A DNA stretch of 64,000 bases from an uncultured Bacteroidales bacterium (lineage in GTDB: Bacteria; Bacteroidota; Bacteroidia; Bacteroidales; CAYTAU01). The notes under the pieces were generated by a model. It saw only the letters and a program-made list of their open reading frames with translations, made no database searches and had not been told where the DNA came from. This document shows positions 1-64,000 of the stretch, one piece after another (positions within the stretch are counted from its first letter, which is position 1; the number at the start of each line of letters is the position of its first letter). The stretch spans positions 59,565-123,564 of the forward strand of contig CAYTWH010000002.1 of the NCBI GenBank assembly GCA_964442075.1, in the 5' to 3' direction. The position numbers were made by a program, and so were the translations under genes.

Positions 1-1249
1 TAGTATTAATGCCATAAATTTTTCTGTCATCATTTTGTTCAAGCATATCTCCATTTAGAGAATCTTCTAGAAAATAGGTGAAATTAGAGAATAGCTTAAA
101 ATTATAACTTGACATATAACCTTGAATTACAAACTCTTCATTGCTTTCTCCAATAAGTGTATATTTAATATTTGCATCTTGTCTCCCTGTTATTCCTCCC
201 TCTAAATTATCTATTCCTCCAAACCTATCAATTATATTATTTACAACAGCCCTGTCTGGTATTTGTCCTGAGGCATCCCACGCTGAACTAAAAGAACTCA
301 ATGAAATTGCTATTTTGCTATTATGGTTAAGTTGTGAGAAATATTTTCCAAAAACATTCATTCTTTGTAATTCTTGCGGACTTTTAAAAGGTCCGTCTGT
401 ATAGTAATATTGTGCTCCCACATAAGCATTTTGTTCAACTCCTCCTTCTTGCATTTGATATAACATGGTTGCTTTTTGTGTATTGAACTGTCCCCCTTCA
501 ATTTTAAACATATTATTTTCTAGTATGTCTCTAGTCTTAAAAGATACAGCTCCTGCTGTAGCAAAGTTGCCAAATTTAGCAAAATATGGCCCCTTATAAA
601 CATCAATAGCTTCAACTATTTCTGGCATTAAAAAATGAAGGTCGGCATATCCTTGTCCATGACCATGCGATACCATATTTACAGGAATACCATCAACATC
701 AATTGCAACATCTGTTCCATGATCGCAATCAAAACCACGTAAAAATATTTGTTCAGCTTTTCCTCCTCCGGCATGTTGTGCTATAACTAATCCGGGTGCT
801 AATCGTAATAAATCTTGTGATGACCTGCTAGGCCTAATATCCAAATCAATATTTCTAATATTTTTTATTGATGCAGTTGAATAAGGACGTTCTGCCTCAA
901 TGGATACCTCGTCAAAGTTTAATGTAGCAGGATTAAGCAATATTTCTATATAAAGAGAATCTTTCTCTAAGCTTACTGTTTTTACTATTATCTGATAATT
1001 AAGATGTGTGATTTTTAATGTATATTCCCCAAAGTGAATATTTCTTAATTTGAAATTTCCATTTAAATCTGTATTTGTTCCCAACACCGTCTTGTCTATT
1101 GATATGTTCGCATAGGGTATTGGTTCTTTTGTTTCAGCATCTTTTATAATTCCATAAATTGAACCAATGTTGTGTCCATATGTAATACTTGCTGATAGTA
1201 AAAATAATACTGAAATAATTTTAAGCTTTGTTAATCTGCTCGTTTTCAT
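1..1249 (-). CDS. TonB-dependent receptor, N-terminal ~416 aa (gene continues past the left edge)
   Basis: Absent from the ORF track because no stop lies in the window. My reverse-strand translation from the ATG at 1249-1247 gives MKTSRLTKLKIISVLFLLSASITYG (signal peptide). It continues with GIIKDAETKEPIPYANISI...TDLNGNFKL (CarboxypepD_reg-like) and a plug domain DLLRLAPGLVIAQHAGGGKAEQIFLRGFD...IDVDGIPVN...IDVYKGPYFAKFG, open down to base 1. Confidence 0.8.
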   Translation of the reverse strand, partial: MKTSRLTKLKIISVLFLLSASITYGHNIGSIYGIIKDAETKEPIPYANISIDKTVLGTNTDLNGNFKLRNIHFGEYTLKITHLNYQIIVKTVSLEKDSLYIEILLNPATLNFDEVSIEAERPYSTASIKNIRNIDLDIRPSRSSQDLLRLAPGLVIAQHAGGGKAEQIFLRGFDCDHGTDVAIDVDGIPVNMVSHGHGQGYADLHFLMPEIVEAIDVYKGPYFAKFGNFATAGAVSFKTRDILENNMFKIEGGQFNTQKATMLYQMQEGGVEQNAYVGAQYYYTDGPFKSPQELQRMNVFGKYFSQLNHNSKIAISLSSFSSAWDASGQIPDRAVVNNIIDRFGGIDNLEGGITGRQDANIKYTLIGESNEEFVIQGYMSSYNFKLFSNFTYFLEDSLNGDMLEQNDDRKIYGINT

Positions 1250-1320
1250 GTTGTTATTTATGCGTTTTATAATTATAATGTTATTTATTTTATAATCGTG
1301 TTACTATTTGCTTAAATTTT

Positions 1321-1719
1321 TTACATTATACTCATCACTAATTCACTATGCTTAACTCCTTTAATAGTTTTTAATTTCTTAGCTAAATCCATTAATTCAT
1401 TTGATTTTCCTTTTAGGGCAATTGTTTCTAAACAATTATCATGATCTAGATGCACGTGCTGAACTGATAAAATTAAATGATGATAATCGTGTTGTATTTT
1501 AGTAGATTTATTTTGTAATTCTCTTGTGTGGTGGTCGTATACCAATACAATTGCTCCAGCAACTTGTTGATTTCCCTTCCATTTTTCTTCCACCATATTT
1601 TTGTTAATTATAAAACGTATTGCTTGTGAGCGATTCGGGAATTGATTTGTTTCAACAAATTTATCTAATGCTGTAAGAATATTTTCTTCTAATGATACTC
1701 CAAATCGTTTTACCTGCAT
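1321..1719 (-). CDS. nikR: Nickel-responsive regulator NikR
   Basis: 132 aa. N-terminal ribbon-helix-helix (KRFGVSLEENILTALDKFV...NRSQAIRFII) plus a C-terminal His-rich metal-binding domain (VLVYDHHTRE, HDYHHLILSVQHVHLDHDNCLE). Lies downstream of hypB on the same strand. Confidence 0.85.
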   Translation of the reverse strand: MQVKRFGVSLEENILTALDKFVETNQFPNRSQAIRFIINKNMVEEKWKGNQQVAGAIVLVYDHHTRELQNKSTKIQHDYHHLILSVQHVHLDHDNCLETIALKGKSNELMDLAKKLKTIKGVKHSELVMSIM

Positions 1720-1721
1720 AA

Positions 1722-1748
1722 GTGTTATTTTTTTTAAAATGATAACAC
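1722..1748. promoter_or_regulatory. Candidate NikR-type operator (perfect 7-N13-7 inverted repeat)
   Basis: GTGTTAT (1722-1728) and ATAACAC (1742-1748) are exact reverse complements separated by 13 nt. The repeat starts 3 nt upstream of the nikR start codon. Binding is inferred only. Confidence 0.3.
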
Positions 1749-2051
1749 AAAGTTGTAGATATAGTTTTAATTTAAAAAATGAATTTTTATGTTTTTAAAC
1801 AAATTGGTGGAATTAATGTCAACAGAGTAAGGTTTGTTGTCAAATTAAATCTCACATTACTTTGAATTTTTTTGTGGCTTATATTTTCTTATCCAATAAG
1901 AATTTCCCGAGTATTCCTAGTCAAAACTATATCCATTTATAAAAACCTGACAACTGAATGTTTCAGTTCCCATTTTCAATTCTTGAAATATAACTTTTCT
2001 TAGTTCCAGATTTTATAGCAAATATTTTACAAGTATTTTTCAAATATTAAT

Positions 2052-2840
2052 CTATTTCTCGCCTTTCAACCATTCAAACCAGGCATCCATTCCCTCTCCA
2101 GTTTTAGCTGAAACTTCAAAAAATTTCAAATGATGGTTTACCTGTAATGCATATTCTTTTGCTTTTTCAATATTAAAATCAACATATGGAGCAAGGTCAA
2201 TTTTATTTATTATACAAATATCCGAACTGTTGAACATGGCAGGATATTTTAATGGTTTATCTTCTCCTTCTGTAACGCTAATAACAACAACACGTTTTGA
2301 TTCGCCCAAATCAAACATTGAAGGACAAACTAAATTTCCTACATTTTCTATTATAAGAACAGAATTATCTGCTACCTGTAATTCTTTTACTGCTTTACTT
2401 ATCATTTGAGAATCAAGATGGCACCCGTTGCCTGTATTGATCTGAATAACAGGAGCGCCCGCCGCTTTGATACGAATAGCATCATTCATGGTTTGCTGAT
2501 CGCCTTCAATAACAAATAAATTTAGCTCGTCTTTAAGAGCAGAAATAGTTTTTTCAAGCAATGTTGTTTTCCCTGAACCTGGAGAACTAACCATGTTTAA
2601 TGCTGTAATATTTTTAGCTTCGAAATATCCACGATTTCTTTCAGCAAGCAAATTATTTTGCAAAAGCACATCTTGTTCTATATCGATTTTCGTTGAATGA
2701 GAATGATCGTGATCGTGATTGTGTTCATGGTCATGGTCGTGATTATTAGAATGATTATGCAGGTGAGAATGCTTTTCTTCTCCTGGTTTTTGAAAACTTA
2801 TAGTATTTCCTGACTGTTCACATCCACAAGTAGTACACAT
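2052..2840 (-). CDS. hypB: Hydrogenase nickel incorporation GTPase HypB
   Basis: N-terminal MCTTCGC metal site, His-rich tract HSHLHNHSNNHDHDHEHNHDHDHSHS, P-loop SPGSGKTT and an NKIDL motif. Confidence 0.95.
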   Translation of the reverse strand: MCTTCGCEQSGNTISFQKPGEEKHSHLHNHSNNHDHDHEHNHDHDHSHSTKIDIEQDVLLQNNLLAERNRGYFEAKNITALNMVSSPGSGKTTLLEKTISALKDELNLFVIEGDQQTMNDAIRIKAAGAPVIQINTGNGCHLDSQMISKAVKELQVADNSVLIIENVGNLVCPSMFDLGESKRVVVISVTEGEDKPLKYPAMFNSSDICIINKIDLAPYVDFNIEKAKEYALQVNHHLKFFEVSAKTGEGMDAWFEWLKGEK

Positions 2841-2924
2841 AATTTTTTTTATTAATTAATATTTTATTTAAAAGGCATTTAATATGCTTATATTTTGACT
2901 TTGCTTAGCACAAGACTATTTATA

Positions 2925-3266
2925 TCAATCAATATTAATAGCTTTTACTTTCAGTTCTTTTCCTTGAAAAATATCATTTTTAAATATTCCGCATTTAGGA
3001 CAAGGAGTATAAAAGTCATTAATTATAAATTCGTGTGAGCAACCCTCACACTTCGCCCTAGCTTCAATTTTATTTACAACAAGCTTAGCATCTTTCAGCA
3101 ATGCACTTTTTGTGGCATGTTGCCATGCAAAATCTAAGGCATCAAAATCAATACCAGCCATTTCCCCGACATCCATCTCAACATCATGCACAATATTAGC
3201 ATTCAACTGTTTCAGCTTTTCTTCAACAATCTCAATAATATTTGTTATAATAGAAAATTCATGCAT
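2925..3266 (-). CDS. hypA: Hydrogenase nickel insertion protein HypA
   Basis: Canonical MHEFS N-terminus at the internal Met (ATG at 3266-3264), which I prefer over the track start at 3284. Zinc site CEGCSHEF...CPKCG. Confidence 0.9.
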   Translation of the reverse strand: MHEFSIITNIIEIVEEKLKQLNANIVHDVEMDVGEMAGIDFDALDFAWQHATKSALLKDAKLVVNKIEARAKCEGCSHEFIINDFYTPCPKCGIFKNDIFQGKELKVKAINID

Positions 3267-3277
3267 AGATATATATT

Positions 3278-4294
3278 TTAACAAATTCTTGGTAATTGCT
3301 CGCCAGCCAACATATCAATAATTCTTTTTCCTCCTATTTCTGTTGTTATCCATCCTTTGCCAGGGTGTTCTTCTGTAATTGTTCCAATTATTGCACTTTC
3401 CTTTCCTGCATCATCTTGTTTCATTGCTTCAAGAACTTTTTCTGCATCTTCTGCTGCAACAACAAAAATGATTTTTCCTTCATTAGCTACATAAAATGGG
3501 TCAAAACCCAATAATTCGCACATTCCTTTAACATTTTCTTTGACTGGAATACTTGCCTCATCAATATCAAGACCAAAATTCTTATCTTCAACAAGTTCGT
3601 TTAATACTGTGGAAATACCACCTCTTGTAGCATCTCTCATAAATCTAATCTTTGAAGAAACATCAATAACTTTTTCAACCAAATGATTTAAGCATGTGCA
3701 ATCGGATTTAATATCTGTTTTGAAATTTTGAAATTCTCTTTCAGCCATAATAGCCATCCCATGATCACCAATAGAACCATTTATAATTATTTTATCTCCT
3801 GCTTGAATATTATTTCCTGAACTTATATCTTTTTGCCTTTCGTGCAGAGCACCTATACCTGAGGTGTTTATAAAAACCTTGTCGCATTTGCCTCTATTAA
3901 TAACTTTTGTATCACCAGTAACAATAATAACTCCAGCTTTCTTTGCTTCATTAGCCATTGAAACAACAATTTTTTCAAGTTCCTCTATAGAAAATCCCTC
4001 TTCAATAATAAATGAAGAACTCAAATACAATGGTTTGGCTCCCGAAACAGCAATATCATTAACAGTCCCACAAACAGCTAATTTTCCAATATCTCCTCCT
4101 GGAAAAAATATTGGATCAACAACAAAAGAATCTGTTGTAAAGGCAATACTATCTGTTTTTACTTCAAGTAACGCAGCATCTGTTTGTTGTTGTAAAACTG
4201 GATTATCAAAGTGTTTTACAAAAAGTTGTTTTATCAAATCATGTGATAATTTACCTCCACTTCCGTGTCCTAATAATATGTTTTTTTTGCTCAT
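3278..4294 (-). CDS. hypE: Hydrogenase maturation protein HypE
   Basis: 338 aa with an AIR-synthase-like fold and the diagnostic C-terminal ...LPRIC. Overlaps hypD by 4 nt. Confidence 0.95.
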   Translation of the reverse strand: MSKKNILLGHGSGGKLSHDLIKQLFVKHFDNPVLQQQTDAALLEVKTDSIAFTTDSFVVDPIFFPGGDIGKLAVCGTVNDIAVSGAKPLYLSSSFIIEEGFSIEELEKIVVSMANEAKKAGVIIVTGDTKVINRGKCDKVFINTSGIGALHERQKDISSGNNIQAGDKIIINGSIGDHGMAIMAEREFQNFKTDIKSDCTCLNHLVEKVIDVSSKIRFMRDATRGGISTVLNELVEDKNFGLDIDEASIPVKENVKGMCELLGFDPFYVANEGKIIFVVAAEDAEKVLEAMKQDDAGKESAIIGTITEEHPGKGWITTEIGGKRIIDMLAGEQLPRIC

Positions 4295-5370
4295 CTACTA
4301 AATCTATAATATGCATTACAAGCTCCTTCATTAGACACCATACATGCTCCAACTGGATTTACAGGTGTACATACAGATTTAAATAATTTACAATCTTTAG
4401 GGTTTTTTAGTCCCTTTAAAATTACTCCGCAGATACAACCTTTTTCTTCTTTTGTTTCTTCTACTTCAACAGGTATCATCTTTTCTGCATCAAATCTGCT
4501 ATATTGTTCATTAAGAGCAAGTCCACTATTTGGCAATATACCCAAACCTCGCCACCAATCGTCCTTAGGTTTAAATACTTTTTTCATTATTTCTTGTGCT
4601 GTAATATTTCCTTCTGGTCTAACAACTCTTTTATATTGAATTTCAACTTTAGTATCATTTTCTTCTATTTGCTTAACCAGCATATAAATTGATTGCAATA
4701 AGTCAACAGGTTCAAATCCTGAAATAACAACACCCAAATTATATTTTAATGGAACATCTTTATATATACCAGAACCTGTAATTGTGCTTACATGACCTGG
4801 AGCTATATATCCATCAATCCTAACTCCCTCATCAATAAGAGCTACCATGGCAGGAGGCATTACTTTATGCGAACTAAATAGGAAAAAATTATCTAAATTT
4901 TCTTTTTCAGCATTTAACACACCAACAGCACTACTTGGAGCAGTTGTTTCAAAACCAATACCTAAAAAAATTATCTTTTTATCTTTATTTTCTTTTGCAA
5001 TTTTTAAGGCATCAAGAATAGAATAAACAATTCGCACATCAGCACCTACAGCTTTTTCTTCATCTAAAGAAGATGTAGAACCTGGAACTCTTATTAAATC
5101 ACCATAAGTTGTAATAATAACATCATCTAGTCTGCTGTATGCTATGGACTGATCAATAAATCTTTTATCTGTAACACAAACAGGACATCCTGGTCCGGAT
5201 AATAATTTTATTGTTGGTGGCAAAAGAGATGGAATGCCAAATTTTTGTATTGACATTGTATGTCCTCCACAAACCTCCATAAAAGAGACTTGCTTTTTTG
5301 ATATTTTCTTAATATTTTCAGCAAGTTGAAGGACTAAGTCTTTGTTTCTATATTCATTTATATATTTCAT
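4291..5370 (-). CDS. hypD: Hydrogenase maturation protein HypD
   Basis: 359 aa with the motifs MEVCGGHT, GPGCPVCV and GFETT, plus a C-terminal Cys cluster (CICG...C...C...PVGACMVSNEGAC). Confidence 0.95.
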   Translation of the reverse strand: MKYINEYRNKDLVLQLAENIKKISKKQVSFMEVCGGHTMSIQKFGIPSLLPPTIKLLSGPGCPVCVTDKRFIDQSIAYSRLDDVIITTYGDLIRVPGSTSSLDEEKAVGADVRIVYSILDALKIAKENKDKKIIFLGIGFETTAPSSAVGVLNAEKENLDNFFLFSSHKVMPPAMVALIDEGVRIDGYIAPGHVSTITGSGIYKDVPLKYNLGVVISGFEPVDLLQSIYMLVKQIEENDTKVEIQYKRVVRPEGNITAQEIMKKVFKPKDDWWRGLGILPNSGLALNEQYSRFDAEKMIPVEVEETKEEKGCICGVILKGLKNPKDCKLFKSVCTPVNPVGACMVSNEGACNAYYRFSR

Positions 5371-5630
5371 TTTTTGTCTCCTTCTTCATCTTCTTTATCA
5401 ATTTTCTTTTCAATTTCTTCCAGTTCTTCTAATATTTTAAACGTTTCTCTTGCATCTTCTTCACTAATTTTTTGAATTGCAAAGCCTGTGTGTACAAGCA
5501 CATAATCACCTACTTTTATATCCATATCTTCAATCAGTTGAAGCGATACTTCACATTCAGTACCTCCAACAGAAGCAATTGCTTTATTTCCGTTTATCGA
5601 TTCGATTTTTGATGGAATACTTAAACACAT
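5367..5630 (-). CDS. hypC: Hydrogenase assembly chaperone HypC
   Basis: 87 aa starting MCLSIPSKI (essential Cys2). Overlaps hypD by 4 nt. Has an acidic C-terminal tail. Confidence 0.9.
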   Translation of the reverse strand: MCLSIPSKIESINGNKAIASVGGTECEVSLQLIEDMDIKVGDYVLVHTGFAIQKISEEDARETFKILEELEEIEKKIDKEDEEGDKK

Positions 5631-5643
5631 ATTATATACTTTT

Positions 5644-7908
5644 TTATGTTATTTCTCTGTTTATCTTTTTTGATGCTATCACAAGTTGTCCCAATGCTAT
5701 ACCTCCGTCATTTGTAGGTATTCTCTCATTTGAAAACACTTCAAAATTAGTATTAATTAATAGATTTTCTACATTTTCTAAAACATATTTATTTTGAAAT
5801 GTTCCTCCCGATAAAACTACTTTATTAATATTGTATTTTCTGCTTATTTGTTTAACAAGCTCAAAAACTACCGAAATAACTGTATTGTGAAATTTAGTTG
5901 CAATGATAGATTGTGAAATATTATTTTTAATATCATTCACTATTTCATTAATTGTATTTTTAAAAGATACTGTTGTATTAATTTCATAAGAATATTTATC
6001 TGAAACACTATAATCAATTATAGATTCTAATCGCATGGGTGCTTCTGCATGAAATTTTGAAATAGGGCAAATATTTATGAGAGCGGCAACAGCGTCAAAA
6101 AGTCTACCAGCACTTGAGGTAAGAGGGCTATTTATATTTTTATCGACAGCTTGTAATAATAATGCAATATTATTTTGATTTATATTTTTTAAAAATGGAA
6201 GCTCCAATTTTAAAAAATCATTATTATAATATTTATGAAGATATGAAACGGCCATTCTCCAAGGTTCTTTGGTTACTTTATCGCCACCAGGCATAGGAAT
6301 ATATTCAAAATGATTAATTCTTTCATAATTCTCAAAATCACAAATCATAAATTCACCACCCCAAATATTATTATCATCACCAAGACCTGTTCCATCAAAG
6401 CTTACACCAATAACTTTCTCATTTACATTATGTTCTGCCATACAAGATGCGATGTGTGCATGATGATGTTGCACTTGAACATGCTCAACACCAGACTCTT
6501 TAGCATATTTTGTAGAAAAATAATCTGGGTGAAGATCACTAACTATTAGTTTTGGTTTAAAGCGAAATGTTTTTTCAAAATGAGCTACTGTTTCACAGAA
6601 AAAATCATACGTTTCTGCATTTTTCAAGTCTCCAATATGCTGACTTAGAATTGCTTGTTTTCCTTTTCCAATACAAAAACAATTAACAAGTTCTGCTCCT
6701 GTTGCCAATATTCCTTCTACATTAAAATTCAAATTTATAGGAGAAGGGACATAAGATCGTGAACGTCTAATTATTCTTTCTTTATTATTAGTAACTGTAA
6801 CAACAGAATCGTCGGTTCTATTATATATATCACGATTATAGCTTAATACTGCATCTGTTATTTCTGAAAGCTTTTCAATAGCTGTATTATTATCTATCAC
6901 AATTGGTTCATCAGAAACATTTCCACTGGTAAGAACAATTGGATTTTTATATTTTTCAAATATCAGGTAGTGTATGGGCATATATGGAAGCATAGATCCA
7001 ATTGTGTCAAACCCCACGCTTATACTTTCTGACAATACCTTTTTTTGTTTTAAAACCACAATTGGTCTTTTCCACGATTTTATTATTTCTTCTTCCCTTG
7101 TTTCTATTTCAGCATAATGTTTTAATATTTCAATATTGGGAAACATAACTGCAAATGGCTTCCCTTCTCTGTTTTTTAATTGCCTAAGACGTTTTACAGC
7201 CTCATCATTTAGGGCATCACATGCTATAAAATACCCGCCAAGACCTTTTATAGCAACTATTTTCCCTTTGTTTAATAATCCTATTACATTAGAAATAATT
7301 ACGTCTATTCCCTTTATTATTTTATTGTCATTTTTATATAATGAATATTCTGGTCCACAATTATCACAGGCTATAGGTTGTGCATGAAAACGGCGGTCAA
7401 GAATATTTTCATATTCTTTTTTACAATCCTCACACATTATAAAATCTCTCATGGTTGTTTTTTCACGATCATAAGGAAGGTTTTCTATAATAGTAAAGCG
7501 AGGGCCACAGTTTGTGCAGTTAATAAATGGATAATTTATACGATTTTTTTGTTCTTTCATGTCAATCAAACATTCAGAACAAACAGCAATATCAGGACTT
7601 ATATCTGTGATTTCATCAGAAACACTTTCGCTTTTTACAATTTTGAAATCTGTAAAATTTTCTGTGTTTATATTTTTTGATGTTAAGCTTGTAATGTTTG
7701 ATGCTAGAGGTCGTTTTTCCTCAATAGATTTAATAAAATTCTGCAAACTTAGCTCGTCGCCTTCAGCTTGTATTTGAACTCCTTTGTTTGTATTTTCTAC
7801 CCAACCTTTTATATTATATTTTATTGCTATTTGATATATAAATGGACGAAATCCAACACCCTGAACAAGACCTTTAACCTCTATCTTATATGCATTAATT
7901 TTTAACAC
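5644..7908 (-). CDS. hypF: Carbamoyltransferase HypF
   Basis: 754 aa. Acylphosphatase-like N-terminus (VKGLVQGVGFRPFIY) and two zinc-finger pairs (CSECLIDM...CTNCGPRF; CEDCKKEY...CDNCGPEY), followed by YrdC-like and Kae1-like regions. Confidence 0.95.
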   Translation of the reverse strand: MLKINAYKIEVKGLVQGVGFRPFIYQIAIKYNIKGWVENTNKGVQIQAEGDELSLQNFIKSIEEKRPLASNITSLTSKNINTENFTDFKIVKSESVSDEITDISPDIAVCSECLIDMKEQKNRINYPFINCTNCGPRFTIIENLPYDREKTTMRDFIMCEDCKKEYENILDRRFHAQPIACDNCGPEYSLYKNDNKIIKGIDVIISNVIGLLNKGKIVAIKGLGGYFIACDALNDEAVKRLRQLKNREGKPFAVMFPNIEILKHYAEIETREEEIIKSWKRPIVVLKQKKVLSESISVGFDTIGSMLPYMPIHYLIFEKYKNPIVLTSGNVSDEPIVIDNNTAIEKLSEITDAVLSYNRDIYNRTDDSVVTVTNNKERIIRRSRSYVPSPINLNFNVEGILATGAELVNCFCIGKGKQAILSQHIGDLKNAETYDFFCETVAHFEKTFRFKPKLIVSDLHPDYFSTKYAKESGVEHVQVQHHHAHIASCMAEHNVNEKVIGVSFDGTGLGDDNNIWGGEFMICDFENYERINHFEYIPMPGGDKVTKEPWRMAVSYLHKYYNNDFLKLELPFLKNINQNNIALLLQAVDKNINSPLTSSAGRLFDAVAALINICPISKFHAEAPMRLESIIDYSVSDKYSYEINTTVSFKNTINEIVNDIKNNISQSIIATKFHNTVISVVFELVKQISRKYNINKVVLSGGTFQNKYVLENVENLLINTNFEVFSNERIPTNDGGIALGQLVIASKKINREIT

Positions 7909-7914
7909 CGCAAC

Positions 7915-8400
7915 TTATAATGACTCGTTTAATAAGTGTTCTAATTTATCTGGGACTAATAACTTCTCTTTTAAAAAATTTAATGCTTTGTTCAGGTTGG
8001 CAGCAGCTTTTTCTGTTAATATCTCCGCAAAATCCCATTCATATCCTTTTATGTGAATTAAATAAGTTTCTGGTGATTTCTTATAGATCTTTTCACAGAG
8101 ACTTAAAATATAAGCCGTAGACACAGCGTGCATTGAAAACTCTATTTTAGCATCAGAAGGGTTTACTTTGGTAATTACAAAGTCTTCAATATTTTCTTGT
8201 GATGCATCAATAAATATGACAATATCTTGTATTGATATTGCTTCAGCATCTTCAATGTTTAATTGATAATTACTATCTACTTGTATATTTTCAATTCCTT
8301 TATCATTTATCCAAGCTGTAATTTCATTAATGAAAACATTTCCTAATCCATCATCCATTCTGCCGGGATTTCCATATCCATATAATAAAATTTTTTTCAT
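7915..8400 (-). CDS. hoxW: Hydrogenase maturation endopeptidase (HoxW/HyaD family)
   Basis: 161 aa with the N-terminal motif LLYGYGNPGRMDDGLG. Lies directly downstream of the large subunit, which carries a cleavable C-terminal extension. Confidence 0.85.
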   Translation of the reverse strand: MKKILLYGYGNPGRMDDGLGNVFINEITAWINDKGIENIQVDSNYQLNIEDAEAISIQDIVIFIDASQENIEDFVITKVNPSDAKIEFSMHAVSTAYILSLCEKIYKKSPETYLIHIKGYEWDFAEILTEKAAANLNKALNFLKEKLLVPDKLEHLLNESL

Positions 8401-8411
8401 GCTACAAATTT

Positions 8412-8447
8412 ATAAAAAAAAAGAGTTCCAAATTAGAAACTCTTTTT
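8412..8447 (-). terminator. Candidate intra-operon hairpin between hoxH and hoxW
   Basis: AAAAAGAGTT (8418-8427) pairs with AACTCTTTTT (8438-8447). On the minus strand the stem is followed by a T-run. The stem is AT-rich and therefore weak. Confidence 0.4.
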
Positions 8448-8469
8448 ATAAAATATTTAAAGGAGATTT

Positions 8470-9930
8470 TTAAGACATTCTTTTGTCTATAACATTATTT
8501 TTTGAATCGACTAAAGTTATTTGAAGAGGCATTTTTCCTAAAGCATGAGTTGCACAACTTAAGCAAGGATCATATGCTCTAATAGCAACCTCACAAGCGT
8601 TCATCATAGGTTCAGTTATTTCTTTTTGTCCTGTCATCATTTTTTTAGCAACAAATTCCACAGATCTATTCATTGGTTCATTATTGTTTGTTGTTGAAAC
8701 AATTAAATTAGCCATTTCAATCTGATCTTTATCATTGATTCTATAATGATGGAATAAAGTACCACGTGGAGCTTCAATAATACCAACCCCTTCATTTCCT
8801 TTTGTTCCTTTAGTTACAAGATTATCGCCTTTCATAATGTCTGGATCATTAATAAGTTCTTTCATCATTTCAGCTGCATGTAATAATTCTATCAACCTTG
8901 CCCAATGCATATGCATACACATATTATTAGGTTTGCCATGAGTATAGGCTTTAAACTGCTCAAACTCTTTTTGTGCTAATGGCGAAGGAATAAAATCAAC
9001 AGTATTCATACGAGCAAGAGGTCCTACTCTATACCAACCTTTTTCTTTTCCAAGAGATTTTATATAAGGAAATTTCATGTAAGACCATGATTTTACTTCC
9101 TCTTCAATGTAATTATTATATTCCTGATTGCTAACGCCTTCAAATATTACATTACCATCAGAATCAACAGCTTTAAGGTCTCCATTATATAAGTCCATTG
9201 CACCGTCTTTTCTCACAATACTTAAGTGGTTTGATGGAAATTGAGCAAAATTATCGATAAAATCAGTATTTTTACCATGGAATCCTTTTAACAAATCAAC
9301 TGATGCTTGAGCCCATTCAATCATTTTATCTACATTTAAAGGATCTGCTCCTTTAAGAAATTCGTCTCTTTCTTCCAGACTTAAGCATTTATTAATTCCA
9401 CCAGGAATTGCACCGGTACCATGTATTTTTTTCCCTGCAGTAGCACGAATAATTTCTTGTCCAAATTTTCTCATCAATACTGCTTGAACAGCTAAATCAG
9501 TATATTCAGGAGTAATAACTAGTCCTATTACATTTCTGATAGCAGGATCAGCATCATAACCAAATAATAAATCAGGAGATGCTAAATGGAAAAAATGCAA
9601 AGCATGAGACTGAAATATTTGTCCATAATGCATTAATCTACGCATTTTATCTCCGGTAGGAGTTAATCCATCTCCTGTGCCTGCACCAACAATTACATCT
9701 AATGCTTTAGCTGCAGCTAAATGATGACTTACTGGACATATTCCACATAAACGTTGAACCAATACTGGAGCTTCCCAATAAGGACGACCTTGAACAAAAC
9801 GTTCAAATCCTCTAAATTCAACAATATGTAATCTGCTTTGTGTAACATTTCCGTCATCATCTAATTGAATTGTTACTTTTCCATGACCTTCGACCCTAGT
9901 TACAGGTTCTATCGTTATTTTTTGTGCCAT
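8470..9930 (-). CDS. hoxH: [NiFe]-hydrogenase large subunit, bidirectional NAD-coupled type (HoxH)
   Basis: 486 aa with RVEGHG, RLCGICPVSH (N-terminal Ni-Fe ligands) and DPCLSCATH (C-terminal ligands). A 24-aa extension (ALGKMPLQITLVDSKNNVIDKRMS) follows. Confidence 0.95.
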   Translation of the reverse strand: MAQKITIEPVTRVEGHGKVTIQLDDDGNVTQSRLHIVEFRGFERFVQGRPYWEAPVLVQRLCGICPVSHHLAAAKALDVIVGAGTGDGLTPTGDKMRRLMHYGQIFQSHALHFFHLASPDLLFGYDADPAIRNVIGLVITPEYTDLAVQAVLMRKFGQEIIRATAGKKIHGTGAIPGGINKCLSLEERDEFLKGADPLNVDKMIEWAQASVDLLKGFHGKNTDFIDNFAQFPSNHLSIVRKDGAMDLYNGDLKAVDSDGNVIFEGVSNQEYNNYIEEEVKSWSYMKFPYIKSLGKEKGWYRVGPLARMNTVDFIPSPLAQKEFEQFKAYTHGKPNNMCMHMHWARLIELLHAAEMMKELINDPDIMKGDNLVTKGTKGNEGVGIIEAPRGTLFHHYRINDKDQIEMANLIVSTTNNNEPMNRSVEFVAKKMMTGQKEITEPMMNACEVAIRAYDPCLSCATHALGKMPLQITLVDSKNNVIDKRMS

Positions 9931-9946
9931 TGTCTCTAGTTTTTAA

Positions 9947-10495
9947 TTAATCAAATTTAATAACTTCATAAGGTAAGTCCATTTCGTTACCTGTTAATAA
10001 TGCAACAAGTGCATTCCAAATAAGGTCTGCTGTAGGAGGACATCCCGGCAAATAATAATCTATTTTTACAATTTCATGACAAGGATAAACTCTATCAAGA
10101 AGCATTGGTAATTCATCATCATTAGGCATAATCTTTTCTGTATTTAATTGCACAGTTGGACCATTTAGATATGCTTCTTCCAAACATTCTTTAATAGGAA
10201 TTCCATTTCTTAATGCAGGTAATCCGCCCATTATAGCACATTCACCTAAAGAAATTAGAATTTTACAATTTTTTCTGAAGTCTTTAAGTACTTCTATGTT
10301 TTCGTGGTTACAACATCCTCCTTCAATAATACCAATATCACATTGTTTTGTGAATTTTTTGATATCATCAATAGGCGATTTATTAAATTCAACAAGTTCA
10401 ATAAGTTTTAATATTCTATCATCAATATCCAGAATAGACATGTGACAGCCAAAACATCCAGCTAGTGAAGTTGTTGCTACGATTGGTTTACTCAT
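9947..10495 (-). CDS. hoxY: [NiFe]-hydrogenase small subunit (HoxY)
   Basis: 182 aa, the short group-3 type. Contains LAGCFGCHMS, GGCCNHEN and YYLPGCPP, with no twin-arginine signal. Confidence 0.9.
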   Translation of the reverse strand: MSKPIVATTSLAGCFGCHMSILDIDDRILKLIELVEFNKSPIDDIKKFTKQCDIGIIEGGCCNHENIEVLKDFRKNCKILISLGECAIMGGLPALRNGIPIKECLEEAYLNGPTVQLNTEKIMPNDDELPMLLDRVYPCHEIVKIDYYLPGCPPTADLIWNALVALLTGNEMDLPYEVIKFD

Positions 10496-10515
10496 TCTAT
10501 TTACCTCCTTAATTT

Positions 10516-11322
10516 TTATTGTAAAACATTTTCAATATCACTACCAATTGGTTTTCTATCATATTTTTTAGTACCAATTGCTTCATCAAAGCCTTTTTCT
10601 TTTCTAATAATTGCACCAACAGGGCAAATGTCCATTGCTTCTTGTGCTTGCGCATCAGTCATTTTAGCCGCAAGAAGATGATCGATAGCAATATCAAGAT
10701 GCTCTCCTCTTTTAATAAATGCAAATACATTTTTATTTTCAATTTTTATTGAACGTATGCAGCGTTTGCATTGTATGCAACGATTTTTTTCCATGTAGAT
10801 CTTTGGAGAAGTTGCATCAACTTCTTTTAATGGGAATGAATAAGGAAAGCGTGGTACCATCATTTGGAATTTGTAACCTAATGCTTGCAATTCGCAATTT
10901 CCACTTTTTTCACATGAAGGGCAGAAATGATTTCCTTCAACAAACAATGCTTCGACAATGATTTTTCTCATTTCATTCATTTCCGAAGTATCATTTTCAA
11001 TTTTCATTCCATTTTCAATAGGAGTAGTACAGGCTGCCATGTTTCTACCGTTTACCTTACACGTACATACTCTACATGAACCGGCTGCTTTTAATCCTTT
11101 AATATGGCAAAGTGTTGGAATATAAACTCCATTTTCAGCAGCAGCATCAACAAGTAGTTGACCTGGGGCAGCAGAACATTCTTTGCCATCAATTACAAAA
11201 TTCACTTTATTATTCATATTAGTTTCTTTTTGTGTTTCTTTTATTTCTTGTTTTTCGTTAACAACAGGCTCCTTCTTAGATTCTGTTGCATCTTTTTTGC
11301 CGAAAAGTCCAAATAAACTCAT
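10516..11322 (-). CDS. hoxU: Diaphorase iron-sulfur subunit (HoxU, NuoG N-terminal-like)
   Basis: 2Fe-2S motif CHIKGLKAAGSCRVCTCKV, His/Cys cluster EGNHFCPSCEKSGNCELQ, and 4Fe-4S motifs CIQCKRCIRS and CPVGA. The first 35 aa are a K/E-rich extension, so the real start could be the Met of MNNKVNF (near 11217). Confidence 0.85.
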   Translation of the reverse strand: MSLFGLFGKKDATESKKEPVVNEKQEIKETQKETNMNNKVNFVIDGKECSAAPGQLLVDAAAENGVYIPTLCHIKGLKAAGSCRVCTCKVNGRNMAACTTPIENGMKIENDTSEMNEMRKIIVEALFVEGNHFCPSCEKSGNCELQALGYKFQMMVPRFPYSFPLKEVDATSPKIYMEKNRCIQCKRCIRSIKIENKNVFAFIKRGEHLDIAIDHLLAAKMTDAQAQEAMDICPVGAIIRKEKGFDEAIGTKKYDRKPIGSDIENVLQ

Positions 11323-11339
11323 GATAAATTAAATTTAAA

Positions 11340-13097
11340 TTAATGTAAAATTGGTTTTCTTCCAACAGCATCACATGATGCTTGAACAGAAGCAGCCAAA
11401 TCAAAATTACTTATATAGTCAATATCTTGTACAATAGCTTCGTATTTATCGCGGAAGTTAGTAATAGTACTGATAATAGGATTCGCAGAAGTTTGACCTA
11501 AACCACAACGAGTTGTTGCTGTCATAACTTTCCCCCATTCAAGTAAATCATCAATATCAGATTTAATACCTTTTCCTTCTGTAATTTTAGCTAATTTATT
11601 TCTCATTATTGCGTTAAGATTGCGACATGGAGCACAAGACCCACATGACTCATCAGCAAAGAAATTCATAAAATTAAGAACAACATCTTTTAACAAGTTT
11701 CTTTGGTTACCAATAATTATCATTGAACCACCTGTTGCAAGATCTTCAAAAGCAATTTTTCTTTCGAATTGTGATGGATTTAAGCATACTCCTGACGGAC
11801 CTGCAACTTGAACTGCTTGTACATCATTTGCTCCAACCATTTCTATCATTTCTTTAATAGTCATTCCCCATTCAACTTCATAAACACCGGGTTTATCACA
11901 ATCACCTGAAATACTTAATAATTTTGTCCCTGATGATTCTTTTGTTCCTATTTCATTATACCAAGCTGCTCCTTTTTCCATTATTTTAACAACAGATGCA
12001 AATGTTTCAACATTATTTACAGTTGTTGGTTTGTCCATATAACCTTTTTGTGCAGGAAAAGGCGGTTTATTTCTTGGCTCACCCCTTTTACCTTCCATTG
12101 ATTCAATTAATGCTGTTTCTTCTCCACAAATATAAGCACCTTGTCCTAATTGAATTCTAATATTAAAATTACCAAGATTTGGTTTAATTGTTTCAATTAC
12201 ATTATTTAAATATGATGTTAAATAATCATATTCTCCTCTAAGATAAAGAATACCTTCTTTTGCTCCAATTGCATGTCCACAAACTGCCATTCCTTCAAAA
12301 ACTCTTTCAGCATATTCTGTAAGAATAACTCTATCTTTAAAAGTACCCGGTTCTCCTTCATCTGCATTACAGATAACATATTTTTCTAAACCTTCAGCAT
12401 TAGCAGTAAATTCCCATTTCATTCCTGTAGGAAAACCTGCACCTCCTCTTCCTTTTATATTAGAAGCTTTAACTTCTGAAATAACTTCGGAAGGTTGCAT
12501 TAATTTAGATTTTGTAATAGCTGTTCCAATTTCATAGGGTGCAAACAATACTTTACCTTCATTCATAATATTGTTTTTTACCATAGATTTGATTTGAGCA
12601 TTAACACCATCTCCATACTCAGTAATCATATCTTCAACAGCTTTTCCTACTTTCATTCCTTGGATAAGTTCTTTTACTTTTACAGGTGTTAAATTTGTAA
12701 ATACTTTACCATTAATGATGGCTGCCGGCTCTTGATCACTCATTCCAATACATGCAGTATTATGAAGACCTATAATTCCATCTTCAGATATTTCCCCAAA
12801 TTTACATCCAGCTTCTTCTTCCATTGCTTTTGCAACATCTGCACGACCCATCATGTTTGCTACAACACTATCATTTAGATAAATAACATATTTCCCTGCA
12901 GGTTTATCTGTAAGGAAATGGTAAAATGATCTTGTTTGTTCCACATCAACTCCTGAAAGATTAAGTTGTTCTGCAATAATTTCAATTGCTTCTTTACTAA
13001 TAAAGCCAAGCTCATCTTGAACTTTACTTAAAATATCAACTAATCTATTTTGGTCTTTATTGAACTCATCTACGGTGCGTTGTATCTTTGTTCTCAT
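11340..13097 (-). CDS. hoxF: Diaphorase NAD(H)/FMN subunit (HoxF, NuoE-like plus NuoF-like fusion)
   Basis: 585 aa. NuoF-type motifs GRGGAGFPTGMKWEF and ESCGSCAPCR. The N-terminal ~150 aa are NuoE-like but lack most Cys ligands. Confidence 0.9.
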   Translation of the reverse strand: MRTKIQRTVDEFNKDQNRLVDILSKVQDELGFISKEAIEIIAEQLNLSGVDVEQTRSFYHFLTDKPAGKYVIYLNDSVVANMMGRADVAKAMEEEAGCKFGEISEDGIIGLHNTACIGMSDQEPAAIINGKVFTNLTPVKVKELIQGMKVGKAVEDMITEYGDGVNAQIKSMVKNNIMNEGKVLFAPYEIGTAITKSKLMQPSEVISEVKASNIKGRGGAGFPTGMKWEFTANAEGLEKYVICNADEGEPGTFKDRVILTEYAERVFEGMAVCGHAIGAKEGILYLRGEYDYLTSYLNNVIETIKPNLGNFNIRIQLGQGAYICGEETALIESMEGKRGEPRNKPPFPAQKGYMDKPTTVNNVETFASVVKIMEKGAAWYNEIGTKESSGTKLLSISGDCDKPGVYEVEWGMTIKEMIEMVGANDVQAVQVAGPSGVCLNPSQFERKIAFEDLATGGSMIIIGNQRNLLKDVVLNFMNFFADESCGSCAPCRNLNAIMRNKLAKITEGKGIKSDIDDLLEWGKVMTATTRCGLGQTSANPIISTITNFRDKYEAIVQDIDYISNFDLAASVQASCDAVGRKPILH

Positions 13098-13600
13098 AAA
13101 ATCAATTTTAAATGTTATTAATTAATAATTAAAATATTTAACAAACTACCTATTTCTTATTTTTTTGCACAACTGCAAATGTAAACTATTTTTATTTGCA
13201 ATTTATTCAGTCACTAAATTTTAGTGCTTGAATCATAAATTTTAATGACATAAATCATAATTTTTATAGATGCAAACATAATGAGATTTTAATCTTTGTC
13301 AAAATGTTTTACAACACTATATAATTATTGAATATTTGGCAAATATCTAAGTATTTAAATATGTGCATATTTGGTTGTTTGATTTATAGAGAATTATATT
13401 GCATTTCTAATATGTGTTTTGAAATCAATAAGTGTTAGATAACATGTTTTTATAATTTATAGATATAGTCTTATAAGAATTTTGGATATTTTTATAATAA
13501 CATTAATTGCCGATTTATAATTCTATTATAGAGGTTTAAGAATAAAAATGAGAAAATATTTGTAAAACAGGTAAACCCATTTCTACTTAGGGGACTTCTA

Positions 13601-14626
13601 TTAATTGAATTCAATTTTATCAAAAGTTTTAATATTTTTAAAAAAGAACATTTTAACAATACTTTTAGGATATATTTCTGGATGAGAATAATTTATGTTG
13701 TGCTTAAGGTTTTCTCTACGTTTTGCTTTAAATTTTGAGACATTAAAATAAAAAGAAAAGTGTGCCTTAATAACTGAAAAGAAATTATTGAACTCTAAAT
13801 GAAATAAAAAATTAATTCCTGCTATTCCGTCTAATATAAATCTAATAAGGAAAACTTTAAATAAACTGTTTTTAGGCAGGTTTTTATAAAGCATATATAA
13901 ATTATTTCTAAAATTCAGATAGGTTTTTCTTGGGTTTGTTTTGTTCAACGTACCTCCACCAAGATGATATACTTGAGAATCAGGACAATAAAAAATATTT
14001 TTACCTCTGTTTTTAATTCGCCAACATAGGTCAATTTCTTCCATATGAGCAAAAAAATCTTCATCTAAACCTCCGGCATCAAAAAATATGTCAGAACGTA
14101 TCATCAAACATGCACCAGTAGCCCAAAATATTTGTGTTTTCTTATTATATTGACCTTTATCTTTCTCATTAACATTAAAAATTCTTCCCCTGCAAAAAAT
14201 AAAGCCATATTTATCAATAAAACCACCAGCAGCTCCTGCATATTCAAATTCATCTTTTTTATTATAAGATAATATTTTAGGCATACATGCTGCTATAGAA
14301 CTTTCATTGTCCATTAAATTGATTAATTGAACAAGCCAATTTTCAGAAACTTCAACATCCGAATTTAGAAGTATAAAATATTTTGCTTCTATTTGATTCA
14401 ATGCTTTATTATAACCTCCGGCAAAACCAAAATTCTTTTCAAGCTGTATTATTTTAATTTCCGGAAATTCTTTTCTAACAAACTCAATAGAATCATCATC
14501 TGAATTATTGTCAGCAACATAAATATCAACTTCAGGTGTGCTTGAATACCTGACAACTGAAGGTAAAAAAGTTTTTAAAAGCTCTTTACCATTCCAATTT
14601 AATATTACTATTGCTGTTTTTATCAT
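13601..14626 (-). CDS. Glycosyltransferase family 2
   Basis: 341 aa. N-terminal IVILNWNGKELL, VADNNSDDDS, GFAGGYN and the acidic motif GGLDEDFF are typical of GT2 (rhamnosyltransferase-like) enzymes. Confidence 0.8.
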   Translation of the reverse strand: MIKTAIVILNWNGKELLKTFLPSVVRYSSTPEVDIYVADNNSDDDSIEFVRKEFPEIKIIQLEKNFGFAGGYNKALNQIEAKYFILLNSDVEVSENWLVQLINLMDNESSIAACMPKILSYNKKDEFEYAGAAGGFIDKYGFIFCRGRIFNVNEKDKGQYNKKTQIFWATGACLMIRSDIFFDAGGLDEDFFAHMEEIDLCWRIKNRGKNIFYCPDSQVYHLGGGTLNKTNPRKTYLNFRNNLYMLYKNLPKNSLFKVFLIRFILDGIAGINFLFHLEFNNFFSVIKAHFSFYFNVSKFKAKRRENLKHNINYSHPEIYPKSIVKMFFFKNIKTFDKIEFN

Positions 14627-14714
14627 CTGAAATAATTGTGCTTTAAAAGTAGAACATTTTTTTTAATTATTAATAATTATTAATTTTGATTGATAAACTA
14701 ATTCCTAATTTACT

Positions 14715-15191
14715 ATGAAAAATTTAATCTGTGCTTTTATATTGTCATTAATAATAGTCTCTTGTGGCAAATATGAAGAAGGACCTGACGTAAGTTTCAG
14801 ATCAAGACAAAAAAGAATAGAAGGACTTTGGAAAGTTGACAAATTTATTGCTAATGATGTAGATTCTACATCTCAATTTATAGCTTTGTTTGGTGATAAA
14901 ATTGATATTACTGATGACAGATGGGAAATGCCTAAAGGTGCTGGTTTAATGAATTTTAGTGGAGACTGGAGTTGGGAAACATTAAAATATTATACAAAAT
15001 TCAATATTAATAAACTAGACAGTAGCAATATTCGATATTCTGACACACTGATATATGGATTAGGTCCTTTTAACCTCACACAAAGCATTAAATGGGAAAT
15101 TATGCGTATAGCTAAAAAAGAGCTTTTTATGGAAACAGAATATAAAAACCTTATTTATAGAATTGAATTAAAACTAGACAGTGACCATTAA
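14715..15191 (+). CDS. Hypothetical lipoprotein
   Basis: 158 aa with a lipobox-type signal, MKNLICAFILSLIIVSCGK. I recognise no family. Confidence 0.55.
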   Translation: MKNLICAFILSLIIVSCGKYEEGPDVSFRSRQKRIEGLWKVDKFIANDVDSTSQFIALFGDKIDITDDRWEMPKGAGLMNFSGDWSWETLKYYTKFNINKLDSSNIRYSDTLIYGLGPFNLTQSIKWEIMRIAKKELFMETEYKNLIYRIELKLDSDH

Positions 15192-15202
15192 TTATTTTTC
15201 AT

Positions 15203-15230
15203 AAAAAAACCCGACAAATAAATGTCGGGT
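15203..15230 (-). terminator. Rho-independent terminator for the PpiD-like gene
   Basis: ACCCGACA (15209-15216) pairs with TGTCGGGT (15223-15230) across a 6-nt loop. A T7 run follows on the minus strand (A-run 15203-15209 on plus). It lies between convergent genes. Confidence 0.65.
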
Positions 15231-15250
15231 TAAAAATATTTTATATTTGA

Positions 15251-17398
15251 TTAAAAGAATTTTGCTCTTTTATCTATAATATTTGCACTTTTCTTTAAAG
15301 CTTCAAACACCTGGTAATCTACCCTTGAACTCAACATATTAATCAATTTAATTTGTTCAGCAGCAAAATCAACTTCTTCTACTATATTAGAACTAAGTAC
15401 TTTTAAAATATAAACACCGTTTAAACCTTTAATTGGAGCTGATATTTTATTTGGCTCTGAATTGATGGCACTTGCTATTAAAGCAGGTTCAACGCCATAA
15501 GCAGGTATTGAATATGCCTGAAAATTAATATTTGTTGCCTCAACTATTTCTTCTCCTAAATCTTGTGAAATTTCTTCAAGAGAATTGTATTTTGTAATTA
15601 ATTGATTGAATTTATTAATTAACTGTTCAGCTTTTTTATCTTTCTTAACAAACATCTCTATTTCTGTTTCTACTTGTTCTAATGGTGCTATTCCCTTTTC
15701 CCTGACTTCTGTTAGAACAGCAATAACAAAACGATTTCCTAATTCAAATACTTTTGAAACATCATTTTTTTCTGCCTTATAAGCCCACCTTACAAGTTCT
15801 CTTGGAGAATCAATACCCGGAATATTTTTATCTGTTTCTTTAAGGTTACTGGCAACACGTTTGGTTAATAAAGGATCTGCATCAATTGAATTGTTGAATT
15901 TTTCCATTGAATTATTTTCTGCAAGAAACTTACTTGCAATAGAATAAATATTCTGGTACGTTTCTGTACTTGGTTCAACTTTTCTGTCAACAATACCAAC
16001 TTGTATTTTTTTCGAAGCTTCTCCTTTTTCAAGAACTTCAACAATGTGAATTCCAAACTGTGTTTCCACAAGTTTAATATCACCTGTGTTTGAAAAGAAA
16101 CAAGAATCGCTAAATGGTTGAACCATTGCTTTATCAACTTGAGGATTTAAACTTGGACTGTTAGCATCTTTAAACCATTCAAGGTCTCCACCATTATCAG
16201 AATTACTTTTGTCAACAGAATGTAGTTTTGCTAATTGAACAAAATTGCCTCCATTCTCAATAATTTCAAATAAACTATCTGCTAATTCTTTTGCTTGTTC
16301 ATAAGGGAATGTTTCTGTTGGCTGTATTAAAATATGCCTTGCATGAACAGAATCGGGTAAATTCTCAATTCTTACAAGTTTTGCAAGTTTGTATGTTTCA
16401 AATTCAAAATAAGGTCCGTGAACAAAACCAGTATCAGCTGCAAACATAATTGAATCAATATCAACAGGCAGTTCTCCTTCTTTATAAAATTTGTGATCAA
16501 ACCCTCCATCTGCATTAAAATTAATAAATTGTATATCGTCTTCTGTTGTTTTAAATTCTACCTCTCTATTATTAATCCACTCTTCAGCTAATTTATAATC
16601 TCTTTCTGATGGTAAAACATCAAAATAAATATATTCAATATCTCTTGACGCTTCTTGTTCGTAATCGTTTTTGTGTTCGTTATAGTATTTTTCAATATCT
16701 TCTTTATTAATGACTATCGCACTATCGGATATCATATTATATTTTTGAGCAACAATATTGAAATTTACTTTAAAATTGCTTTCTTCTGCTTCGAGTTTTG
16801 CCTGCGGAGTAGTTATATACAAGCCTTTTTTAATAAGATTGTTATATTTTGTTGCTGTTCTGGCTTTCATTAAAGATAATTCAAATGCCATCCAACTTGT
16901 ACGAGCTTCTCCGCTTGGGTCTTGATCAAGGTTTTGCAAAAACCGTATAACCAGACTTCTGTCAAACTGACCTGTTTGCTGATTTTGGAAAATTGGTATT
17001 TGCATAATCTGTGGGTCAATATTTGTTCCTTGTACCATATCAAAAAGCTCATCGGGATGAACAGCTATTCCCAGTTCTTCGTATTGCTCACCCATTATAG
17101 TTTCCTGAATTAATTCTTCCCATGCCTGTTCTCTTATCATATCAGATGTAGCTTCATCAATAGTTGCATCTCCTCCTGCATTTCTGATGTAATTTTCTGT
17201 CATTACATCTACTTCATTTTGAAACAATATATATGGTATTATGTCGTCCCCATTTTTTTCTGCCATATAATTATCGGTTGGACCGCCTTGATTTCCCTTA
17301 CCAATAAAATCACCAAGGATAAATGCTAATAAAGCTAAGCCTATTACTATTGCAATTAATACACCTGCTCTTTTTCTAATTGTTTGTAATGTTGCCAT
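15251..17398 (-). CDS. Periplasmic chaperone / peptidyl-prolyl isomerase, PpiD-like
   Basis: 715 aa. N-terminal membrane anchor (AGVLIAIVIGLALLAFILGDF), a SurA-N-like region and a parvulin segment (VHARHILI...GGDLEWF...FGIHIVEV). Confidence 0.8.
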   Translation of the reverse strand: MATLQTIRKRAGVLIAIVIGLALLAFILGDFIGKGNQGGPTDNYMAEKNGDDIIPYILFQNEVDVMTENYIRNAGGDATIDEATSDMIREQAWEELIQETIMGEQYEELGIAVHPDELFDMVQGTNIDPQIMQIPIFQNQQTGQFDRSLVIRFLQNLDQDPSGEARTSWMAFELSLMKARTATKYNNLIKKGLYITTPQAKLEAEESNFKVNFNIVAQKYNMISDSAIVINKEDIEKYYNEHKNDYEQEASRDIEYIYFDVLPSERDYKLAEEWINNREVEFKTTEDDIQFINFNADGGFDHKFYKEGELPVDIDSIMFAADTGFVHGPYFEFETYKLAKLVRIENLPDSVHARHILIQPTETFPYEQAKELADSLFEIIENGGNFVQLAKLHSVDKSNSDNGGDLEWFKDANSPSLNPQVDKAMVQPFSDSCFFSNTGDIKLVETQFGIHIVEVLEKGEASKKIQVGIVDRKVEPSTETYQNIYSIASKFLAENNSMEKFNNSIDADPLLTKRVASNLKETDKNIPGIDSPRELVRWAYKAEKNDVSKVFELGNRFVIAVLTEVREKGIAPLEQVETEIEMFVKKDKKAEQLINKFNQLITKYNSLEEISQDLGEEIVEATNINFQAYSIPAYGVEPALIASAINSEPNKISAPIKGLNGVYILKVLSSNIVEEVDFAAEQIKLINMLSSRVDYQVFEALKKSANIIDKRAKFF

Positions 17399-17496
17399 TA
17401 TTAGATGTTTATATGTGTTTTGTTAAAATTTCAGCCTACGAAGATAAAAAAAACTTTTTAAACGTATAAATTTAGCTTGTTAATTTTTAGCAATAA

Positions 17497-18405
17497 TTAA
17501 GTAGTATGTGTAATATCAACACCTACACTATTTACAGTAAACTTAATTTTACTTCCAAACTTCATTGCCATATTAATATCATTATGTCCGGCGGGAAAAC
17601 CAAAACATACAGGAATTTTATATTCAGCAATATGTTCATATATGATCTCATAAACTGTTTTACCAAATTTAGTATTATTGTCTTTTATATCAGTAAAATC
17701 TCCCACAATAAGTCCTTTTAAATTATCAAATTTTCCACTTAGCTTAAAATTCATCATTATTCTGTCAATATGATACAAATATTCGCTTAAATCTTCTATA
17801 AACAGAATTTTATCTTTTGTATCAATGTTATATTTTGTTCCGTTCAAACTATATAGAATTGAAAGATTTCCTCCTGTTAAAATACCTTCAGTTTTTCCTG
17901 TTATGTTTAATTTATGATCTTTAATTTTATAATTGATCTCATTACCAAACAGCATAGATTTTAATGATGTTAATGATCTGTTTTCATTTGGATGATCAGG
18001 AAATTTTTTTGGCATTGCACCATGAATTGTTTCAATATTCAGGTTGTTATTGATATATACATGAAAAACTGTAATATCGCTAAAACCAATAATCCATTTT
18101 GGATTTTTTTTAAAATTATCAAAATTCAATTTCTCAATTATACGTATAGAACCATAACCACCCCGCGAAGAAAATATCGCCTTAATATTTTCATCGTCAA
18201 GCATTTGTTGGAAATCAGAAATTCTTTCTTTATCGGTTCCTGCAAATTGATTGTACGCTTTTGCCGAATTTTTACCTGTAATAACATCTAATCCCCATCC
18301 CGATAGAATTTTTACAGCATTGTTGATTTTATTTTTATCAATTTTTCCGGCAGGAGAAATTATTGCTACTTTATCACCTTTTTTAAGATAATCCGGATTT
18401 ATCAT
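17497..18405 (-). CDS. LD-carboxypeptidase (peptidase S66)
   Basis: 302 aa with GDKVAIISPAG, the nucleophile motif IIGFSDITV and C-terminal FGFPAGHN. Confidence 0.8.
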   Translation of the reverse strand: MINPDYLKKGDKVAIISPAGKIDKNKINNAVKILSGWGLDVITGKNSAKAYNQFAGTDKERISDFQQMLDDENIKAIFSSRGGYGSIRIIEKLNFDNFKKNPKWIIGFSDITVFHVYINNNLNIETIHGAMPKKFPDHPNENRSLTSLKSMLFGNEINYKIKDHKLNITGKTEGILTGGNLSILYSLNGTKYNIDTKDKILFIEDLSEYLYHIDRIMMNFKLSGKFDNLKGLIVGDFTDIKDNNTKFGKTVYEIIYEHIAEYKIPVCFGFPAGHNDINMAMKFGSKIKFTVNSVGVDITHTT

Positions 18406-18416
18406 AGATCAACAAA

Positions 18417-19640
18417 TTAAAATGCAAGAGTTAGTAAATTAATATCTTGTGAAGGAATATTGAATTTATTTCCAATATAATTTTTAGTTAGTATTCCATT
18501 AAAAAGATAAACCCCGTTTCGTATTCCTGTATCATTTCTAATTGCTTGTTTAATACTTCCCATATCAGCAAGTTTTAATAAAAATGGTGCAAAAATATTA
18601 CTAAAAGCATAAGAGGCTGTTCTTGAAACCCTCGCAGGCAGGTTTGGAACACAATAATGAATTACATCATGTTTTACAAATATTGGCTTTGAATGAGAAG
18701 TAACTTTTGAGGTTTCAAAACAAGCGCCATGGTCAATACTAATATCAATAATAACAGAATTTTTTTTCATTTTTGAAAGCATTTCTTCAGTAACAAAAAA
18801 AGGACTATCATTGTCAGAATAATGAAGTGCTCCAATAACAACATCAGCAGAACGAAGTGCTTTTGATAAAACTCTTGGCTGCAATAAGGAAGTATAAATT
18901 CTTTGACCGATATTATTCTGTAATTGTCTGAGATTGAATATTGAGGCATCAAAAACTTTTACCAGTGCACCAAGACCATGTGCTGTACGTGCAGCATATT
19001 CTCCGGCAGTACCGGCACCAAGTATTATTACTTCTGAAGAATTCACTCCTGTTACCCCTCCCAACATTTCACCTTTTCCGTCGTGAACATTACTTAAATA
19101 TTCCGATGCTATTAATATTGATGTGCTTCCGGAAATTTCATCCATTGAACGAACTATAGGAAAACAATCATTATTATCTTTAATGTATTCAAATGCTAAA
19201 GCAGTTATTTTTTTTTGCATCAGTTTTCTAAAATATGATGCTTTTTGTTGAGCAATATGAATTGATGAAATCAATATCTGATTTCCTTTAAGCATATCAA
19301 TCTCATCATTTTTCAAGGGTGATACTTTTAATATAATATCACATTGATATATTACTTCTTTTTTATTAATAATTTTTGCTCCACATTCTGAATATTCATT
19401 ATTTGAAAAATTTGCTTCTTTTCCGGCATTATTTTCAATTAATACCTGATGTCCGTTATTTACAAGTTGTTCAACTGCAAAAGGAGTAAGAGCAATTCTG
19501 CTTTCATTTTTATCCGCTTCTTTTGGAATACCAATCTTAAATTTCTGATTTTTTTTATATACCTCCAGCATTTCTTCCTGAGGCATCATTAATTCATTAT
19601 TAAATGATAAGGAATTTGATGAATTACCGAACTTTACCAT
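18417..19640 (-). CDS. Alanine dehydrogenase / PNT family NAD-dependent dehydrogenase
   Basis: KIGIPKEADKNESRIALTPFAV plus the Rossmann motif VIILGAGTAGEYAA. There is a ~30-aa N-terminal extension, so an internal Met (MMPQEEM) may be the true start. Confidence 0.75.
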   Translation of the reverse strand: MVKFGNSSNSLSFNNELMMPQEEMLEVYKKNQKFKIGIPKEADKNESRIALTPFAVEQLVNNGHQVLIENNAGKEANFSNNEYSECGAKIINKKEVIYQCDIILKVSPLKNDEIDMLKGNQILISSIHIAQQKASYFRKLMQKKITALAFEYIKDNNDCFPIVRSMDEISGSTSILIASEYLSNVHDGKGEMLGGVTGVNSSEVIILGAGTAGEYAARTAHGLGALVKVFDASIFNLRQLQNNIGQRIYTSLLQPRVLSKALRSADVVIGALHYSDNDSPFFVTEEMLSKMKKNSVIIDISIDHGACFETSKVTSHSKPIFVKHDVIHYCVPNLPARVSRTASYAFSNIFAPFLLKLADMGSIKQAIRNDTGIRNGVYLFNGILTKNYIGNKFNIPSQDINLLTLAF

Positions 19641-19734
19641 AATAAATTATATAAATTGAGAGTATAAAAAGAAGTATAAAAATAGTATATTTTACCAAAC
19701 TTGTCAAATATATTTTTATATGTTGATTTTTGCA

Positions 19735-19785
19735 TTATCTCCCAAAAAGTGTTACAAATGTGTAAATTTATCTCCCAAAAAGTGT
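19735..19785. repeat. Two perfect 18-nt direct repeats, 33 nt apart
   Basis: TTATCTCCCAAAAAGTGT occurs at 19735-19752 and again at 19768-19785, about 95-145 nt upstream of the dehydrogenase start codon (19640, minus strand). Confidence 0.85.
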
Positions 19786-19905
19786 CAATATTTGATTTTA
19801 CCTAAAATAAGTCATTGAAAATATTGCGATTAAGACACTATCGGAGTTTAATGATATAAAACAAAAACCCGTCATAAAAAAACAACAGCTTGCCTAATTA
19901 TAACC

Positions 19906-19990
19906 GTTATTGCGAGGAGCGTAGCGACGTGGCAATCTGCCTGTTTCAAATTAACAGATTGCTTCTACGCTTCAGGTAAATCGCAATGAC
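19906..19990. repeat. GC-rich nested palindromic (REP/MITE-like) element
   Basis: Outer arms GTTATTGCGA (19906-19915) and TCGCAATGAC (19981-19990) pair with one mismatch. Inner arms GCAATCTG (19932-19939) and CAGATTGC (19955-19962) pair perfectly. The GC content is far above the flanks. Confidence 0.6.
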
Positions 19991-20002
19991 ATAAAAAATG
20001 TT

Positions 20003-20950
20003 TTATTGCAAAACCAACTTCTCACTCTTAACCAACTTTCCATCAACAAATAAATTACAAACATAAATTCCGTTTTGCCAACCTTTAGTGTTTATTATAG
20101 TCTTATTTGTTTTTATTGGTATTGTTGCTTTTGTTTGACCTATTATATTTACAATTCGTATTTCTGCTTTTGATTTTTTTGGTAAATCAAGTTCTACATT
20201 GAAATTTTTATTACTTGGATTTGGATAAATTTGTGTACTCGCATCAAAATAAGTTTTTTCATCAAAACCAACACCTAATAACCGATATCTTAAACAAAGG
20301 TCGTCAATTTGCCAACCATCTTTATTATTATTAATACTATCGCTAATAAACGTAAATCGCACAATAATACTGTCTATTAATGATAAGCCTGTAGACAAAT
20401 TCCAATCGTTAACATCTTTGGTAATAATTGATCTAATCCACCCATTTGAACTACCCGTAATTGGTATACTATCATAACAACATGTATCAGTACTTTCAAA
20501 ATAATGTGAATTTTCACTAGAATCAAAAGACATTGTAAATAAATTAGACATTCCATTAATCCAAGAATTACCACCATCTATGGACATTTCTATGATACCA
20601 TAATCAGTTAATGAATCTATTTGAAATCTATGATTAAACGCAAGCTGAAAATCCCCATAATACATTAAATAATCAAATATAGGAGGTCCCAAAACAGCAA
20701 TAAAACTTGAAATATTATTAACAGGGTAATAATTTATTGTATCTGTAATAATACAATTGTTTGCAGTATATGAAGAATCTAATGTTAATTTATTTGGTAT
20801 ACCAATTTGCCAAACATTCTGCTGGCTTGTATCTATTTGAATAAAATGAATATTGGAATCAAAATCTGTGCAATTTTCATGTAACCAAATTTGTGAGTAA
20901 CCACAAATAAAGTATAATATGAAAAATAATAAAATAACTATTTTTTTCAT
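20003..20950 (-). CDS. T9SS-sorted secreted protein (function unknown)
   Basis: Signal peptide MKKIVILLFFILYFICGYSQ and a C-terminal sorting domain QIYPNPSNKNFNVEL...GIYVCNLFVDGKLVKSEKLVLQ. Confidence 0.7.
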   Translation of the reverse strand: MKKIVILLFFILYFICGYSQIWLHENCTDFDSNIHFIQIDTSQQNVWQIGIPNKLTLDSSYTANNCIITDTINYYPVNNISSFIAVLGPPIFDYLMYYGDFQLAFNHRFQIDSLTDYGIIEMSIDGGNSWINGMSNLFTMSFDSSENSHYFESTDTCCYDSIPITGSSNGWIRSIITKDVNDWNLSTGLSLIDSIIVRFTFISDSINNNKDGWQIDDLCLRYRLLGVGFDEKTYFDASTQIYPNPSNKNFNVELDLPKKSKAEIRIVNIIGQTKATIPIKTNKTIINTKGWQNGIYVCNLFVDGKLVKSEKLVLQ

Positions 20951-20955
20951 AACTT

Positions 20956-22752
20956 TTAATTTATTACAATCTTCTCAATATGAGAAAATTTGTTGTTAGA
21001 CAATTTTATTAAATATACTCCTGATGTAAATTTACTTACATCAAATTTTTCAAATTTATTACTAATAAGAGATTTATATACAAGTTGACCCTTATTGTTA
21101 TACATTTCAAGAAATGTAGGTTCTGTTTCTTCAAAAATCTCAATATTTATTTCATTGTTTGTTGGATTTGGATATATATTAACTCTGTTTTTTTCTATTG
21201 TTTTATTTATTATTGTTGTTTCACAGCTTTTTATATAAATATCAAATGTATCTGTGAAAATTTCCCCAAAAGGATCTGTTAATGTTGCAATAACCTGCTG
21301 ATTAATTAAGCTGTCTTGTGGATAAATATATAAACTATCAGTAGCGTAACTCTCATAAGTATATGGATAATATATTGAATTATGAAAATTTCCATTATTT
21401 AGTTCTAAACTATAAGGTGCTGATTTACCTGTAATATGAAAATAAACCAGTGCCGAATCTCCATAACAAATAGTATCTGTTACTAAAGTAATATTAAATG
21501 CTGTATCTGAATAACAATATGTACCATCAAACCCCAGACTATCTGTTTTAACTACCCATGTATATTGTACTGGTGTCATATTTACATTTGCTCCAATACC
21601 ACAAAATATATAACCTCCATCACTTGTGGGTTTAAATGTTTTTATGAAGCTCCAAAATGAGCAGGTATCATTATTAAAATAATATTTTCTTCTCCATTTC
21701 ACCTTCCCTTCATAATTCAAACAATGAACAACACAATTTATATTACCACAATATGAAGACATACTGTCAGTTAATGAGAGTGTAATTATATCACTATTTC
21801 CAATTTGATGAACTTCTTTTATGGAATTATTCCTTCCCTTATAGCCATATAATTTATCCCAAATAATATTACCGTATTGGTCTATCTTTACAAGCCTTGA
21901 TTTAAATATTCCAGTACTTCCGATTTTTTCGAATATATATGCTCCTGCCAATAAATAACAAGAATCAATAGTTGTACACATACTTACTATCATATCATCA
22001 TTTAAGGCAGGATTTCCATAGTGTTTTTGCCATTGTTGATTACCCAAACTGTCTGTTTTTATAAGATACCATTCTCCATTATCATGAGGAGAATTAGAAC
22101 CAAAACTATGTGTTAAACCACCCAGCAAATATCCATTATCATAAGTTTTTAAAAGCAAATAACCTTGTTCGGTACCTGTTCCTCCATAATTTTTATACCA
22201 TAGTAAATTTCCAAGCGAATCTGTAGAATACAGTAAAAAATCCCCCGAATTATTACTTCCTTGATTATAACCGACAATAATATAGTTGCTATTTTCTTTT
22301 TCTAAAAATTGACCAGAACCTGAATATAAAGTATCAGTAAAATATGATTTTGTAAATATTGTATCATAATTCTCATCAAATTTTACCAGTAAAGATGAAT
22401 AATAAGTATCTGATGTATCCCATATTTCAGTTCCTAAACAATAAATTGATTTATTATTATTGTTTAGCTTACGTAATGTATTATCAATTTCAAATTTGTA
22501 CGCATAATTAGGATATTCATATATCTTAGAATTCTTAAAATTTCCAAGAGTATCAATAAAACTAACAGCCATTTTACCTAAAGGACCAAAGCCAATAAAA
22601 ACATATCCTGTATCATTTTCAGCTATATTTAATGCACCGGAAGGATAAGTTCCATTAGGCAGAATACCAGTATTAAATGTATTTATTTGGGCATTAATGG
22701 AAATAATACAATGAAAAAATATTAATAATAATATAAGTTTTTTGAGATGCAT
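20956..22752 (-). CDS. T9SS-sorted secreted repeat protein (propeller-like repeats)
   Basis: Signal peptide. Recurring TDSLGN..W.K.YG.. repeat units. C-terminal NIYPNPTNNEINIEI...GVYLIKLSNNKFSHIEKIVIN. Confidence 0.7.
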   Translation of the reverse strand: MHLKKLILLLIFFHCIISINAQINTFNTGILPNGTYPSGALNIAENDTGYVFIGFGPLGKMAVSFIDTLGNFKNSKIYEYPNYAYKFEIDNTLRKLNNNNKSIYCLGTEIWDTSDTYYSSLLVKFDENYDTIFTKSYFTDTLYSGSGQFLEKENSNYIIVGYNQGSNNSGDFLLYSTDSLGNLLWYKNYGGTGTEQGYLLLKTYDNGYLLGGLTHSFGSNSPHDNGEWYLIKTDSLGNQQWQKHYGNPALNDDMIVSMCTTIDSCYLLAGAYIFEKIGSTGIFKSRLVKIDQYGNIIWDKLYGYKGRNNSIKEVHQIGNSDIITLSLTDSMSSYCGNINCVVHCLNYEGKVKWRRKYYFNNDTCSFWSFIKTFKPTSDGGYIFCGIGANVNMTPVQYTWVVKTDSLGFDGTYCYSDTAFNITLVTDTICYGDSALVYFHITGKSAPYSLELNNGNFHNSIYYPYTYESYATDSLYIYPQDSLINQQVIATLTDPFGEIFTDTFDIYIKSCETTIINKTIEKNRVNIYPNPTNNEINIEIFEETEPTFLEMYNNKGQLVYKSLISNKFEKFDVSKFTSGVYLIKLSNNKFSHIEKIVIN

Positions 22753-22885
22753 AAAAACAAAGATACAAAAAAATAAGCATTAAAAATTGAAAAAATTATT
22801 TTTTACAGCATTTATTGAGTAGATTAATTGAAAAAAAATTATTTTTGTTGTGATAAATAAATTTACGAATAAATCAATATCCAAA

Positions 22886-23848
22886 ATGAAAAAAATACTA
22901 ATAATTGGTGCGGTTGGGCAAATTGGCTCAGAACTTACAATGACTTTAAGAGGCATTTATGGAAACGAAAATGTAATAGCATCAACCAGAAAAACTCCTC
23001 CATCTGACAAGGTTAGAGAATCCGGTCCTTTTGAGTTTTTTGATTGTACAAACAAAGAAGACCTTGAAAGAGTCTGTAAAAAATACGAAATAGATGCAAT
23101 TGTAAATATGGCAGCTATTTTATCAGCAGTTGGTGAAAAAAACCCAATGCTTGCTTGGGACGTAAACATGAATGGTCTTTTAAATGTTCTGGAAATTGCC
23201 AGAGAAATGAATATGAAACAAGTTATGATTCCTAGTTCGATAGCTGTTTTTGGACCAGGAACACCACTTGATTGCGCTCCTCAGGAAACTGTTCTTAAAC
23301 CAACAACAATGTATGGTGTAACAAAAGTAGCCGGCGAATTACTATCAGATTATTATGTAAGAAGATTTGGTCTTGACGTTCGTGGATTAAGATATCCAGG
23401 AATTGTTAGCAACGAAACACTTCCCGGTGGCGGAACTACCGATTATGCAGTAGCTATTTATTATGATGCTGTAAAATATGGAAAATACACATGTTTTGTA
23501 AAAGAAGATACAAAATTACCATTGATGTATATGCCCGACTGTTTAAAAGGAACTGTTGATCTTATGCAGGCTGATTTTTCTAAATTAAAGCACCATAGCG
23601 ATTTTAATGTTGGCGCAATGAGTTTTTCTGTTGCAAAATTGGCAGAGTCTATAAAAAAGTATATGCCTGATTTTGAGATTACTTATGAGCCTGATTTCAG
23701 ACAAGAAATTGCCGATTCTTGGCCAAATGATGTTGATGATACTGCCGCTAGAGAAGAGTGGGGATGGAAACCGGATTATGATTTAGATGCAATGACTCAG
23801 GATATGCTTAAAGTTATTGGCGAAAAACACAAACAAGGATTGATTTAA
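22886..23848 (+). CDS. tdh: NAD-dependent epimerase/dehydratase-fold enzyme, likely SDR-type L-threonine 3-dehydrogenase
   Basis: Start placed at the ATG giving MKKILIIGAVGQIGSEL (Rossmann motif). Catalytic YGVTK (YxxxK). The overall pattern matches GalE-like L-threonine dehydrogenases as I recall them. Confidence 0.7.
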   Translation: MKKILIIGAVGQIGSELTMTLRGIYGNENVIASTRKTPPSDKVRESGPFEFFDCTNKEDLERVCKKYEIDAIVNMAAILSAVGEKNPMLAWDVNMNGLLNVLEIAREMNMKQVMIPSSIAVFGPGTPLDCAPQETVLKPTTMYGVTKVAGELLSDYYVRRFGLDVRGLRYPGIVSNETLPGGGTTDYAVAIYYDAVKYGKYTCFVKEDTKLPLMYMPDCLKGTVDLMQADFSKLKHHSDFNVGAMSFSVAKLAESIKKYMPDFEITYEPDFRQEIADSWPNDVDDTAAREEWGWKPDYDLDAMTQDMLKVIGEKHKQGLI

Positions 23849-23874
23849 TTAATTTTTGTTTTTACCACATATAA

Positions 23875-23903
23875 AGTCAAAAGAAATTCTTTTGACTTTT
23901 TTT
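23875..23903 (+). terminator. Rho-independent terminator
   Basis: AGTCAAAAG (23875-23883) pairs with CTTTTGACT (23889-23897), a 9-bp stem with a 5-nt loop, followed by a T-run to 23903. Confidence 0.7.
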
Positions 23904-23939
23904 ATACCTTTATGCCCTAATTAATAAATTTCATTTATA

Positions 23940-25892
23940 ATGATACGAAAAGCAATTACTTTATTCTTAATGGGAATTTTGAGTCTTAATTTGTATTCAA
24001 ACCCCATTCAGGATTTGATTAAAAAAGCCGGTGATTCTAAAAAATATCCGGGTAGCGACCAACTGTTAATTTTTGACAGTACAATAGTTGATGTACAAGA
24101 AACAGGTTTATGTTATGTAAACGCACACACCTTGTATAAAGTTTTAACAGCAAAAGGAGCCAAACAATTAAGTGTAATTAAATTTGATTATGAACCACTT
24201 TCTGCTTTTGTTGAAATTAAAAAAGTTTTAATTTACAGAAAAAATGGTTCAATTGAAGAATTAGATAAATCAAAAATTTATGATTACCCCGCTCCTGCCC
24301 GAATGATATACTGGGGAGCACGACAAAAAATGATAGAAATTGGGAAATTAGAAGAAGGTGATGCAATTGAAGTTTTTATGTTCCGTAAAGGTTTTACTTA
24401 TGCTTTGTTGCAAAGTGATGATGATGAAAAATATATACCTCCAATGAAAGGACACTTTTACGACATTGTTAATTTTTGGAGTAATATCCCAATAAAAACA
24501 AAATATTACGAAACCAACATTCCTAATTCTAAATTTGTTCAATATAAATTTTATAATGGCGATGTTGATTCAAGCATTGTTAAAGGTAACGAAAAAACAA
24601 AATATGCCTTTGCAATGAAAGAATTATTACCCATCAAACGAGACCCGGGAACAGTTGCCTTATCAGATATAGCTCCTAAGTTACTTATTTCTACTAGTAC
24701 TAACTGGGAAGCAAAATCAACATGGTTTTATGGAGTAAACGAAGATTATGGAAGTTTTAATTCAACGCCAGAAATTGATAAAAAAGTAAATGAAATACTA
24801 ACAGGTGCAACAAACGAAATAGATTCTATTTCTAAACTTACTCACTGGGTTGCCGATAATATGAGATATTCGGGAATATCAATGGGCGAAGGCGAAGGTT
24901 TTACATTACATAGTGGCGACATGAATTTTACCGACAGATGTGGTGTTTGCAAAGATAAAGCCGGTATGCTTGTAACAATGTTACGTTCTGCAGGATTTGA
25001 ATCTTATGCAGCTATGACAATGGCAGGTTCAAGAATTGACAGAATACCTGCCGACCAGTTTAACCATAGTGTTACAGTTGTAAAATTACAAAACGGAGAA
25101 TACAAAATGCTTGACCCAACATGGGTTCCTTTTGTAAGAGAACTTTGGTCAAGTAGAGAACAACAACAAAATTACCTAATGGGGTTACCGGAAGGCGCTG
25201 ACTTAATGGAAATACCAATTTCTCCACCTGAAAATCATTATTTTAAAATTACAGGTAATTCCGAAATATTACCTGATGGAAGTATTAATGGTGAACTTAC
25301 AATTACTGCTGAAGGACAATCGGATGCAGCATTAAGAGGGATTTTTGTAAGGCACTATAAATCTGATTGGAACAGATTGCTTGAGCAAGAACTATTGCAG
25401 ATATTTCCATTAATAAAAATTGAAGAAATGAAATATCCTGAAAATCCTTATGACCATTCAAATCCAATTGAAATATATTTTAAATATTCTATTCCTGATT
25501 TTGCAATTATTACTAATGAAGAAATAATATTTACACCTGTTGTTGCTTCAAATCTTTTTAAAAGAGCACAGGCACATTTATATTCAAGTATCGATATTGA
25601 AGAAAGAAAAGAAGCATTTAGAGATAGATGTTCAAGACAAATTGAATTGAAAGAAACAATAAAACTTCCTAATTATACCGAAGTAATATTTTTACCCGAA
25701 AGTGAAAATTCTGAAGGAACTGGTGCTGATTTTAGCGGCAAATACAAAATTAATGAACAAATTCTCTCATTAAACGAAACAGCTTCTTATAAAAAACGAA
25801 TTTATCAACCTGAAGATTGGGAGTCGTATAAAAGTGCTGTAAAAGCACAAAACAAGTTTGCAGAAGAAAAAGTAATATTAAAAATTAAATAA
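23940..25892 (+). CDS. DUF3857-type transglutaminase-like protein (catalytic triad present)
   Basis: 650 aa with a signal peptide. Transglutaminase core DRCGVCKDKAGMLVTMLRSAGFE...FNHSVTVVKL...YKMLDPTW (Cys, His, Asp). Confidence 0.75.
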   Translation: MIRKAITLFLMGILSLNLYSNPIQDLIKKAGDSKKYPGSDQLLIFDSTIVDVQETGLCYVNAHTLYKVLTAKGAKQLSVIKFDYEPLSAFVEIKKVLIYRKNGSIEELDKSKIYDYPAPARMIYWGARQKMIEIGKLEEGDAIEVFMFRKGFTYALLQSDDDEKYIPPMKGHFYDIVNFWSNIPIKTKYYETNIPNSKFVQYKFYNGDVDSSIVKGNEKTKYAFAMKELLPIKRDPGTVALSDIAPKLLISTSTNWEAKSTWFYGVNEDYGSFNSTPEIDKKVNEILTGATNEIDSISKLTHWVADNMRYSGISMGEGEGFTLHSGDMNFTDRCGVCKDKAGMLVTMLRSAGFESYAAMTMAGSRIDRIPADQFNHSVTVVKLQNGEYKMLDPTWVPFVRELWSSREQQQNYLMGLPEGADLMEIPISPPENHYFKITGNSEILPDGSINGELTITAEGQSDAALRGIFVRHYKSDWNRLLEQELLQIFPLIKIEEMKYPENPYDHSNPIEIYFKYSIPDFAIITNEEIIFTPVVASNLFKRAQAHLYSSIDIEERKEAFRDRCSRQIELKETIKLPNYTEVIFLPESENSEGTGADFSGKYKINEQILSLNETASYKKRIYQPEDWESYKSAVKAQNKFAEEKVILKIK

Positions 25893-25899
25893 ATTGAAA

Positions 25900-27735
25900 A
25901 TGAAAACTATATATTTAATAAGCATAATTTTGTTAACAGGATTATTTGCCTGTAACAATTCAGATATTGGAGAAAACATTGATTTTGCAAAAGAATATCC
26001 TGAAGCTGATGCAGTATATCTCACAATGACAAAAGAATATACCTTAAATAAAAATGGTTCGGTTGACTATCATTATTCACATAAATTAAAATTGTTAACC
26101 CATATATCCTTTAATCGTTTATATGGTGAAACATTTGTTGTTTATGATCCTAAATTACAGGAATTAAAAATAAATAAGGCAGAAACAAAAATGGCTGACG
26201 GAAAAATTACTCCTTCGCCAGAAAATGCTTTTAATGAAGCATTACCCCGTGGAGCAGCAGACGCTCCTGCGTATAATCATTTAAGGGAAATGGTAATTAC
26301 GCACACAGGTCTTGAACTTGATGCAATAATTGATCTGGATTATACTTTAAGTAGCAAAAAAAGATATTTCCCAGCATTTATGGGATATGAAGTACTTAGC
26401 GCAAGTTCACCTATTAGAGAATTAAATATAATTATTAAAGTTCCGAAAGATAGAGACTTTAAATTTTCATCTGTAAATTGTGGTATTGAATTACAACAAT
26501 CTGAAGAAAATGGTTTTAAAATTTATTCATTTACTATGAATAATATTCCTGCAAATACAGGAGAACGTAATATTGCTGAAATTGCTTACCCTTCAATAAT
26601 ATTTAGCACTGATAATATGGAAGCAGTACATAAAAACTTTACAGATCAGGATGCTTTTAAATTTGAAACTTGCAAAGGAATTGATAAGTATATTGAGGAA
26701 AACAAGATCAAGAAATTAAGCATTTTGGAAGCACTTAAAGTTCAAAAGCATATTGTAAATAATGTAAATCATTATCATCTTCCTTTAAAATATACTGCTT
26801 ATAAAATCAGAACTGCTGCAGAAGTATGGAAAAGCAATGGTGGAACAACATTGGAAAAAACTATATTGCTAACAACATTATTAAAAAAACATGGTTTTGA
26901 AGCAACACCTATGGCAGTTACCGAAACCAATCTTTTTAATATCAATACAGGTAATATTGACATTTTTAACGAATATGTTGTTAGATTAAAGTTTGATGAT
27001 GGTTTTTATTATTTATCTGCTATTCATGAAAATGCTCAAAACCTGAAATTTAATATTGATAATCGTTCAGCAATTTCTTTAGAAGAATTTACCGAAAAAA
27101 TTATTGTTGATGAGGAAAGACTTAATAATGAAATTAAAATAAGCGGAACAATAAATGTTGACAATAAAAAACTGATAAACGGAGAATTAAAAGGATTATT
27201 TTCCGGTGAATGTAATACATTTTATAAGCTTGAACAAGACAAAAATTCTGCAAAAAGTCTGTTATCAGGAATAACTGTTTTTAAAGCCGATATTGAAAAT
27301 TCGGATTATAATTACTCAAATTTATCTTTTATATTAAAGTCTGTTGATGCTTTTAAAGAACAATCGGGATATTATTTTTGGAAACTTCCTCAGGCAACTA
27401 CAGGTATTAAAAATTGGCATATTAATTATTTATCAAGTAACAGAAAAACAAGTTTTAGTGTTCCTTATGCTGTAAAAGAAGAATATGAATACACAATTGA
27501 TATTCCCGAAAATTTAAATCTTGTTACAAGTGAGGTTGAAATTAATAAAACAAATAAGGCGGGAACGGTAAATATCAGTATTACAAATACAGAAAACGGA
27601 TTTAAAATTATAAGGACAATTAACATTCCTGCTCAAATTATTCCGGTAGCTATGTATAATGACTTCAGAGAAATTTTAAATATCTGGAATAACAAAAAGT
27701 ATAATGAAATAGTGTTTAAAGGCATTGAGAATTAA
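25900..27735 (+). CDS. DUF3857/DUF3858-type lipoprotein, transglutaminase-like fold without catalytic residues
   Basis: Starts 8 nt after the upstream gene. Lipobox LLTGLFACNN. The equivalent core reads NGGTTLEKTILLTTLLKKHGFE...FNEYVVRLKF...YYLSAIHE, with Cys, His and Asp all replaced. Confidence 0.7.
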   Translation: MKTIYLISIILLTGLFACNNSDIGENIDFAKEYPEADAVYLTMTKEYTLNKNGSVDYHYSHKLKLLTHISFNRLYGETFVVYDPKLQELKINKAETKMADGKITPSPENAFNEALPRGAADAPAYNHLREMVITHTGLELDAIIDLDYTLSSKKRYFPAFMGYEVLSASSPIRELNIIIKVPKDRDFKFSSVNCGIELQQSEENGFKIYSFTMNNIPANTGERNIAEIAYPSIIFSTDNMEAVHKNFTDQDAFKFETCKGIDKYIEENKIKKLSILEALKVQKHIVNNVNHYHLPLKYTAYKIRTAAEVWKSNGGTTLEKTILLTTLLKKHGFEATPMAVTETNLFNINTGNIDIFNEYVVRLKFDDGFYYLSAIHENAQNLKFNIDNRSAISLEEFTEKIIVDEERLNNEIKISGTINVDNKKLINGELKGLFSGECNTFYKLEQDKNSAKSLLSGITVFKADIENSDYNYSNLSFILKSVDAFKEQSGYYFWKLPQATTGIKNWHINYLSSNRKTSFSVPYAVKEEYEYTIDIPENLNLVTSEVEINKTNKAGTVNISITNTENGFKIIRTINIPAQIIPVAMYNDFREILNIWNNKKYNEIVFKGIEN

Positions 27736-27753
27736 AAATATATGTTTATATAG

Positions 27754-29322
27754 ATGAAACCATTAAAAGAATTATTTACAAGCAGTGGAAAATTTGTTAT
27801 AGGTACTGAACTTGTTACTACAAGAGGTATGATTAAACAAAAAAACAGTCAAAAACTAATTCAGTTAACCGAAGATCTTTGCAAAGACCCTCTACTCGAC
27901 TGGATTTCGTTTACCGATAATGCAGGTGGAAACCCCATGCTCTCAAACGATAATATGGGGCGAAAAATAAAAGAACTTGGCATGAATGCCATACTAAATA
28001 TTACCTGTAAGGATGCCAACAGAAATTCTCTTGAAAGTATTGCATGGAAATATGCCAGCGAAGAACTTAACAACCTGTTAGTGCTCAGTGGAGATTATCC
28101 AATTGGTGGTTATAAAGGTGTTGCAGAGGGTGTGTTTGATTTGGATTCTGTTGGTTTACTCCAGATGTTAAGCGAAATGAATAATGGCTTAAAAATAAAA
28201 GGCAGAAAACCAAATACATTTATCGACCTTGATAAAACAAATTTCTTTTTAGGATGCACCGTTTCTCCGTTTAAGAATACCGAAGCAGAACAAATGATGC
28301 AATATGAAAAACTTAAATTAAAAGTTAAAACAGGAGCAAATTTTATTATTCCGCAATTAGGTTACAATATTAGAAAATCACATGAACTACTTTGTTTCAT
28401 GAAAGAAAACAATATAGCAATACCTGTTATTGGAAATATATACAGATTAACTGCTGGAATTGCAAGAATGTTTAACAAGGGAATGTTCCCAGGATGTGTT
28501 GTTTCTGATGAATTATTAAGTCGTATTGATAAAGAAAAAAAGGCAGAAGATAAAGGTAAAAAATATTTCACCGATTTGGCTGCAAAACAATTTATTGCAT
28601 TTAAAGGCATGGGATATACGGGTGCATATATTGGTGGTTTTGATAAATATGAAGATTTTGCTGCAATTATTGAAAAAACCGAAGAATATAAAAATGAAAA
28701 CTGGCAGGATTTTATACCCGAACTTACAAATCCTCAACCCAAAGAATTTTATTATTACAATTTAGATAAAAACACAAATCTTTCTGATACCAACAGCATA
28801 AACGAAAATTATTCTAATTATAAGCGAAAATTCTTCACAAAACATGTTTCTTGCTTTTACAGATTTAGCAGAGTAATGCACTCTATTGCTTTCGATTACA
28901 AAGCACCTTTTTTCGGGTTTAACAAGTGGAGATATAAAATACTTGATAAAAAGGGATTTACAGGATTACGAAAATTTGCATACTTTAACGAACGAATGAT
29001 AAAAGGTGCATTGTATAATTGTCGCGAATGTGGAGATTGCTCATTACCAGATATCACATACTTATGCCCACAATCGCAATGTGCAAAAAACGAAAGAAAT
29101 GGACCTTGTGGCGGTAGTATTAACGATAAATGCGAAGTAACAAAAACAGGAAAATACTGTATTTGGGTAAAAGCATATACAAGAAATAAATATTATACCC
29201 GAAATAAAAAAAGCTTATTAGACCATCCACCAATTATTAAAGATAATGATCTTAAAGATACATCAGGGTGGGCAAACTGTTTCTTACTTCGCGACCATAA
29301 TGCATATAAAGCAAAAAAATGA
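27754..29322 (+). CDS. MTHFR-like (MetF fold) protein fused to a MetV-type Cys-rich C-terminal domain
   Basis: The N-terminal ~330 aa resemble the methylenetetrahydrofolate reductase barrel (FTDNAGGNP, NITCKDANRN, LVLSGDYP). The C-terminus carries CRECGDCSLPDITYLCPQSQCAKNERNGPCGG...CEV...YCIW. Confidence 0.7.
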   Translation: MKPLKELFTSSGKFVIGTELVTTRGMIKQKNSQKLIQLTEDLCKDPLLDWISFTDNAGGNPMLSNDNMGRKIKELGMNAILNITCKDANRNSLESIAWKYASEELNNLLVLSGDYPIGGYKGVAEGVFDLDSVGLLQMLSEMNNGLKIKGRKPNTFIDLDKTNFFLGCTVSPFKNTEAEQMMQYEKLKLKVKTGANFIIPQLGYNIRKSHELLCFMKENNIAIPVIGNIYRLTAGIARMFNKGMFPGCVVSDELLSRIDKEKKAEDKGKKYFTDLAAKQFIAFKGMGYTGAYIGGFDKYEDFAAIIEKTEEYKNENWQDFIPELTNPQPKEFYYYNLDKNTNLSDTNSINENYSNYKRKFFTKHVSCFYRFSRVMHSIAFDYKAPFFGFNKWRYKILDKKGFTGLRKFAYFNERMIKGALYNCRECGDCSLPDITYLCPQSQCAKNERNGPCGGSINDKCEVTKTGKYCIWVKAYTRNKYYTRNKKSLLDHPPIIKDNDLKDTSGWANCFLLRDHNAYKAKK

Positions 29323-29324
29323 AA

Positions 29325-29361
29325 GCCCCTCCTAACCTCCCCAAAGGGGAGGAATTGGGGG
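29325..29361. repeat. GC-rich hairpin element between the MetF-like gene and the next gene
   Basis: Perfect stem CCTCCCC (29336-29342), loop AAA, GGGGAGG (29346-29352), extended by CCCC/GGGG pairs after an internal loop. It encodes the implausible KAPPNLPKGEELG at the track ORF start. Confidence 0.55.
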
Positions 29362-29375
29362 CAAAATATTACAAA

Positions 29376-30638
29376 ATGAATCCAAGTAGTAAAGGTTGGT
29401 TAAAACAATATATTCAAGAGTATTACTTAAATGAAGATTTGATAAATATTTTTCACTGTAAAAATGAAAAATTAGATAATGAGAAATTCTTATATCGAAT
29501 AACCCAACCTACCGGATTAATATATGGTTATCCCTCTCAATTTTTTCTTGTAAACACATCAAAAATGGGAGAATGGAACGATAAAGAAAAATTTAAACTA
29601 ATAATAACAGAGAGTTTTCTAAATTACTCATTATGCTTTGAATGTCAAAATATTCTCGATTATAATAAAATTACCAATAATTTAGATCAAATTATAAAGA
29701 ATATCGCTGATTTTTATAAAGTTATATTTCCAAAAACATCATATTCATCTGCTACAAAAGATAATTATGAGTTTGTAGAAAAAGTAATTGATAAACGTAT
29801 AAATGTTAAATATAAACTTACCGGCAACTTTTGGACAAGTATGTTTCAAAATAACCTGATTTTTTTAGACTTGGCATATTTCTCGCGTTACATTAATGAA
29901 AATTATATTACAAGTATTGAGGAACGTGAAGAAACCAAATTGCTAATAATTAAAATAATTGCTGCTGCTGCCCATTCAAGTTATTCAATTGAAAAAGAAG
30001 AAAAAAGAATGTTTGAATATTTTCTTCATTCAGCGCACCTATCACCTGAAAATATTAAGCTTGTTAAGGAGTATTTCAAAAATGGAATAAAGTTAGAAGA
30101 TATTGAGCATAATGAAGTTTCATCATGGATAATTAGAAAATTTTGTCTTGAAATTGCAATTTTAACTATTTGGTCAGATAGAATGGTTACTGAAGATGAA
30201 AAAGATTTTATAGCTGATCTAAGTAATAAACTAAATTTTAATGAAATAGAGATGGAATCGAGCATGATAGCCATTGAAAGCTTTGTTCTTAATAATGCCG
30301 ATAAAGTATTTTATTTGGGAAACAAGCAAAACTATCAGGTTTTGAGTAAAAGCTTAACAAGTAAATTAACAAAAATGGTAAAAAAGAACAAATCTATGAT
30401 AGCTCAGGAAATTTCCGAAAGTAAAGAGCTTGTAGAATTGTTAGCAAAGTCAAGAAATCAAAAATTATCTGCTGAAGAAAAAAAGAAAGTTAAAGGGCAA
30501 CTTTTTGATATTCTAAGAACTATACCGTCTTTTGCAATTTTTATGGTTCCCGGTGGTTCAATTTTATTACCAATTCTTTTAAAAATTATTCCTGAAAATA
30601 TTATGAAACCCAGTTCTTTTATTAATCCCAAAAATTGA
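29376..30638 (+). CDS. TerB-like domain protein with LETM1-like C-terminal membrane segment
   Basis: Start moved to the ATG at 29376, downstream of the hairpin. The middle region has TerB-like paired helices (WSDRMVTEDEKDFIADLSNKL). The C-terminus LFDILRTIPSFAIFMVPGGSILLPILLKIIPENIMKPSSF resembles the LETM1 motif VPF..F..VPF.E.LLP...K.FP.MLPSTF (from memory). Confidence 0.6.
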   Translation: MNPSSKGWLKQYIQEYYLNEDLINIFHCKNEKLDNEKFLYRITQPTGLIYGYPSQFFLVNTSKMGEWNDKEKFKLIITESFLNYSLCFECQNILDYNKITNNLDQIIKNIADFYKVIFPKTSYSSATKDNYEFVEKVIDKRINVKYKLTGNFWTSMFQNNLIFLDLAYFSRYINENYITSIEEREETKLLIIKIIAAAAHSSYSIEKEEKRMFEYFLHSAHLSPENIKLVKEYFKNGIKLEDIEHNEVSSWIIRKFCLEIAILTIWSDRMVTEDEKDFIADLSNKLNFNEIEMESSMIAIESFVLNNADKVFYLGNKQNYQVLSKSLTSKLTKMVKKNKSMIAQEISESKELVELLAKSRNQKLSAEEKKKVKGQLFDILRTIPSFAIFMVPGGSILLPILLKIIPENIMKPSSFINPKN

Positions 30639-30680
30639 TTTCGCCGAACTTACGTTTCATAAATTTTTGCTATAAATGAA

Positions 30681-31310
30681 CTATAATTTTTTATCGGGAT
30701 AAAGAGCACCTCCTTTTGTAAGCCAGGATACACCAAATGCAATTAGAGCAACTGTTTCTGCCCAAAACACAAAATAAGGATGAAATTCAAATTTTTTATG
30801 TGCTACAATTGCAATAAGGCAAACAATTATAATGATACCACAAATTCTATAGACCAGATTTCTTTTCTTCTTTCGTGATGTTATTTTAAATTCTTTTTTG
30901 GTTTTAGTAAATAAGATCAATGAAAAACTAGCGAGAGTGAGAAAAAATATAGCAGCACATGTATAATGAATCAGACCTATTAAGTCAGTTTCTCCAACGC
31001 CCTCCGTTGTAGGAACCCAAGCTACTCCTATTGCAAAAAATCCGGCAATATTTCCCGCCCAGTCGTCCAATTTATTATAACCACAATAAAAAAACATAAA
31101 TAATGCAACAGCACAAAGAGCTCCAACAAACACATTGCGCATGCTTGTATGATAATAATGACTTATAGATGTTGGCATATCCTCTCCATTAAAAAGTATT
31201 AAAAGTCCAAACATTAATGTAAACGGCAACAATATACCTATCCATCCTACTGTTTTTCGTAAATCCAAATAAGAATAGGTAAGTCTTGAATACTTGGTTT
31301 TAAAATTCAT
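30681..31310 (-). CDS. Integral membrane protein (about 6 TM), unknown function
   Basis: 209 aa with several hydrophobic helices (WIGILLPFTLMFGLLILF, VGALCAVALFMFFYCGY, AAIFFLTLASFSLILF and others). Confidence 0.55.
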   Translation of the reverse strand: MNFKTKYSRLTYSYLDLRKTVGWIGILLPFTLMFGLLILFNGEDMPTSISHYYHTSMRNVFVGALCAVALFMFFYCGYNKLDDWAGNIAGFFAIGVAWVPTTEGVGETDLIGLIHYTCAAIFFLTLASFSLILFTKTKKEFKITSRKKKRNLVYRICGIIIIVCLIAIVAHKKFEFHPYFVFWAETVALIAFGVSWLTKGGALYPDKKL

Positions 31311-31491
31311 AATTACTAATTTTAATATATATTTATTTCTATTAAATTTATTACAAATTGTTTATAAAGTTTCCATTATGATATAAAGGTACTATTATTT
31401 ACATATTTTTATTATTTTTGTTATATTTTTATTATTTTTGTTAAAATGTTTATTTAATACTCTTCAATTATTTTATTTATACAATTTAATC

Positions 31492-32967
31492 ATGAATAAA
31501 TTATTCTATTTTATATCTATTATCTTTTTATTTTTAATAAACACAGGGCTAAATGCATCGGAAAAATTGCAGGTATCTTTTCATTATGCAGCTTTTAATT
31601 CTCCTAACAATGGTCCTTATATTGAAACATACATGACCGTTTTTGGACAATCTTCTACTTTTATAAAAAATGATAATAACAAATTTCAATCATCAATTGA
31701 AATTACTATGATCTTTAAACAAGAAAGTAAAGTAATTAATTTTACTAAATTCAATCTTTTAAGTCCCGAATTATCTGATACTACAGAAACAAAACCAAAT
31801 TTTATTGACCAACAAAGAATATCATTACCAAATGGGATTTACAATTTCGAATTAATAATTAAGGATAAAAATTCAGATGCTAAAGAATTTTCTTTTAACG
31901 ATATCATCACTATTAATTTTAACGACACCGAAATATGTTTTTCGGGAGTTCAATTTATTGAGAAATTTTCAGAAACAAAAACAGAGAATATATTAAGTAA
32001 AAACGGATACGACCTTGTTCCCTATGTTTCTAATTTCTTCCCTGACAATATGAGTGAATTAATTTTTTATACAGAAATATATAATATCAGTACAATATTA
32101 AAAGATGAAAAAGATATATTGGTGCAATATTTTATTGAAAATTTCAATAATGGAAAGACTTTAGATCAATATACTAAATTTAAAAAGCAAACGGCAAAAG
32201 GCTTAAATATTGTTTTTGGGCAACTTAATATTTCTGATCTGCCATCAGGCAACTATAATCTTAATATTGAAATAAAAAATAAAGAAAATGTGCTTTTAAA
32301 AAGTCAAAAAGTATTTTTTCAAAGAAGTAATCCCGAAAAGGATATAAATATTGAAGATATTTCCTCAATAAAAATTGAAGATGTTTTCACTAACAAATAT
32401 CAGAGCATTGATACATTAGCCGAATATATAAGATGTATTAGACCTATAGCCGATTTTGTGGAGAGACGATTTATTGATAATAACTCTAAATCGACAACAT
32501 TAAGCTTTATGCAACAATACTTTTATAGTTTCTGGGCAAAAAGAAACTCTGTAAATCCTGAAAAAGAATGGGAATATTATAAAAAACAAGTCAACCTTGT
32601 TAATAGTTTATATTCATCTCCAATTGAAAAAGGATATGAATCAGATAGAGGTTGGGTATTTTTACAATACGGTGCACCAAATAATGCTACTGAATTCAAA
32701 CATGAATCAAATACTTTTCCTTATGAAATATGGCACTATTATCGGTTAGGTGAAAACGAGACAACACAAACTAATATAAAATTTGTTTTTTATAATCCCG
32801 ATATTGCTGGGAATGATTATATCCTTTTACACTCAAATGCTCGTGGTGAAATTTTTGATAAAAACTGGGAAAAAAGACTTTATAATCCACATGATAATCA
32901 AGGCTACAAAGATAGAATAAATGATCCGTACAGGCAATCAAAAGAACTCGAAATATATAATGAATAA
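31492..32967 (+). CDS. GWxTD domain protein
   Basis: Start placed at MNKLFYFISIIFLFLINTG (signal peptide). C-terminal motif SDRGWVFLQYGAPN...PYEIWHY. Confidence 0.7.
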   Translation: MNKLFYFISIIFLFLINTGLNASEKLQVSFHYAAFNSPNNGPYIETYMTVFGQSSTFIKNDNNKFQSSIEITMIFKQESKVINFTKFNLLSPELSDTTETKPNFIDQQRISLPNGIYNFELIIKDKNSDAKEFSFNDIITINFNDTEICFSGVQFIEKFSETKTENILSKNGYDLVPYVSNFFPDNMSELIFYTEIYNISTILKDEKDILVQYFIENFNNGKTLDQYTKFKKQTAKGLNIVFGQLNISDLPSGNYNLNIEIKNKENVLLKSQKVFFQRSNPEKDINIEDISSIKIEDVFTNKYQSIDTLAEYIRCIRPIADFVERRFIDNNSKSTTLSFMQQYFYSFWAKRNSVNPEKEWEYYKKQVNLVNSLYSSPIEKGYESDRGWVFLQYGAPNNATEFKHESNTFPYEIWHYYRLGENETTQTNIKFVFYNPDIAGNDYILLHSNARGEIFDKNWEKRLYNPHDNQGYKDRINDPYRQSKELEIYNE

Positions 32968-32976
32968 AAAATATTT

Positions 32977-33582
32977 ATGTTAATAATAGGAATTGCAGGA
33001 GGAACAGGTTCAGGCAAAACAACGGTAGTTAAAAAAATTATCGAGAAATTATCAACCGATGAAATTGCTGTTTTATCGCAAGATTCGTATTACAAAGACA
33101 ATAGTAGTCTGCCTATAGAGGAACGTCAAAAAATAAATTTTGACCATCCTGATTCACTTGAATTTTCACTACTTACAAAACATTTAAATCAACTACGCGA
33201 AGGCAAAGCAATAAAACAACCATTATATTCTTATTTGACCTGTACCAGAGCAAAAAAAACAATTAATATAGAACCAAAACAGGTTATTATTGTAGAAGGT
33301 ATTTTAATTTTATACAATAAAAATTTACGCGATCTGTTTGATATTAAGGTATTTGTTCATGCCGATGCAGATGATAGATTAAATAGGGTTATTAAAAGAG
33401 ATATTATTGAAAGGGGGCGTTCTGTAAATACTGTTTTAGAACGTTACGAAGAATCTGTAAAACCAATGCACTTACAGTTTATAGAACCATCAAAAAGGTA
33501 CGCAGATATAATTGTTCCTCAAGGTGGAAATAATAAAGTTGCCATTGATATTTTGGCAAGATACATTGAAAGAAAATTATAA
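32977..33582 (+). CDS. udk: Uridine kinase
   Basis: 201 aa with the P-loop IGIAGGTGSGKTT, NFDHPDSLEF and VIIVEGIL. Confidence 0.9.
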   Translation: MLIIGIAGGTGSGKTTVVKKIIEKLSTDEIAVLSQDSYYKDNSSLPIEERQKINFDHPDSLEFSLLTKHLNQLREGKAIKQPLYSYLTCTRAKKTINIEPKQVIIVEGILILYNKNLRDLFDIKVFVHADADDRLNRVIKRDIIERGRSVNTVLERYEESVKPMHLQFIEPSKRYADIIVPQGGNNKVAIDILARYIERKL

Positions 33583-33586
33583 GATT

Positions 33587-34303
33587 ATGTTAAATGATAT
33601 TAAATTAGAGAACATTTTGTTTCTCGATATTGAAACTATTCCACAATGTCAAGTTTATAAAGACCTTGATGAAACTACAAAAACTTTGTGGGACAAAAAA
33701 TCAAAATTTATTACAAAAGAAGAACAAAGTTCTGAAGAAGTATATGAAAGAGCAGGCATTTACTCAGAATTTGGAAAAATAATTTGTATTTCTGTTGGTT
33801 ATATTTATAAAGAGCAAGATGAGATTTTTTTTAAAATAAAATCATATTATGGCGATAATGAAAAAAATCTATTATCAGATTTTAATCAAATGATAAACCA
33901 ATTTGAAAGAAATAATGACCGATTGTTGTGTGCACACAATGGAAAAGAATTCGACTTCCCGTATATTGCCCGCAGAACACTTATAAATGGATTAAAATTG
34001 CCAAAATTACTTGATATAGCAGGGAAAAAACCTTGGGAAATAAAGCACCTTGATACAATGGAACTGTGGAAATTTGGCGATTATAAAAATTACACATCTC
34101 TTGAATTATTAACAAATATCTTTAATATACCAACACCTAAAGATGATATTAATGGAAGTGAAGTAGCAAAAGTATATTATGAAGAAAAAAATATTGAGAG
34201 AATTGTAAAATACTGTGAAAAAGATGTACTTGCAGTAGCTCAATTAATATTACGTTACAAAGGACAAAACCTGATTCAGGAACAAAATATAAATAGTATA
34301 TAA
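33587..34303 (+). CDS. RNase H-fold 3'-5' exonuclease (PolB-exonuclease-like)
   Basis: Start at ATG 33587 (MLNDIKLENILFLDIETIP, an ExoI-type DIET motif). Also HNGKEFDFPY and YCEKDV. The track start at 33512 would overlap udk. Confidence 0.7.
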   Translation: MLNDIKLENILFLDIETIPQCQVYKDLDETTKTLWDKKSKFITKEEQSSEEVYERAGIYSEFGKIICISVGYIYKEQDEIFFKIKSYYGDNEKNLLSDFNQMINQFERNNDRLLCAHNGKEFDFPYIARRTLINGLKLPKLLDIAGKKPWEIKHLDTMELWKFGDYKNYTSLELLTNIFNIPTPKDDINGSEVAKVYYEEKNIERIVKYCEKDVLAVAQLILRYKGQNLIQEQNINSI

Positions 34304-34419
34304 TTCTATATATGTATAAACCAGAATGTTTTCGTTTATCAAAATTATTTGACAAAAAATTTTATTTAGTTTAATTTTACAATTTATTTTATACTTTTTA
34401 ATACAAAATCTTGACGGTT

Positions 34420-37400
34420 ATGAAAAAATCATTTAAAATCTTTCAAATTTTAATTGTAATAATGATAATCTCAAATTTATCATTTTCACAATTAATTACA
34501 ATAGGAACAGGTACAATACAAAATTCTAATACCGTATATCCTGCTCCATACGGAAACTGGTACTGGGGTGCAAAACATCAGTTTTTAATTACTGCATCTG
34601 AAATATACGCCGCAGGAGGTGGACCGGGATTAATTAATTCTTTAGCATTTGACGTTGTTACGGTTAATGGTGTAGCTCTTGCAAATTTTGAAATTCTTAT
34701 AGGAGCAACATCTATTACTAACCTGACAACAGCCTTTGAATCAGGGTTGACAAGTGTATATTCTAGTGCTTCATATACAGAAATTAGTGGATGGAATACC
34801 CATGTCTTTAGCACTCCTTTTGTTTGGGATGGAGCTTCAAATATCGTTGTTGAAACTTGTTTTAATAATACCAGTTATACAAATAATGCCGTTTTTAATC
34901 AATCAACAACAAGTCATTCTTCATCTCATGAATATCACACAGATGCATCTGGTGTTTGCACATCACCCGGAACTGGATCAACTTATACTCAAAGACCGAA
35001 TATCCAATTAAACATGATCCCATTAAATATTCCAATTAATTTAGGTGTTATTTCATGGGATTATCCTACTGAATTCTGTGGGCTACCCTCATCAATGCAT
35101 CTAAGAACAAAAATAAAAAATTGGGGTACAGATACTGTTTCAAATTTTGATGTTTCATATAGTACTGATGGTGGAACAATTTGGGAAACTGATTTTGTAA
35201 GCTCATCTATTTACCCTGATGATACTTTAGAACATGTTTTTTCCGCCACAGAAGATTTTTCTGCCTCGGGAATATACACTATGGAATTTGCTGTATCTAT
35301 TGCTGGAGACACGATGTATTATAATGATACTTTACACAATGTACAAATCAGTAATTATCATAATATAAATACATTCCCTTTTCTAGAAGATTTTGAGACA
35401 GGAAGTACTGATTATTTTAATGTAAAACACAATTCCAATGCAAATGCATACATTTATGATGATGGTATTTCATATATATTAAGATTAGAGGGGAGAAATC
35501 CTGGAGGCTGGACAGGTAGCTCAACAGCAACAACAGCCACAAATGCGTGGATTGATAATATTACACATCATTCTTCCGCATTATCGTGTAATATTGATGC
35601 AACAATTATGACTTCTCTTGAATTAAGGTTTGACCTTAAACAACTTTATTCAAATTATGGACCAAAATATTCATGGTTTAGGGTATTAGCTAATGGAACT
35701 CAAATTTCAGATATAAATGGTATTTCAGATTTTAATCCAATTACAGTTGATGCAGACCCATGGGAAACATTAAGATTTGATTTACAGGCCTATGCCGGCA
35801 CGATTTTCACCTTAGAGTTTCAGGCTTCTAATTATTATGACAAAATATACAGCAACCCAGGCGACAACGCTTTTGTTGACAATATTATATTACAGGAAAA
35901 ACCGGCCGATGATGCCGGTGTAGATTTTCTTATTTCACAAATGTCAGGATGTGGTGTTTCTCCTGCTGAAGACATTGTAATACAAATTAAAAACTATGGA
36001 AATAATGCAATTACTGGTTTTGATGTTGCCTATCAGGTTGATGGCGGAACTATTGTTGTTGAAAATATTGGGGCAACGACTTTGAATGTTGGAGATACTT
36101 ATATATACACATTTGTTACAAAAGCAGATATTTCAGTATCTGGTCCACATACAATTAAATCATGGACTGCCATGGTTCCTGATACAGATTACAATAATGA
36201 TACTGTTTTTGAAAACGTTGATGTCCATTTATATACTTCTGTTTATCCATTTGAAGAAGATTATGAAACCTTTCCTGTGGGTACAGGTACTGTTTTACCA
36301 AATGGTTGGACATTAAGCCCAATTTCAGGTTATCGTTGGCAAACAGATATTGGGACAACCTCTTCTACTAGTACAGGACCAACTGTTGATCATACTACAG
36401 GTACAGCTACAGGGGTGTATTTTTACACAGAGGCTTCTAGTGGTACTCAGGAAGATTTAGCATATCTTATTAGTCCTTGCCTGGATCTTAGCCCATTATC
36501 AAATCCTGAACTTAAGTTTTGGTATCACATGTACGGAGCAGATATTGATACTTTATTTATAGATGTTTTTATAGGAGGTGTTTGGATTGAGGATATTTAT
36601 AATATTGGGGGAGAACAGCAAATAGTTACTACAGACGATTGGTTAGAGGCAATAATTGACCTTACTCCTTATATTTCATTAGATAAATTTAGATTTAGGG
36701 CAAGAAGAGGTCCAAGTTTTAATGGAGATATTTGTATAGATGATATCAATATTTTTCAAGTCTTTGATGATGATCTTGTTTGTGATGAATGGATAGAACC
36801 TGAAATTTCTAGTTGTTCAATGTCTGCTAATGAAAATATAACTACCTCTGTAATAAATAATGGTTTAAATCCGGCAAGTAATTTTAATCTTCTATTTTCT
36901 ACTGATAGCGGTCTAACATATTCTGCTCCTGAATTAGTTACGTCAACACTAAATGCAGACGACACATTAATATACACTTTTACAGCTACTGCTGATTTTT
37001 TAATGCCGGGTGTTTATTATTGTTTTGTTGTAGTTGATTATGTTAACGATATGTTTAATGATAATGATACTCTCTATTATGTTATTAATATTGATACTTC
37101 AATCACAACATTTCCTCTTATTGAAGATTTTGAAACATTTATTGTAGGAACACCCGGGACTTTCCAAAACGGATGGGAAATGACAAACCAAAGCACTTAT
37201 CAATGGCAAGTTACTACAGGAACAACTCCCAATGCAAGCACAGGTCCAACAGGAGATCATACACTGGGAAATGGCAAATATGTTTACACAGAAGCTACTA
37301 ATGGCTTACAAGGTGATTTAACTTTTCTTACAAGTCCATGTATAGATATCAGTGGATTATCTGTTCCTCAAATGACATTTTGGTATCATATGTATGGTGC

Positions 37401-40164
37401 AAATATAGATGCTTTATTTATTGATGTTTTCGATGGAGGAACTTGGGTAGAGAACGTTTTTAATATTACATCACAACAACAAACATCAAATGCTGATGAC
37501 TGGTTACAGGCTATTGTAAATTTATCGGCATATACAAGTCTTGATAAAATAAGATTCCGAACTTTAAAGGGTAATGGTTATGATGGAGATATTGCAATTG
37601 ATGATATTAGTATTGGTGAGGCGCCCTTATTTGATATTGCTGTTATCGAACTTGTTGAACCTTTTTCAGGTTGTGGGCTAACAGCCAATGAAAACATCAC
37701 AATTAACATTGTCAATATGGGAGCCATAACACAAGACACCATAGCTTTAGCTTATTCAATTGATGGGGGTACAACAATTGTAGGTCCAGAATATTATTAT
37801 CCCGCAATTAATCCCGGAGACACTGCTACATTTACATTTAGTACTCAGGCAGACTTTTCTGTACCGGGAATATATGATGTTAGTAGTTTCATTACAGACA
37901 CCTCAGACAATAATAATTTTAACGATTCAGTATTTGCTACTCTTGAATCAAGTATTGTGATTGATGTATTTCCACACTTAGAAAATTTTGAAAATTTTAT
38001 TACCGGATCTCCGGGTACATTTGTTCATGATTGGGTTAATGAACCTATTACAGGTTATAGATGGCAGGTGAATTCTGGAACAACATCATCTTCCAATACA
38101 GGTCCAACTATCGACCATACCTTAGGAACATCAACAGGAATTTATGTTTATACTGAAGCTTCTTCCGGAGCTCTCGGAGATTTTGCATACATAACAAGTC
38201 CTTGTTTAGATTTATCAAGTATGACTGCACCAAAATTATCTTTTTGGTATCATATGTACGGATCAACCATTGATACTATTTTTATAGACGTTTTAATAGG
38301 AGGTGTTTGGATCGAGAATATCTACAACATTGTAGGACAACAACAGGCAACCTCTACAGATGATTGGTTAGAAGCAATAGTTGACCTTATTCCTTATTAT
38401 ACATTAGAAAAAATTAGATTTAGAGCAAGAAGAGGTTCTAGTTATTATGGTGATATATCAATAGATGATGTTAAAATTTATGAACCTTTACCTAACGATT
38501 TAAATGCACTAAGCTGGAATTCTCCCCTAGGATATCAATGCGTGTCTTCTGCTGAAGATATTGTTGTTGAAATCTATAACGAAGGTATAGATTATCAATT
38601 CGGATATGATGTTTCTTATTCAATTGATGGTGGAACTACATTTATAAGTGAAACTATTACAGATACAATATACGCAGGCGATACATTAGTATATACATTT
38701 GCTACACAAGCTGATTTTTCTGTATCAGGAAATTATAATTGTATTTTTATTGTGTCAAATACAGGAGATATGAATAATCTTAACGATACTATTTATGTTA
38801 CTGTTGATTTTTTTGCAATACAAATATTTCCATTTGTTGAAGATTTTGAAACATCTACAACAGGGACACCTGGTATATTTCCAAATCACTGGTCTTCATA
38901 TTCTAACTCAACTTATGAATGGTATGTTGATAATGGAGGAACTCCAACAATAAACACAGGACCTGCTTCAGATCACACAACAGGATCCAGTAGTGGAATA
39001 TACGTATATACAGAAGCAAGTAATGGAGTATCCGGTGATACAGCAATTCTTTACTTGCCATGTGTTGATATAATTAGTTATACTAACCCGGCATTGAATT
39101 TCTGGTATCATATGTATGGAAGCACTATTGATACTTTATATATTGATGTTTTTGTAGGAACAAGCTGGATAAATGGAATTTATGCAATAGGAGGGGAACA
39201 TCAAACAGCAAGCACTGATCCATGGTTAATGGCTCAAGTTGATCTTACTCCTTATATTTCTGCAACAGAAATTCGTTTCAGAGCTATTAAAGATTCCGAT
39301 TATGGCGATATTGCAATTGATGACATTAATGTTTATGAGCCATATATTGATATTGGGGTTGTCGAAATTTCGGGACCAATCTCAAGTTGTTCATTTACAA
39401 TAATGTCTCATATTATTGTTAAAGTTGAAAATTTTGGGACCTTAACAATCAGTTCAGGAGACACTATTCCAGTGGCACTTGAATTTAATGGCAGCCCGGC
39501 TATTGTAGAACCGTTTGTACTCCCTTCAGATCTTACTCCCGGAAACTCACAATTTTATATGTTTAGTGGCAATTATGACTTAACAACAATTGGCAATTAT
39601 GATATAGCTGCATACACATTATTAATTGATGATTCTGATAATAGTAATGATACAACAAGTGGTGTTATTAGTCATTATGGTAATCCTGTTGTTGACCTTG
39701 GTCCAAATATTATTACTGCTCAACCAGACACTGTGGTTTTGGATGCAGGAACAGGGTTTAGTACTTATTTATGGCAAGATGCTTCAAGTTCTCAAACATT
39801 TAATGTTTCTATAGAAGCATGGTATTATGTAACTGTTACAGACAACAATGGATGTACTGCAAATGATTCAGTTTATGTAGGAAACTCCCTATCTGTAGAA
39901 CTCCTTTCCGGCACATCAAGTTCATTAACAATTTATCCTAATCCAAATTATGGAATATTTATTATTGATGCAAAAACAGATTTTACAACTGATTGGATAA
40001 TAGAAATGATAAATGTTCAAGGTCAATTAATCTATCAAATAAAAATTGATGATGTAAGAGCGTTTAACAAAACAATTGATGTCTCTGGATTTGCTCAAGG
40101 ATTATATTACATAAAAGTTAATAATGGGAAAGAATTAATAATAGAAAAGATTGTTATTAAATAA
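34420..40164 (+). CDS. Giant T9SS-sorted surface protein with alternating CARDB-like and MAM-like domains
   Basis: 1914 aa from ATG 34420, with a signal peptide. Four units carry FE(D/N)FE..., ...W..., TGP..DHT, Y.YTEAS, SPC.D, FWYHMYG..ID.L.IDV, DW, IRFRA..G and GDI.IDD. C-terminal TIYPNPNYGIFII...GLYYIKVNNGKELIIEKIVIK. Confidence 0.85.
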   Translation: MKKSFKIFQILIVIMIISNLSFSQLITIGTGTIQNSNTVYPAPYGNWYWGAKHQFLITASEIYAAGGGPGLINSLAFDVVTVNGVALANFEILIGATSITNLTTAFESGLTSVYSSASYTEISGWNTHVFSTPFVWDGASNIVVETCFNNTSYTNNAVFNQSTTSHSSSHEYHTDASGVCTSPGTGSTYTQRPNIQLNMIPLNIPINLGVISWDYPTEFCGLPSSMHLRTKIKNWGTDTVSNFDVSYSTDGGTIWETDFVSSSIYPDDTLEHVFSATEDFSASGIYTMEFAVSIAGDTMYYNDTLHNVQISNYHNINTFPFLEDFETGSTDYFNVKHNSNANAYIYDDGISYILRLEGRNPGGWTGSSTATTATNAWIDNITHHSSALSCNIDATIMTSLELRFDLKQLYSNYGPKYSWFRVLANGTQISDINGISDFNPITVDADPWETLRFDLQAYAGTIFTLEFQASNYYDKIYSNPGDNAFVDNIILQEKPADDAGVDFLISQMSGCGVSPAEDIVIQIKNYGNNAITGFDVAYQVDGGTIVVENIGATTLNVGDTYIYTFVTKADISVSGPHTIKSWTAMVPDTDYNNDTVFENVDVHLYTSVYPFEEDYETFPVGTGTVLPNGWTLSPISGYRWQTDIGTTSSTSTGPTVDHTTGTATGVYFYTEASSGTQEDLAYLISPCLDLSPLSNPELKFWYHMYGADIDTLFIDVFIGGVWIEDIYNIGGEQQIVTTDDWLEAIIDLTPYISLDKFRFRARRGPSFNGDICIDDINIFQVFDDDLVCDEWIEPEISSCSMSANENITTSVINNGLNPASNFNLLFSTDSGLTYSAPELVTSTLNADDTLIYTFTATADFLMPGVYYCFVVVDYVNDMFNDNDTLYYVINIDTSITTFPLIEDFETFIVGTPGTFQNGWEMTNQSTYQWQVTTGTTPNASTGPTGDHTLGNGKYVYTEATNGLQGDLTFLTSPCIDISGLSVPQMTFWYHMYGANIDALFIDVFDGGTWVENVFNITSQQQTSNADDWLQAIVNLSAYTSLDKIRFRTLKGNGYDGDIAIDDISIGEAPLFDIAVIELVEPFSGCGLTANENITINIVNMGAITQDTIALAYSIDGGTTIVGPEYYYPAINPGDTATFTFSTQADFSVPGIYDVSSFITDTSDNNNFNDSVFATLESSIVIDVFPHLENFENFITGSPGTFVHDWVNEPITGYRWQVNSGTTSSSNTGPTIDHTLGTSTGIYVYTEASSGALGDFAYITSPCLDLSSMTAPKLSFWYHMYGSTIDTIFIDVLIGGVWIENIYNIVGQQQATSTDDWLEAIVDLIPYYTLEKIRFRARRGSSYYGDISIDDVKIYEPLPNDLNALSWNSPLGYQCVSSAEDIVVEIYNEGIDYQFGYDVSYSIDGGTTFISETITDTIYAGDTLVYTFATQADFSVSGNYNCIFIVSNTGDMNNLNDTIYVTVDFFAIQIFPFVEDFETSTTGTPGIFPNHWSSYSNSTYEWYVDNGGTPTINTGPASDHTTGSSSGIYVYTEASNGVSGDTAILYLPCVDIISYTNPALNFWYHMYGSTIDTLYIDVFVGTSWINGIYAIGGEHQTASTDPWLMAQVDLTPYISATEIRFRAIKDSDYGDIAIDDINVYEPYIDIGVVEISGPISSCSFTIMSHIIVKVENFGTLTISSGDTIPVALEFNGSPAIVEPFVLPSDLTPGNSQFYMFSGNYDLTTIGNYDIAAYTLLIDDSDNSNDTTSGVISHYGNPVVDLGPNIITAQPDTVVLDAGTGFSTYLWQDASSSQTFNVSIEAWYYVTVTDNNGCTANDSVYVGNSLSVELLSGTSSSLTIYPNPNYGIFIIDAKTDFTTDWIIEMINVQGQLIYQIKIDDVRAFNKTIDVSGFAQGLYYIKVNNGKELIIEKIVIK
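35377..39339 (+). repeat. Five tandem ~860-870-nt intragenic modules
   Basis: Module starts, at the P(F/L/H)(L/E/I/V)E(D/N)(F/Y)E motif: 35377, 36247, 37114, 37972, 38830 (spacings 870, 867, 858, 858 nt). The first module is divergent and lacks TGP..DHT. Confidence 0.85.
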
Positions 40165-40190
40165 TATGAATAATATAATTATTAAAAAAA

Positions 40191-40214
40191 ACCTGCAAAA
40201 TTGCAGGTTTTTTT
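40191..40214. terminator. Bidirectional rho-independent terminator
   Basis: ACCTGC (40191-40196) pairs with GCAGGT (40203-40208). It is flanked by an A-run upstream and a T7 run downstream, between convergent genes. Confidence 0.7.
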
Positions 40215-40260
40215 ATTTTCTGTTTTTGTCTCATCCTTACAAAGCAAGCTAATAAAAGAA

Positions 40261-41937
40261 TTAAAAAATATTAGCCAGTTGCTTATTCCTGTTATACTCT
40301 ATATTGTAAGAAAATTTCAAATTTTTTGTTGCTTTTGAACTTAGATCAATTTTCCATTTAAGCATTCCATTTAACTCATTATAGTTAGCATCTGCAGTTT
40401 TAATAGTTTTAATCTTAATATCTTCATTTTGTGAAACAGGTATTTGATCTTCAATGATTATATGAGTAGCTGATAATTTATTATTCTTAATTTTTATATT
40501 ATAAGTAATCTTCTTAACCACATTATTGCCTATCAATTCATATTTCATCTCTTCTTCATCTTTAGATTTTTTTCTTTCTACAACAATTCCTCTGTCTGTC
40601 CCTAAAGCTAGTTCCATTGTATCTTGCATCATACTTGTATTAATATTTGTTTTACCCACGTAAGTTCCTTCAAAATATATTGATGCTTCAGCTGGAAGCA
40701 GGTCAAGTGTACTATAGTCTGTTACTTTAGCAATTAAATATGCCTGTTTATCAACTCTAGGCACTAAATAATGATAGTATTCTGCTTTTAATTTATAATT
40801 TTTAACAGCAACTTTGTGATATTTTCCATCAGAATTTATTGAATAAGGAAGCTTAATATCATATTCAACATTTGTCATAGTTTGCTGAATTTGGGTATAA
40901 TCAGCAGACGTTAATGCCGGAGAATATTCTTGCTCAGAATAAGATAAATCTGCACAGGCAGGAGCGTCTGATTTTGCACTTAAAGCTATACCTCTTCGGG
41001 CTTTATCATCCCTAGAATTATAAGCATAAGGGTTATAATAATTCAAATATAGAACAGGAAGTAAAGGTTTAACATTACTTGCATTTGGAATAATGGTTGA
41101 AAGTTTTAATTTAACATTTTTCCAATCTTCACCGGTATTTTGATAAACATTAGCTTTATATACTAAAGTAACCGGTTTATTTGTTCCATTTACTCTAATA
41201 TCATATTCCGGAGTCCACCCTGCATTTGTAACAATATAATTAATTGTCATATTTCCACCTGTTGACACTTCACTTGAAACTGTTACCACAACCTGATGTT
41301 TTGGTTTTTGGGGTTTTACAGGGTTAACATGCTTATTATATGCATTTAATTCTGTTAGGCGTTTACTCATTCTTGTACTTATTTTTGTTAATTTAAAATT
41401 TTCTCTTTTTAAAACATTCAATTCTTTATTAATATCATTCAACTGAACTCTAAGATATTCCATCGCTTGTTTAAGTTCAGGAATTGTATCAACATTTCCT
41501 TGCATAAATTTATTTTGAAGCAATACTCTTTTTTCAAGTTCCAATACTTCTTTTTTGTTATTTAAGTCGTCAATATCAAAATTAATAAACGACAATGAAT
41601 CTGACAACAATCTGATATCTTGCAGTATTTTTTGAGGTATAACTATATTTGAAGGAGGAATTGGTTCCGGTTGTTTAATTCTATATTGAACATCAAGAAT
41701 AATGAAATTTCCGTTGCCTTTTGCCTGAATACTTTCAGTGTTTATATACGGAGAAACACCATCAAATATTAGTTCAGTTAATCCTGCTTCAATTGTTAAA
41801 CTTGCAGTTCTTTGAACTTGAGCAGTACTTAAAAATACTGTTACATTTTTTATTTTAGACTTTAAAGTCTTTTCCTTGTTAGCTAATGTTATTGAACTAA
41901 TTAATAAACATGCTATTAAAAATTGTATTGTTTTCAT
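40261..41937 (-). CDS. DUF4139/DUF4140-type protein (MuiA-like family)
   Basis: 558 aa. Signal peptide, N-terminal beta-rich region, central coiled coil (LNNKKEVLELEKRVLLQNKF...INKELNVLKRENFKLTK) and a large C-terminal domain. The family call is from overall architecture only. Confidence 0.6.
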   Translation of the reverse strand: MKTIQFLIACLLISSITLANKEKTLKSKIKNVTVFLSTAQVQRTASLTIEAGLTELIFDGVSPYINTESIQAKGNGNFIILDVQYRIKQPEPIPPSNIVIPQKILQDIRLLSDSLSFINFDIDDLNNKKEVLELEKRVLLQNKFMQGNVDTIPELKQAMEYLRVQLNDINKELNVLKRENFKLTKISTRMSKRLTELNAYNKHVNPVKPQKPKHQVVVTVSSEVSTGGNMTINYIVTNAGWTPEYDIRVNGTNKPVTLVYKANVYQNTGEDWKNVKLKLSTIIPNASNVKPLLPVLYLNYYNPYAYNSRDDKARRGIALSAKSDAPACADLSYSEQEYSPALTSADYTQIQQTMTNVEYDIKLPYSINSDGKYHKVAVKNYKLKAEYYHYLVPRVDKQAYLIAKVTDYSTLDLLPAEASIYFEGTYVGKTNINTSMMQDTMELALGTDRGIVVERKKSKDEEEMKYELIGNNVVKKITYNIKIKNNKLSATHIIIEDQIPVSQNEDIKIKTIKTADANYNELNGMLKWKIDLSSKATKNLKFSYNIEYNRNKQLANIF

Positions 41938-42038
41938 GATAAATATATTTTAATTAAAAATTCGTTTTACAATTAATAGATACAATTGCAAATAAATTTC
42001 CATAAACAATTTTTAAAAGCATGTCATTTTTGCTAACA

Positions 42039-42413
42039 TTATTTTTTCTCAGGACAACATTTTCTGTTATTCTTCTTCGACTTGTCGCAGCATTTTTTAC
42101 TTTCTGATTTTGGACAACATTTGTCAGTAATCATTTCAGCACCATAGCCACATTTTTCAAGTTCTTTTTGTAATTCACTTGCATTTGTTTTATCAGTTTT
42201 ATACGTGATAGTAACCACCTTAGATTCAACATTTGCATAAACCGATTTAACTCCTTTCGCAAATGCCATATTTTTTTCAATTTTAACTTTACAAGAGTTA
42301 CAGTTAACTTTAGCTTTAAATTTTATTTCTTTTAGTTCAGTTTTATCTTGAGCATTTATAGTATTAACTATTAAAATGCTAAGAACAATTGCAATAATTT
42401 TTAGTGTTTTCAT
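42039..42413 (-). CDS. Secreted heavy-metal-associated (HMA) domain protein with CCP-repeat tail
   Basis: Signal peptide MKTLKIIAIVLSILIVNTINAQ. HMA-like fold with a CNSC metal motif. C-terminal DKCCPKSESKKCCDKSKKNNRKCCPEKK. Confidence 0.75.
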   Translation of the reverse strand: MKTLKIIAIVLSILIVNTINAQDKTELKEIKFKAKVNCNSCKVKIEKNMAFAKGVKSVYANVESKVVTITYKTDKTNASELQKELEKCGYGAEMITDKCCPKSESKKCCDKSKKNNRKCCPEKK

Positions 42414-42439
42414 AATTTAAAATTTTAATTTGTTAAACA

Positions 42440-44653
42440 TTAATTAATATTAAATCTTAGACCCAAATAGAATTTTCTTCCTACTAAAGGGCCCCAGATC
42501 ATTGACGAATCGAAATATTTTCCAAATGGATCATCAGATGCAATAATTGGGTTATCTAGAGTAAAGTCAGTTAGGTTTTCAACTCCAAAATAAATATTCC
42601 ATCTTTTATAAAATTTGGTAATTTGTGCATTCATAATTATGTATGCAGGATAAGTATCAGCTCTTTGATATTCGTCGGGATTATTTGCTGTACTTGGCAA
42701 CCTTCCGTCTCCATTCAATTGTGTAGTCCAGTCAAATTGCCACTTTTTTAAATTTGTTGCATACGACATTGTTAGTAGACCTTTATATTTATTGACTAAA
42801 GGTTTATCAACTAACTCATCATCTATAGTTATTTTAACATCTGTTAAACGGTATGCAACTACAATATCAAGCCTTTTAATTGGTTCAAAAATTATCTCAA
42901 TCTGAGCACTATTAGAATATGATGTACCTTTAAGGTTATAAAAATATGCTTTTGAAATATCCTTATCCATATCTAAAACCAATTGATTTACAAAATCAGT
43001 TCTATAGAATTCTGCATTTATTATAATGTCACGCTTTTTTAAAGGTATTGTCTGATTTATTGATAATCCATAATTCCATGCTTCTTCTTGCTCAATATTT
43101 TCAAGAATTTCTATGCTTCGTGAACTCAAAAGCACATGACTATTTTCAGATATAAGGTTTGGAGTTCTATAGCCTTTCCCGGCAGATGCCCGAATTATTG
43201 TAAGAGTATTAAGATCATATTTAAAATGAAATCTCGGAGTTACAAAACCGCCAAACATATTGTGATGATCGTACCTTATTCCTGCCATAAATGTATATTT
43301 ATGAGGAATTGCATGCGTGTATTCAAAATATGCTCCCGGAACATGCTCAGTTCTTAAAAATGAAGTGTCATTTAAATACTCTACATAATCATCATATAAG
43401 TAACTGATTCCGGTTGTATACGCATGACTTGTTTTTCCAATGTATGATTGAAAAAGTGTATTAGCACTATATGACTTTTGTTTTCCCGAATAGTTATTTA
43501 ATCCAAAATATGATGACTGATTAAAGTTTGTAAAGGAATGAATTATTGCAAGACTTGTAATTGGTCTTGAAAAAATAATACCTGCTTTATGAAAAACCTC
43601 AAAATTTAACGAATTAATATTAACACCATATCCATTTTCAATATCTCTTGATTTTGATGAGTCAAATTTCATTTGACCACTCATTCTTTCTTCATCAAGA
43701 ATTTTTACACCAAACTGAGTCATAAACTTATCTGGAACGTAGAATTTCCACCTATTGATAAAGTTATGCTGTTCTATAAGAGGGTGGTCTAAAAAACCAT
43801 CTTTGTTAAAATCATTCTTTACGCTGTTTTTTTCTGTATGGGCAAGAATCATGGTGCTCCATTTTTTGTTTAATTCAACTCTTGTATTAGCATTAGCTTC
43901 CATTTTTCCTTTGTCACTTGCCAAGGCATTTAAGTAAATCCAATCTCCTTTATCAGGCTTTTTATATTCAACATTAATTTGACCCGTAATTGATTCATAA
44001 CCGGAAGAAACTGATGCAGTCCCTTTTGAAACCTGAATTGATTCCATCCACGAGCCGGGTATATATCCAAGCCCATAAGTAGAAGATAAACCTCTGATAA
44101 AAGGAACTTTCTCTGCCATTATCTGACTATATTTTCCGGCTAAGCCAAGTAATTGAATTTGTTTTGCCCCTGTTAATGCATCAGAATAGTTTACGTCAAC
44201 CGAAGCATTGGTTTCAAAGCTTTCAGAAAGATTACAACAAGCGGCTTTTTTTAATTCTTCACCTTCAATTTTTTGTGTTTGAATAGGTTCAAGTCGTGAA
44301 ATAAAAGATGTTTGTTTTCTTTCTTCAACAACAACCTCCTTTAAATCAATTGAACTTTTTAATTCAATGTCAATTTTAGATGTGTTTAATTTACTTATAT
44401 CAACAGTATCTGGCTTATAGCCTATAAAACTAATAATTAAGGTTTTTTCAGAATCAGTTCTTTTTTCTATTCGATATTTACCGTCTTGGTCAGAAATCGT
44501 TCCTTGTTTTGATTCCCTCCAGAAAATATTAGCATTTTCAATTGGAATCTTCTTTTTGTTAATTACTTCAAATATTTTACCACTAATATACTCTTGAGAA
44601 TATATTGATATTGATAAAAAAATAAGAAATAAAAATATTTTAATTGTTTTCAT
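42440..44653 (-). CDS. TonB-dependent receptor
   Basis: 737 aa. Signal peptide, CarboxypepD_reg-like N-terminus (GKIFEV...IENANIFW...TISDQDGKYRI), a plug domain, a long barrel and a C-terminal aromatic end (...YLGLRFNIN). Confidence 0.85.
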   Translation of the reverse strand: MKTIKIFLFLIFLSISIYSQEYISGKIFEVINKKKIPIENANIFWRESKQGTISDQDGKYRIEKRTDSEKTLIISFIGYKPDTVDISKLNTSKIDIELKSSIDLKEVVVEERKQTSFISRLEPIQTQKIEGEELKKAACCNLSESFETNASVDVNYSDALTGAKQIQLLGLAGKYSQIMAEKVPFIRGLSSTYGLGYIPGSWMESIQVSKGTASVSSGYESITGQINVEYKKPDKGDWIYLNALASDKGKMEANANTRVELNKKWSTMILAHTEKNSVKNDFNKDGFLDHPLIEQHNFINRWKFYVPDKFMTQFGVKILDEERMSGQMKFDSSKSRDIENGYGVNINSLNFEVFHKAGIIFSRPITSLAIIHSFTNFNQSSYFGLNNYSGKQKSYSANTLFQSYIGKTSHAYTTGISYLYDDYVEYLNDTSFLRTEHVPGAYFEYTHAIPHKYTFMAGIRYDHHNMFGGFVTPRFHFKYDLNTLTIIRASAGKGYRTPNLISENSHVLLSSRSIEILENIEQEEAWNYGLSINQTIPLKKRDIIINAEFYRTDFVNQLVLDMDKDISKAYFYNLKGTSYSNSAQIEIIFEPIKRLDIVVAYRLTDVKITIDDELVDKPLVNKYKGLLTMSYATNLKKWQFDWTTQLNGDGRLPSTANNPDEYQRADTYPAYIIMNAQITKFYKRWNIYFGVENLTDFTLDNPIIASDDPFGKYFDSSMIWGPLVGRKFYLGLRFNIN

Positions 44654-44743
44654 TTTTCTAATTATTTACAAAAATTCATAAATTTCTTCTACGCAAAGCA
44701 CTACGTACTATGCTAACTCGTGAAAATTACAAACAGTAAATAA

Positions 44744-45193
44744 TCAAATAAGAAAATTGTTATATAAAATATTAAGATTGGGTGGTTTTAATTTTCCCGG
44801 CGGGAAAATATTTTGAAAATTATGTGTTAAATTTTGAGATTTGTAATTATTAATGAATATAAAATATAAAATAACCGGAAGTTTTTCAATTTTGAAGTTT
44901 GTGTGGTTATTTGATACTTCAAAAGAATTTTCAATTTTAAAATATGATATTTCATTTTTACATGTATTCGCCTTACCGTCAGGATGCTCCCCGATGGCAT
45001 GTCCGCAACATGTTTCACCATGACATTCATAATTAGAATCATGTTCATGATGACAGTCATCACTTATGAAAAAATTAGTGGAAGAATAATCACATTCAAA
45101 GCATGAGTGATTAACCATTACTATGCCAACGGAATATGACAAGAATGCAATTAGTAAAATTGAGTTTATAAGTATGTTTGATATACTTTTCAT
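44744..45193 (-). CDS. Membrane-anchored His/Cys-rich small protein (HYC_CC_PP-like)
   Basis: 149 aa with an N-terminal TM helix, then VNHSCFECDY...DDCHHEHDSNYECHGETCCGHAIGEHPDG...FPPGKLKPP. The family name is from memory and unverified. It lies directly upstream of the TonB receptor. Confidence 0.55.
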   Translation of the reverse strand: MKSISNILINSILLIAFLSYSVGIVMVNHSCFECDYSSTNFFISDDCHHEHDSNYECHGETCCGHAIGEHPDGKANTCKNEISYFKIENSFEVSNNHTNFKIEKLPVILYFIFINNYKSQNLTHNFQNIFPPGKLKPPNLNILYNNFLI

Positions 45194-45303
45194 CAGGACA
45201 AATATACGTCAAAATTAAAATATTGGTATCATTATAAGCAAGTTTAACATTTCTTTAACATATTTGTAAAAAACATATATCTTTGTTTAATTAAATTAAA
45301 AAT

Positions 45304-45786
45304 TTGAAAACAGCATATTTATTATTAGGAGGTAATATTGGAAATACGAAAGAGTATTTTGAAAAAGCTAAACTCAATATTTTAGATTTAATTGGTGAAA
45401 TAAGCGAAGAGTCTAATATATATGTAAGTGAACCCTGGGGTTTTGAAGCTGATAAATTATTTTTAAATCAGGCATTAAAAGTTAAGACTATACTTGCATC
45501 ACAAGAATTATTAGAGAAAATAAATTTTATTGAAACCAAACATGGCAGAAAAAGAGAGTCGAAAGTTTATTCTTCACGCACTCTTGATATTGACATATTA
45601 TTCTATAATGATGAAATTATAAATGACAATAATTTAAAAATTCCCCACATTCATTTGCAAAACAGAAGGTTTGCATTAGAACCGTTAAATGAGATTGCTC
45701 CACATTTAATTCATCCGCAATTAAATAAAAATATTAAACAATTATTAGAAATCTGTAATGATAATTCGCTTGTAGAAAAACTCTAA
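45304..45786 (+). CDS. folK: 2-amino-4-hydroxy-6-hydroxymethyldihydropteridine diphosphokinase
   Basis: 160 aa (TTG start) with AYLLLGGNIGN, SEPWGF, RTLDIDILFY, IPHIHLQNRRFALEPL. Confidence 0.85.
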   Translation: MKTAYLLLGGNIGNTKEYFEKAKLNILDLIGEISEESNIYVSEPWGFEADKLFLNQALKVKTILASQELLEKINFIETKHGRKRESKVYSSRTLDIDILFYNDEIINDNNLKIPHIHLQNRRFALEPLNEIAPHLIHPQLNKNIKQLLEICNDNSLVEKL

Positions 45787-46301
45787 ATTTTAACTTTTAC
45801 AAAGATCCCAAAGAACAATGAAAAAATTACAGACCAAAGAATTACTGATATAATTAGATAAAAGATTGATTTTTTTTGATTTGGAAAATACCTTAGAATA
45901 ATAAATGTTCCTACAGGGATTGATAATAAAAATGGAGTAATGATTGAAAGACCAATTAATCCATAACTTTTCTTCGTTTTTATTATCATTTTATTTCTGC
46001 GGGTAAAAACCTTCTTTTTTTTCTTCTCTTTTTTTTCTTTTCCAAATACCTTATTAAGTGCATTGTTAGTGTTTTGTTGAGTTTTTGAGTTTATATAATA
46101 TCTTTTCCAAAATTTAATAATTAAGTTTGACAATAATGCAAAAAATAAGATGCCAAGAATACCACCTATTGATGTTAATAAAACAGTTTCTAGAAAACTT
46201 AACTTGTATTTATATAAGCATAGAGGTATAGAAAGAGCAAATTTAAAACTTGCAAATACTATAATTAAAAAAGCTTCTAATATGGAAATACCTAAAAACA
46301 A
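45783..46301 (-). CDS. Small membrane protein with poly-Lys loop, unknown function
   Basis: 172 aa with four hydrophobic segments and a central KEKKEKKKKKVFTRRNK loop. Confidence 0.45.
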   Translation of the reverse strand: MFLGISILEAFLIIVFASFKFALSIPLCLYKYKLSFLETVLLTSIGGILGILFFALLSNLIIKFWKRYYINSKTQQNTNNALNKVFGKEKKEKKKKKVFTRRNKMIIKTKKSYGLIGLSIITPFLLSIPVGTFIILRYFPNQKKSIFYLIISVILWSVIFSLFFGIFVKVKI

Positions 46302-46319
46302 ATTTAATTTCTTTAATGT

Positions 46320-46970
46320 TTACTCTTTTTCTCCATAAGCTAAATCTCCTGCATCGCCAAGTCCCGGAACAATATACGACTTAGCAGTTAATTCATCATC
46401 AATAGCACCAACCCACAAAGTAATATTGTTAAAATTTAATTTTTTCTTTAAAAAACTTATACCTTCTTTCGAGGCTATAAGCGTAACAATATGTATATGC
46501 TTTGGTTTGCCATGCTTCATTAATGCCTTATAACTTAGTTCCATTGAATAGCCACTTGCAAGCATAGGGTCAGAAATTATAAGAGTTTTGTTTTCTAAAT
46601 TAGGACAAGATGCATATTCAATTTTGATATCAAAATGTCCATCTTTTTCATATTTTCTGTATGCTGATACAAAAGCATTGTCTGCATTATCAAAAACATT
46701 TAGTAAACCCTGATGCAACGGCAGACCTGCTCTAAGTATTGTTGCTAAAACCGGTTGTTCATTTAAAATTGGTACTTTAGCAATTCCAAGAGGTGTTTGA
46801 ATATCTTGTATATCATAATTTAACTTTTTACTTATTTCATAAGCAAAAATTTCTCCTGTACGTTTCAAATTTCTTCTGAAACGCATTCTGTCTTTCTGTA
46901 TTTTTTCGTCTCTTATTTCTGCAATAAACTGATTGAAAATCGAATTTGAACTACTTAAATTAATTATCAT
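46320..46970 (-). CDS. upp: Uracil phosphoribosyltransferase
   Basis: 216 aa with ILRAGLPL, the PRPP motif LIISDPMLASGYS and C-terminal YIVPGLGDAGDLAYG. Confidence 0.9.
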   Translation of the reverse strand: MIINLSSSNSIFNQFIAEIRDEKIQKDRMRFRRNLKRTGEIFAYEISKKLNYDIQDIQTPLGIAKVPILNEQPVLATILRAGLPLHQGLLNVFDNADNAFVSAYRKYEKDGHFDIKIEYASCPNLENKTLIISDPMLASGYSMELSYKALMKHGKPKHIHIVTLIASKEGISFLKKKLNFNNITLWVGAIDDELTAKSYIVPGLGDAGDLAYGEKE

Positions 46971-46973
46971 TTT

Positions 46974-47891
46974 TTAGGTTTTTATTAAACGTAAAATCCA
47001 AGGTAATTTGTTTACCTTAACATTTATATAATTACATTTTTTTGCATTAAAACCACTGTAAAATCTTGCAAGGCTTTCAATATTAGATCCTTCAAAATCC
47101 AATGTTATATTTCTTTCTGAATTTTGCTTTATAAAATAGTCAATTAAAAGGAACATCGCCCTGCTCTCAATTCCCTCATTATTTGACGCTGCAAAAAGAT
47201 ATATGCTTTTATTGTTTGTTGTTAAAAAAAATGCTGAAGCACAAAGAGTGTTTTGAGCCGTATATGCTCCAATTAAATTCCCAATTTGATGTTTAATGCC
47301 AAAAGCAATAATTTTTCTTATATTATTATAATGATGTTCATTAAGGCGTTTTATTTTTTGACCTAAATTGTTTTTTATTAAATCTATAAGTTCATTTGCC
47401 GAAACACTTTCTATAATATTAATGTTATTACTTTTTGCTTTTTTTATATTCCGCTTTGTATTGGTTGAAAAATTCTTGTAAATTTTATCATAAGGTTCAA
47501 TTAGATCAAGCTCGTAAGTTTTGTTTATAACAGTTTTATATTTTTTGTTTTCAACTTTATTAAATTTATTTAAGTTGATGTTAAGTAGTTTAAATTCTTT
47601 TGGAATTGCATCAATAAATTTTGAAACAATTTTTGGAGTAAGTTGTGTTATTGAAAAAACCCCAAGCTGCTGGGTATAAAGGGGCTGAAAAACATAATTT
47701 ATGCCCATTTTTTTAGAATGAGTAAGTGGCATAACTGTTTCATAATCGCCTAATATAAGAGCATCCCAGTTTTCTGAAACAATATCAAGATACCAGGAAT
47801 AAGCATAAGCTATTCCATTAAAAGAACGACTTATACACCAATCCCATTTTTTAAAGTCAATCTTATTATGTTTAAGATATTTTATGCTCAA
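46974..47891 (-). CDS. FemAB/GNAT-fold acyltransferase-like protein
   Basis: 305 aa. The assignment rests on overall resemblance to Acetyltransf_6/FemAB-like proteins (two-lobed, LFAASNNEG...FEGS). This is weak. Confidence 0.45.
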   Translation of the reverse strand: MSIKYLKHNKIDFKKWDWCISRSFNGIAYAYSWYLDIVSENWDALILGDYETVMPLTHSKKMGINYVFQPLYTQQLGVFSITQLTPKIVSKFIDAIPKEFKLLNINLNKFNKVENKKYKTVINKTYELDLIEPYDKIYKNFSTNTKRNIKKAKSNNINIIESVSANELIDLIKNNLGQKIKRLNEHHYNNIRKIIAFGIKHQIGNLIGAYTAQNTLCASAFFLTTNNKSIYLFAASNNEGIESRAMFLLIDYFIKQNSERNITLDFEGSNIESLARFYSGFNAKKCNYINVKVNKLPWILRLIKT

Positions 47892-47907
47892 TGATAATAA
47901 TATTTTG

Positions 47908-48492
47908 TTAGTGCATCAATTCAGGAATAGTAACATACCTGCCATACCCCATATATTTTTTCCCATTGGTGTCAATTCCAATGTAATACCACAATCCGTT
48001 TCTGCTAACTAATTCAATGTTTTTAACACTCCAGCTTGAAGGGTCTATATATTCAGTATTTAATTCTAATATGCCATTTTTGCAATTTTCCCAGGAAAAC
48101 ATATCATTATTGGTTTTAATAAAATACCAGGTTGCAAAATCTTTGGTATTATATGGCTTTTTTGTTAAATTACCTAAAACCCATTCCCCGTTTTTATAAT
48201 TATAAGTGCCAAATTCTATAATCTTAATTCCATTAATATTTGATGTTACAGTTGTTGAATGTTTCCATACAAATATATTCGTATCTTTATCATATACCTG
48301 CGCATAAATTGAATCAGGTTTATGAGAAACATATAATCCTACAGGTATATCTTTAATTACATTAGGGATTGTGTCACAATCAGTTTGCGTGTGTGTCTCA
48401 ATATTGTTATTATCTTCTGTTATATAAGTAGCATCCTCTTTACAGGCTATGAATGTAAGTATGAAAGATAAAATAATGAGAAAAAATTTCAT
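47908..48492 (-). CDS. Hypothetical lipoprotein
   Basis: Start at ATG 48492-48490 gives MKFFLIILSFILTFIACKED (lipobox). No family recognised. Confidence 0.5.
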   Translation of the reverse strand: MKFFLIILSFILTFIACKEDATYITEDNNNIETHTQTDCDTIPNVIKDIPVGLYVSHKPDSIYAQVYDKDTNIFVWKHSTTVTSNINGIKIIEFGTYNYKNGEWVLGNLTKKPYNTKDFATWYFIKTNNDMFSWENCKNGILELNTEYIDPSSWSVKNIELVSRNGLWYYIGIDTNGKKYMGYGRYVTIPELMH

Positions 48493-48611
48493 CGAATTTT
48501 GTCTAGTTTGTGAACTCAAATATATGAATATGTAAAAGAATATGCAAAGTTAGTAATAAAAAAAAGAAAGAATATTTAAATTTCAATCATTAAATTATCA
48601 AAAAAAAATGC

Positions 48612-49970
48612 TTAAAATATCTCAAATATTATGCTTCCAATTGTAAGATAAATGAAAACTCCAATAATATCATTTACGGTAGTAATAAAAGGACCTGTTG
48701 CAAGAGCAGGGTCAATTTTAAATTTGTCAAGTATTAATGGTGTAAATGTTCCAAATACAGATGCAAAAACAATAACAATAAATAAGGCAGAACTAACGGT
48801 TATTGTCAGAGCTAAGGAATCAGCAGTAATTATGTTATATACTAAAACAATTGCTGAACAAATAATTCCATTAATAAGACCTATAAATAATTCTTTTAAT
48901 AGTTTTTTTGGAATACCTTCAACTCCCATAGATTTGCTTGCTAATCCCTGAACAACAATTGCCGATGATTGTACACCTACATTTCCTGCCATAGCAGCTA
49001 TCATGGGTAAAAACAATGCAAGTCCAACATATTTTATAATATCGTTTTGGTAATAACCAATTATTAATGCTCCTACAATACCTCCTGTCATACCAATTAA
49101 TAACCATGGTAGTCGAGCTCTGGTTTGGACAATTACGCTATCGGTAGTCTCAATATCTTCAACAATACCTGATGCTAACTGATAATCTTTTTCGGCTTCT
49201 TCTCTTATAACATCTACAACATCATCAATAGTAATTCTACCAACCAAACGACCTATGCTATCTGTAACCGGCATTGAAACAAGATCATATTTATCCATTG
49301 CATTTGCTACATCTTCTGCAGAAACTTCCGTATTGGTTTTAATAACATCGTGATTACATATATCGCATATTTTAGTGCTTCTTTGATTTAAAATTAGATC
49401 TTTTATTGATACAATACCTGTTAGTTTTTCATTATCATCAATAATATACAAAAAATAAATTTCATCAACTTCTTCTGACATTTTTCTAACTTCTCTAATG
49501 CACTCCTCAACGGTCCAGTTAATGTTGGCTGAAATAAACTCTTTTCCCATTAATCCACCTGCTGTATCCTTATCGTAATTCATAAGGTCAACAATATCTC
49601 CTGCTTGTTCTAGATCAATGATATGCGATAGTACTTCGTCTTTCTTTTTTTCTGATAAATCGGCAAGTACGTCAGCAGCATCATCACTGTCCATTTCTTC
49701 GATAAACTGCTTTGCAATTACATCACTGGGAACTGCTGCAAGAAATTTTTCCCTATCATCTTCTTCCAGTTCCGCAATAACATCAGCAGCTTTTTCGGTG
49801 TCAAGCAAAAGGTATAAAAATTTCGCCTGCTCGATATCTAATTCATCATATAATTCAGCAATATCAGCAGCATGCAATTCTTCAATTAAAGTAATTGCTG
49901 CTTTGTTATCTTTATTTTCAATAATATTGATAACTTGTTCTACAAACTTTTTTGTTAATTCAAAATGCAT
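48612..49970 (-). CDS. mgtE: Magnesium transporter MgtE
   Basis: 452 aa. Acidic N-domain, tandem CBS domains and a C-terminal 5-TM domain with PMIAAMAGNVGVQS and GPFITTVNDI. Confidence 0.9.
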   Translation of the reverse strand: MHFELTKKFVEQVINIIENKDNKAAITLIEELHAADIAELYDELDIEQAKFLYLLLDTEKAADVIAELEEDDREKFLAAVPSDVIAKQFIEEMDSDDAADVLADLSEKKKDEVLSHIIDLEQAGDIVDLMNYDKDTAGGLMGKEFISANINWTVEECIREVRKMSEEVDEIYFLYIIDDNEKLTGIVSIKDLILNQRSTKICDICNHDVIKTNTEVSAEDVANAMDKYDLVSMPVTDSIGRLVGRITIDDVVDVIREEAEKDYQLASGIVEDIETTDSVIVQTRARLPWLLIGMTGGIVGALIIGYYQNDIIKYVGLALFLPMIAAMAGNVGVQSSAIVVQGLASKSMGVEGIPKKLLKELFIGLINGIICSAIVLVYNIITADSLALTITVSSALFIVIVFASVFGTFTPLILDKFKIDPALATGPFITTVNDIIGVFIYLTIGSIIFEIF

Positions 49971-50000
49971 TGCCTTGTTTTTTTGAATCTATTTTGTCCG

Positions 50001-50040
50001 TTTGAAAAAAAAGTCTTTAAGTTCAAACTTAAAGACTTTT
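50001..50040 (-). terminator. Rho-independent terminator downstream of tRNA-Asp
   Basis: A 14-bp stem, AAAAGTCTTTAAGT (50009-50022) with ACTTAAAGACTTTT (50027-50040), and loop TCAA. A T-run follows on the minus strand. Confidence 0.7.
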
Positions 50041-50043
50041 GAG

Positions 50044-50117
50044 CGGTCTGGACGGGACTCGAACCCGCGACCTCCGGCGTGACAGGCCGGCATTCTAACC
50101 AACTGAACTACCAAACC
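50044..50117 (-). tRNA. tRNA-Asp (anticodon GTC)
   Basis: The reverse complement reads GGTTTGGTAGTTCAGTTGGTTAGAATGCCGGCCTGTCACGCCGGAGGTCGCGGGTTCGAGTCCCGTCCAGACCG. It has a 7-bp acceptor stem, anticodon stem CCGGC/GCCGG with loop CTGTCAC, and a GTTCGAGTC T-loop. No CCA is encoded. Confidence 0.9.
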
Positions 50118-50135
50118 AAATAACTTTTGAGGCTA

Positions 50136-50166
50136 CAAAGGTATATTATTATTTTTTATTGACAAA
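50136..50166 (-). promoter_or_regulatory. Bacteroidota-type promoter for tRNA-Asp (-33 TTTG / -7 TAnnTTTG)
   Basis: On the minus strand, TACCTTTG (plus-strand CAAAGGTA, 50136-50143) lies 19 nt upstream of the mature 5' end. TTTG (plus-strand CAAA, 50163-50166) lies 19 nt further upstream. Confidence 0.5.
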
Positions 50167-50228
50167 AAAATTACTATGTTTTATATTTCGTATCTACTGC
50201 ACTCTATTATTTTTTGAAAACATCAATT

Positions 50229-50313
50229 CTACAAATATTTAGCATCCCGAATCAAGCTCAGAACAGGCTCTACGGCGCTATTATTAGTCTCGTTAAAGAC
50301 GATATATTTGTAG
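50229..50313. repeat. Short element bounded by 10-bp inverted repeats (MITE/REP-like)
   Basis: CTACAAATAT (50229-50238) and ATATTTGTAG (50304-50313) flank a 65-nt core (AGCATCCCGAATCAAGCTCAGAACAGGCTCTACGGCGC...) that is more GC-rich than its surroundings. Confidence 0.5.
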
Positions 50314-50414
50314 TATAATAATAATTAAAACAGACCCTAATGGGCAAAATATTATTAACTTATAAAAAACAAATAGCTTTAAGCATATTCAATGAATTTA
50401 GTCGAACAGTAGTG

Positions 50415-51161
50415 TTAAAAAATATAAGATATTCCATTGTTAAAATTGTAAAATAAATTCTGAATATTTTCGGGTGGTTCAGAATCATAACTAAAACTAA
50501 AGGCAACTTTATAAATAAGTTTATCTGAAATTTTTATTTTCATATTAGTCTCACTTGATAATCTAAAATCGTTAAAATAATTTAAGGCCGGCTGATAATA
50601 AGTAATATGACCAAAACTTAAATTCTCTTTAATTTCAAAATTAGTTGACAAATATAAATTTAATCTGATTTTATCGGAGGATTGGTTATCTTCAAGCAGT
50701 TCAAATTCATACATAAATGAAGTGCCTGCATATAATTTCAGTTTTGGTTTATTATGTATTCTGTAACGCGTTCCTGTCCCCCATAAAAATCTACGCTGTA
50801 ATTTTTGTATTTTATTATATTGAATTTGTGTAAAAGCTTCAGCAATTAAGCATTTGTTTTTGAAATCATAATTATATCGTAAATGCTGGAAACCACTATT
50901 CAAATAACTTTGTGTATCAACCTGCATTATTGTAATATCATTAAAAAATAAATATGTTGTTCTTTCTTTAAAATATTGAAGTTTAACAACATTTTTTCCT
51001 TGAATTATATTTTTTGTGCTTTTTATAAAATTAACAGAAAGATCAATATTCCCTTGAAGTTTTTTATCATTTGACGAAAATCGCTTTTTCTCAATATTAA
51101 CAACTTGTGTGAAAGATGAAAAACAGGTTATTAAGAATATTATTAAGAGACTAAATTTCAT
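50415..51161 (-). CDS. Outer-membrane beta-barrel protein (DUF481-like)
   Basis: Start at ATG 51161 gives MKFSLLIIFLITCFSSFTQ (signal peptide). Alternating beta-strand pattern, ending ...NNGISYIF (terminal aromatic). The track start at 51245 would run through the predicted promoter. Confidence 0.6.
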   Translation of the reverse strand: MKFSLLIIFLITCFSSFTQVVNIEKKRFSSNDKKLQGNIDLSVNFIKSTKNIIQGKNVVKLQYFKERTTYLFFNDITIMQVDTQSYLNSGFQHLRYNYDFKNKCLIAEAFTQIQYNKIQKLQRRFLWGTGTRYRIHNKPKLKLYAGTSFMYEFELLEDNQSSDKIRLNLYLSTNFEIKENLSFGHITYYQPALNYFNDFRLSSETNMKIKISDKLIYKVAFSFSYDSEPPENIQNLFYNFNNGISYIF

Positions 51162-51194
51162 TGTTTTAAAAAAAATTGCATTTGTTTTACAATG

Positions 51195-51229
51195 CAAAAT
51201 TAATAATAATTTGCAATCGTTTATACAAA
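51195..51229 (-). promoter_or_regulatory. Candidate promoter of the DUF481-like gene
   Basis: Minus-strand -7 box TAATTTTG (plus-strand CAAAATTA, 51195-51202) lies ~34 nt upstream of ATG 51161. The nearest TTTG (plus-strand CAAA, 51226-51229) is 23 nt upstream and belongs to the heptamer tract. Confidence 0.4.
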
Positions 51230-51256
51230 CAACGACAAACAACAAACAACAAACAA
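51226..51256. repeat. Heptanucleotide tandem tract (CAAACAA)n
   Basis: CAAACAA at 51226-51232, then CGA, then three perfect tandem copies at 51236-51256. Confidence 0.85.
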
Positions 51257-51388
51257 TTTAGTCCATTAAAAATTAGGATTGATTTTTGCTAAAAAAATGA
51301 TATGTTAAAAAAAAGCCAAAATTGAAATATAATTTCAAATTATATTAATAATTTAGCATACTTTTTTCAAATTAATATTATAATAATT

Positions 51389-51841
51389 ATGAGAACATTC
51401 ATAGCATCATTAATTTTTATATTACTAATTGTAAATGTTAATTTTGCACAAGAATCCAAACCAAAAAATGACAATAACAAACCGGTAATTACATTTGGAA
51501 AATTAACCCATGATTATGGAACAATACCTCAAAAAAGCATTGGTACTTGTGAATTTAAATTTACAAACACAGGTAAATTACCTTTGATATTAAGTAATGT
51601 AAAATCATCTTGTGGTTGCACAATTCCATCGTGGACAAAAAACCCGGTGCCCAGAAAGAAAAATGGTGTAATTAAAGTTAAATATAACACTAACAGGGTT
51701 GGAAGTTTTCAAAAATCTATTACCGTTTATTCAAATGCTAAAAATTCACAAGTAACTTTAATAATAAAGGGTAAAGTTGAAAAAAAGGCAAATAATAATA
51801 AGGCACCTGTTAAAGATAAGCCAATAATGAAAGCAAAATAA
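51389..51841 (+). CDS. DUF1573 domain protein
   Basis: 150 aa with a signal peptide, FGKLTHDYGTIPQ...CEFKFTNTGKLPLILSNVKSSCGCT...G.IKVKYNTNRVGSFQKSITVYSN. Confidence 0.75.
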   Translation: MRTFIASLIFILLIVNVNFAQESKPKNDNNKPVITFGKLTHDYGTIPQKSIGTCEFKFTNTGKLPLILSNVKSSCGCTIPSWTKNPVPRKKNGVIKVKYNTNRVGSFQKSITVYSNAKNSQVTLIIKGKVEKKANNNKAPVKDKPIMKAK

Positions 51842-51872
51842 TAAATCAGTACTAATTTAAAACTATAAAGAT

Positions 51873-53072
51873 ATGCCACAAATATCTAAAAAAGGCAAGT
51901 TAATGCCTCAATCACCAATCAGAAAGCTTGTTCCTTATGCTGAAGCAGCGAGAAGAAAGGGTAGAAAAATTTATCCTTTAAATATCGGGCAACCAGATAT
52001 TGATACACCAGAAGTAGCTCTAAATGCTGTTAAAAACATGAGCAAAACAGTTATTGAGTACAGCCATTCTGCAGGTAATCAGTCGTACAGAGAGAAGCTT
52101 GCAAAATATTATCAAAATATTGATATTGACGTTAGTGCAGACGAGATGCTTATTACAACAGGTGGTTCTGAAGCTATTATTTTTGCTTTTATGACTTGCT
52201 TGAACCCCGGTGAAGAAATAATTGTGCCGGAACCGTTTTACGCTAATTACAATGGCTTTGCAACAATAGCAGGAGTAGTTGTAAAACCCCTTACTTCATC
52301 AATTGAAAATGATTTTGCATTACCTCCAATTGAAGAAATTGAAAAACTTATTACTCCCAAAACAAAAGGAATTGTTATTTGCAACCCAAATAATCCTACA
52401 GGATATTTATATTCTGAAGAAGAATTAAAAGCTCTAGCTACATTGGTTAAAAAATATGATTTATATTTATTTTCCGATGAGGTATATCGTGAGTTTTGTT
52501 ATGATGGCGAAAATCATTTTTCTGCTATGTACCTTGAAGGATTAGAAAATAATGTAATTTTATTGGATTCTGTTTCAAAACGATACAGTATGTGTGGTGC
52601 GCGTATTGGAGTATTGGTAACAAAAAATAAAGAAGTAATTGCAAATGCACTAAAATTTGCACAAGCCCGATTATGTCCGCCATCATTTGGGCAAGTTGCT
52701 GCTGAAGCCGCTCTTGACACTCCAAGTGAATATTTCACAGAGGTTTATAATGAATACCTTGAAAGGCGAAATTTTATGGTAGCAGAGCTAAATAAAATAG
52801 AAGGCGTTTACAGTCCATTGCCTAAGGGTGCATTTTATACTGTTGTTAAGCTTCCTGTTGATGATGCCGACAAATTTGCACAATGGATACTCGAAGAATT
52901 TGAATATAATAACCAAACCGTAATGATTGCTCCGGCATCAGGGTTTTATGCAAGTCCGGGACTTGGTAAAAACGAAGCTCGCATTGCTTATGTTCTTAAA
53001 AAAGAAGATTTGGCAAATGCAATGGAAACTTTAAACGAAGCATTAAAAGTTTATCCGGGAAGAACTATTTAA
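51873..53072 (+). CDS. Class I pyridoxal-phosphate aminotransferase (aspartate aminotransferase-like)
   Basis: 399 aa with SPIRKL, NIGQPD, NPNNPTG, and SVSKRYSMCGARIG carrying the PLP lysine. Confidence 0.85.
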   Translation: MPQISKKGKLMPQSPIRKLVPYAEAARRKGRKIYPLNIGQPDIDTPEVALNAVKNMSKTVIEYSHSAGNQSYREKLAKYYQNIDIDVSADEMLITTGGSEAIIFAFMTCLNPGEEIIVPEPFYANYNGFATIAGVVVKPLTSSIENDFALPPIEEIEKLITPKTKGIVICNPNNPTGYLYSEEELKALATLVKKYDLYLFSDEVYREFCYDGENHFSAMYLEGLENNVILLDSVSKRYSMCGARIGVLVTKNKEVIANALKFAQARLCPPSFGQVAAEAALDTPSEYFTEVYNEYLERRNFMVAELNKIEGVYSPLPKGAFYTVVKLPVDDADKFAQWILEEFEYNNQTVMIAPASGFYASPGLGKNEARIAYVLKKEDLANAMETLNEALKVYPGRTI

Positions 53073-53169
53073 TTTTAAACAGATTATATTAATGGTTCAT
53101 CTATTGATGTAAATCTCAGTTTATTTTTAAAAAGTTTATGTAGATTTGACAGCTTAAAAGAATAGAAAT

Positions 53170-55131
53170 ATGACAAAAATTGACCCCGTCCAAAATTACG
53201 AACATACCAAAAAAGAGATTGGGTATGTTCCTCGAAAACAAGCAACACAGAAAGATTATGACCATATTGGATTCATGTCAGGCCTTGAAGTTCACCAACA
53301 ACTTTTAACAAAACGAAAGCTTTTTTGCAGATGTCCTGCCGGAATTTTTCAAAGTGATGAAGGTTATAATGCCGAAGTAATACGCCATATGAGGCCAACA
53401 CTTAGTGAATTGGGAGAATATGACGGAACGGCATTAATGGAATTTAAAACCAGAAAAGAAATTATTTACAGACTGAATAATGAAACAGCATGTACTTATG
53501 AAGTAGATGATACTCCACCTTTTCCAATTGATAAGGTAGCACTTGAAATAGCCCTTAAAATTTCAATTCTTAGTAAATTAAATATTGTTGGAGAAGTTCA
53601 TATAACAAGAAAACAATATCTTGACGGCAGTATTCCAACAGGTTTTCAAAGAACAGCAATTTTGGGTGTTGAAGGTGAAATTAAATTAAAAAACAAAACC
53701 GTAAGACTTATTCAATTAAGTATTGAAGAAGATTCTTGTCGTGAAATATCCGACATAAAACATGTCAGAGTTTACAAAACAGACAGACTAGGAATGCCAT
53801 TAATCGAAACTGTTACTTATCCTGACATGGTAAATCCTGAAGAGGTAATGGAGGCATGTGATTATATCCGGTTTTTAAATAGGAGTACGGGAAAAGTCAG
53901 AACAGGAATTGGTGCAGGAAGACAAGATGTGAATGTAAGCTGTAAAGGTGGAAGTCGTGTTGAAATAAAAGGAGTTGCACACACAAAATGGATACCTGAA
54001 CTTACACATAACGAATGTTACAGACAATGGGCATTGCTTGCTGTAAGGAAAAAATTATTAAAAAGAATAAAAAATCCCGATAATTGGAAAATTGAACATG
54101 CAAATTTGGATTGGGATGCTTTTCAAATTACTTATGAGCCCTTAAAAATAGCTAAAGATAATGGGGAAAAACTGTATGCTGTAAATCTTCCAAATTTCAA
54201 AGGTATTCTTTCTCACTTTACACAGCCCGGAAAAATGTTTTCAAACGAAATTTCCGACAGATTAAAAGTAATTGCCTGTCTTGAAAAACCCAACATGCTT
54301 CATACAGAGCAATATGAGAAAATAATTAATAAAGCCGACCTGGAAATTATTAGTTCAATTGTTAATGCGGGCGAAAACGATGCACAAATTATTTTCTGGG
54401 GACCTGAAGAAGATATTAAAACGGCATTAGAAACTATTGAAGAAAGATGCCAAATGGCTTTTGAGGGAATTCCTGAAGAAACACGAAAATCATTTGAGAA
54501 CGGAACAACAATTTTTGAAAGAGTGCTTCCCGGAGCCGACAGAATGTATCCTGATACAGACAGCCCGCCTATTCCTCTTGAAAATGACTATATTGATAAA
54601 TTAGGAGAAAACCTTCCGGTTGACATAATTGACAGATACAAACAATTAAAAAACTGGGATATTCCTGAAGATACTTACAAATATATTTTAAGTAAAAATC
54701 TGGTGCCGCTTATTGAAAAAATCATCAATGATTTTGCTTACAATCCAAAATATATTGGAACTTTCATAGGACACAAACTAAAATATGTTGAAGGTCATTA
54801 TGTTTCTCCTGCAAAATTTGATTATGACCTTGTTTATGATCTATTCAAATTTGTTAAAGACAGTAAACTGGAAATTGAAATTGCAAAAGAAATGATCTCA
54901 GAATTATACGAACATCCACAAATGGATTTCGAATCAATTCTTGCAACTATTAAATATAAAAAGAAATCTAAAAAAGAAATTCTTGAACCTGTTGGCTTGC
55001 TTAAAAAGAAGTTTAAGAAAAACGGGGAAAGACAGACTCCTGATTCAATAAATGATTGGATTATGGGCGAGTTGCGCAAGCAAGCAATCGGGAATTGTAA
55101 TTTAACAGAACTTAAAAATTTAATATCTTAG
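53170..55131 (+). CDS. gatE: Glu-tRNA(Gln) amidotransferase subunit E-like (archaeal GatE type)
   Basis: 653 aa with GFMSGLEVHQQLLTKRKLFCRC, MRPTLSELGEYDGTALME, DGSIPTGFQRTAILG, DRLGMPLIETVTYPDM, GAGRQDVNVS, RVEIKGV. Its length and its pairing with a GatD-type gene argue for GatE rather than GatB. Confidence 0.8.
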   Translation: MTKIDPVQNYEHTKKEIGYVPRKQATQKDYDHIGFMSGLEVHQQLLTKRKLFCRCPAGIFQSDEGYNAEVIRHMRPTLSELGEYDGTALMEFKTRKEIIYRLNNETACTYEVDDTPPFPIDKVALEIALKISILSKLNIVGEVHITRKQYLDGSIPTGFQRTAILGVEGEIKLKNKTVRLIQLSIEEDSCREISDIKHVRVYKTDRLGMPLIETVTYPDMVNPEEVMEACDYIRFLNRSTGKVRTGIGAGRQDVNVSCKGGSRVEIKGVAHTKWIPELTHNECYRQWALLAVRKKLLKRIKNPDNWKIEHANLDWDAFQITYEPLKIAKDNGEKLYAVNLPNFKGILSHFTQPGKMFSNEISDRLKVIACLEKPNMLHTEQYEKIINKADLEIISSIVNAGENDAQIIFWGPEEDIKTALETIEERCQMAFEGIPEETRKSFENGTTIFERVLPGADRMYPDTDSPPIPLENDYIDKLGENLPVDIIDRYKQLKNWDIPEDTYKYILSKNLVPLIEKIINDFAYNPKYIGTFIGHKLKYVEGHYVSPAKFDYDLVYDLFKFVKDSKLEIEIAKEMISELYEHPQMDFESILATIKYKKKSKKEILEPVGLLKKKFKKNGERQTPDSINDWIMGELRKQAIGNCNLTELKNLIS

Positions 55132-55188
55132 ATATAATATCTAGAATATAAAATTGTAAATTGTAAATCGTAAATCTAAAATAGAAAA

Positions 55189-56574
55189 ATGGACAAAGAT
55201 ATTTTTCAAGGATATAAAGATGAAGCTCTTGAAATATTGAAAAAATATAATGCAAGAGTTTGGGGAAAAGTTGAAATAGAATCAACAAGAGGAAGATTTG
55301 ACGGCACTATTCTGCCGCGTGCCGAAAATGATGACGACCAGCATATTGTTCTTAAAATAATTACAGGCTACAATATTGGTGTAGATATCAAAACAATAAC
55401 TTCGATGGTAGAAGTTGATTACAAAAAAGCTAATTACCAGATACCTGAAAAAGAATTTCCATTTACAAAAGGATTGCCTGCCGTAAAACTTTTTGGAACA
55501 GGGGGAACCATTGCATCACGGCTCGATTACAGAACAGGTGCTGTTATTCCTGCTTTCTCACCAGGCGAACTTTATGGAGCAGTGCCAGAATTAGCAGACA
55601 TTTGCAACCTTGATACCGAAAAAGTTTTTGCTGTTTTTAGTGAGAATATGGGACCAATGCAATATATGTCGCTGGCAAAAGCAATAAAAAAAGAAATTGA
55701 AAACGGTATTGACGGAATAGTAATTGGTCATGGAACTGATACTTTACATCATTCAGGTGCAGCTTTAACATTTATGGTGCAAAATTCTCCGGTACCAATA
55801 GTTTTGGTAGGTTCACAACGTTCATCAGACAGACCAAGTTCCGATGCCGCTCTGAATCTTATGCACGCAATGCACACAGCAGGACATTCTGATATTGCAG
55901 AAGTTATGGTTTGCATGTTTGGACCTACTTCCGATGAGTACGGGCTTTTGCATAAAGGAACCAGAGTTAGAAAAATGCACTCATCATATCGTTCAACATT
56001 CAGAACAATTGGAGATATTCCATTAGCAATGGTTGATAGAAAAAAGATAACACCAATTCATAAAGAATATAAAAGAAGACGAAAAGATAAAAATGTTGAT
56101 ATTTATCCTTATTTCAGCGATAAAGTTACAATGTTATATTATTATCCAGGAATGAATCCAGACATACTGAATTCTATAATTGATAATGGTTACAAGGGAA
56201 TTATATGGGTTGGTACAGGATTAGGTCACGTTAATAAAGAATTGTATCCGGCAATTGAACGTGCTCACGCAAAAGGAATTCACATGTTTATGACCTTACA
56301 AACAATTTGGGGATATGTTCACATGTTTGTTTACGATACAGGGCGTGATATGATGGCAAGAGGAATTATCCCTGCCGGCAATATGTTGCCAGAAGTTGCG
56401 TACATTAAACTTGGTTGGGTACTTGGACAAACAGACGATGCCAAAAAAGTTAAGGAAATGATGCTTACGCCAATTAACGATGAAATAACCGAACGCGAAC
56501 CTTACAATGGATATTTAGTCTATCAAGGCGGTGTACCCGAAGTTGAAGACTTTATTAGAAATGTGCATAAGTAA
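55189..56574 (+). CDS. gatD: Glu-tRNA(Gln) amidotransferase subunit D-like (archaeal GatD type)
   Basis: 461 aa. GatD-specific N-domain (VWGKVEIESTRGRFDGTILPRAENDDDQHIVLKIITGYNIGVDI), then an asparaginase core (LFGTGGTIASRLDYRTGAV, VIGHGTDTLHHS). Confidence 0.85.
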   Translation: MDKDIFQGYKDEALEILKKYNARVWGKVEIESTRGRFDGTILPRAENDDDQHIVLKIITGYNIGVDIKTITSMVEVDYKKANYQIPEKEFPFTKGLPAVKLFGTGGTIASRLDYRTGAVIPAFSPGELYGAVPELADICNLDTEKVFAVFSENMGPMQYMSLAKAIKKEIENGIDGIVIGHGTDTLHHSGAALTFMVQNSPVPIVLVGSQRSSDRPSSDAALNLMHAMHTAGHSDIAEVMVCMFGPTSDEYGLLHKGTRVRKMHSSYRSTFRTIGDIPLAMVDRKKITPIHKEYKRRRKDKNVDIYPYFSDKVTMLYYYPGMNPDILNSIIDNGYKGIIWVGTGLGHVNKELYPAIERAHAKGIHMFMTLQTIWGYVHMFVYDTGRDMMARGIIPAGNMLPEVAYIKLGWVLGQTDDAKKVKEMMLTPINDEITEREPYNGYLVYQGGVPEVEDFIRNVHK

Positions 56575-56629
56575 AGAAGTCAAGTAGACCGAAGAATCTT
56601 TCACAATTTTATATATACACTTTCGTGAG

Positions 56630-57110
56630 ATAAGGCAACAAATGCCCCGCACAAGACAATCAGATACGTAAATAAGGCAATGATGAACCATTATAAGCAA
56701 ATGATGAGCCCTCACGGGCAAATTATGGAACCCAACGGACAAATGATGGAAGCAAACGGGCAAATGAATTCCAATTATAAGGCAATGAAGGGCTCCGACA
56801 AGGCACTAAAGGACGTAATCACACTGCTTCGGATGCCTAATACCTCAACCCTAGTGCCCGGTGTCTCGTTTCGGGAGCCTAATGTCTCAACGAGGGTCGT
56901 TAATAACTCAATAGTATTGCATAATAGCTAAATAATCTTACACGGTGGCTCATTAAACTTACACGATGCCCAATCAATCTTGCACGGTGCCCAATTAAAA
57001 TTGTACAATAGATAAACAATAAGGCAATATAACTTAATAAATTGGCGTTATAAGTAAATAAGTGGCATAATAACATGATTTTTGTCGCATAATATATTAC
57101 CCTTGTAGAA
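56630..57110. repeat. Array of about 23 degenerate tandem units with a strict ~21-nt phase
   Basis: Core motifs recur every 20-22 nt. First set: 56634, 56655, 56676, 56696, 56717, 56738, 56759, 56781, 56802 (GGCAA/GACAA/GGCAC). Second set: 56844, 56865, 56886, 56907 (CTCAA/TCTCG). Third set: 56937, 56958, 56979, 57000 (CTTACACGG-like). Fourth set: 57023, 57044, 57064, 57085 (GGCAA/GGCGT/GGCAT/TCGCA). Confidence 0.75.
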
Positions 57111-57129
57111 ACATTAAATATTAAAAACT

Positions 57130-57633
57130 ATGGATAGACCAGAAGAAACAAAGAAAACGGAAAAGATATCAATGAATGACTTAAAAACATTTCTTGATAA
57201 GAAGTTTGCACCAGACCCATTGGCAATAAAACCCAATAAAATGTCAAATAATGAAATGGAAAATTTCTTTAAAACGGAAATAATCCCGGTATATAAAAAA
57301 CTTATGAAACAACTCTCTGCCTATAAATTCGAAAGTGTAAAAATTGATGTATACAGGCGGGTTGCAACACTAAGAATTGCCGATAAACTTTCACTCTTTC
57401 ATTTCAAAGTGGATATTGATAATAGCTCCCGACAATTCAATATTTTATATGACGTAAGTTATCGCATTGCAAAAAAGAAAAAACTTAAACAAATACTAAA
57501 AAGTGATAATGTTAGAATATCATTTCGCGATATAGACACAATAAACGAAGACATGATAATATCTCATTTCTTAAAATGGTATATGAATAAAGACGAAGAG
57601 ATATTAAATGATAAAGAGAGAAATGTAGAATAA
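57130..57633 (+). CDS. Hypothetical protein (167 aa)
   Basis: A clean ORF starting 20 nt after the phased array and followed by a terminator-like hairpin. Lys/Glu-rich, no recognisable motif. Confidence 0.5.
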   Translation: MDRPEETKKTEKISMNDLKTFLDKKFAPDPLAIKPNKMSNNEMENFFKTEIIPVYKKLMKQLSAYKFESVKIDVYRRVATLRIADKLSLFHFKVDIDNSSRQFNILYDVSYRIAKKKKLKQILKSDNVRISFRDIDTINEDMIISHFLKWYMNKDEEILNDKERNVE

Positions 57634-57678
57634 AGTTAAAAATATTTTGTAGTTTTTGCGTGAAAAAAATTTAAAATT

Positions 57679-57705
57679 AAAAGGGGAGTTTTCTCCTTTT
57701 TTTTA
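57679..57705 (+). terminator. Candidate rho-independent terminator
   Basis: AAAAGGGGAG TTTT CTCCTTTTTTTT: GGAG/CTCC core with G-T and A-T extensions and a T-run. Confidence 0.5.
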
Positions 57706-57739
57706 TCTTTGATGAATTATAATAGAAATTGTGTTGTTA

Positions 57740-58551
57740 ATGAATATTGAGCAACTAATAAATGAATTTAAAAATTGTGATTTATCAGAAATCGCACACC
57801 ACAAAATAATTAGAACAATTATAAATAATAATATTCAAATTCCAATAATTGTAGCAACTGTAAAAGAAGGAACAATTATTGAACGAGGTAGAATATCTGA
57901 TGAAGGAAAAATATATAATTCTGAATTTAAGATAAGTTATAATACCGCAATAGGTAAGATACTTAAATATGGACGTGCAAATAAACCCTTTCAATCTATG
58001 TTTTATGGTGCAATGATTTCAAAAAAAATTACACCTGTGCGAACACTATTTGCAGAATTAGTAGAACAATTTCGAAAAATACCAAACAATGACTTCACCA
58101 CAACTATGACAGTTGGACGTTGGATTGTAACTAAAGAATTTGAAATTGCAGATGTATGCTTTAGTAAAATCATCCTAGTACAAATAAAAACACGAAAGAA
58201 TACAAATTATTTGAGGAGTTTCCAGAGCAAGCTCGAAATTTATTATTATTTTTTACTGATGTATTCTCGAAAAAAAATATTGTCAATCACTTTGATTATA
58301 AAGTTAGTTCTGTATACACTGACCTTGTATTAAATGAAAAGTTGGAGGGTATTTACTATCCAAGTGTTCGAACTGAATACAAGGGTAAAAATATTGCCTT
58401 AACACCCTTTGCTGTAGAAAAATATTTAAAGTTAGAAAAAGTTGCTGTATTTAAGTATACGGTAAAAAACGGTCAACCAATGGCAAAACAAACTCATTAT
58501 TCAGATTCTTTTGGAAATTTTAACTCACAATTTAATTGGAAAGAGTATTAA
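57740..58551 (+). pseudogene. RES-domain protein gene interrupted by a frameshift
   Basis: Track ORFs 57731..58333 and 58342..58551 are one gene. The first carries YGRANKPFQSMFYGA (Arg) and LFAELVEQ (Glu). The frame of the second is open from 58168 and carries EGIYYPSVRTEYKGKNIAL (Ser). The frames differ by one nt, with the switch between about 58165 and 58195 (A-runs). Confidence 0.65.
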
Positions 58552-58599
58552 TAAATGATGACAGGAGTTTATAAAAAAAGAACAAACAATGTTTAAAAA

Positions 58600-59130
58600 A
58601 TGATAAAAGAAAAAGCAGATTTTCATAGTATTTTTTTAAAAGAAGGAGATATATTATATACGAATATTTATTCATTAGACAAAGACAAATTTAATAATTG
58701 GGTTGTAAATAATTTTGAAAAAGTAAAAACAATAGCCTCTTATGAAGAAGTTATACCAACCAAAGAAACAATGAACAAAATAATTAAAAAAGGATACGAC
58801 CATAGATCATCTCAATGTCATTATTCCTCAAAAGCTGTGAGTTTAATAGATGAATCTTTTGAATATTGGACAGGATTTGTACACCAACAAGACTTTTTAT
58901 TTAATATCATTACACATAGTTTTAATATATTAGATGGAATACTGGTTGATTTCTCAAAAATTAATGAGAAGTGTGAAATTATTGATAAAGGTAAAGAAGG
59001 TTTTCCTCGTACATATTATGGTATAAAAATTCCAACAGGATTTATAAGAAAATTTGAATATGAAACCTTAAATAATCATTCAATGAAACCTCATCTATTT
59101 GAATGGTACAAAGAAATGAAATCCCACTAA
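58600..59130 (+). CDS. Hypothetical protein with a possible Cys-His-Asp (papain/transglutaminase-like) arrangement
   Basis: 176 aa. SSQCHYSSKAVSLIDE...YWTGFVH...IITHSFNILDGILVDFS resembles a minimal Cys...His...Asp core. This is weak. Confidence 0.45.
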   Translation: MIKEKADFHSIFLKEGDILYTNIYSLDKDKFNNWVVNNFEKVKTIASYEEVIPTKETMNKIIKKGYDHRSSQCHYSSKAVSLIDESFEYWTGFVHQQDFLFNIITHSFNILDGILVDFSKINEKCEIIDKGKEGFPRTYYGIKIPTGFIRKFEYETLNNHSMKPHLFEWYKEMKSH

Positions 59131-59153
59131 GCATATTTTTATTTAACCAACGC

Positions 59154-59311
59154 AAAAAGAACTCAAGCCAAAAATATATTACAGTATTTGCTAATCACCT
59201 TTGCAAGCTTTGCGTGAAAAAAATCTAAAATATAAAATCGTAAATATAAAATCAGCAAACTCCCTTTTTTGTTCATTAAGCTTTATTGTGTAATTTTAGC
59301 GCAATTAAAAA
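59154..59311. repeat. Copy A of a ~150-nt intergenic repeat module
   Basis: Aligns along its length with 61231-61374. Shared blocks: AAAAAGAA, CAAAAATATATTACAGT, TTTGC, CTTTGC.AGCT..GCGTGAAAAAAAT, an AAT-heptamer tract, CCCTTTTT, AGCTTTATT, GTAATTTTAGCGCAATTAAAAA. Confidence 0.8.
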
Positions 59312-59318
59312 TAAACAA

Positions 59319-61232
59319 ATGAAAACATATTTTACAACTATAGTTTTGATTGCCCTGGCAAGCCTAAGCATTAATGCTCAGAATACTTTTGAACGTGTTT
59401 ATGGAGAAAATGATTATGACGAAGGTTTTGGCGCCATATCCTATAATAATGGATATTTTATAGCAGGAAGCATAATGTCTTCAAGTACATCATATGATGG
59501 ATGCTTAATTAAAACAGATTCTCTTGGTATAAAAGAATGGATTTTAAAATTTGGAGGAACCGATACTGATAAGCTCCGTTGTATAGAAAATACAAGTAAC
59601 AACAATATTATTATGTGCGGACAAACAGCATCTGTAGGTGCAGGCAGCGACGATGCATGGATAATAAAAACAGATAGTTTGGGTAATATATTATGGGAAA
59701 AGATTTATGGAGGAACAGGATCTGATATATTATACTGTATAAAAGAAACACCCGATAGTGGTTTTATTGCTGTAGGTGAAACCAAATCATTTGGTCCAAA
59801 TATACCTTCAAATCCTAATATGTATATTATAAGAATGGATATTAATGGAGATACTTTATGGACCAAAGCACTTGACTATGGAGGTGCTGATAAAGATGTT
59901 GCAAGGTCGGTAACAATATTAGCTTCCGGTAGTTTTGTTGTAACAGGCAATAGTAGCAGATGGGAATCAACAAATTTACGTAGAGATTTACGGCTTTCTA
60001 AATTCGATAGTTTTGGTAGCAGTATGTGGAGTCGTACCTATTATTCAACACTTCCTGGAGATTATGAATATGGCTATGCTGTTAAACAAACCTTAGATAC
60101 AGGCTTTGTAGTAGCAGGATATTATTCTTCAATAGGCTGGAATTATGGCGTGTTGCTAAAAACCGACAGCATTGGTAATTATCAGTGGTATTCGCAGGTT
60201 TCCGGGGCTTCTTTTGGAGACGATGCCTATGTGAAAAATATTGATATTACTTCCGATAGTGGTTTTGTAATGACAGGATACATAAGCGATCCTTATGTGC
60301 TTAGTGGAGACCCGCTTGCAATATGGAAATATGATAAAACCGGCTCTCTAGATTGGACTAGAATTTATGGTGGAAGTCAGGCAGATGCCGGAAATTTTAT
60401 CAGTACACAAGATGATAATGGATTTCTGGTTGCGGGTTATACTCAATCAAAAAGCATTTTTGGGTCAAACGATATATATTTAATAAAAACAGACTCTATT
60501 GGTTATGCCGATTTACAAATATGGACATCTTCTGACACCACTATATGTGAAGGCGATACTGCTCAACTTTATGTTAGTTCTAATCATTCTGGTGTTACAT
60601 ATTCATGGTTACCAACAATAACAATTGAATTTTCAGATAGCTCACATACTCAGGCTTTTCCTTTGACAACGCAAACATATTATGTTACTGTTACATCCGG
60701 TATAGATTTTAAAGTTGACAGCATTAATGTTGAAGTTTCTCCAATTCCCCCAACACCAACTATTAACTATATAAACGATACTTTGTTCTCAAGTTCACCA
60801 ATTGACAACCAATGGTATAATCAGAGTGGGGTAATTGTGGGCGCAAATTCATATTATTATAAACCAATAGTTACAGGAGATTACTTTGTTATTGTTACCA
60901 ATACAAATGCTTGTATATCTGATACATCAAATATTATTAATGTGGTTATTTCAAGTATTGAAGAAAACAATAAAAAACTACAAATTCAAATATATCCCAA
61001 CCCCACAACAGGCTTAATTTCAATAAAGGCAGAAGGAATGGAGAGTATAGAAGTAATGAATATTAGTGGTCAAACCATTCTTAAACATTCCCGTGAAAAC
61101 GGGAATCCAGGAATATGGATGCCCGATCAAGCCGGGCATGTTATTAATTTGGCTACACAGCCAAAAGGCATATACATAATAAAAGTTACTACTAACAAAG
61201 GCGTGACTGTACAAAAAATTGTTTTAGAGTAA
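59319..61232 (+). CDS. T9SS-sorted secreted repeat protein (paralogue of 20956..22752)
   Basis: Start at ATG 59319 (MKTYFTTIVLIALASLSINAQ). Repeats of TDSLGN.LWEK.YGG type. C-terminal QIYPNPTTGLISIKA...GIYIIKVTTNKGVTVQKIVLE. Confidence 0.75.
   Translation: MKTYFTTIVLIALASLSINAQNTFERVYGENDYDEGFGAISYNNGYFIAGSIMSSSTSYDGCLIKTDSLGIKEWILKFGGTDTDKLRCIENTSNNNIIMCGQTASVGAGSDDAWIIKTDSLGNILWEKIYGGTGSDILYCIKETPDSGFIAVGETKSFGPNIPSNPNMYIIRMDINGDTLWTKALDYGGADKDVARSVTILASGSFVVTGNSSRWESTNLRRDLRLSKFDSFGSSMWSRTYYSTLPGDYEYGYAVKQTLDTGFVVAGYYSSIGWNYGVLLKTDSIGNYQWYSQVSGASFGDDAYVKNIDITSDSGFVMTGYISDPYVLSGDPLAIWKYDKTGSLDWTRIYGGSQADAGNFISTQDDNGFLVAGYTQSKSIFGSNDIYLIKTDSIGYADLQIWTSSDTTICEGDTAQLYVSSNHSGVTYSWLPTITIEFSDSSHTQAFPLTTQTYYVTVTSGIDFKVDSINVEVSPIPPTPTINYINDTLFSSSPIDNQWYNQSGVIVGANSYYYKPIVTGDYFVIVTNTNACISDTSNIINVVISSIEENNKKLQIQIYPNPTTGLISIKAEGMESIEVMNISGQTILKHSRENGNPGIWMPDQAGHVINLATQPKGIYIIKVTTNKGVTVQKIVLE
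61086..61138. repeat. Twin GC-rich palindromes inside the T9SS sorting domain coding sequence
   Basis: ATTCCCGT GAAA ACGGGAAT (61086-61105, 8-bp stem) and ATGCCCG ATCAAGC CGGGCAT (61118-61138, 7-bp stem). They are translated as SRENGNPGIWMPDQAGH. Confidence 0.7.
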
Positions 61233-61374
61233 AAAGAATCTAAGTCAAAAATATATTACAGTCTTTGCAAATCAACTTTGCGAGCTCGGCGTGAAAAAAA
61301 TTTAAATTGCAAATCAAAAGACTACCCTTTTTGCTTATTCAGCTTTATTAAGTAATTTTAGCGCAATTAAAAAA
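61231..61374. repeat. Copy B of the ~150-nt intergenic repeat module
   Basis: See copy A. It lies between the T9SS gene stop and gpmI. Confidence 0.8.
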
Positions 61375-61430
61375 TTAGAATTTCAACATATAAAAAACAT
61401 TCGCGAATTCGTGGCTAAAAATATAAACAA

Positions 61431-62951
61431 ATGCAAACCAACAAAGCAATACTTATAATTCTTGATGGCTGGGGCATAGGAGATAAGTCGAAATCTGATG
61501 TAATTTATAATGGTGATACACCTAATCTCGATAAGCTTTTTTTAAAATATCCAAACTCGCAATTATTAGCCGGTGGCGAAGATGTAGGATTACCAAATGG
61601 ACAAATGGGAAATTCTGAAGTAGGACATTTGAATATTGGAGCAGGAAGAGTAGTATATCAAGACCTTGTAAAAATCAATAAAGCAGTAGAAGATAATTCA
61701 ATAAGCTCAAATAATACATTAATAAAAGCATTTCAATACGCTAAAGATAAAAACAAACAAGTTCATTTTCTGGGCTTGGTTTCAGATGGCGGAGTTCACT
61801 CTGTAGATAAGCATCTTTATAAACTTTGCGATATAGCAAACGATTTTGGTTTGTCAAAAGTTTTTATTCATGCACTTACCGATGGCAGAGATACTGACCC
61901 ACATAGCGGATTAGGATTTATTGAAAATCTGCAAGAGCATATTAAAAGCAAATCGGCAAAGATAGCTTCTGTATGTGGCAGATTTTATACTATGGACAGA
62001 GATAAACGCTGGGAAAGGATTAAAGTTGGCTACGATCTATTAGTATCGGGTAAAGGTGAAAAATATCAAAATGTAATTGAAGCTGTTAATGCATCGTATA
62101 ATAACGATAAAACAGATGAATTTATTAAACCAATAGTTATTGTTGATGATGCAAATAAACCACTTACGACAATTGAAAAAGACGATGTTGTAATATGTTT
62201 TAATTTTCGTACCGACAGGTTAAGAGAAATCACAACAGTGCTAACTCAAAAAGATATGCCCGAATTTGAAATGAGCAAAATGGATTTGTACTATTGCACT
62301 ATGACAAGATACGACGATTCTTTTAAAAATGTGAATATAATTTACGATAAAGAAAATGTTAAGAAAACCATTGGCGAAATTCTGGAGATCAACAATAAAA
62401 AACAATTAAGAATTGCCGAAACCGAAAAATATTCTCATGTTACATTCTTCTTTTCCGGCGGAAGAGAAAATCCTTTTAAGGGCGAAGAAAGAATTTTAAT
62501 ACCATCGCCAAAGGTTACTACTTACGATTTGCAACCCGAAATGAGTGCATACCTTGTAAAAGATGCAATTATTACAGAAATTAATAAAAACAAATTCGAT
62601 TTTATTTGTCTTAACTTCGCTAATGGCGATATGGTTGGACATACAGGAATTTACGATGCAATATTAAAAGCTGTAAAAACTGTTGACCAATGCGTAAGCG
62701 AAGTTGTTGATGCTGCTCAAAAAAATAATTATACAGTTCTTATAATTGCCGACCATGGTAATGCCGACTATGCAATTAATGATGATGGAAGCCCACATAC
62801 AGCACATTCGCTAAATCCTGTACCATGTTTACTGATATCAGATAAATATAAATCAATAAACTCAGGTACTTTGGCAAATGTTGCACCCACATTGCTTAAA
62901 ATAATGAGTATTGATATTCCCAACGAAATGACAGAAAAAGCCTTAATTTGA
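61431..62951 (+). CDS. gpmI: 2,3-bisphosphoglycerate-independent phosphoglycerate mutase
   Basis: 506 aa with [36 protein letters not shown]. Confidence 0.9.
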
Positions 62952-63047
62952 ATATAAAGCCCCGTCTGTCGAACGGTTAATCAGTGTTTGATATTCTTTT
63001 TGTAAGTTCAAGCGGATTTTAGAAACTTAGACAATAAGAAAAAATCA

Positions 63048-63076
63048 GTTGCCCCGCCCTGAAAGACGGGGCAACT
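63048..63076. repeat. GC-rich palindrome (REP-like)
   Basis: AGTTGCCCCG (63048-63057) pairs with CGGGGCAACT (63067-63076). In addition, GCCCCGTCT (62959-62967) is the reverse complement of AGACGGGGC (63064-72). Confidence 0.6.
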
Positions 63077-63192
63077 AAAACAGTTGTTGATTTTCTCTGA
63101 AATCAATTAAAACCTGCTTTTTTTATAATCGTTTTAATTAGAAAACATGGATATTTACAAACTTTGTTTAATTTTAATCCCGAATATTCTAT

Positions 63193-63813
63193 ATGAATAA
63201 TTACGAAAAAACAATGCTTCAAATACAAGATACACTTATCAGCCTCAATCTAATTGAAACAAATTTTGTTTGCGATCTTAATTCATGCAAGGGCAATTGT
63301 TGTGTTTATGGCGATTATGGTGCTCCACTCGAAATTGAAGAAATTGAGATCATAGGTAGTATTTTAGATAAAATTGATAAATATTTAACACCTGAAGGCA
63401 AAAAAGCTATTAAACAACAAGGATTAAGAATAAAAGACGATGCCAATGATTATGTTACACCTTTAATTAACGGCAAAGAATGTGCATTTACCTATTTCGA
63501 TAATGGTATTGCAAAATGTGCAATTGAAAAAGCATATCTTAATAATGAAATTTATTTTCAAAAACCTGTTTCGTGCCATTTGTATCCGGTAAGGGTGAAA
63601 AAATACAAAGAATTTACGGCAGTAAACTATCACAAATGGGAAATTTGCGATATGGCATTAGCAACAGGCGAAAAACTTGGTGTGCCAATGTATGTATTTT
63701 TAAAAGATGTGCTGATAAGAAGATTTGGAAAAGACTGGTATGAAGAATTGAAATTAGCTGCAGAAACTTTGTTGGAAGAAAAAAGAAAATCCACAACAGA
63801 TAGCATAGATTAA
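63193..63813 (+). CDS. DUF3109-like Cys-rich protein
   Basis: 206 aa with CDLNSCKGNCCVYGDYGAPLE...CAF...CAIEKAY...SCHLYPVR. The family name is from memory. Confidence 0.65.
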   Translation: MNNYEKTMLQIQDTLISLNLIETNFVCDLNSCKGNCCVYGDYGAPLEIEEIEIIGSILDKIDKYLTPEGKKAIKQQGLRIKDDANDYVTPLINGKECAFTYFDNGIAKCAIEKAYLNNEIYFQKPVSCHLYPVRVKKYKEFTAVNYHKWEICDMALATGEKLGVPMYVFLKDVLIRRFGKDWYEELKLAAETLLEEKRKSTTDSID

Positions 63814-63853
63814 CACAAAGTTAAACAAAAAAATAAAAATAAAAAATCTGTGA
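63791..63853. repeat. Copy 1 of a ~62-nt direct repeat (overlaps the 3' end of the upstream CDS)
   Basis: CCACAACAGATAGCATAGATTAACACAAAGTTAAACAAAAAAATAAAAATAAAAAATCTGTGAA, repeated with a few changes 146 nt downstream. Confidence 0.8.
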
Positions 63854-63936
63854 ATTGCGAAGCACTCACGAACACCTAATAAATAAACATTTAGTGAGTA
63901 AAATCCGTGTAATCGGTGGTAAAAAAAGAAAACACA

Positions 63937-63997
63937 CCACAGATAGCACAGATTAACACAAAGTAAAACAAAGAAATAAAAATAAATAATCTGTGAA
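63937..63997. repeat. Copy 2 of the ~62-nt direct repeat (may continue past the window)
   Basis: CCACAGATAGCACAGATTAACACAAAGTAAAACAAAGAAATAAAAATAAATAATCTGTGAA. Confidence 0.8.
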
Positions 63998-64000
63998 AAT

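Follow-up and report, generated by a model that had tools for sequence, protein, structure and literature searches.

The window, a 64,000-nt stretch of contig CAYTWH010000002.1 from an uncultured Bacteroidales bacterium, contains two adjacent open reading frames that the original prediction had described as an archaeal-type GatE/GatD pair. Both were found where they had been placed, on the + strand, and their features are collected in Table 1. A class I aminotransferase gene (51873-53072) lies upstream, separated from gatE by the predicted gap of 97 nt. The surroundings were bacterial and Bacteroidota-like, as had been described, with a TonB-dependent receptor carrying CarboxypepD_reg, T9SS cargo carrying Por_Secre_tail, DUF1573 and MgtE. 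The predicted TAnnTTTG promoter was present as TAGATTTG and its position is fitting, but with 118 copies against 122 expected the window showed no enrichment of the motif, therefore we regard it as suggestive only. The two genes are probably co-transcribed, and a tight gatE-gatD junction in the same order was seen in loci L087, L088 and L089.

Table 1. Features of the gatE-gatD locus, in coordinates of the window
Feature	Position	Strand	Description
Candidate Bacteroidota -7 promoter element (TAnnTTTG)	53141..53148	+	TAGATTTG; 22 nt upstream of the gatE ATG
gatE	53170..55131	+	653 aa, ATG; putative kinase/amidotransferase subunit with cradle, GatE-specific insertion, helical and tail domains
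GatE N-terminal extension	53170..53250	+	About 27 aa, NYxxTKKxxGYVxRKEATQxxY; from alignment
GLEVHQQ, aa 38-44	53281..53301	+	Aligned to GLEIHQQ/GLEIHRQ of archaeal GatE structures; 70/70 Bacteroidales GatE
EEDSCR, aa 186-191	53725..53742	+	Aligned to EEDAAR of archaeal GatE structures; 70/70 Bacteroidales GatE
KVRTG, aa 242-246	53893..53907	+	GatE-type short loop where GatB has a 3-10 turn beside tRNA pair 1-72
GatE-specific insertion domain, aa ~297-456	54058..54537	+	Archaeal GatE aligns continuously; absent from GatB
Putative helical and YqeY-like tail region, aa 515-653	54712..55128	+	Ends ...WIMGELRKQAIGN...; from alignment
gatE-gatD spacer	55132..55188	+	57 nt; no TAnnTTTG on the + strand
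gatD	55189..56574	+	461 aa, ATG; putative glutaminase (ammonia-generating) subunit
GatD-specific N-terminal domain, aa 26-70	55264..55398	+	Pfam PF18195 GatD_N, 45.4 bits (cut-off 25.7); precedes asparaginase core
GTGGTIAS, aa 103-110	55495..55518	+	First asparaginase-type catalytic threonine motif; 120/120 Bacteroidales, 117/118 Planctomycetota-type GatD
HGTDT, aa 181-185	55729..55743	+	Second catalytic Thr-Asp motif; 120/120 Bacteroidales, 118/118 Planctomycetota-type GatD
RVRKMH, aa 259-264	55963..55980	+	Conserved lysine, aligned to archaeal GatD KVRKMH; 120/120 Bacteroidales, 117/118 Planctomycetota-type GatD
GatD C-terminal extension	56518..56571	+	About 18 aa, ...GYLVYQGGVPEVEDFIRNVHK; past the end of archaeal GatD

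The 461-aa protein exceeded the cut-offs of two curated NCBIfam equivalog models of GatD, scoring 500.7 bits with NF003217 (cut-off 310) and 498.6 bits with TIGR02153 (cut-off 324), and the family assignment of both proteins was far above chance level. In the PDB it aligned over nearly its full length with the GatD chains of Methanothermobacter thermautotrophicus (2d6f_A, E=2.6e-112) and Pyrococcus abyssi (1zq1_A, E=1.5e-111). Pfam search found GatD_N together with both asparaginase domains, and the N-domain aligned with those of the two archaeal structures. All sequence strings quoted in the original prediction were located in this protein: HIVLKIITGYNIGVDI (aa 52-67, inside the N-terminal domain), GTGGTIAS, and (G)HGTDT (aa 180-185).

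The core of GatD (aa 99-425) has the same fold and catalytic motifs as type I L-asparaginases (Pyrococcus, E. coli AnsA-type), and the protein also passed TIGR00519, a subfamily model for type I asparaginases (369.7 bits, cut-off 260.5). Similarly, a GatB_N domain is present in GatE too, and the pair might be read as ordinary GatB plus a type I asparaginase, mislabelled through common domains. On the asparaginase side, however, the GatD models outscored the asparaginase models, the best plain asparaginase in the PDB reached only E=1e-36, and real Bacteroides asparaginases were about 30% identical and matched only from residue ~97. A stand-alone type I asparaginase, which is a single module of about 330 aa, was rejected because of the added GatD_N domain, the higher GatD scores and the neighboring gatE.

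The 653-aa protein passed the curated equivalog models of GatE, TIGR00134 (411 bits, cut-off 319.6) and NF003107 narrowly (478.6 bits, cut-off 456), and aligned near full-length with 1zq1_C (E=9e-86) and 2d6f_C (E=1.5e-85). It carries the cradle motifs common with GatB (GLEVHQQ, DGSxPxGFQRT, EEDSCR, RQDVNVS, RVEIKGV and RMYPDTD), which were kept in 67-70 of the 70 GatE sequences of the clade. The GatB equivalog models, in contrast, gave at best 118.4 bits where 338 was required, with all cut-offs lying between 315 and 680. GatB matched aa 120-296 and then again aa 434-457. The KVRTG loop aligned without gaps to P. abyssi GatE, while GatB of Aquifex aeolicus and Thermus thermophilus had two more residues at this place; the role of the loop or 3-10 turn beside the tRNA base pair 1-72 has been described (PMC2811023). 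GatB identity was rejected by the score, the insertion domain and the short loop, and we give virtually no credence to a mislabelled GatB-asparaginase pair. As judged from profile scores and structural alignments, the two open reading frames are genuine GatE and GatD, forming a gatE-gatD operon, and the original prediction held on this point.

Some parts of GatE differed from the archaeal proteins. The N-terminal extension was kept across the Bacteroidales sequences and had no counterpart in the archaeal GatE aligned. The loop read KVKRG in both archaeal structures. The Asgard sequence and the bacterial fusion protein L082 had KVRRG, whereas KVRTG was found in L081, in Phycisphaerales L088 and in 48 of 70 Bacteroidales GatE. 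The putative tail domain, which would bind the tRNA D-loop, was divergent: Pfam GatB_Yqey scored 20.2 bits, under its cut-off of 27, although the NF003107 alignment extended to residue 650 of 653. An IMGELR-type motif was present, as it was in 56 of 70 Bacteroidales GatE, and the terminal motif was LRxxAxGN in Bacteroidales but RG[RK]xDG-type in Planctomycetota and Asgard. In GatD, a C-terminal extension similar to that in the window was found in the L082 fusion.

Compared with the archaeal GatDE of known structure (2D6F and 1ZQ1), the pair in the window has the same two-subunit domain order and the same catalytic motifs, and its gene order is that of a Sigynarchaeota contig. It differs in its bacterial host, in the two terminal extensions, the loop and the tail motif, and in its identity, which was 46% for GatD (to the closest named archaeal sequence) and 35% for GatE (to the Asgard protein). 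With bacterial GatCAB (GatB; PDB 3IP4, 3H0L, 3AL0) it shares the cradle domain, probably a YqeY-like tail and, as predicted, the chemistry, ATP-dependent activation followed by amidation of tRNA-bound Glu or Asp. Unlike GatCAB, GatDE has neither GatA nor GatC, ammonia comes from the asparaginase-type GatD, GatE contains an insertion domain, and its loop is two residues shorter than the 3-10 turn by which GatB reads U1-A72.

Homologs were widespread, and a search of species-representative genomes gave at least 583 matches that were confirmed. Among 80 related loci from such genomes, 71 had gatE directly upstream of gatD, with unrelated flanks, and the same arrangement occurred in L081, L087 (Asgard), L088, L089 and L090; the two proteins, shown here to be encoded side by side, would form a complex. 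The operon was found on the closed bacterial chromosomes OY787449.1 and CP070744.1, the latter a 5.67-Mb chromosome from a parallel clade in Phycisphaerae (Planctomycetota). A tmRNA gene adjoined gatE in L081. Together with the bacterial context of the window, these occurrences show that GatDE is not restricted to Archaea. Such a restriction is a statement of distribution and not a structural feature, thus it gives no argument against family membership.

The Phycisphaerae pairs (for example UCE58937.1 on CP070744.1) share the operon and, in L088, the KVRTG loop, and they fall into the same bacterial group of the tree. Their GatD, 461-480 aa long, is about 65% identical to that of the window, and their GatE 45-51%. 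They differ in belonging to another phylum with high-GC genomes, and their GatE tail keeps the RG[RK]xDG-type motif as in Asgard. For the cultured Phycisphaera mikurensis, gatCAB and glnS are listed but asnS is not, hence the pathway background differs.

Both genes are under strong purifying selection, with pN/pS of 0.16 for gatD and 0.30 for gatE at saturated synonymous sites. GatD was about 82% identical across the clade, above a carboxyltransferase of the same genomes. Divergence of the pair correlated with that of syntenic housekeeping neighbors (rho 0.5-0.8), and GatD was more conserved than the neighbors.

The original prediction had suggested that repeats after gatD could mark the edge of an acquired segment. 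A phased array and a repeat-flanked cassette do exist there: two arrays with a 21-nt period (56697-56767 and 56934-56995; 3.4 and 3.0 copies, 78-80% matches) and a pair of 37-nt direct repeats at 57646 and 59200 with 81% identity. They are weak, however, and are lacking in the closest relative, L090, where gatE-gatD is followed by an alpha-2-macroglobulin gene without repeats or orphan open reading frames. Since gatE-gatD is kept in L090 without the repeats, the variable element is the downstream cassette and not the gene pair. A recent island, or an assembly or binning artefact in which an archaeal fragment was placed in or misjoined to a bacterial contig, would fit the end of synteny directly 3ʹ of gatD, the GC content of gatD (0.369, the highest of the window open reading frames, mean 0.302) and its somewhat high codon-usage distance. 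GC3 of gatE and gatD (0.228 and 0.252), on the other hand, was inside the local range (local 0.19), and composition of 53170-56574 was close to local. No plasmid-borne GatD was found in PLSDB, and the tmRNA beside gatE in L081 and the low identity to the nearest archaeal GatD also argue against this explanation. The conserved operon, local GC3, co-divergence with neighbors and closed chromosomes led us to reject an island or artefact as very improbable, and the proposed acquired segment was not borne out.

Linkage to the upstream aminotransferase did not extend beyond close relatives either. The gene was adjacent to gatE only in the closest relative, and three other loci had it 2.8-3 kb upstream, therefore a functional link is unlikely.

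In neighbor-joining trees, which were the only trees built, bacterial GatD formed one group in 48 of 50 bootstraps. When rooted with asparaginases, an outgroup that was monophyletic in only 18 of 50 replicates, bacterial GatD was nested within archaeal GatD, beside a Sigynarchaeota (Asgard) branch. GatE identities agreed with this tree (41-51% to other bacterial GatE, against 35% to the Asgard protein). The closest named archaeal GatD was 46% identical. The bacterial lineage thus probably came from archaea long ago, with an Asgard-type branch as the nearest sampled one. The operon is not a recent import. It is inherited vertically across a large section of uncultured Bacteroidales, and Phycisphaerae have a sister lineage.

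The most likely function, as analogy with the archaeal enzyme suggests, is ATP-dependent amidation of Glu-tRNA(Gln). The asparaginase-type Thr/Thr-Asp/Lys site of GatD would hydrolyze glutamine (or asparagine), and the ammonia would pass from GatD to GatE. With ATP, GatE would phosphorylate the glutamate on tRNA(Gln) at its side-chain carboxyl and would then amidate the activated glutamate to give Gln-tRNA(Gln). We consider it likely that a heterodimeric tRNA-dependent amidotransferase GatDE is encoded here, taking as one explanation the operon, its old archaeal origin, its vertical inheritance and its role in Gln-tRNA(Gln) formation.

Cultured Bacteroidales are listed with glnS (1) and without gatCAB (0). 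As they have GlnRS but lack GatCAB, GatDE is probably the only amidotransferase in these genomes, where it would either supply Gln-tRNA(Gln) in place of a missing GlnRS or run beside GlnRS. Signatures of GlnRS, GluRS, GatA and GatB were not found in the 1.38 Mb made up of the window and 86 loci, and neither the window nor any of the loci contained a tRNA-Gln gene.

The GlnRS of cultured Bacteroidales would make a Glu-tRNA(Gln) amidotransferase redundant, which favors a repurposed enzyme: true GatD and GatE homologs acting on another substrate (for example Asp-tRNA(Asn), a different aminoacyl-tRNA or a carboxylate not on tRNA) while GlnRS makes Gln-tRNA(Gln). The altered 1-72 loop and tail motif and the clade-specific N-terminal extension point the same way, as do domain loss, fusion and AsnA linkage in sister bacterial lineages. 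The GatE tail is missing from L081, both the helical and the tail domain from the L082 fusion, and GLExH from L085; such losses in related bacterial lineages indicate that the family can drift in function. Repurposing nevertheless appears unlikely to us. All catalytic motifs, together with the insertion domain and a putative tail domain, have been kept across hundreds of species with hardly any variation, both proteins pass equivalog models trained on archaeal GatD and GatE, no conserved neighbor across 80 loci points to another pathway, and the very high conservation of GatD fits a role linked to translation.

Bacterial tRNA(Gln) normally has a U1-A72 pair, and the cognate tRNA(Gln) of a bacterial GatDE is expected to have it as well. 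Archaeal GatDE, in contrast, recognizes archaeal tRNA(Gln) by its A1-U72 pair. Given this difference and the altered loop, either substrate recognition must have changed or the substrate may differ. Returning to the role in Gln-tRNA(Gln) formation, we tentatively propose that GatDE may be the sole Gln-tRNA(Gln) route across a large section of uncultured Bacteroidales and, as a parallel case, in Phycisphaerae. It would have displaced GlnRS and GatCAB, and its KVRTG loop, changed tail and N-terminal extension would have re-tuned it to bacterial tRNA(Gln). We hold this proposal to be possible but rather doubtful.

The original prediction stated that GatDE is treated as an archaeal signature, and the literature agrees: reviews up to 2022 describe it as exclusively archaeal, an "archaeal signature protein", and use it as evidence in scenarios for the entry of glutamine into the genetic code. 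We found no paper describing bacterial GatDE orthologs and no report of activity for any bacterial GatDE in the literature. Public annotation pipelines, however, have for years named copies in bacterial MAGs GatD, thus the gap lies in literature and experiments and not in detection. One bacterial GatD match came from the GWF2 groundwater MAGs. These were reportedly published in 2016. The novelty of the finding stands in part: of three circumstances speaking against it, two were found, orthologs that are widespread and vertically inherited, with pipeline labels of GatD, while a paper describing them was not. The pair in the window is a bacterial member of the known GatDE family, and the family itself is not new.

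That the operon is old, strongly conserved and very common in two bacterial phyla removes the archaeal exclusivity of GatDE. It also sets a testable problem, namely how a bacterial GatDE picks its substrate, given the archaeal recognition of A1-U72. Bacteroidota may form Gln-tRNA(Gln) in three ways, by GlnRS, GatCAB and GatDE. If GatDE is indeed the sole route in these lineages, it would be no archaeal signature, scenarios for its origin would need to be revisited, and there would be three solutions to glutamine decoding within Bacteroidota.

The 653-aa and 461-aa ORFs lay at exactly the positions and on the strand originally predicted, the predicted gap behind the aminotransferase gene was present, and the quoted GatD peptides were found in the 461-aa protein (HIVLKIITGYNIGVDI at aa 52-67, GTGGTIAS at aa 103-110 and HGTDT at aa 181-185). 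In searches with NCBIfam equivalog models, this protein scored 500.7 bits with NF003217 (cut-off 310) and 498.6 bits with TIGR02153 (cut-off 324), and the Pfam domain GatD_N (45.4 bits) preceded both asparaginase domains. The 653-aa protein scored 478.6 bits with the GatE model NF003107 (cut-off 456) and 411 bits with TIGR00134 (cut-off 319.6), whereas no GatB model exceeded 118 bits (cut-off 338). When solved structures were searched, GatD residues 9-443 matched Methanothermobacter thermautotrophicus and Pyrococcus abyssi GatD at E ~1e-112, compared with 1e-36 for the top plain asparaginase, and GatE residues 28-587 matched both archaeal GatE chains at E ~1e-85. GatB chains aligned to GatE only at residues ~117-301 and 457-633, and the stretch without a match between them therefore marks a GatE-specific insertion (~297-456). 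All catalytic motifs checked in both proteins were there, and they were near-invariant in the clade (120/120 for GatD, 67-70/70 for GatE). These results excluded the alternative that the pair is GatB plus an ordinary asparaginase, because both proteins passed the GatD and GatE equivalog cut-offs, the GatB models failed and the structure matches favored GatD and GatE; the profile searches thus bore out the prediction of a genuine pair.

Coordinates of features in the window and in related loci
Feature	Sequence	Position	Strand	Remark
[NiFe]-hydrogenase cluster	window	2052-13097
tRNA-Asp gene	window	50043-50117
class I/II aminotransferase ORF	window	51873-53072		97-nt gap before gatE
gatE	window	53170-55131	+	653-aa ORF
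gatD	window	55189-56574	+	461-aa ORF
gatD-downstream spacer	window	56575-57129
83-aa ORF	window	56680-56931
cassette ORFs	window	57130-59130		167, 200 and 176 aa
37-nt direct repeat	window	57646, 59200		81% identity
gatD without adjacent gatE	L049	8033-9962
gatD without adjacent gatE	L073	upstream of 6420
tmRNA gene	L081	7554-7903		tag ANTQFAMAA
GatE-GatD fusion gene	L082	9301-12132		943 aa
divergent GatD-like lineage	L083	502-3829
divergent GatD-like lineage	L084	421-3748
divergent GatD-like lineage	L085	2614-9599
AspRS gene	L090	4362-6119

In archaea, GatD frees ammonia from Gln or Asn, and GatE first phosphorylates the Glu carried by tRNA(Gln) and then converts it to the amide (PMC9499178, PMC2811023). 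By homology, the bacterial GatD and GatE would carry out the same two steps. Support for such a predicted amidotransferase function comes from the intact active sites, from the presence of both the insertion and the tail region, and from the tight operon.

A GatD search of a large protein database returned more than 8,000 matches. The top 120 of these were 83-100% identical and nearly always 461 aa long, and where the source named them they were GatD from Bacteroidales, Bacteroidia or Bacteroidetes MAGs. One of them came from Bacteroidetes bacterium GWF2_38_335, a member of a MAG set that was reportedly published in 2016. In a scan with one genome per GTDB species, at least 583 GatD matches were confirmed; the best 80 of them were 77-85% identical, came nearly all from Bacteroidales, Lentimicrobiaceae, Salinivirgaceae or Marinilabiliales MAGs, and included the closed chromosome OY787449.1 (Bacteroidales, 4.10 Mb). 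Several MAG names point to anaerobic digesters or sediments as the source of such genomes. Among these best 80 loci, gatE was immediately 5' of gatD in 71, and the pair was missing from the other nine mostly where a contig end cut it off. In two Bacteroidales loci, L049 and L073, gatD had no gatE next to it; the place immediately 5' of gatD in L049 was taken by genes for a DNA methylase and an MjaI-type restriction endonuclease. Three MAGs labelled Chlorobiota (L010, L024) or Acidobacteriota (L017) carried GatD that was 83-85% identical to that of the window and fell inside the Bacteroidales clade; their labels or binning are probably wrong.

The aminotransferase-gatE-gatD order, for which a test in related genomes had been proposed, was not generally conserved. 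Of the loci compared, L090, the closest relative, alone had the aminotransferase next to gatE; in three others it lay 2.8-3 kb upstream. The aminotransferase was rejected as a pathway partner since the linkage is confined to closest relatives. The window neighbors tested other than gatE did not recur past the closest relatives in the 80 loci and L090. Clustering of 1,275 ORFs from the 80 loci gave no conserved functional neighbor, only housekeeping genes; those that recurred, each in at most 14 of 80 loci, were assigned by sequence features as cell-wall amidase, MlaD-like, OstA/LptD-like, EEP nuclease, ClC channel and carboxyltransferase. Transport by plasmids was also rejected, because GatD matches in PLSDB were ordinary asparaginases only.

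The original prediction had further suggested that the pair might be an acquired segment with its edge in the downstream repeats. In composition, however, the pair was close to its surroundings: gatE (GC 0.335, GC3 0.228) and gatD (GC 0.369, GC3 0.252) were slightly above the window means (GC 0.302, sd 0.031; GC3 0.194, sd 0.030), and the GC3 of both was inside the range of the remaining ORFs. In 12-14 species with common flanking synteny, identity was 86% for GatD, 65% for GatE and 48-51% for neighbors. GatD divergence correlated with that of the syntenic neighbors (Spearman 0.51-0.82, with non-independent pairs, so that p-values overstate the significance). Synonymous sites were saturated (pS ~0.83-0.85), and pN was 0.13 for gatD and 0.24 for gatE. 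From the co-divergence with neighbors, the saturated pS and the low pN, we therefore concluded that gatED is an old, vertically inherited pair under strong constraint and not a recent island.

The predicted "phased repeat array" after gatD does exist as two 21-nt arrays, but it is weak. The spacer holding these arrays falls in the 1-kb bin with the highest GC of the window (0.381) and also contains the 83-aa ORF, whose N-terminal part is a ~7-aa periodic peptide repeat (e.g. QIMEPNG / QMMEANG). A structured RNA was rejected for the array, as the spacer matched no Rfam family and its folding energy was not in excess (fold z = +1.0). Neither the arrays nor the cassette behind them was present in L090, where an alpha-2-macroglobulin gene follows gatD. 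Because L090 keeps gatED without them, the array was rejected as an island boundary, and the variable DNA is the cassette rather than gatED. The three orphan ORFs of the cassette (GC 0.25-0.29) had no Pfam match and no homolog in the 80 related loci, and may be a small insertion. The direct repeat, which looks like a duplicated promoter region, flanks the second and third of them. On the 5' side, a TAGATTTG element was found 22 nt before gatE, and none in the 57-nt gatE-gatD spacer. This placement would fit two genes transcribed as one operon from a promoter of their own, but it is only suggestive, because the motif was not enriched across the window.

The surroundings were bacterial, as predicted. 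Genes of the window (~30% GC, a Bacteroidota-type genome) include those for T9SS Por_Secre_tail cargo, for a SusC-like TonB receptor that bears a CarboxypepD_reg domain, and for DUF1573, MgtE and iPGM. Genes for a group-3 [NiFe]-hydrogenase are also present, together with Hyp maturation genes. The cluster of this group-3-type enzyme in a Bacteroidota genome comprises HypB/E/D/F, a fused HoxE/F-like diaphorase, HoxU and the large subunit, for which the top model was archaeal VhuA at 402 bits, far under the cut-off of 800. In L090, an AspRS of bacterial type, with anticodon-binding, class II core and GAD domains, is encoded shortly upstream of a DUF1573-aminotransferase-gatE-gatD block; the matching place in the window holds a DUF481 ORF and the tRNA-Asp gene.

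At the level of 50%-identity representatives, 430 GatD-like sequences were found at E<1e-30. The nearest non-fragment representatives were a 448-aa protein (53% identical) and a 943-aa fusion of a GatE N-terminal part with GatD. The former is encoded on a 233-kb contig (L081) that is bacterial, as shown by its tmRNA gene, LPS heptosyltransferase and NarL-type two-component system. The tmRNA gene of this metagenomic contig (67.6% GC) lies immediately 5' of gatE, whose 622-aa product apparently misses the C-terminal tail. With the 448-aa protein as query, another large GatD clade came to light in Planctomycetota (Phycisphaerae/Phycisphaerales), with one member labelled Gemmatimonas. These proteins were mostly 460-480 aa and ~65% identical to the window GatD, and were encoded on contigs of up to 5.67 Mb (CP070744.1, Phycisphaerales) in the same gatE-gatD order. 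Other closed or nearly closed genomes with GatDE are GCA_054038915.1 and that of the 5.25-Mb contig which encodes UCC28809.1. The natural fusion (L082) joins the GatE cradle and insertion (~aa 1-480) to a full GatD, without the GatE helical or tail domain, on a contig of 65% GC with bacterial-looking context (Ser/Thr kinase-TPR, PIN-TRAM, MFS). A divergent GatD-like lineage in three contigs (L083-L085) had no GatD_N Pfam match and was followed in each by an AsnA-family gene (PF03590). The GatE-like protein of L085 lacks the GLExH motif, and two genes separate it from gatD. This lineage may be a neofunctionalised GatD relative linked to asparagine synthesis.

In neighbor-joining trees, the Bacteroidales GatD clade was supported in 50/50 and 60/60 replicates and the all-bacterial group in 48/50 and 60/60, and the branching order among bacterial lineages was not settled. 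Named sequences on the other side of the split were all archaeal (Sigynarchaeota, Bathyarchaeia, Nitrososphaerota, Thermococcus, Thermoplasmatota and Desulfurococcaceae). When rooted with four plain asparaginases, an outgroup that was monophyletic in 18/50 replicates only, the tree placed the bacterial group inside a paraphyletic archaeal GatD, beside a small branch with a Sigynarchaeota sequence. In those 18 replicates, archaeal GatD was never monophyletic (0/18) and the bacteria were nested in 16. GatE identities agreed with the GatD tree, window-type GatE being 41-51% identical to other bacterial GatE and 35% to Asgard GatE, and the gatE-gatD order is shared between the Asgard contig and bacteria. 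On the most economical reading, bacteria would have gained the operon from archaea in an ancient transfer, and it would later have passed from one bacterial phylum to another; neighbor-joining with a distant outgroup gives moderate evidence for this and not proof.

In archaeal GatE, a short, positively charged loop adjoins the A1-U72 pair of the tRNA, and in bacterial GatB its place is taken by a 3-10 turn, which reads U1-A72 (PMC2811023). The window loop has GatE length and the sequence KVRTG, compared with KVKRG in two archaeal structures. KVRTG is common to the window, L081 and Phycisphaerales GatE, and KVRRG occurs in the Asgard sequence and the L082 fusion. Bacteroidales GatE differs from archaeal GatE in its tail motif, which is divergent, and in an N-terminal extension specific to the clade. 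The loop, extension and tail motif are candidate adaptations to bacterial tRNA. The window and the 90 loci contained no gene for tRNA-Gln, and a scan of 1.38 Mb (the window plus 86 loci) gave no class I Glx-tRNA synthetase or amidase signatures and no GatB homologs. In a 2014 survey, cultured Bacteroidales had glnS and asnS without gatCAB, and Cytophaga-type Bacteroidota had gatCAB without glnS. Since glnS thus serves some and gatCAB others, GatDE may be a third solution in Bacteroidota.

Reviews from 2009 to 2022 describe GatDE as exclusively archaeal, an "archaeal signature protein", just as the original prediction had assumed. No description of a bacterial GatDE was found in full-text literature searches, whose coverage did not extend to subscription-only papers. 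The novelty of the pair stands in that sense only: public annotation pipelines already name many of the bacterial proteins correctly as GatD, and the orthologs are widespread and vertically inherited. We concluded that bacterial GatDE is real, widespread and under-reported, and that its biochemistry would be ordinary as far as sequence can tell. Its interest lies in the clash with the accepted archaeal distribution and in the question it raises about tRNA recognition.

Follow-up and report, generated by a model that had tools for sequence, protein, structure and literature searches.

A strictly phased array of 21-bp units, each equal to two turns of the DNA helix, lies directly upstream of an orphan gene in the Bacteroidales genome analyzed here (56609-57129). 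The array is paired with this gene in at least seven Bacteroidales lineages and occurs with a second, unrelated protein family as well, so that it is probably a regulatory DNA element of a kind not described before, rather than a gene or part of a known RNA system. Its period is kept while the sequences of the units turn over, it stays linked to the downstream gene, it carries A/T phasing at 10.5 bp, and it has neither a coding nor an RNA-structure signal. As to function, we tentatively favor a helically phased cis-acting DNA element that would bind a protein or shape the DNA and control the downstream promoter. Positions refer to the window, meaning the whole 64,000-nt (64-kb) stretch of DNA that was analyzed, in which the locus has the following features.

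55189-56574: gatD, the upstream neighbor of the array.
56609..57129, no strand assigned: whole phased array of 24-25 contiguous 21-bp units (lag-21 autocorrelation, leave-one-out PWM, Fourier analysis).
56617..56628, plus strand: distal boundary motif ACACTTTCGTGA, a TCAC-N4-GTGA inverted repeat with a single exact match in the 64-kb window.
56630..56818, no strand assigned: Block A/B, nine units of ATAAGGCAATGATGAACCATT or ACGGGCAAATGATGGAACCCA form, the most G+C-rich part (~0.42 against ~0.33 in the flanks).
56819..56923, no strand assigned: Block C, five units with a 42-bp super-period (…GCCTAATACCTCAAC… / …GCCTAATGTCTCAAC…), as read from the sequence.
56924..57007, no strand assigned: Block D, four units of AATCTTACACGGTGCCCAATC form (TRF 56934-56995).
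57008..57129, plus strand: A/T-rich degenerate tail units, in phase (alignment of nine lineages).
57130..57633, plus strand: ORF167, an orphan 167-aa protein and the conserved partner of the array (homologue family, AF2 model).
57679..57702, plus strand: intrinsic-terminator-like hairpin AAAAGGGGAG-TTTT-CTCCTTTTTT followed by a T run, closing the ORF167 transcription unit.

The original prediction had described about 23 contiguous units holding a 20-22-nt phase over 56630-57110, and had proposed autocorrelation or Fourier analysis as a check. Lag-21 identity in that region was 0.537, far above the 0.268 +/- 0.02 found in 500 dinucleotide-preserving shuffles (z=13.1), and the signal recurred at lags 42 (z=9.2) and 63 (z=7.2), while lags 20 and 22 were at background level. 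In a leave-one-out PWM analysis, 21 of the 25 units fell at offset 0 and no net shift built up along the 500 bp, so the phasing stands, with a period of exactly 21 in place of 20-22. The array also begins one unit earlier than predicted, at 56609, which is 35 nt past the gatD stop codon, and its phase runs on as far as the ORF167 start codon (ATG, 57130), for a total of 24-25 units; the coordinates of gatD and of the 167-aa ORF were as first described. It is free of indels over 500 bp though adjacent units are only ~54% identical, and TRF reports just two short sub-arrays (56697-56767 and 56934-56995), the second of which belongs to Block D (period 21, 3.0 copies, 78% matches). In the Fourier analysis the top spectral line was at 10.5 bp, both for all bases (z=13.2) and for A+T content (z=13.1), and WW-dinucleotide power at 10.5 bp was 5.7, compared with a maximum of 3.69 in 480 background windows from the same 64 kb. 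No other place in the 64-kb window has such 21-nt periodicity. Eight contigs of the window lineage, from eight different samples, are identical over the covered parts of 56501-57200, and four of the eight span all 700 bases.

Within the array, the main harmonic of the A+T profile of Block A/B is k=2 (10.5 bp), and in the closest relative (L016) A-like and C-like units are interleaved as a 42-bp repeat. The first unit, at 56609, contains ACACTTTCGTGA (56617-56628), which is the one array sequence common to the window and the L010-L015/L019 lineages; there, CACTTTCGTRATA stands at the distal array edge in one to four copies (L010, L011, L012, L013, L015, and L019), spaced 21 bp apart. A 10-mer inverted copy of this motif lies inside ORF167 of the window and is not conserved elsewhere. 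Other palindromes within units (TCAC-N4-GTGA, ATTGG-N2-CCAAT, and CACAG-N5-CTGTG) were inspected by eye and set aside, as their 4-5-bp arms are not significant and have no compensatory upkeep. At the promoter-proximal end, the alignment of nine lineages places a conserved block …TTTTTGTCG…TATTA…AAATATTAAAAACTATG in the tail. Bacteroidetes promoters have the consensus TTG-N19-21-TAnnTTTG, and by eye the tail contains a promoter-like element of this type, with a -7-like TACCCTTG at 57098-57105 and a weak -33-like ATG/TTG 20 nt upstream. A scan for Bacteroidetes-type promoters, a weak consensus-based test, gave no high-scoring site in the window and no consistent site upstream of the ORF167 arrays.

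ORF167 is basic (pI 9.4) and belongs to a family of 18 clusters among 1.84 billion representatives. Its AF2 model (pLDDT 84.7) predicts an alpha-alpha-beta6(antiparallel)-alpha-alpha fold, for which Foldseek found no match with E<1e-3 in PDB or BFVD and no recognizable DNA-binding fold. Frataxin-, Atg10-, and p32-like assignments were rejected, being weak alpha/beta sandwich alignments (TM about 0.3). There was likewise no Pfam, PADLOC, PHROG, or NCBIfam match, and its neighbors gave nothing useful. The window contains a low-GC island of orphan ORFs.

Together, the array and ORF167 form a conserved, self-contained module found at unrelated loci. Seven distinct lineages (the window lineage, W; L010/L011/L015; L012/L013; L016; L018; L019; and L023/L024) carry the gene at unrelated chromosomal sites with different neighboring genes, and all have a period-21 array directly upstream, down to homologue P0017 (L023; family-profile E=1e-30). 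Three of the three lineages examined for a second orphan family, p200, have the same architecture (L015b, L026, and L027), and the period is exactly 21 in every array found with either family. The two proteins are unrelated by hhalign: most array-linked ORF167 members are basic, while p200 is acidic and consists of a helical hairpin and an FN3 domain, the latter being its only Foldseek match. A p200 paralogue in the window's own genome has no array. Beyond close relatives, unit sequences have turned over to chance-level resemblance; when orthologous loci are compared for whether frame or phase is conserved, as had been suggested, the phase is kept and no frame is.

The register is held in several ways. 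L013 and L019 units align best when two insertions are offset by two deletions, which keeps the unit at 21 (17 matches with gaps, 13 without). Across the L012/L013/L019/L010 clade, the spacing between distal motif and ATG varies by multiples of 21 only, being 15 mod 21 once a 106-nt insert is removed. The left edge of the module is the first unit, only 17-53 nt from the upstream gene in L013, W, and L011, which leaves no room for a dedicated promoter before the array. L013 and L019 share 82% identity, without a single gap, in the noncoding distal array and 76% in the ORF.

These arrays could in principle be a functionless, slippage-prone 21-bp minisatellite that arose once and keeps its period by unit copying, an explanation we consider quite unlikely. 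It would account for the near-identical loci (L012 and L013; L010 and L011) that differ in copy number of their first two unit families, for array edges that are more degenerate than the centers, as in neutral satellite dynamics, and for the main-unit copies that all differ alike between L013 and L010, whose ORFs are 95% identical, a pattern of concerted evolution. It does not lead one to expect arrays retained in seven ORF167 lineages as far as L023 and in all three p200 lineages, or a period without drift despite full sequence turnover and apparently compensated indels. Old degenerate arrays no longer able to slip (W and L018) are still free of indels, and the eight window-lineage contigs are identical over the array stretches they cover. 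Array G+C is also held at ~0.42-0.57 in genomes of ~0.33, and the distal array is conserved as much as the ORF.

In the regulatory-element explanation that we favor, the array would be a row of some 24 degenerate sites, whose length of exactly two helical turns places every unit on the same face of the helix. Together with the A/T-phased and probably curved promoter-proximal part, it would control the ORF167 promoter from upstream. Most likely, a protein that binds the units cooperatively on this one face, or wraps them, would determine how strongly ORF167 is transcribed; we infer both this binding and its effect on transcription. The binder may be the product of ORF167, which is basic, or a host regulator particular to the lineage that recognizes head-to-tail direct repeats. 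Slippage would lengthen or shorten the array in 21-bp steps only, which would keep the conserved distal motif and the promoter in the same helical register.

Several observations are consistent with this model. In the promoter-proximal 147 nt, WW dinucleotides are phased at 10.5 bp in W, L013, L014, L016, L018, L020, and L023 (z 2.3-7.2), a signature of double-stranded DNA geometry that would be meaningless for RNA. The arrays have no common base-composition skew relative to gene orientation, a conserved promoter-like block lies between array and ATG, and, in the L013/L019 alignment (82% vs 76%), the noncoding distal array is at least as conserved as the coding sequence. A single kind of array in front of two unrelated proteins, one basic and one acidic, is also more easily explained by DNA geometry than by a shared RNA-protein complex. 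Against the model, the predicted structure of ORF167 lacks a recognizable DNA-binding fold and p200 is acidic; the candidate downstream promoter is assigned from weak consensus matches; and 10.5 bp is the leading A+T harmonic only in the tails, block A, and L015b, and not in the clean main units. More than 20 sites also far exceeds known operator arrays.

Comparison with known operators illustrates this last point. LytTR-family operators (AgrA, ComE) consist of 9-bp repeats with a 12-bp spacer and so have a 21-bp period, and both these and the pho boxes of the OmpR/PhoB family are direct repeats for response regulators that bind head to tail at two to four sites. Like them, the array is made up of direct repeats with a period of 21-22 bp that abut a core promoter on one helical face, and several units have ACAG(A/G)T-like cores resembling the LytTR consensus. 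It differs in its ~24 sites, in the lack of such a regulator gene nearby, and in unit sequences that are wholly lineage specific. Promoter-associated variable-number tandem repeats, such as the 7-bp repeats upstream of the Haemophilus influenzae hmw genes, are similarly intergenic, upstream, and variable in copy number between close strains, and the array could likewise tune expression; here, however, the unit, at two helical turns, is far longer, the period is kept across deep divergence, and old degenerate arrays are stable, as on the identical contigs from eight samples.

The position of the array directly 5' of, and co-oriented with, the gene of a 167-190-aa protein, a self-contained pair conserved at unrelated loci, also raises the possibility that it is transcribed with or ahead of ORF167 and that its 21-nt units are a repeated RNA partner of the protein. 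We regard this as possible but rather doubtful, a rating that covers jointly its two variants, a type III-like antitoxin cut by the protein and an unstructured leader or sponge for translational autocontrol. A type III toxin-antitoxin layout had been among the options of the original prediction, and the likeness to ToxIN, CptIN, and TenpIN is evident in the tandem array immediately upstream of a ~170-aa protein gene on the same strand and in a pair that moves as a two-part module, often near defense genes. Accessory or defense-like contexts include an EcoRI restriction-modification system near the L013 locus, a PglX-like type IIG enzyme near the L011 locus, and the low-GC orphan island of the window. 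In L010, L011, and L015 alone, a terminator-like hairpin lies between array and ORF, inside the 106-nt insert, an arrangement like that of type III systems and one that counts against the DNA model. A search of 56400-57130 found no terminator, the only terminator-like sites being those at 57679-57702 past ORF167, so read-through transcription from gatD into the array is possible. Distant array-less ORF167 homologues sit after a protein gene, overlapping it in L025, which recalls toxins that swap antitoxin type, and the basic character of most array-linked members would suit an RNA partner. In the p200 locus of L026, a perfect TTTG-N21-TAccTTTG motif ~150 nt upstream of the array suggests that this array may be transcribed as a leader, again contrary to the DNA model.

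Other properties argue against an RNA-level role. Type III systems have repeat units of 31-62 nt in 1.9-5.6 near-identical copies (Blower 2012, Table 2, PMC3401426), a terminator between repeats and gene, and a ToxN, CptN, or TenpN toxin (PMC3401426). The array has 21-nt units in ~24 heterogeneous copies with ~54% identity between neighbors in the window; there is no array-gene terminator in the window or in L012, L013, and L019, and no promoter was found upstream of the array in the consensus scan, weak as that test is. ORF167 has no ToxN/AbiQ Pfam match and no ToxN-like fold, with no ToxN-family chain among its top 50 PDB matches, and the second array-bearing family is an acidic FN3 protein and thus unlikely to be an RNase or RNA binder. 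Type III antitoxin RNA is transcribed from a promoter ahead of the repeats and cut into units that fold as pseudoknots and inhibit the toxin. As indirect evidence on this point, folding of the window array gave no stability signal on either strand (z=+0.7 and +0.15), and for the clean L013 array every shuffle folded better than the real sequence, whichever strand was used (z=+4.9 and +4.0). In the distal motif, the TCAC/GTGA stem is disrupted by an uncompensated change (GTGA -> GTAA). Of the type III option, then, the conserved array-ORF module holds, whereas unit length and copy number, the terminator in the window, and the toxin fold do not. An Rfam 15 scan of 55000-59000 returned three chance-level matches (E >= 2.8, far under gathering scores), none of them in the array. 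Antisense pairing of units with the ORF or its flanks was discarded, since complementary 8-12-mers are at chance level.

A further reading, which we consider unlikely, is that the array and its orphan protein (ORF167 and, independently, p200) constitute a new two-component Bacteroidales module in which the protein has the long nucleic-acid array, with its fixed register of 21 nt, as its specific partner. Such a module could act in abortive infection or addiction, or could assemble itself into a nucleoprotein filament (the rating applies to the two jointly), with the period set by the protein lattice and the sequence free to co-evolve.

If the regulatory interpretation is correct, an intergenic array with a period of exactly 21 and more than 10 units directly before a small orphan gene would be a searchable signature of an uncharacterized regulatory or defense-type module in Bacteroidales. 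It would also mean that the geometry of a bacterial repeat array (two turns, 10.5-bp A/T phasing) can outlast its sequence over deep divergence, and would offer a natural setting in which to study how one face of the DNA helix is recognized cooperatively and how arrays of binding sites evolve in concert. For ORF167 and p200, two families without any annotation, the array is a first handle.

Direct repeats at two-turn spacing beside an A/T-rich stretch and the gene of a small basic protein also bring to mind replication and partition loci (iteron/rep or parC/ParR layouts). Theta-plasmid iterons (R6K, P1 incC/incA, and pPS10) are direct repeats of ~19-22 bp with this spacing, close to an A/T-rich stretch and the gene of their binder, and like them the array has period-21 direct repeats next to the gene of a presumed binder and evolves in concert. 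Plasmid centromeres (R1 parC, the 20-bp repeats of pSK41, and the heptads of pSM19035) are bound by ParR or omega-type proteins, small proteins that coat short direct repeats cooperatively in a superhelical structure, with the repeats doubling as operator; contiguous short direct repeats are shared with the array here. It is nonetheless extremely unlikely that the array is centromere-like or that its units are iterons from the origin of an integrated replicon. It is chromosomal, in a monocistronic context, on contigs of 110-250 kb with housekeeping neighbors; no Rep, ParA, ParM, or ParR-type partner gene and no partner ATPase accompanies it; and the predicted fold of ORF167 is neither a winged helix, as in Rep proteins, nor RHH. 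DnaA boxes (TTATCCACA, up to one mismatch) are absent from 56609-57129, with none in or beside the array and a window total under chance expectation. Unlike iteron arrays, it has at least 20 units in several sub-families of fixed order, and searches of 72,556 plasmids, 50,697 phages, and IMG/VR (tblastn against PLSDB and INPHARED plus IMG/VR scans, with both families and the main unit) gave no matches. The original suggestion of an iteron or centromere-like protein-binding array is therefore the best supported of its three options as regards a protein-binding array at two helical turns, without the iteron or centromere label. Its statement that this is not a CRISPR array is borne out, since CRISPR would need unique spacers between repeats and the units are contiguous. 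No element of this shape had been known to it, and in agreement we found no Rfam match and no description in the literature on type III toxin-antitoxin families, 21-bp repeats, Bacteroidetes intergenic repeats, or Bacteroides iterons.

The remaining option, a relic heptad-repeat gene, follows from a plus-strand frame in phase with the ATG that is open for 100 codons up to 56931 and does contain the heptads originally quoted. A coding or recently decayed gene of this kind (NGQMMEA-type, 7-codon units) upstream of ORF167 is very unlikely. The frame is called as an 82-aa gene in the source contig annotation, the same relative frame is the longest in L016, L018, and L019, in L015 a 78-aa ORF containing NGEIIGS heptads stops 19 nt short of p200, and 21 is divisible by 3. 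The phase, however, extends ~200 nt beyond the stop, and the ATG-phase frame has seven stops over 56609-57129. The opposite strand, described as also open, has open stretches of 75, 65, and 50 codons at most, and these lie in three different frames, not one. In W and L018 the array is not spanned by any frame of either strand, and the plus strand of L023 has none longer than 45 codons. The homologous arrays of L013 and L019 have different open plus frames, that of L013 being interrupted by a TAG in L019, and in the minus frame that they share, all seven differences in the unique bridge region are non-synonymous (alignment by eye). Variation among units is even across codon positions (0.95, 1.00, and 1.12), and period-3 power in the window is not significant (z=1.1). 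With no conserved frame, no codon-position bias, and stops, the evidence supports the original view of a nucleic-acid-level signal over a simple CDS. The likeness of heptad peptides between arrays (NGQMMEA, NGEIIGS, and SDALMQS) was dismissed, since it follows from a nucleotide similarity of 12-14/21 between units, no more than chance once 21 rotations are allowed. A unit that lacks stops produces long ORFs in several frames simultaneously, as in the four plausible "repeat proteins" of L015b, and heptad-repeat proteins predicted in such arrays are probably artefacts, a warning to gene callers.

A tandem array with a period of exactly 21 nt precedes the gene for a 167-aa orphan protein, ORF167, in the window. 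Base identity at a lag of 21 was 0.537 relative to 0.268 in 500 dinucleotide-preserving shuffles (z = 13.1), bearing out the periodicity that had been predicted; lags 42 and 63 gave z = 9.2 and 7.2, and lags 20 and 22 were at background, which upholds the predicted phasing and narrows its proposed range of 20-22 nt to 21. With a leave-one-out weight matrix, 21 of 25 units had an offset of 0 and there was no net slip, thus the array contains no indels even though adjacent units agree at only about half of their positions. The units fall into four or five sub-families arranged in successive blocks, and TRF detects only two short segments. The original prediction located the array correctly but placed it at 56630-57110 with about 23 units, and the phase extends further on both sides.

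Features of the array locus in the window
56609-57129: phased tandem array between the gatD stop (56574) and the ORF167 start codon (57130), in phase from 56609 to that codon, 24-25 units in 21-nt rows
57098-57105: TACCCTTG, the window's copy within the Bacteroidetes-type promoter-like block cTTG-N20-TAtaTTTAc, from an alignment of nine lineages
57130-57633 (+): ORF167
57679-57702: terminator-like hairpin 3' of ORF167

No second region with such 21-nt periodicity was found elsewhere in the 64-kb window. At 55116-55182, across the end of gatE and its spacer to gatD, is a degenerate tandem repeat of 7/14 nt (AAATCGT/AAATTGT, with the 14-mer present about 4.8 times). Weak self-similarity at 31250-31540 (lags 11, 14, 20, and 56 just above 0.5, with a 9-nt A/T repeat at 31393-31443) is probably low-complexity A/T-rich sequence.

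The array is one half of a conserved array-ORF167 module. ORF167 has no match in Pfam, PADLOC, PHROG, or NCBIfam, and its family is tiny: a word-seeded search gave 8 clusters, and 1.84 billion representatives contained 18. A period-21 array lies directly upstream in every other homologue with a strong profile match and enough upstream sequence (fetched loci L010/L011/L015, L012/L013, L016, L018, L019, and L023/L024), and, with lag-21 identities of 0.90-0.95, several are far cleaner than the window array. These loci have nothing in common beyond the ORF and its array, and their flanking genes are unrelated; they are on the chromosome (contigs of 110-250 kb), often in accessory regions. Contigs of the window lineage from 8 samples have an identical array region wherever it is covered. 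Most array-linked ORF167 proteins are basic. The AF2 model of ORF167 (pLDDT 84.7) has an alpha-alpha-beta6-alpha-alpha fold with no significant structural neighbour, and none of ToxN type.

Two remote homologues, in L022 (E = 4e-9) and L025 (E = 1e-4), are each located behind a protein gene and have no array. Both contexts (L025:9098-10594 and L022:1-1095) resemble mobile elements. The L025 homologue and the stop codon of a 300-aa Cys-rich orphan gene overlap, with ParA-like and TacA/TacT genes nearby, and the L022 homologue directly follows a gene whose product has, by eye only, a TraG/VirD4-like C-terminus. As examples of accessory settings, a complete EcoRI-type restriction-modification pair (L013:11914-13761) and a 951-aa PglX-like type IIG methyltransferase-endonuclease (L011:10698-13553) were encoded 0.1-1.4 kb 3' of ORF167 homologues. 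In one clade a conserved gene comes next after the homologue (L013:10598-11548; L012, L017:665-1285, L019:1117-1182, L020:777-974); its product, of about 303-316 aa, has a single predicted membrane helix and a CarboxypepD_reg-like beta-sandwich at its C-terminus. This gene is deleted in L010/L011/L015, where its promoter-like remnant is still present.

Between lineages, likeness of the unit sequences falls to chance level, and the period is 21 in all of them despite this divergence. In 225 kb of fetched DNA, all tandem repeats scoring at least 70 had a period of 21 or 42. The best alignment of L013 and L019 units requires two insertions and two deletions, which restore the length of 21. Sub-families appear in one constant order throughout the L01x/L019 clade: first 3-4 copies of nnnnnCACTTTCGTGATAnn, then three bridge units, 2-4 copies of CTTGAGTGGAGTCATGCAGCC, 9-10 main units, and finally an A-rich tail; copy numbers vary between near-identical loci. 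The ORFs of L013 and L010 share 95% identity; between the two loci, every copy of the main unit shows the same differences, which is concerted evolution. Between L013 and L019 the unique distal part shows 82% identity and zero gaps, the ORF 76% identity. A distal motif, ACACTTTCGTGA, is the only array sequence common to the window and the L01x/L019 lineages, and occurs once in 64 kb, at the outer edge of the window array. A functionless minisatellite would be an improbable explanation of this locus. Within the ORF167 coding sequence, an inverted copy of the distal motif region (CGAAAGTGT; 57330-57344 relative to 56611-56625, 87% over 15 nt) is probably due to chance, because it was not found in the loci of other lineages.

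A protein-coding array was rejected on frames, codon-position variation, and period-3 power. The open heptad frame proposed for the window exists (100 codons, ending at 56931), but between 56609 and 57129 that frame has 7 stops, and neither strand has a frame open across the whole array, so that the proposal of an open opposite strand is only partly true. Unit variation is even over codon positions (0.95, 1.00, and 1.12) and period-3 power is not significant (z = 1.1), in agreement with the earlier view that this is not a simple CDS. Comparison of orthologous loci, suggested to decide whether frame or phase is conserved, found the period of 21 everywhere and different open plus-strand frames in the homologous L013 and L019 arrays, with a TAG in L019 within the L013 frame. 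A minus-strand frame is open in both, and by eye 7 of 7 differences in its unique bridge region change the amino acid. The window and L018 arrays have no long frame on either strand, and L023 has none longer than 45 codons on the plus strand. Clean arrays are open in several frames simultaneously, as any stop-free unit yields multiple open frames at once. A heptad-repeat gene is therefore very improbable.

Fourier analysis of the window array gives its strongest component at 10.5 bp, not 21 bp (all-base power z = 13.2; A+T content z = 13.1). The A/T-rich dinucleotide periodogram peaks at exactly 10.5 with a power of 5.7, higher than all 480 background windows (maximum 3.69). The promoter-proximal 147 nt of L013, L014, L016, L018, L020, and L023 share this phasing (z 2.3-7.2), and 10.5 bp is the leading A+T harmonic in 5 of 5 array tails examined. 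Helically phased A/T tracts are a classical mark of bent or wrapped double-stranded DNA and have no RNA counterpart. With units of two turns, all sites face the same side of the helix. About 60 nt immediately before the start codon can be aligned across nine lineages and include the promoter-like block, which resembles the Bacteroidetes-type consensus of the literature; a promoter scan gave no high-scoring site in the window. The best-supported reading, which we put forward tentatively, is that the array is a cis-acting DNA element. The helically phased array would consist of degenerate protein-binding or architectural units, would act with its curved proximal part as the upstream control region of the ORF167 promoter, and would gain or lose length only by 21 bp at a time. 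That the array is a replicon origin or centromere, in line with the iteron or centromere-like option first offered, is scarcely credible: it has neither a Rep or Par gene nor DnaA boxes, and searches of plasmids and phages gave no relatives.

An RNA-level partner of the protein, either type III-like or a leader or sponge, is rather unlikely. The layout agrees with that of type III toxin-antitoxin systems, as had been proposed, but unit length, copy number, terminator (in the window), and toxin family all disagree with the published criteria (PMC3401426). No terminator-like hairpin precedes ORF167 in the window. An RNA role could draw on the hairpin between array and ORF in L010/L011/L015, on possible read-through from gatD into the window array, on a perfect promoter consensus about 150 nt 5' of the p200-family array in L026, and on the basic charge of most array-linked ORF167 proteins. 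Against it, Rfam gave no family match, and predicted folding of the window array was not more stable than that of shuffled sequence on either strand (z = +0.7 and +0.15). For the clean L013 array, both strands gave folds poorer than those of all 100 shuffles. A small TCAC/GTGA stem is lost with no compensatory change, and the units are not complementary to the ORF or to the flanks. The L010/L011/L015 hairpin (TCCCTTTTGGGGAGG…GGAGGGG then CTTTTT) ends a 106-nt insert between the promoter-like block and the start codon (L010:~859-965, L011:~9875-9985, L015:~9880-9985); L012, L013, L019, and the window lack this insert. The hairpin has two alternative pairings and is thus a possible attenuator.

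Period-21 arrays also precede a second orphan family of 200 aa (p200; 18 clusters), which is unrelated to ORF167 by profile comparison.

Features of the p200 family
L015, 853-1050, minus strand relative to the locus: period-21 array (L015b) directly upstream of the unrelated 200-aa ORF
L026, 4707-4937: period-21 array, 11 copies of unit GAACTCCCACAGGTCGTCTGT
L027, 5-130: period-21 array, unit GTGGTCGGTCACGAGTCATCT
L001 (the window's own genome), 18076-18699: p200 paralogue (30% identical), about 7.5 kb downstream of ORF167 and just past the window end

The arrays were present in 3 of 3 lineages examined, 63-84 nt 5' of the start codon, with lineage-specific units. The 443-nt intergenic region before the paralogue in the window's genome has no 21-nt periodicity and no array. 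Genes of the two families are within 10 kb of each other in 2 of the 4 loci that have flanks of 8-10 kb on both sides. The p200 proteins are acidic (pI 5-6.4), and the model has a long helical hairpin and an FN3 domain. As to the identity of the binding protein, which we infer, it is possible that ORF167 binds its own arrays, as it is basic and linked to them, and p200, being acidic, points to a host factor or to DNA structure acting on its own. LytTR-type regulators, which bind direct repeats with a 21-bp period, offer a lead only. The L015b units contain the palindrome ATTGG-N2-CCAAT, and a conserved block, CCACAAACCCYTGC…CGTA, is distal to the arrays in L015 and L026.

The array belongs to none of the tested families. 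It is like iterons and operators in kind, as a phased array of binding sites; its size (more than 20 units), a period conserved while sequence turns over freely, the fixed order of sub-families, and recurrence before two unrelated orphan protein families in a narrow Bacteroidales group are unusual. No description of such arrays was found in the searched literature or libraries, consistent with the initial impression that no element of this shape had been described.

In the window the accessory setting is a low-GC island of orphan ORFs (57.2-59.3 kb); downstream of ORF167, at 57740-58551 and 58600-59130, GC is 0.25-0.29. The island's 197-aa and 69-aa ORFs, 8 nt apart, may be a split toxin-like gene, judging from a faint RES-domain match of the latter (E = 0.24); a 176-aa ORF had no match. 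Upstream, 53170-56574 encodes an archaeal-type GatDE amidotransferase pair, gatE (653 aa) and gatD (461 aa, with GatD_N and asparaginase domains). Nearby Por_Secre_tail/T9SS proteins and a closest genome match to a Bacteroidales MAG point to a Bacteroidales origin of the window, in which this pair has an unusual phyletic placement and may have been transferred from archaea.
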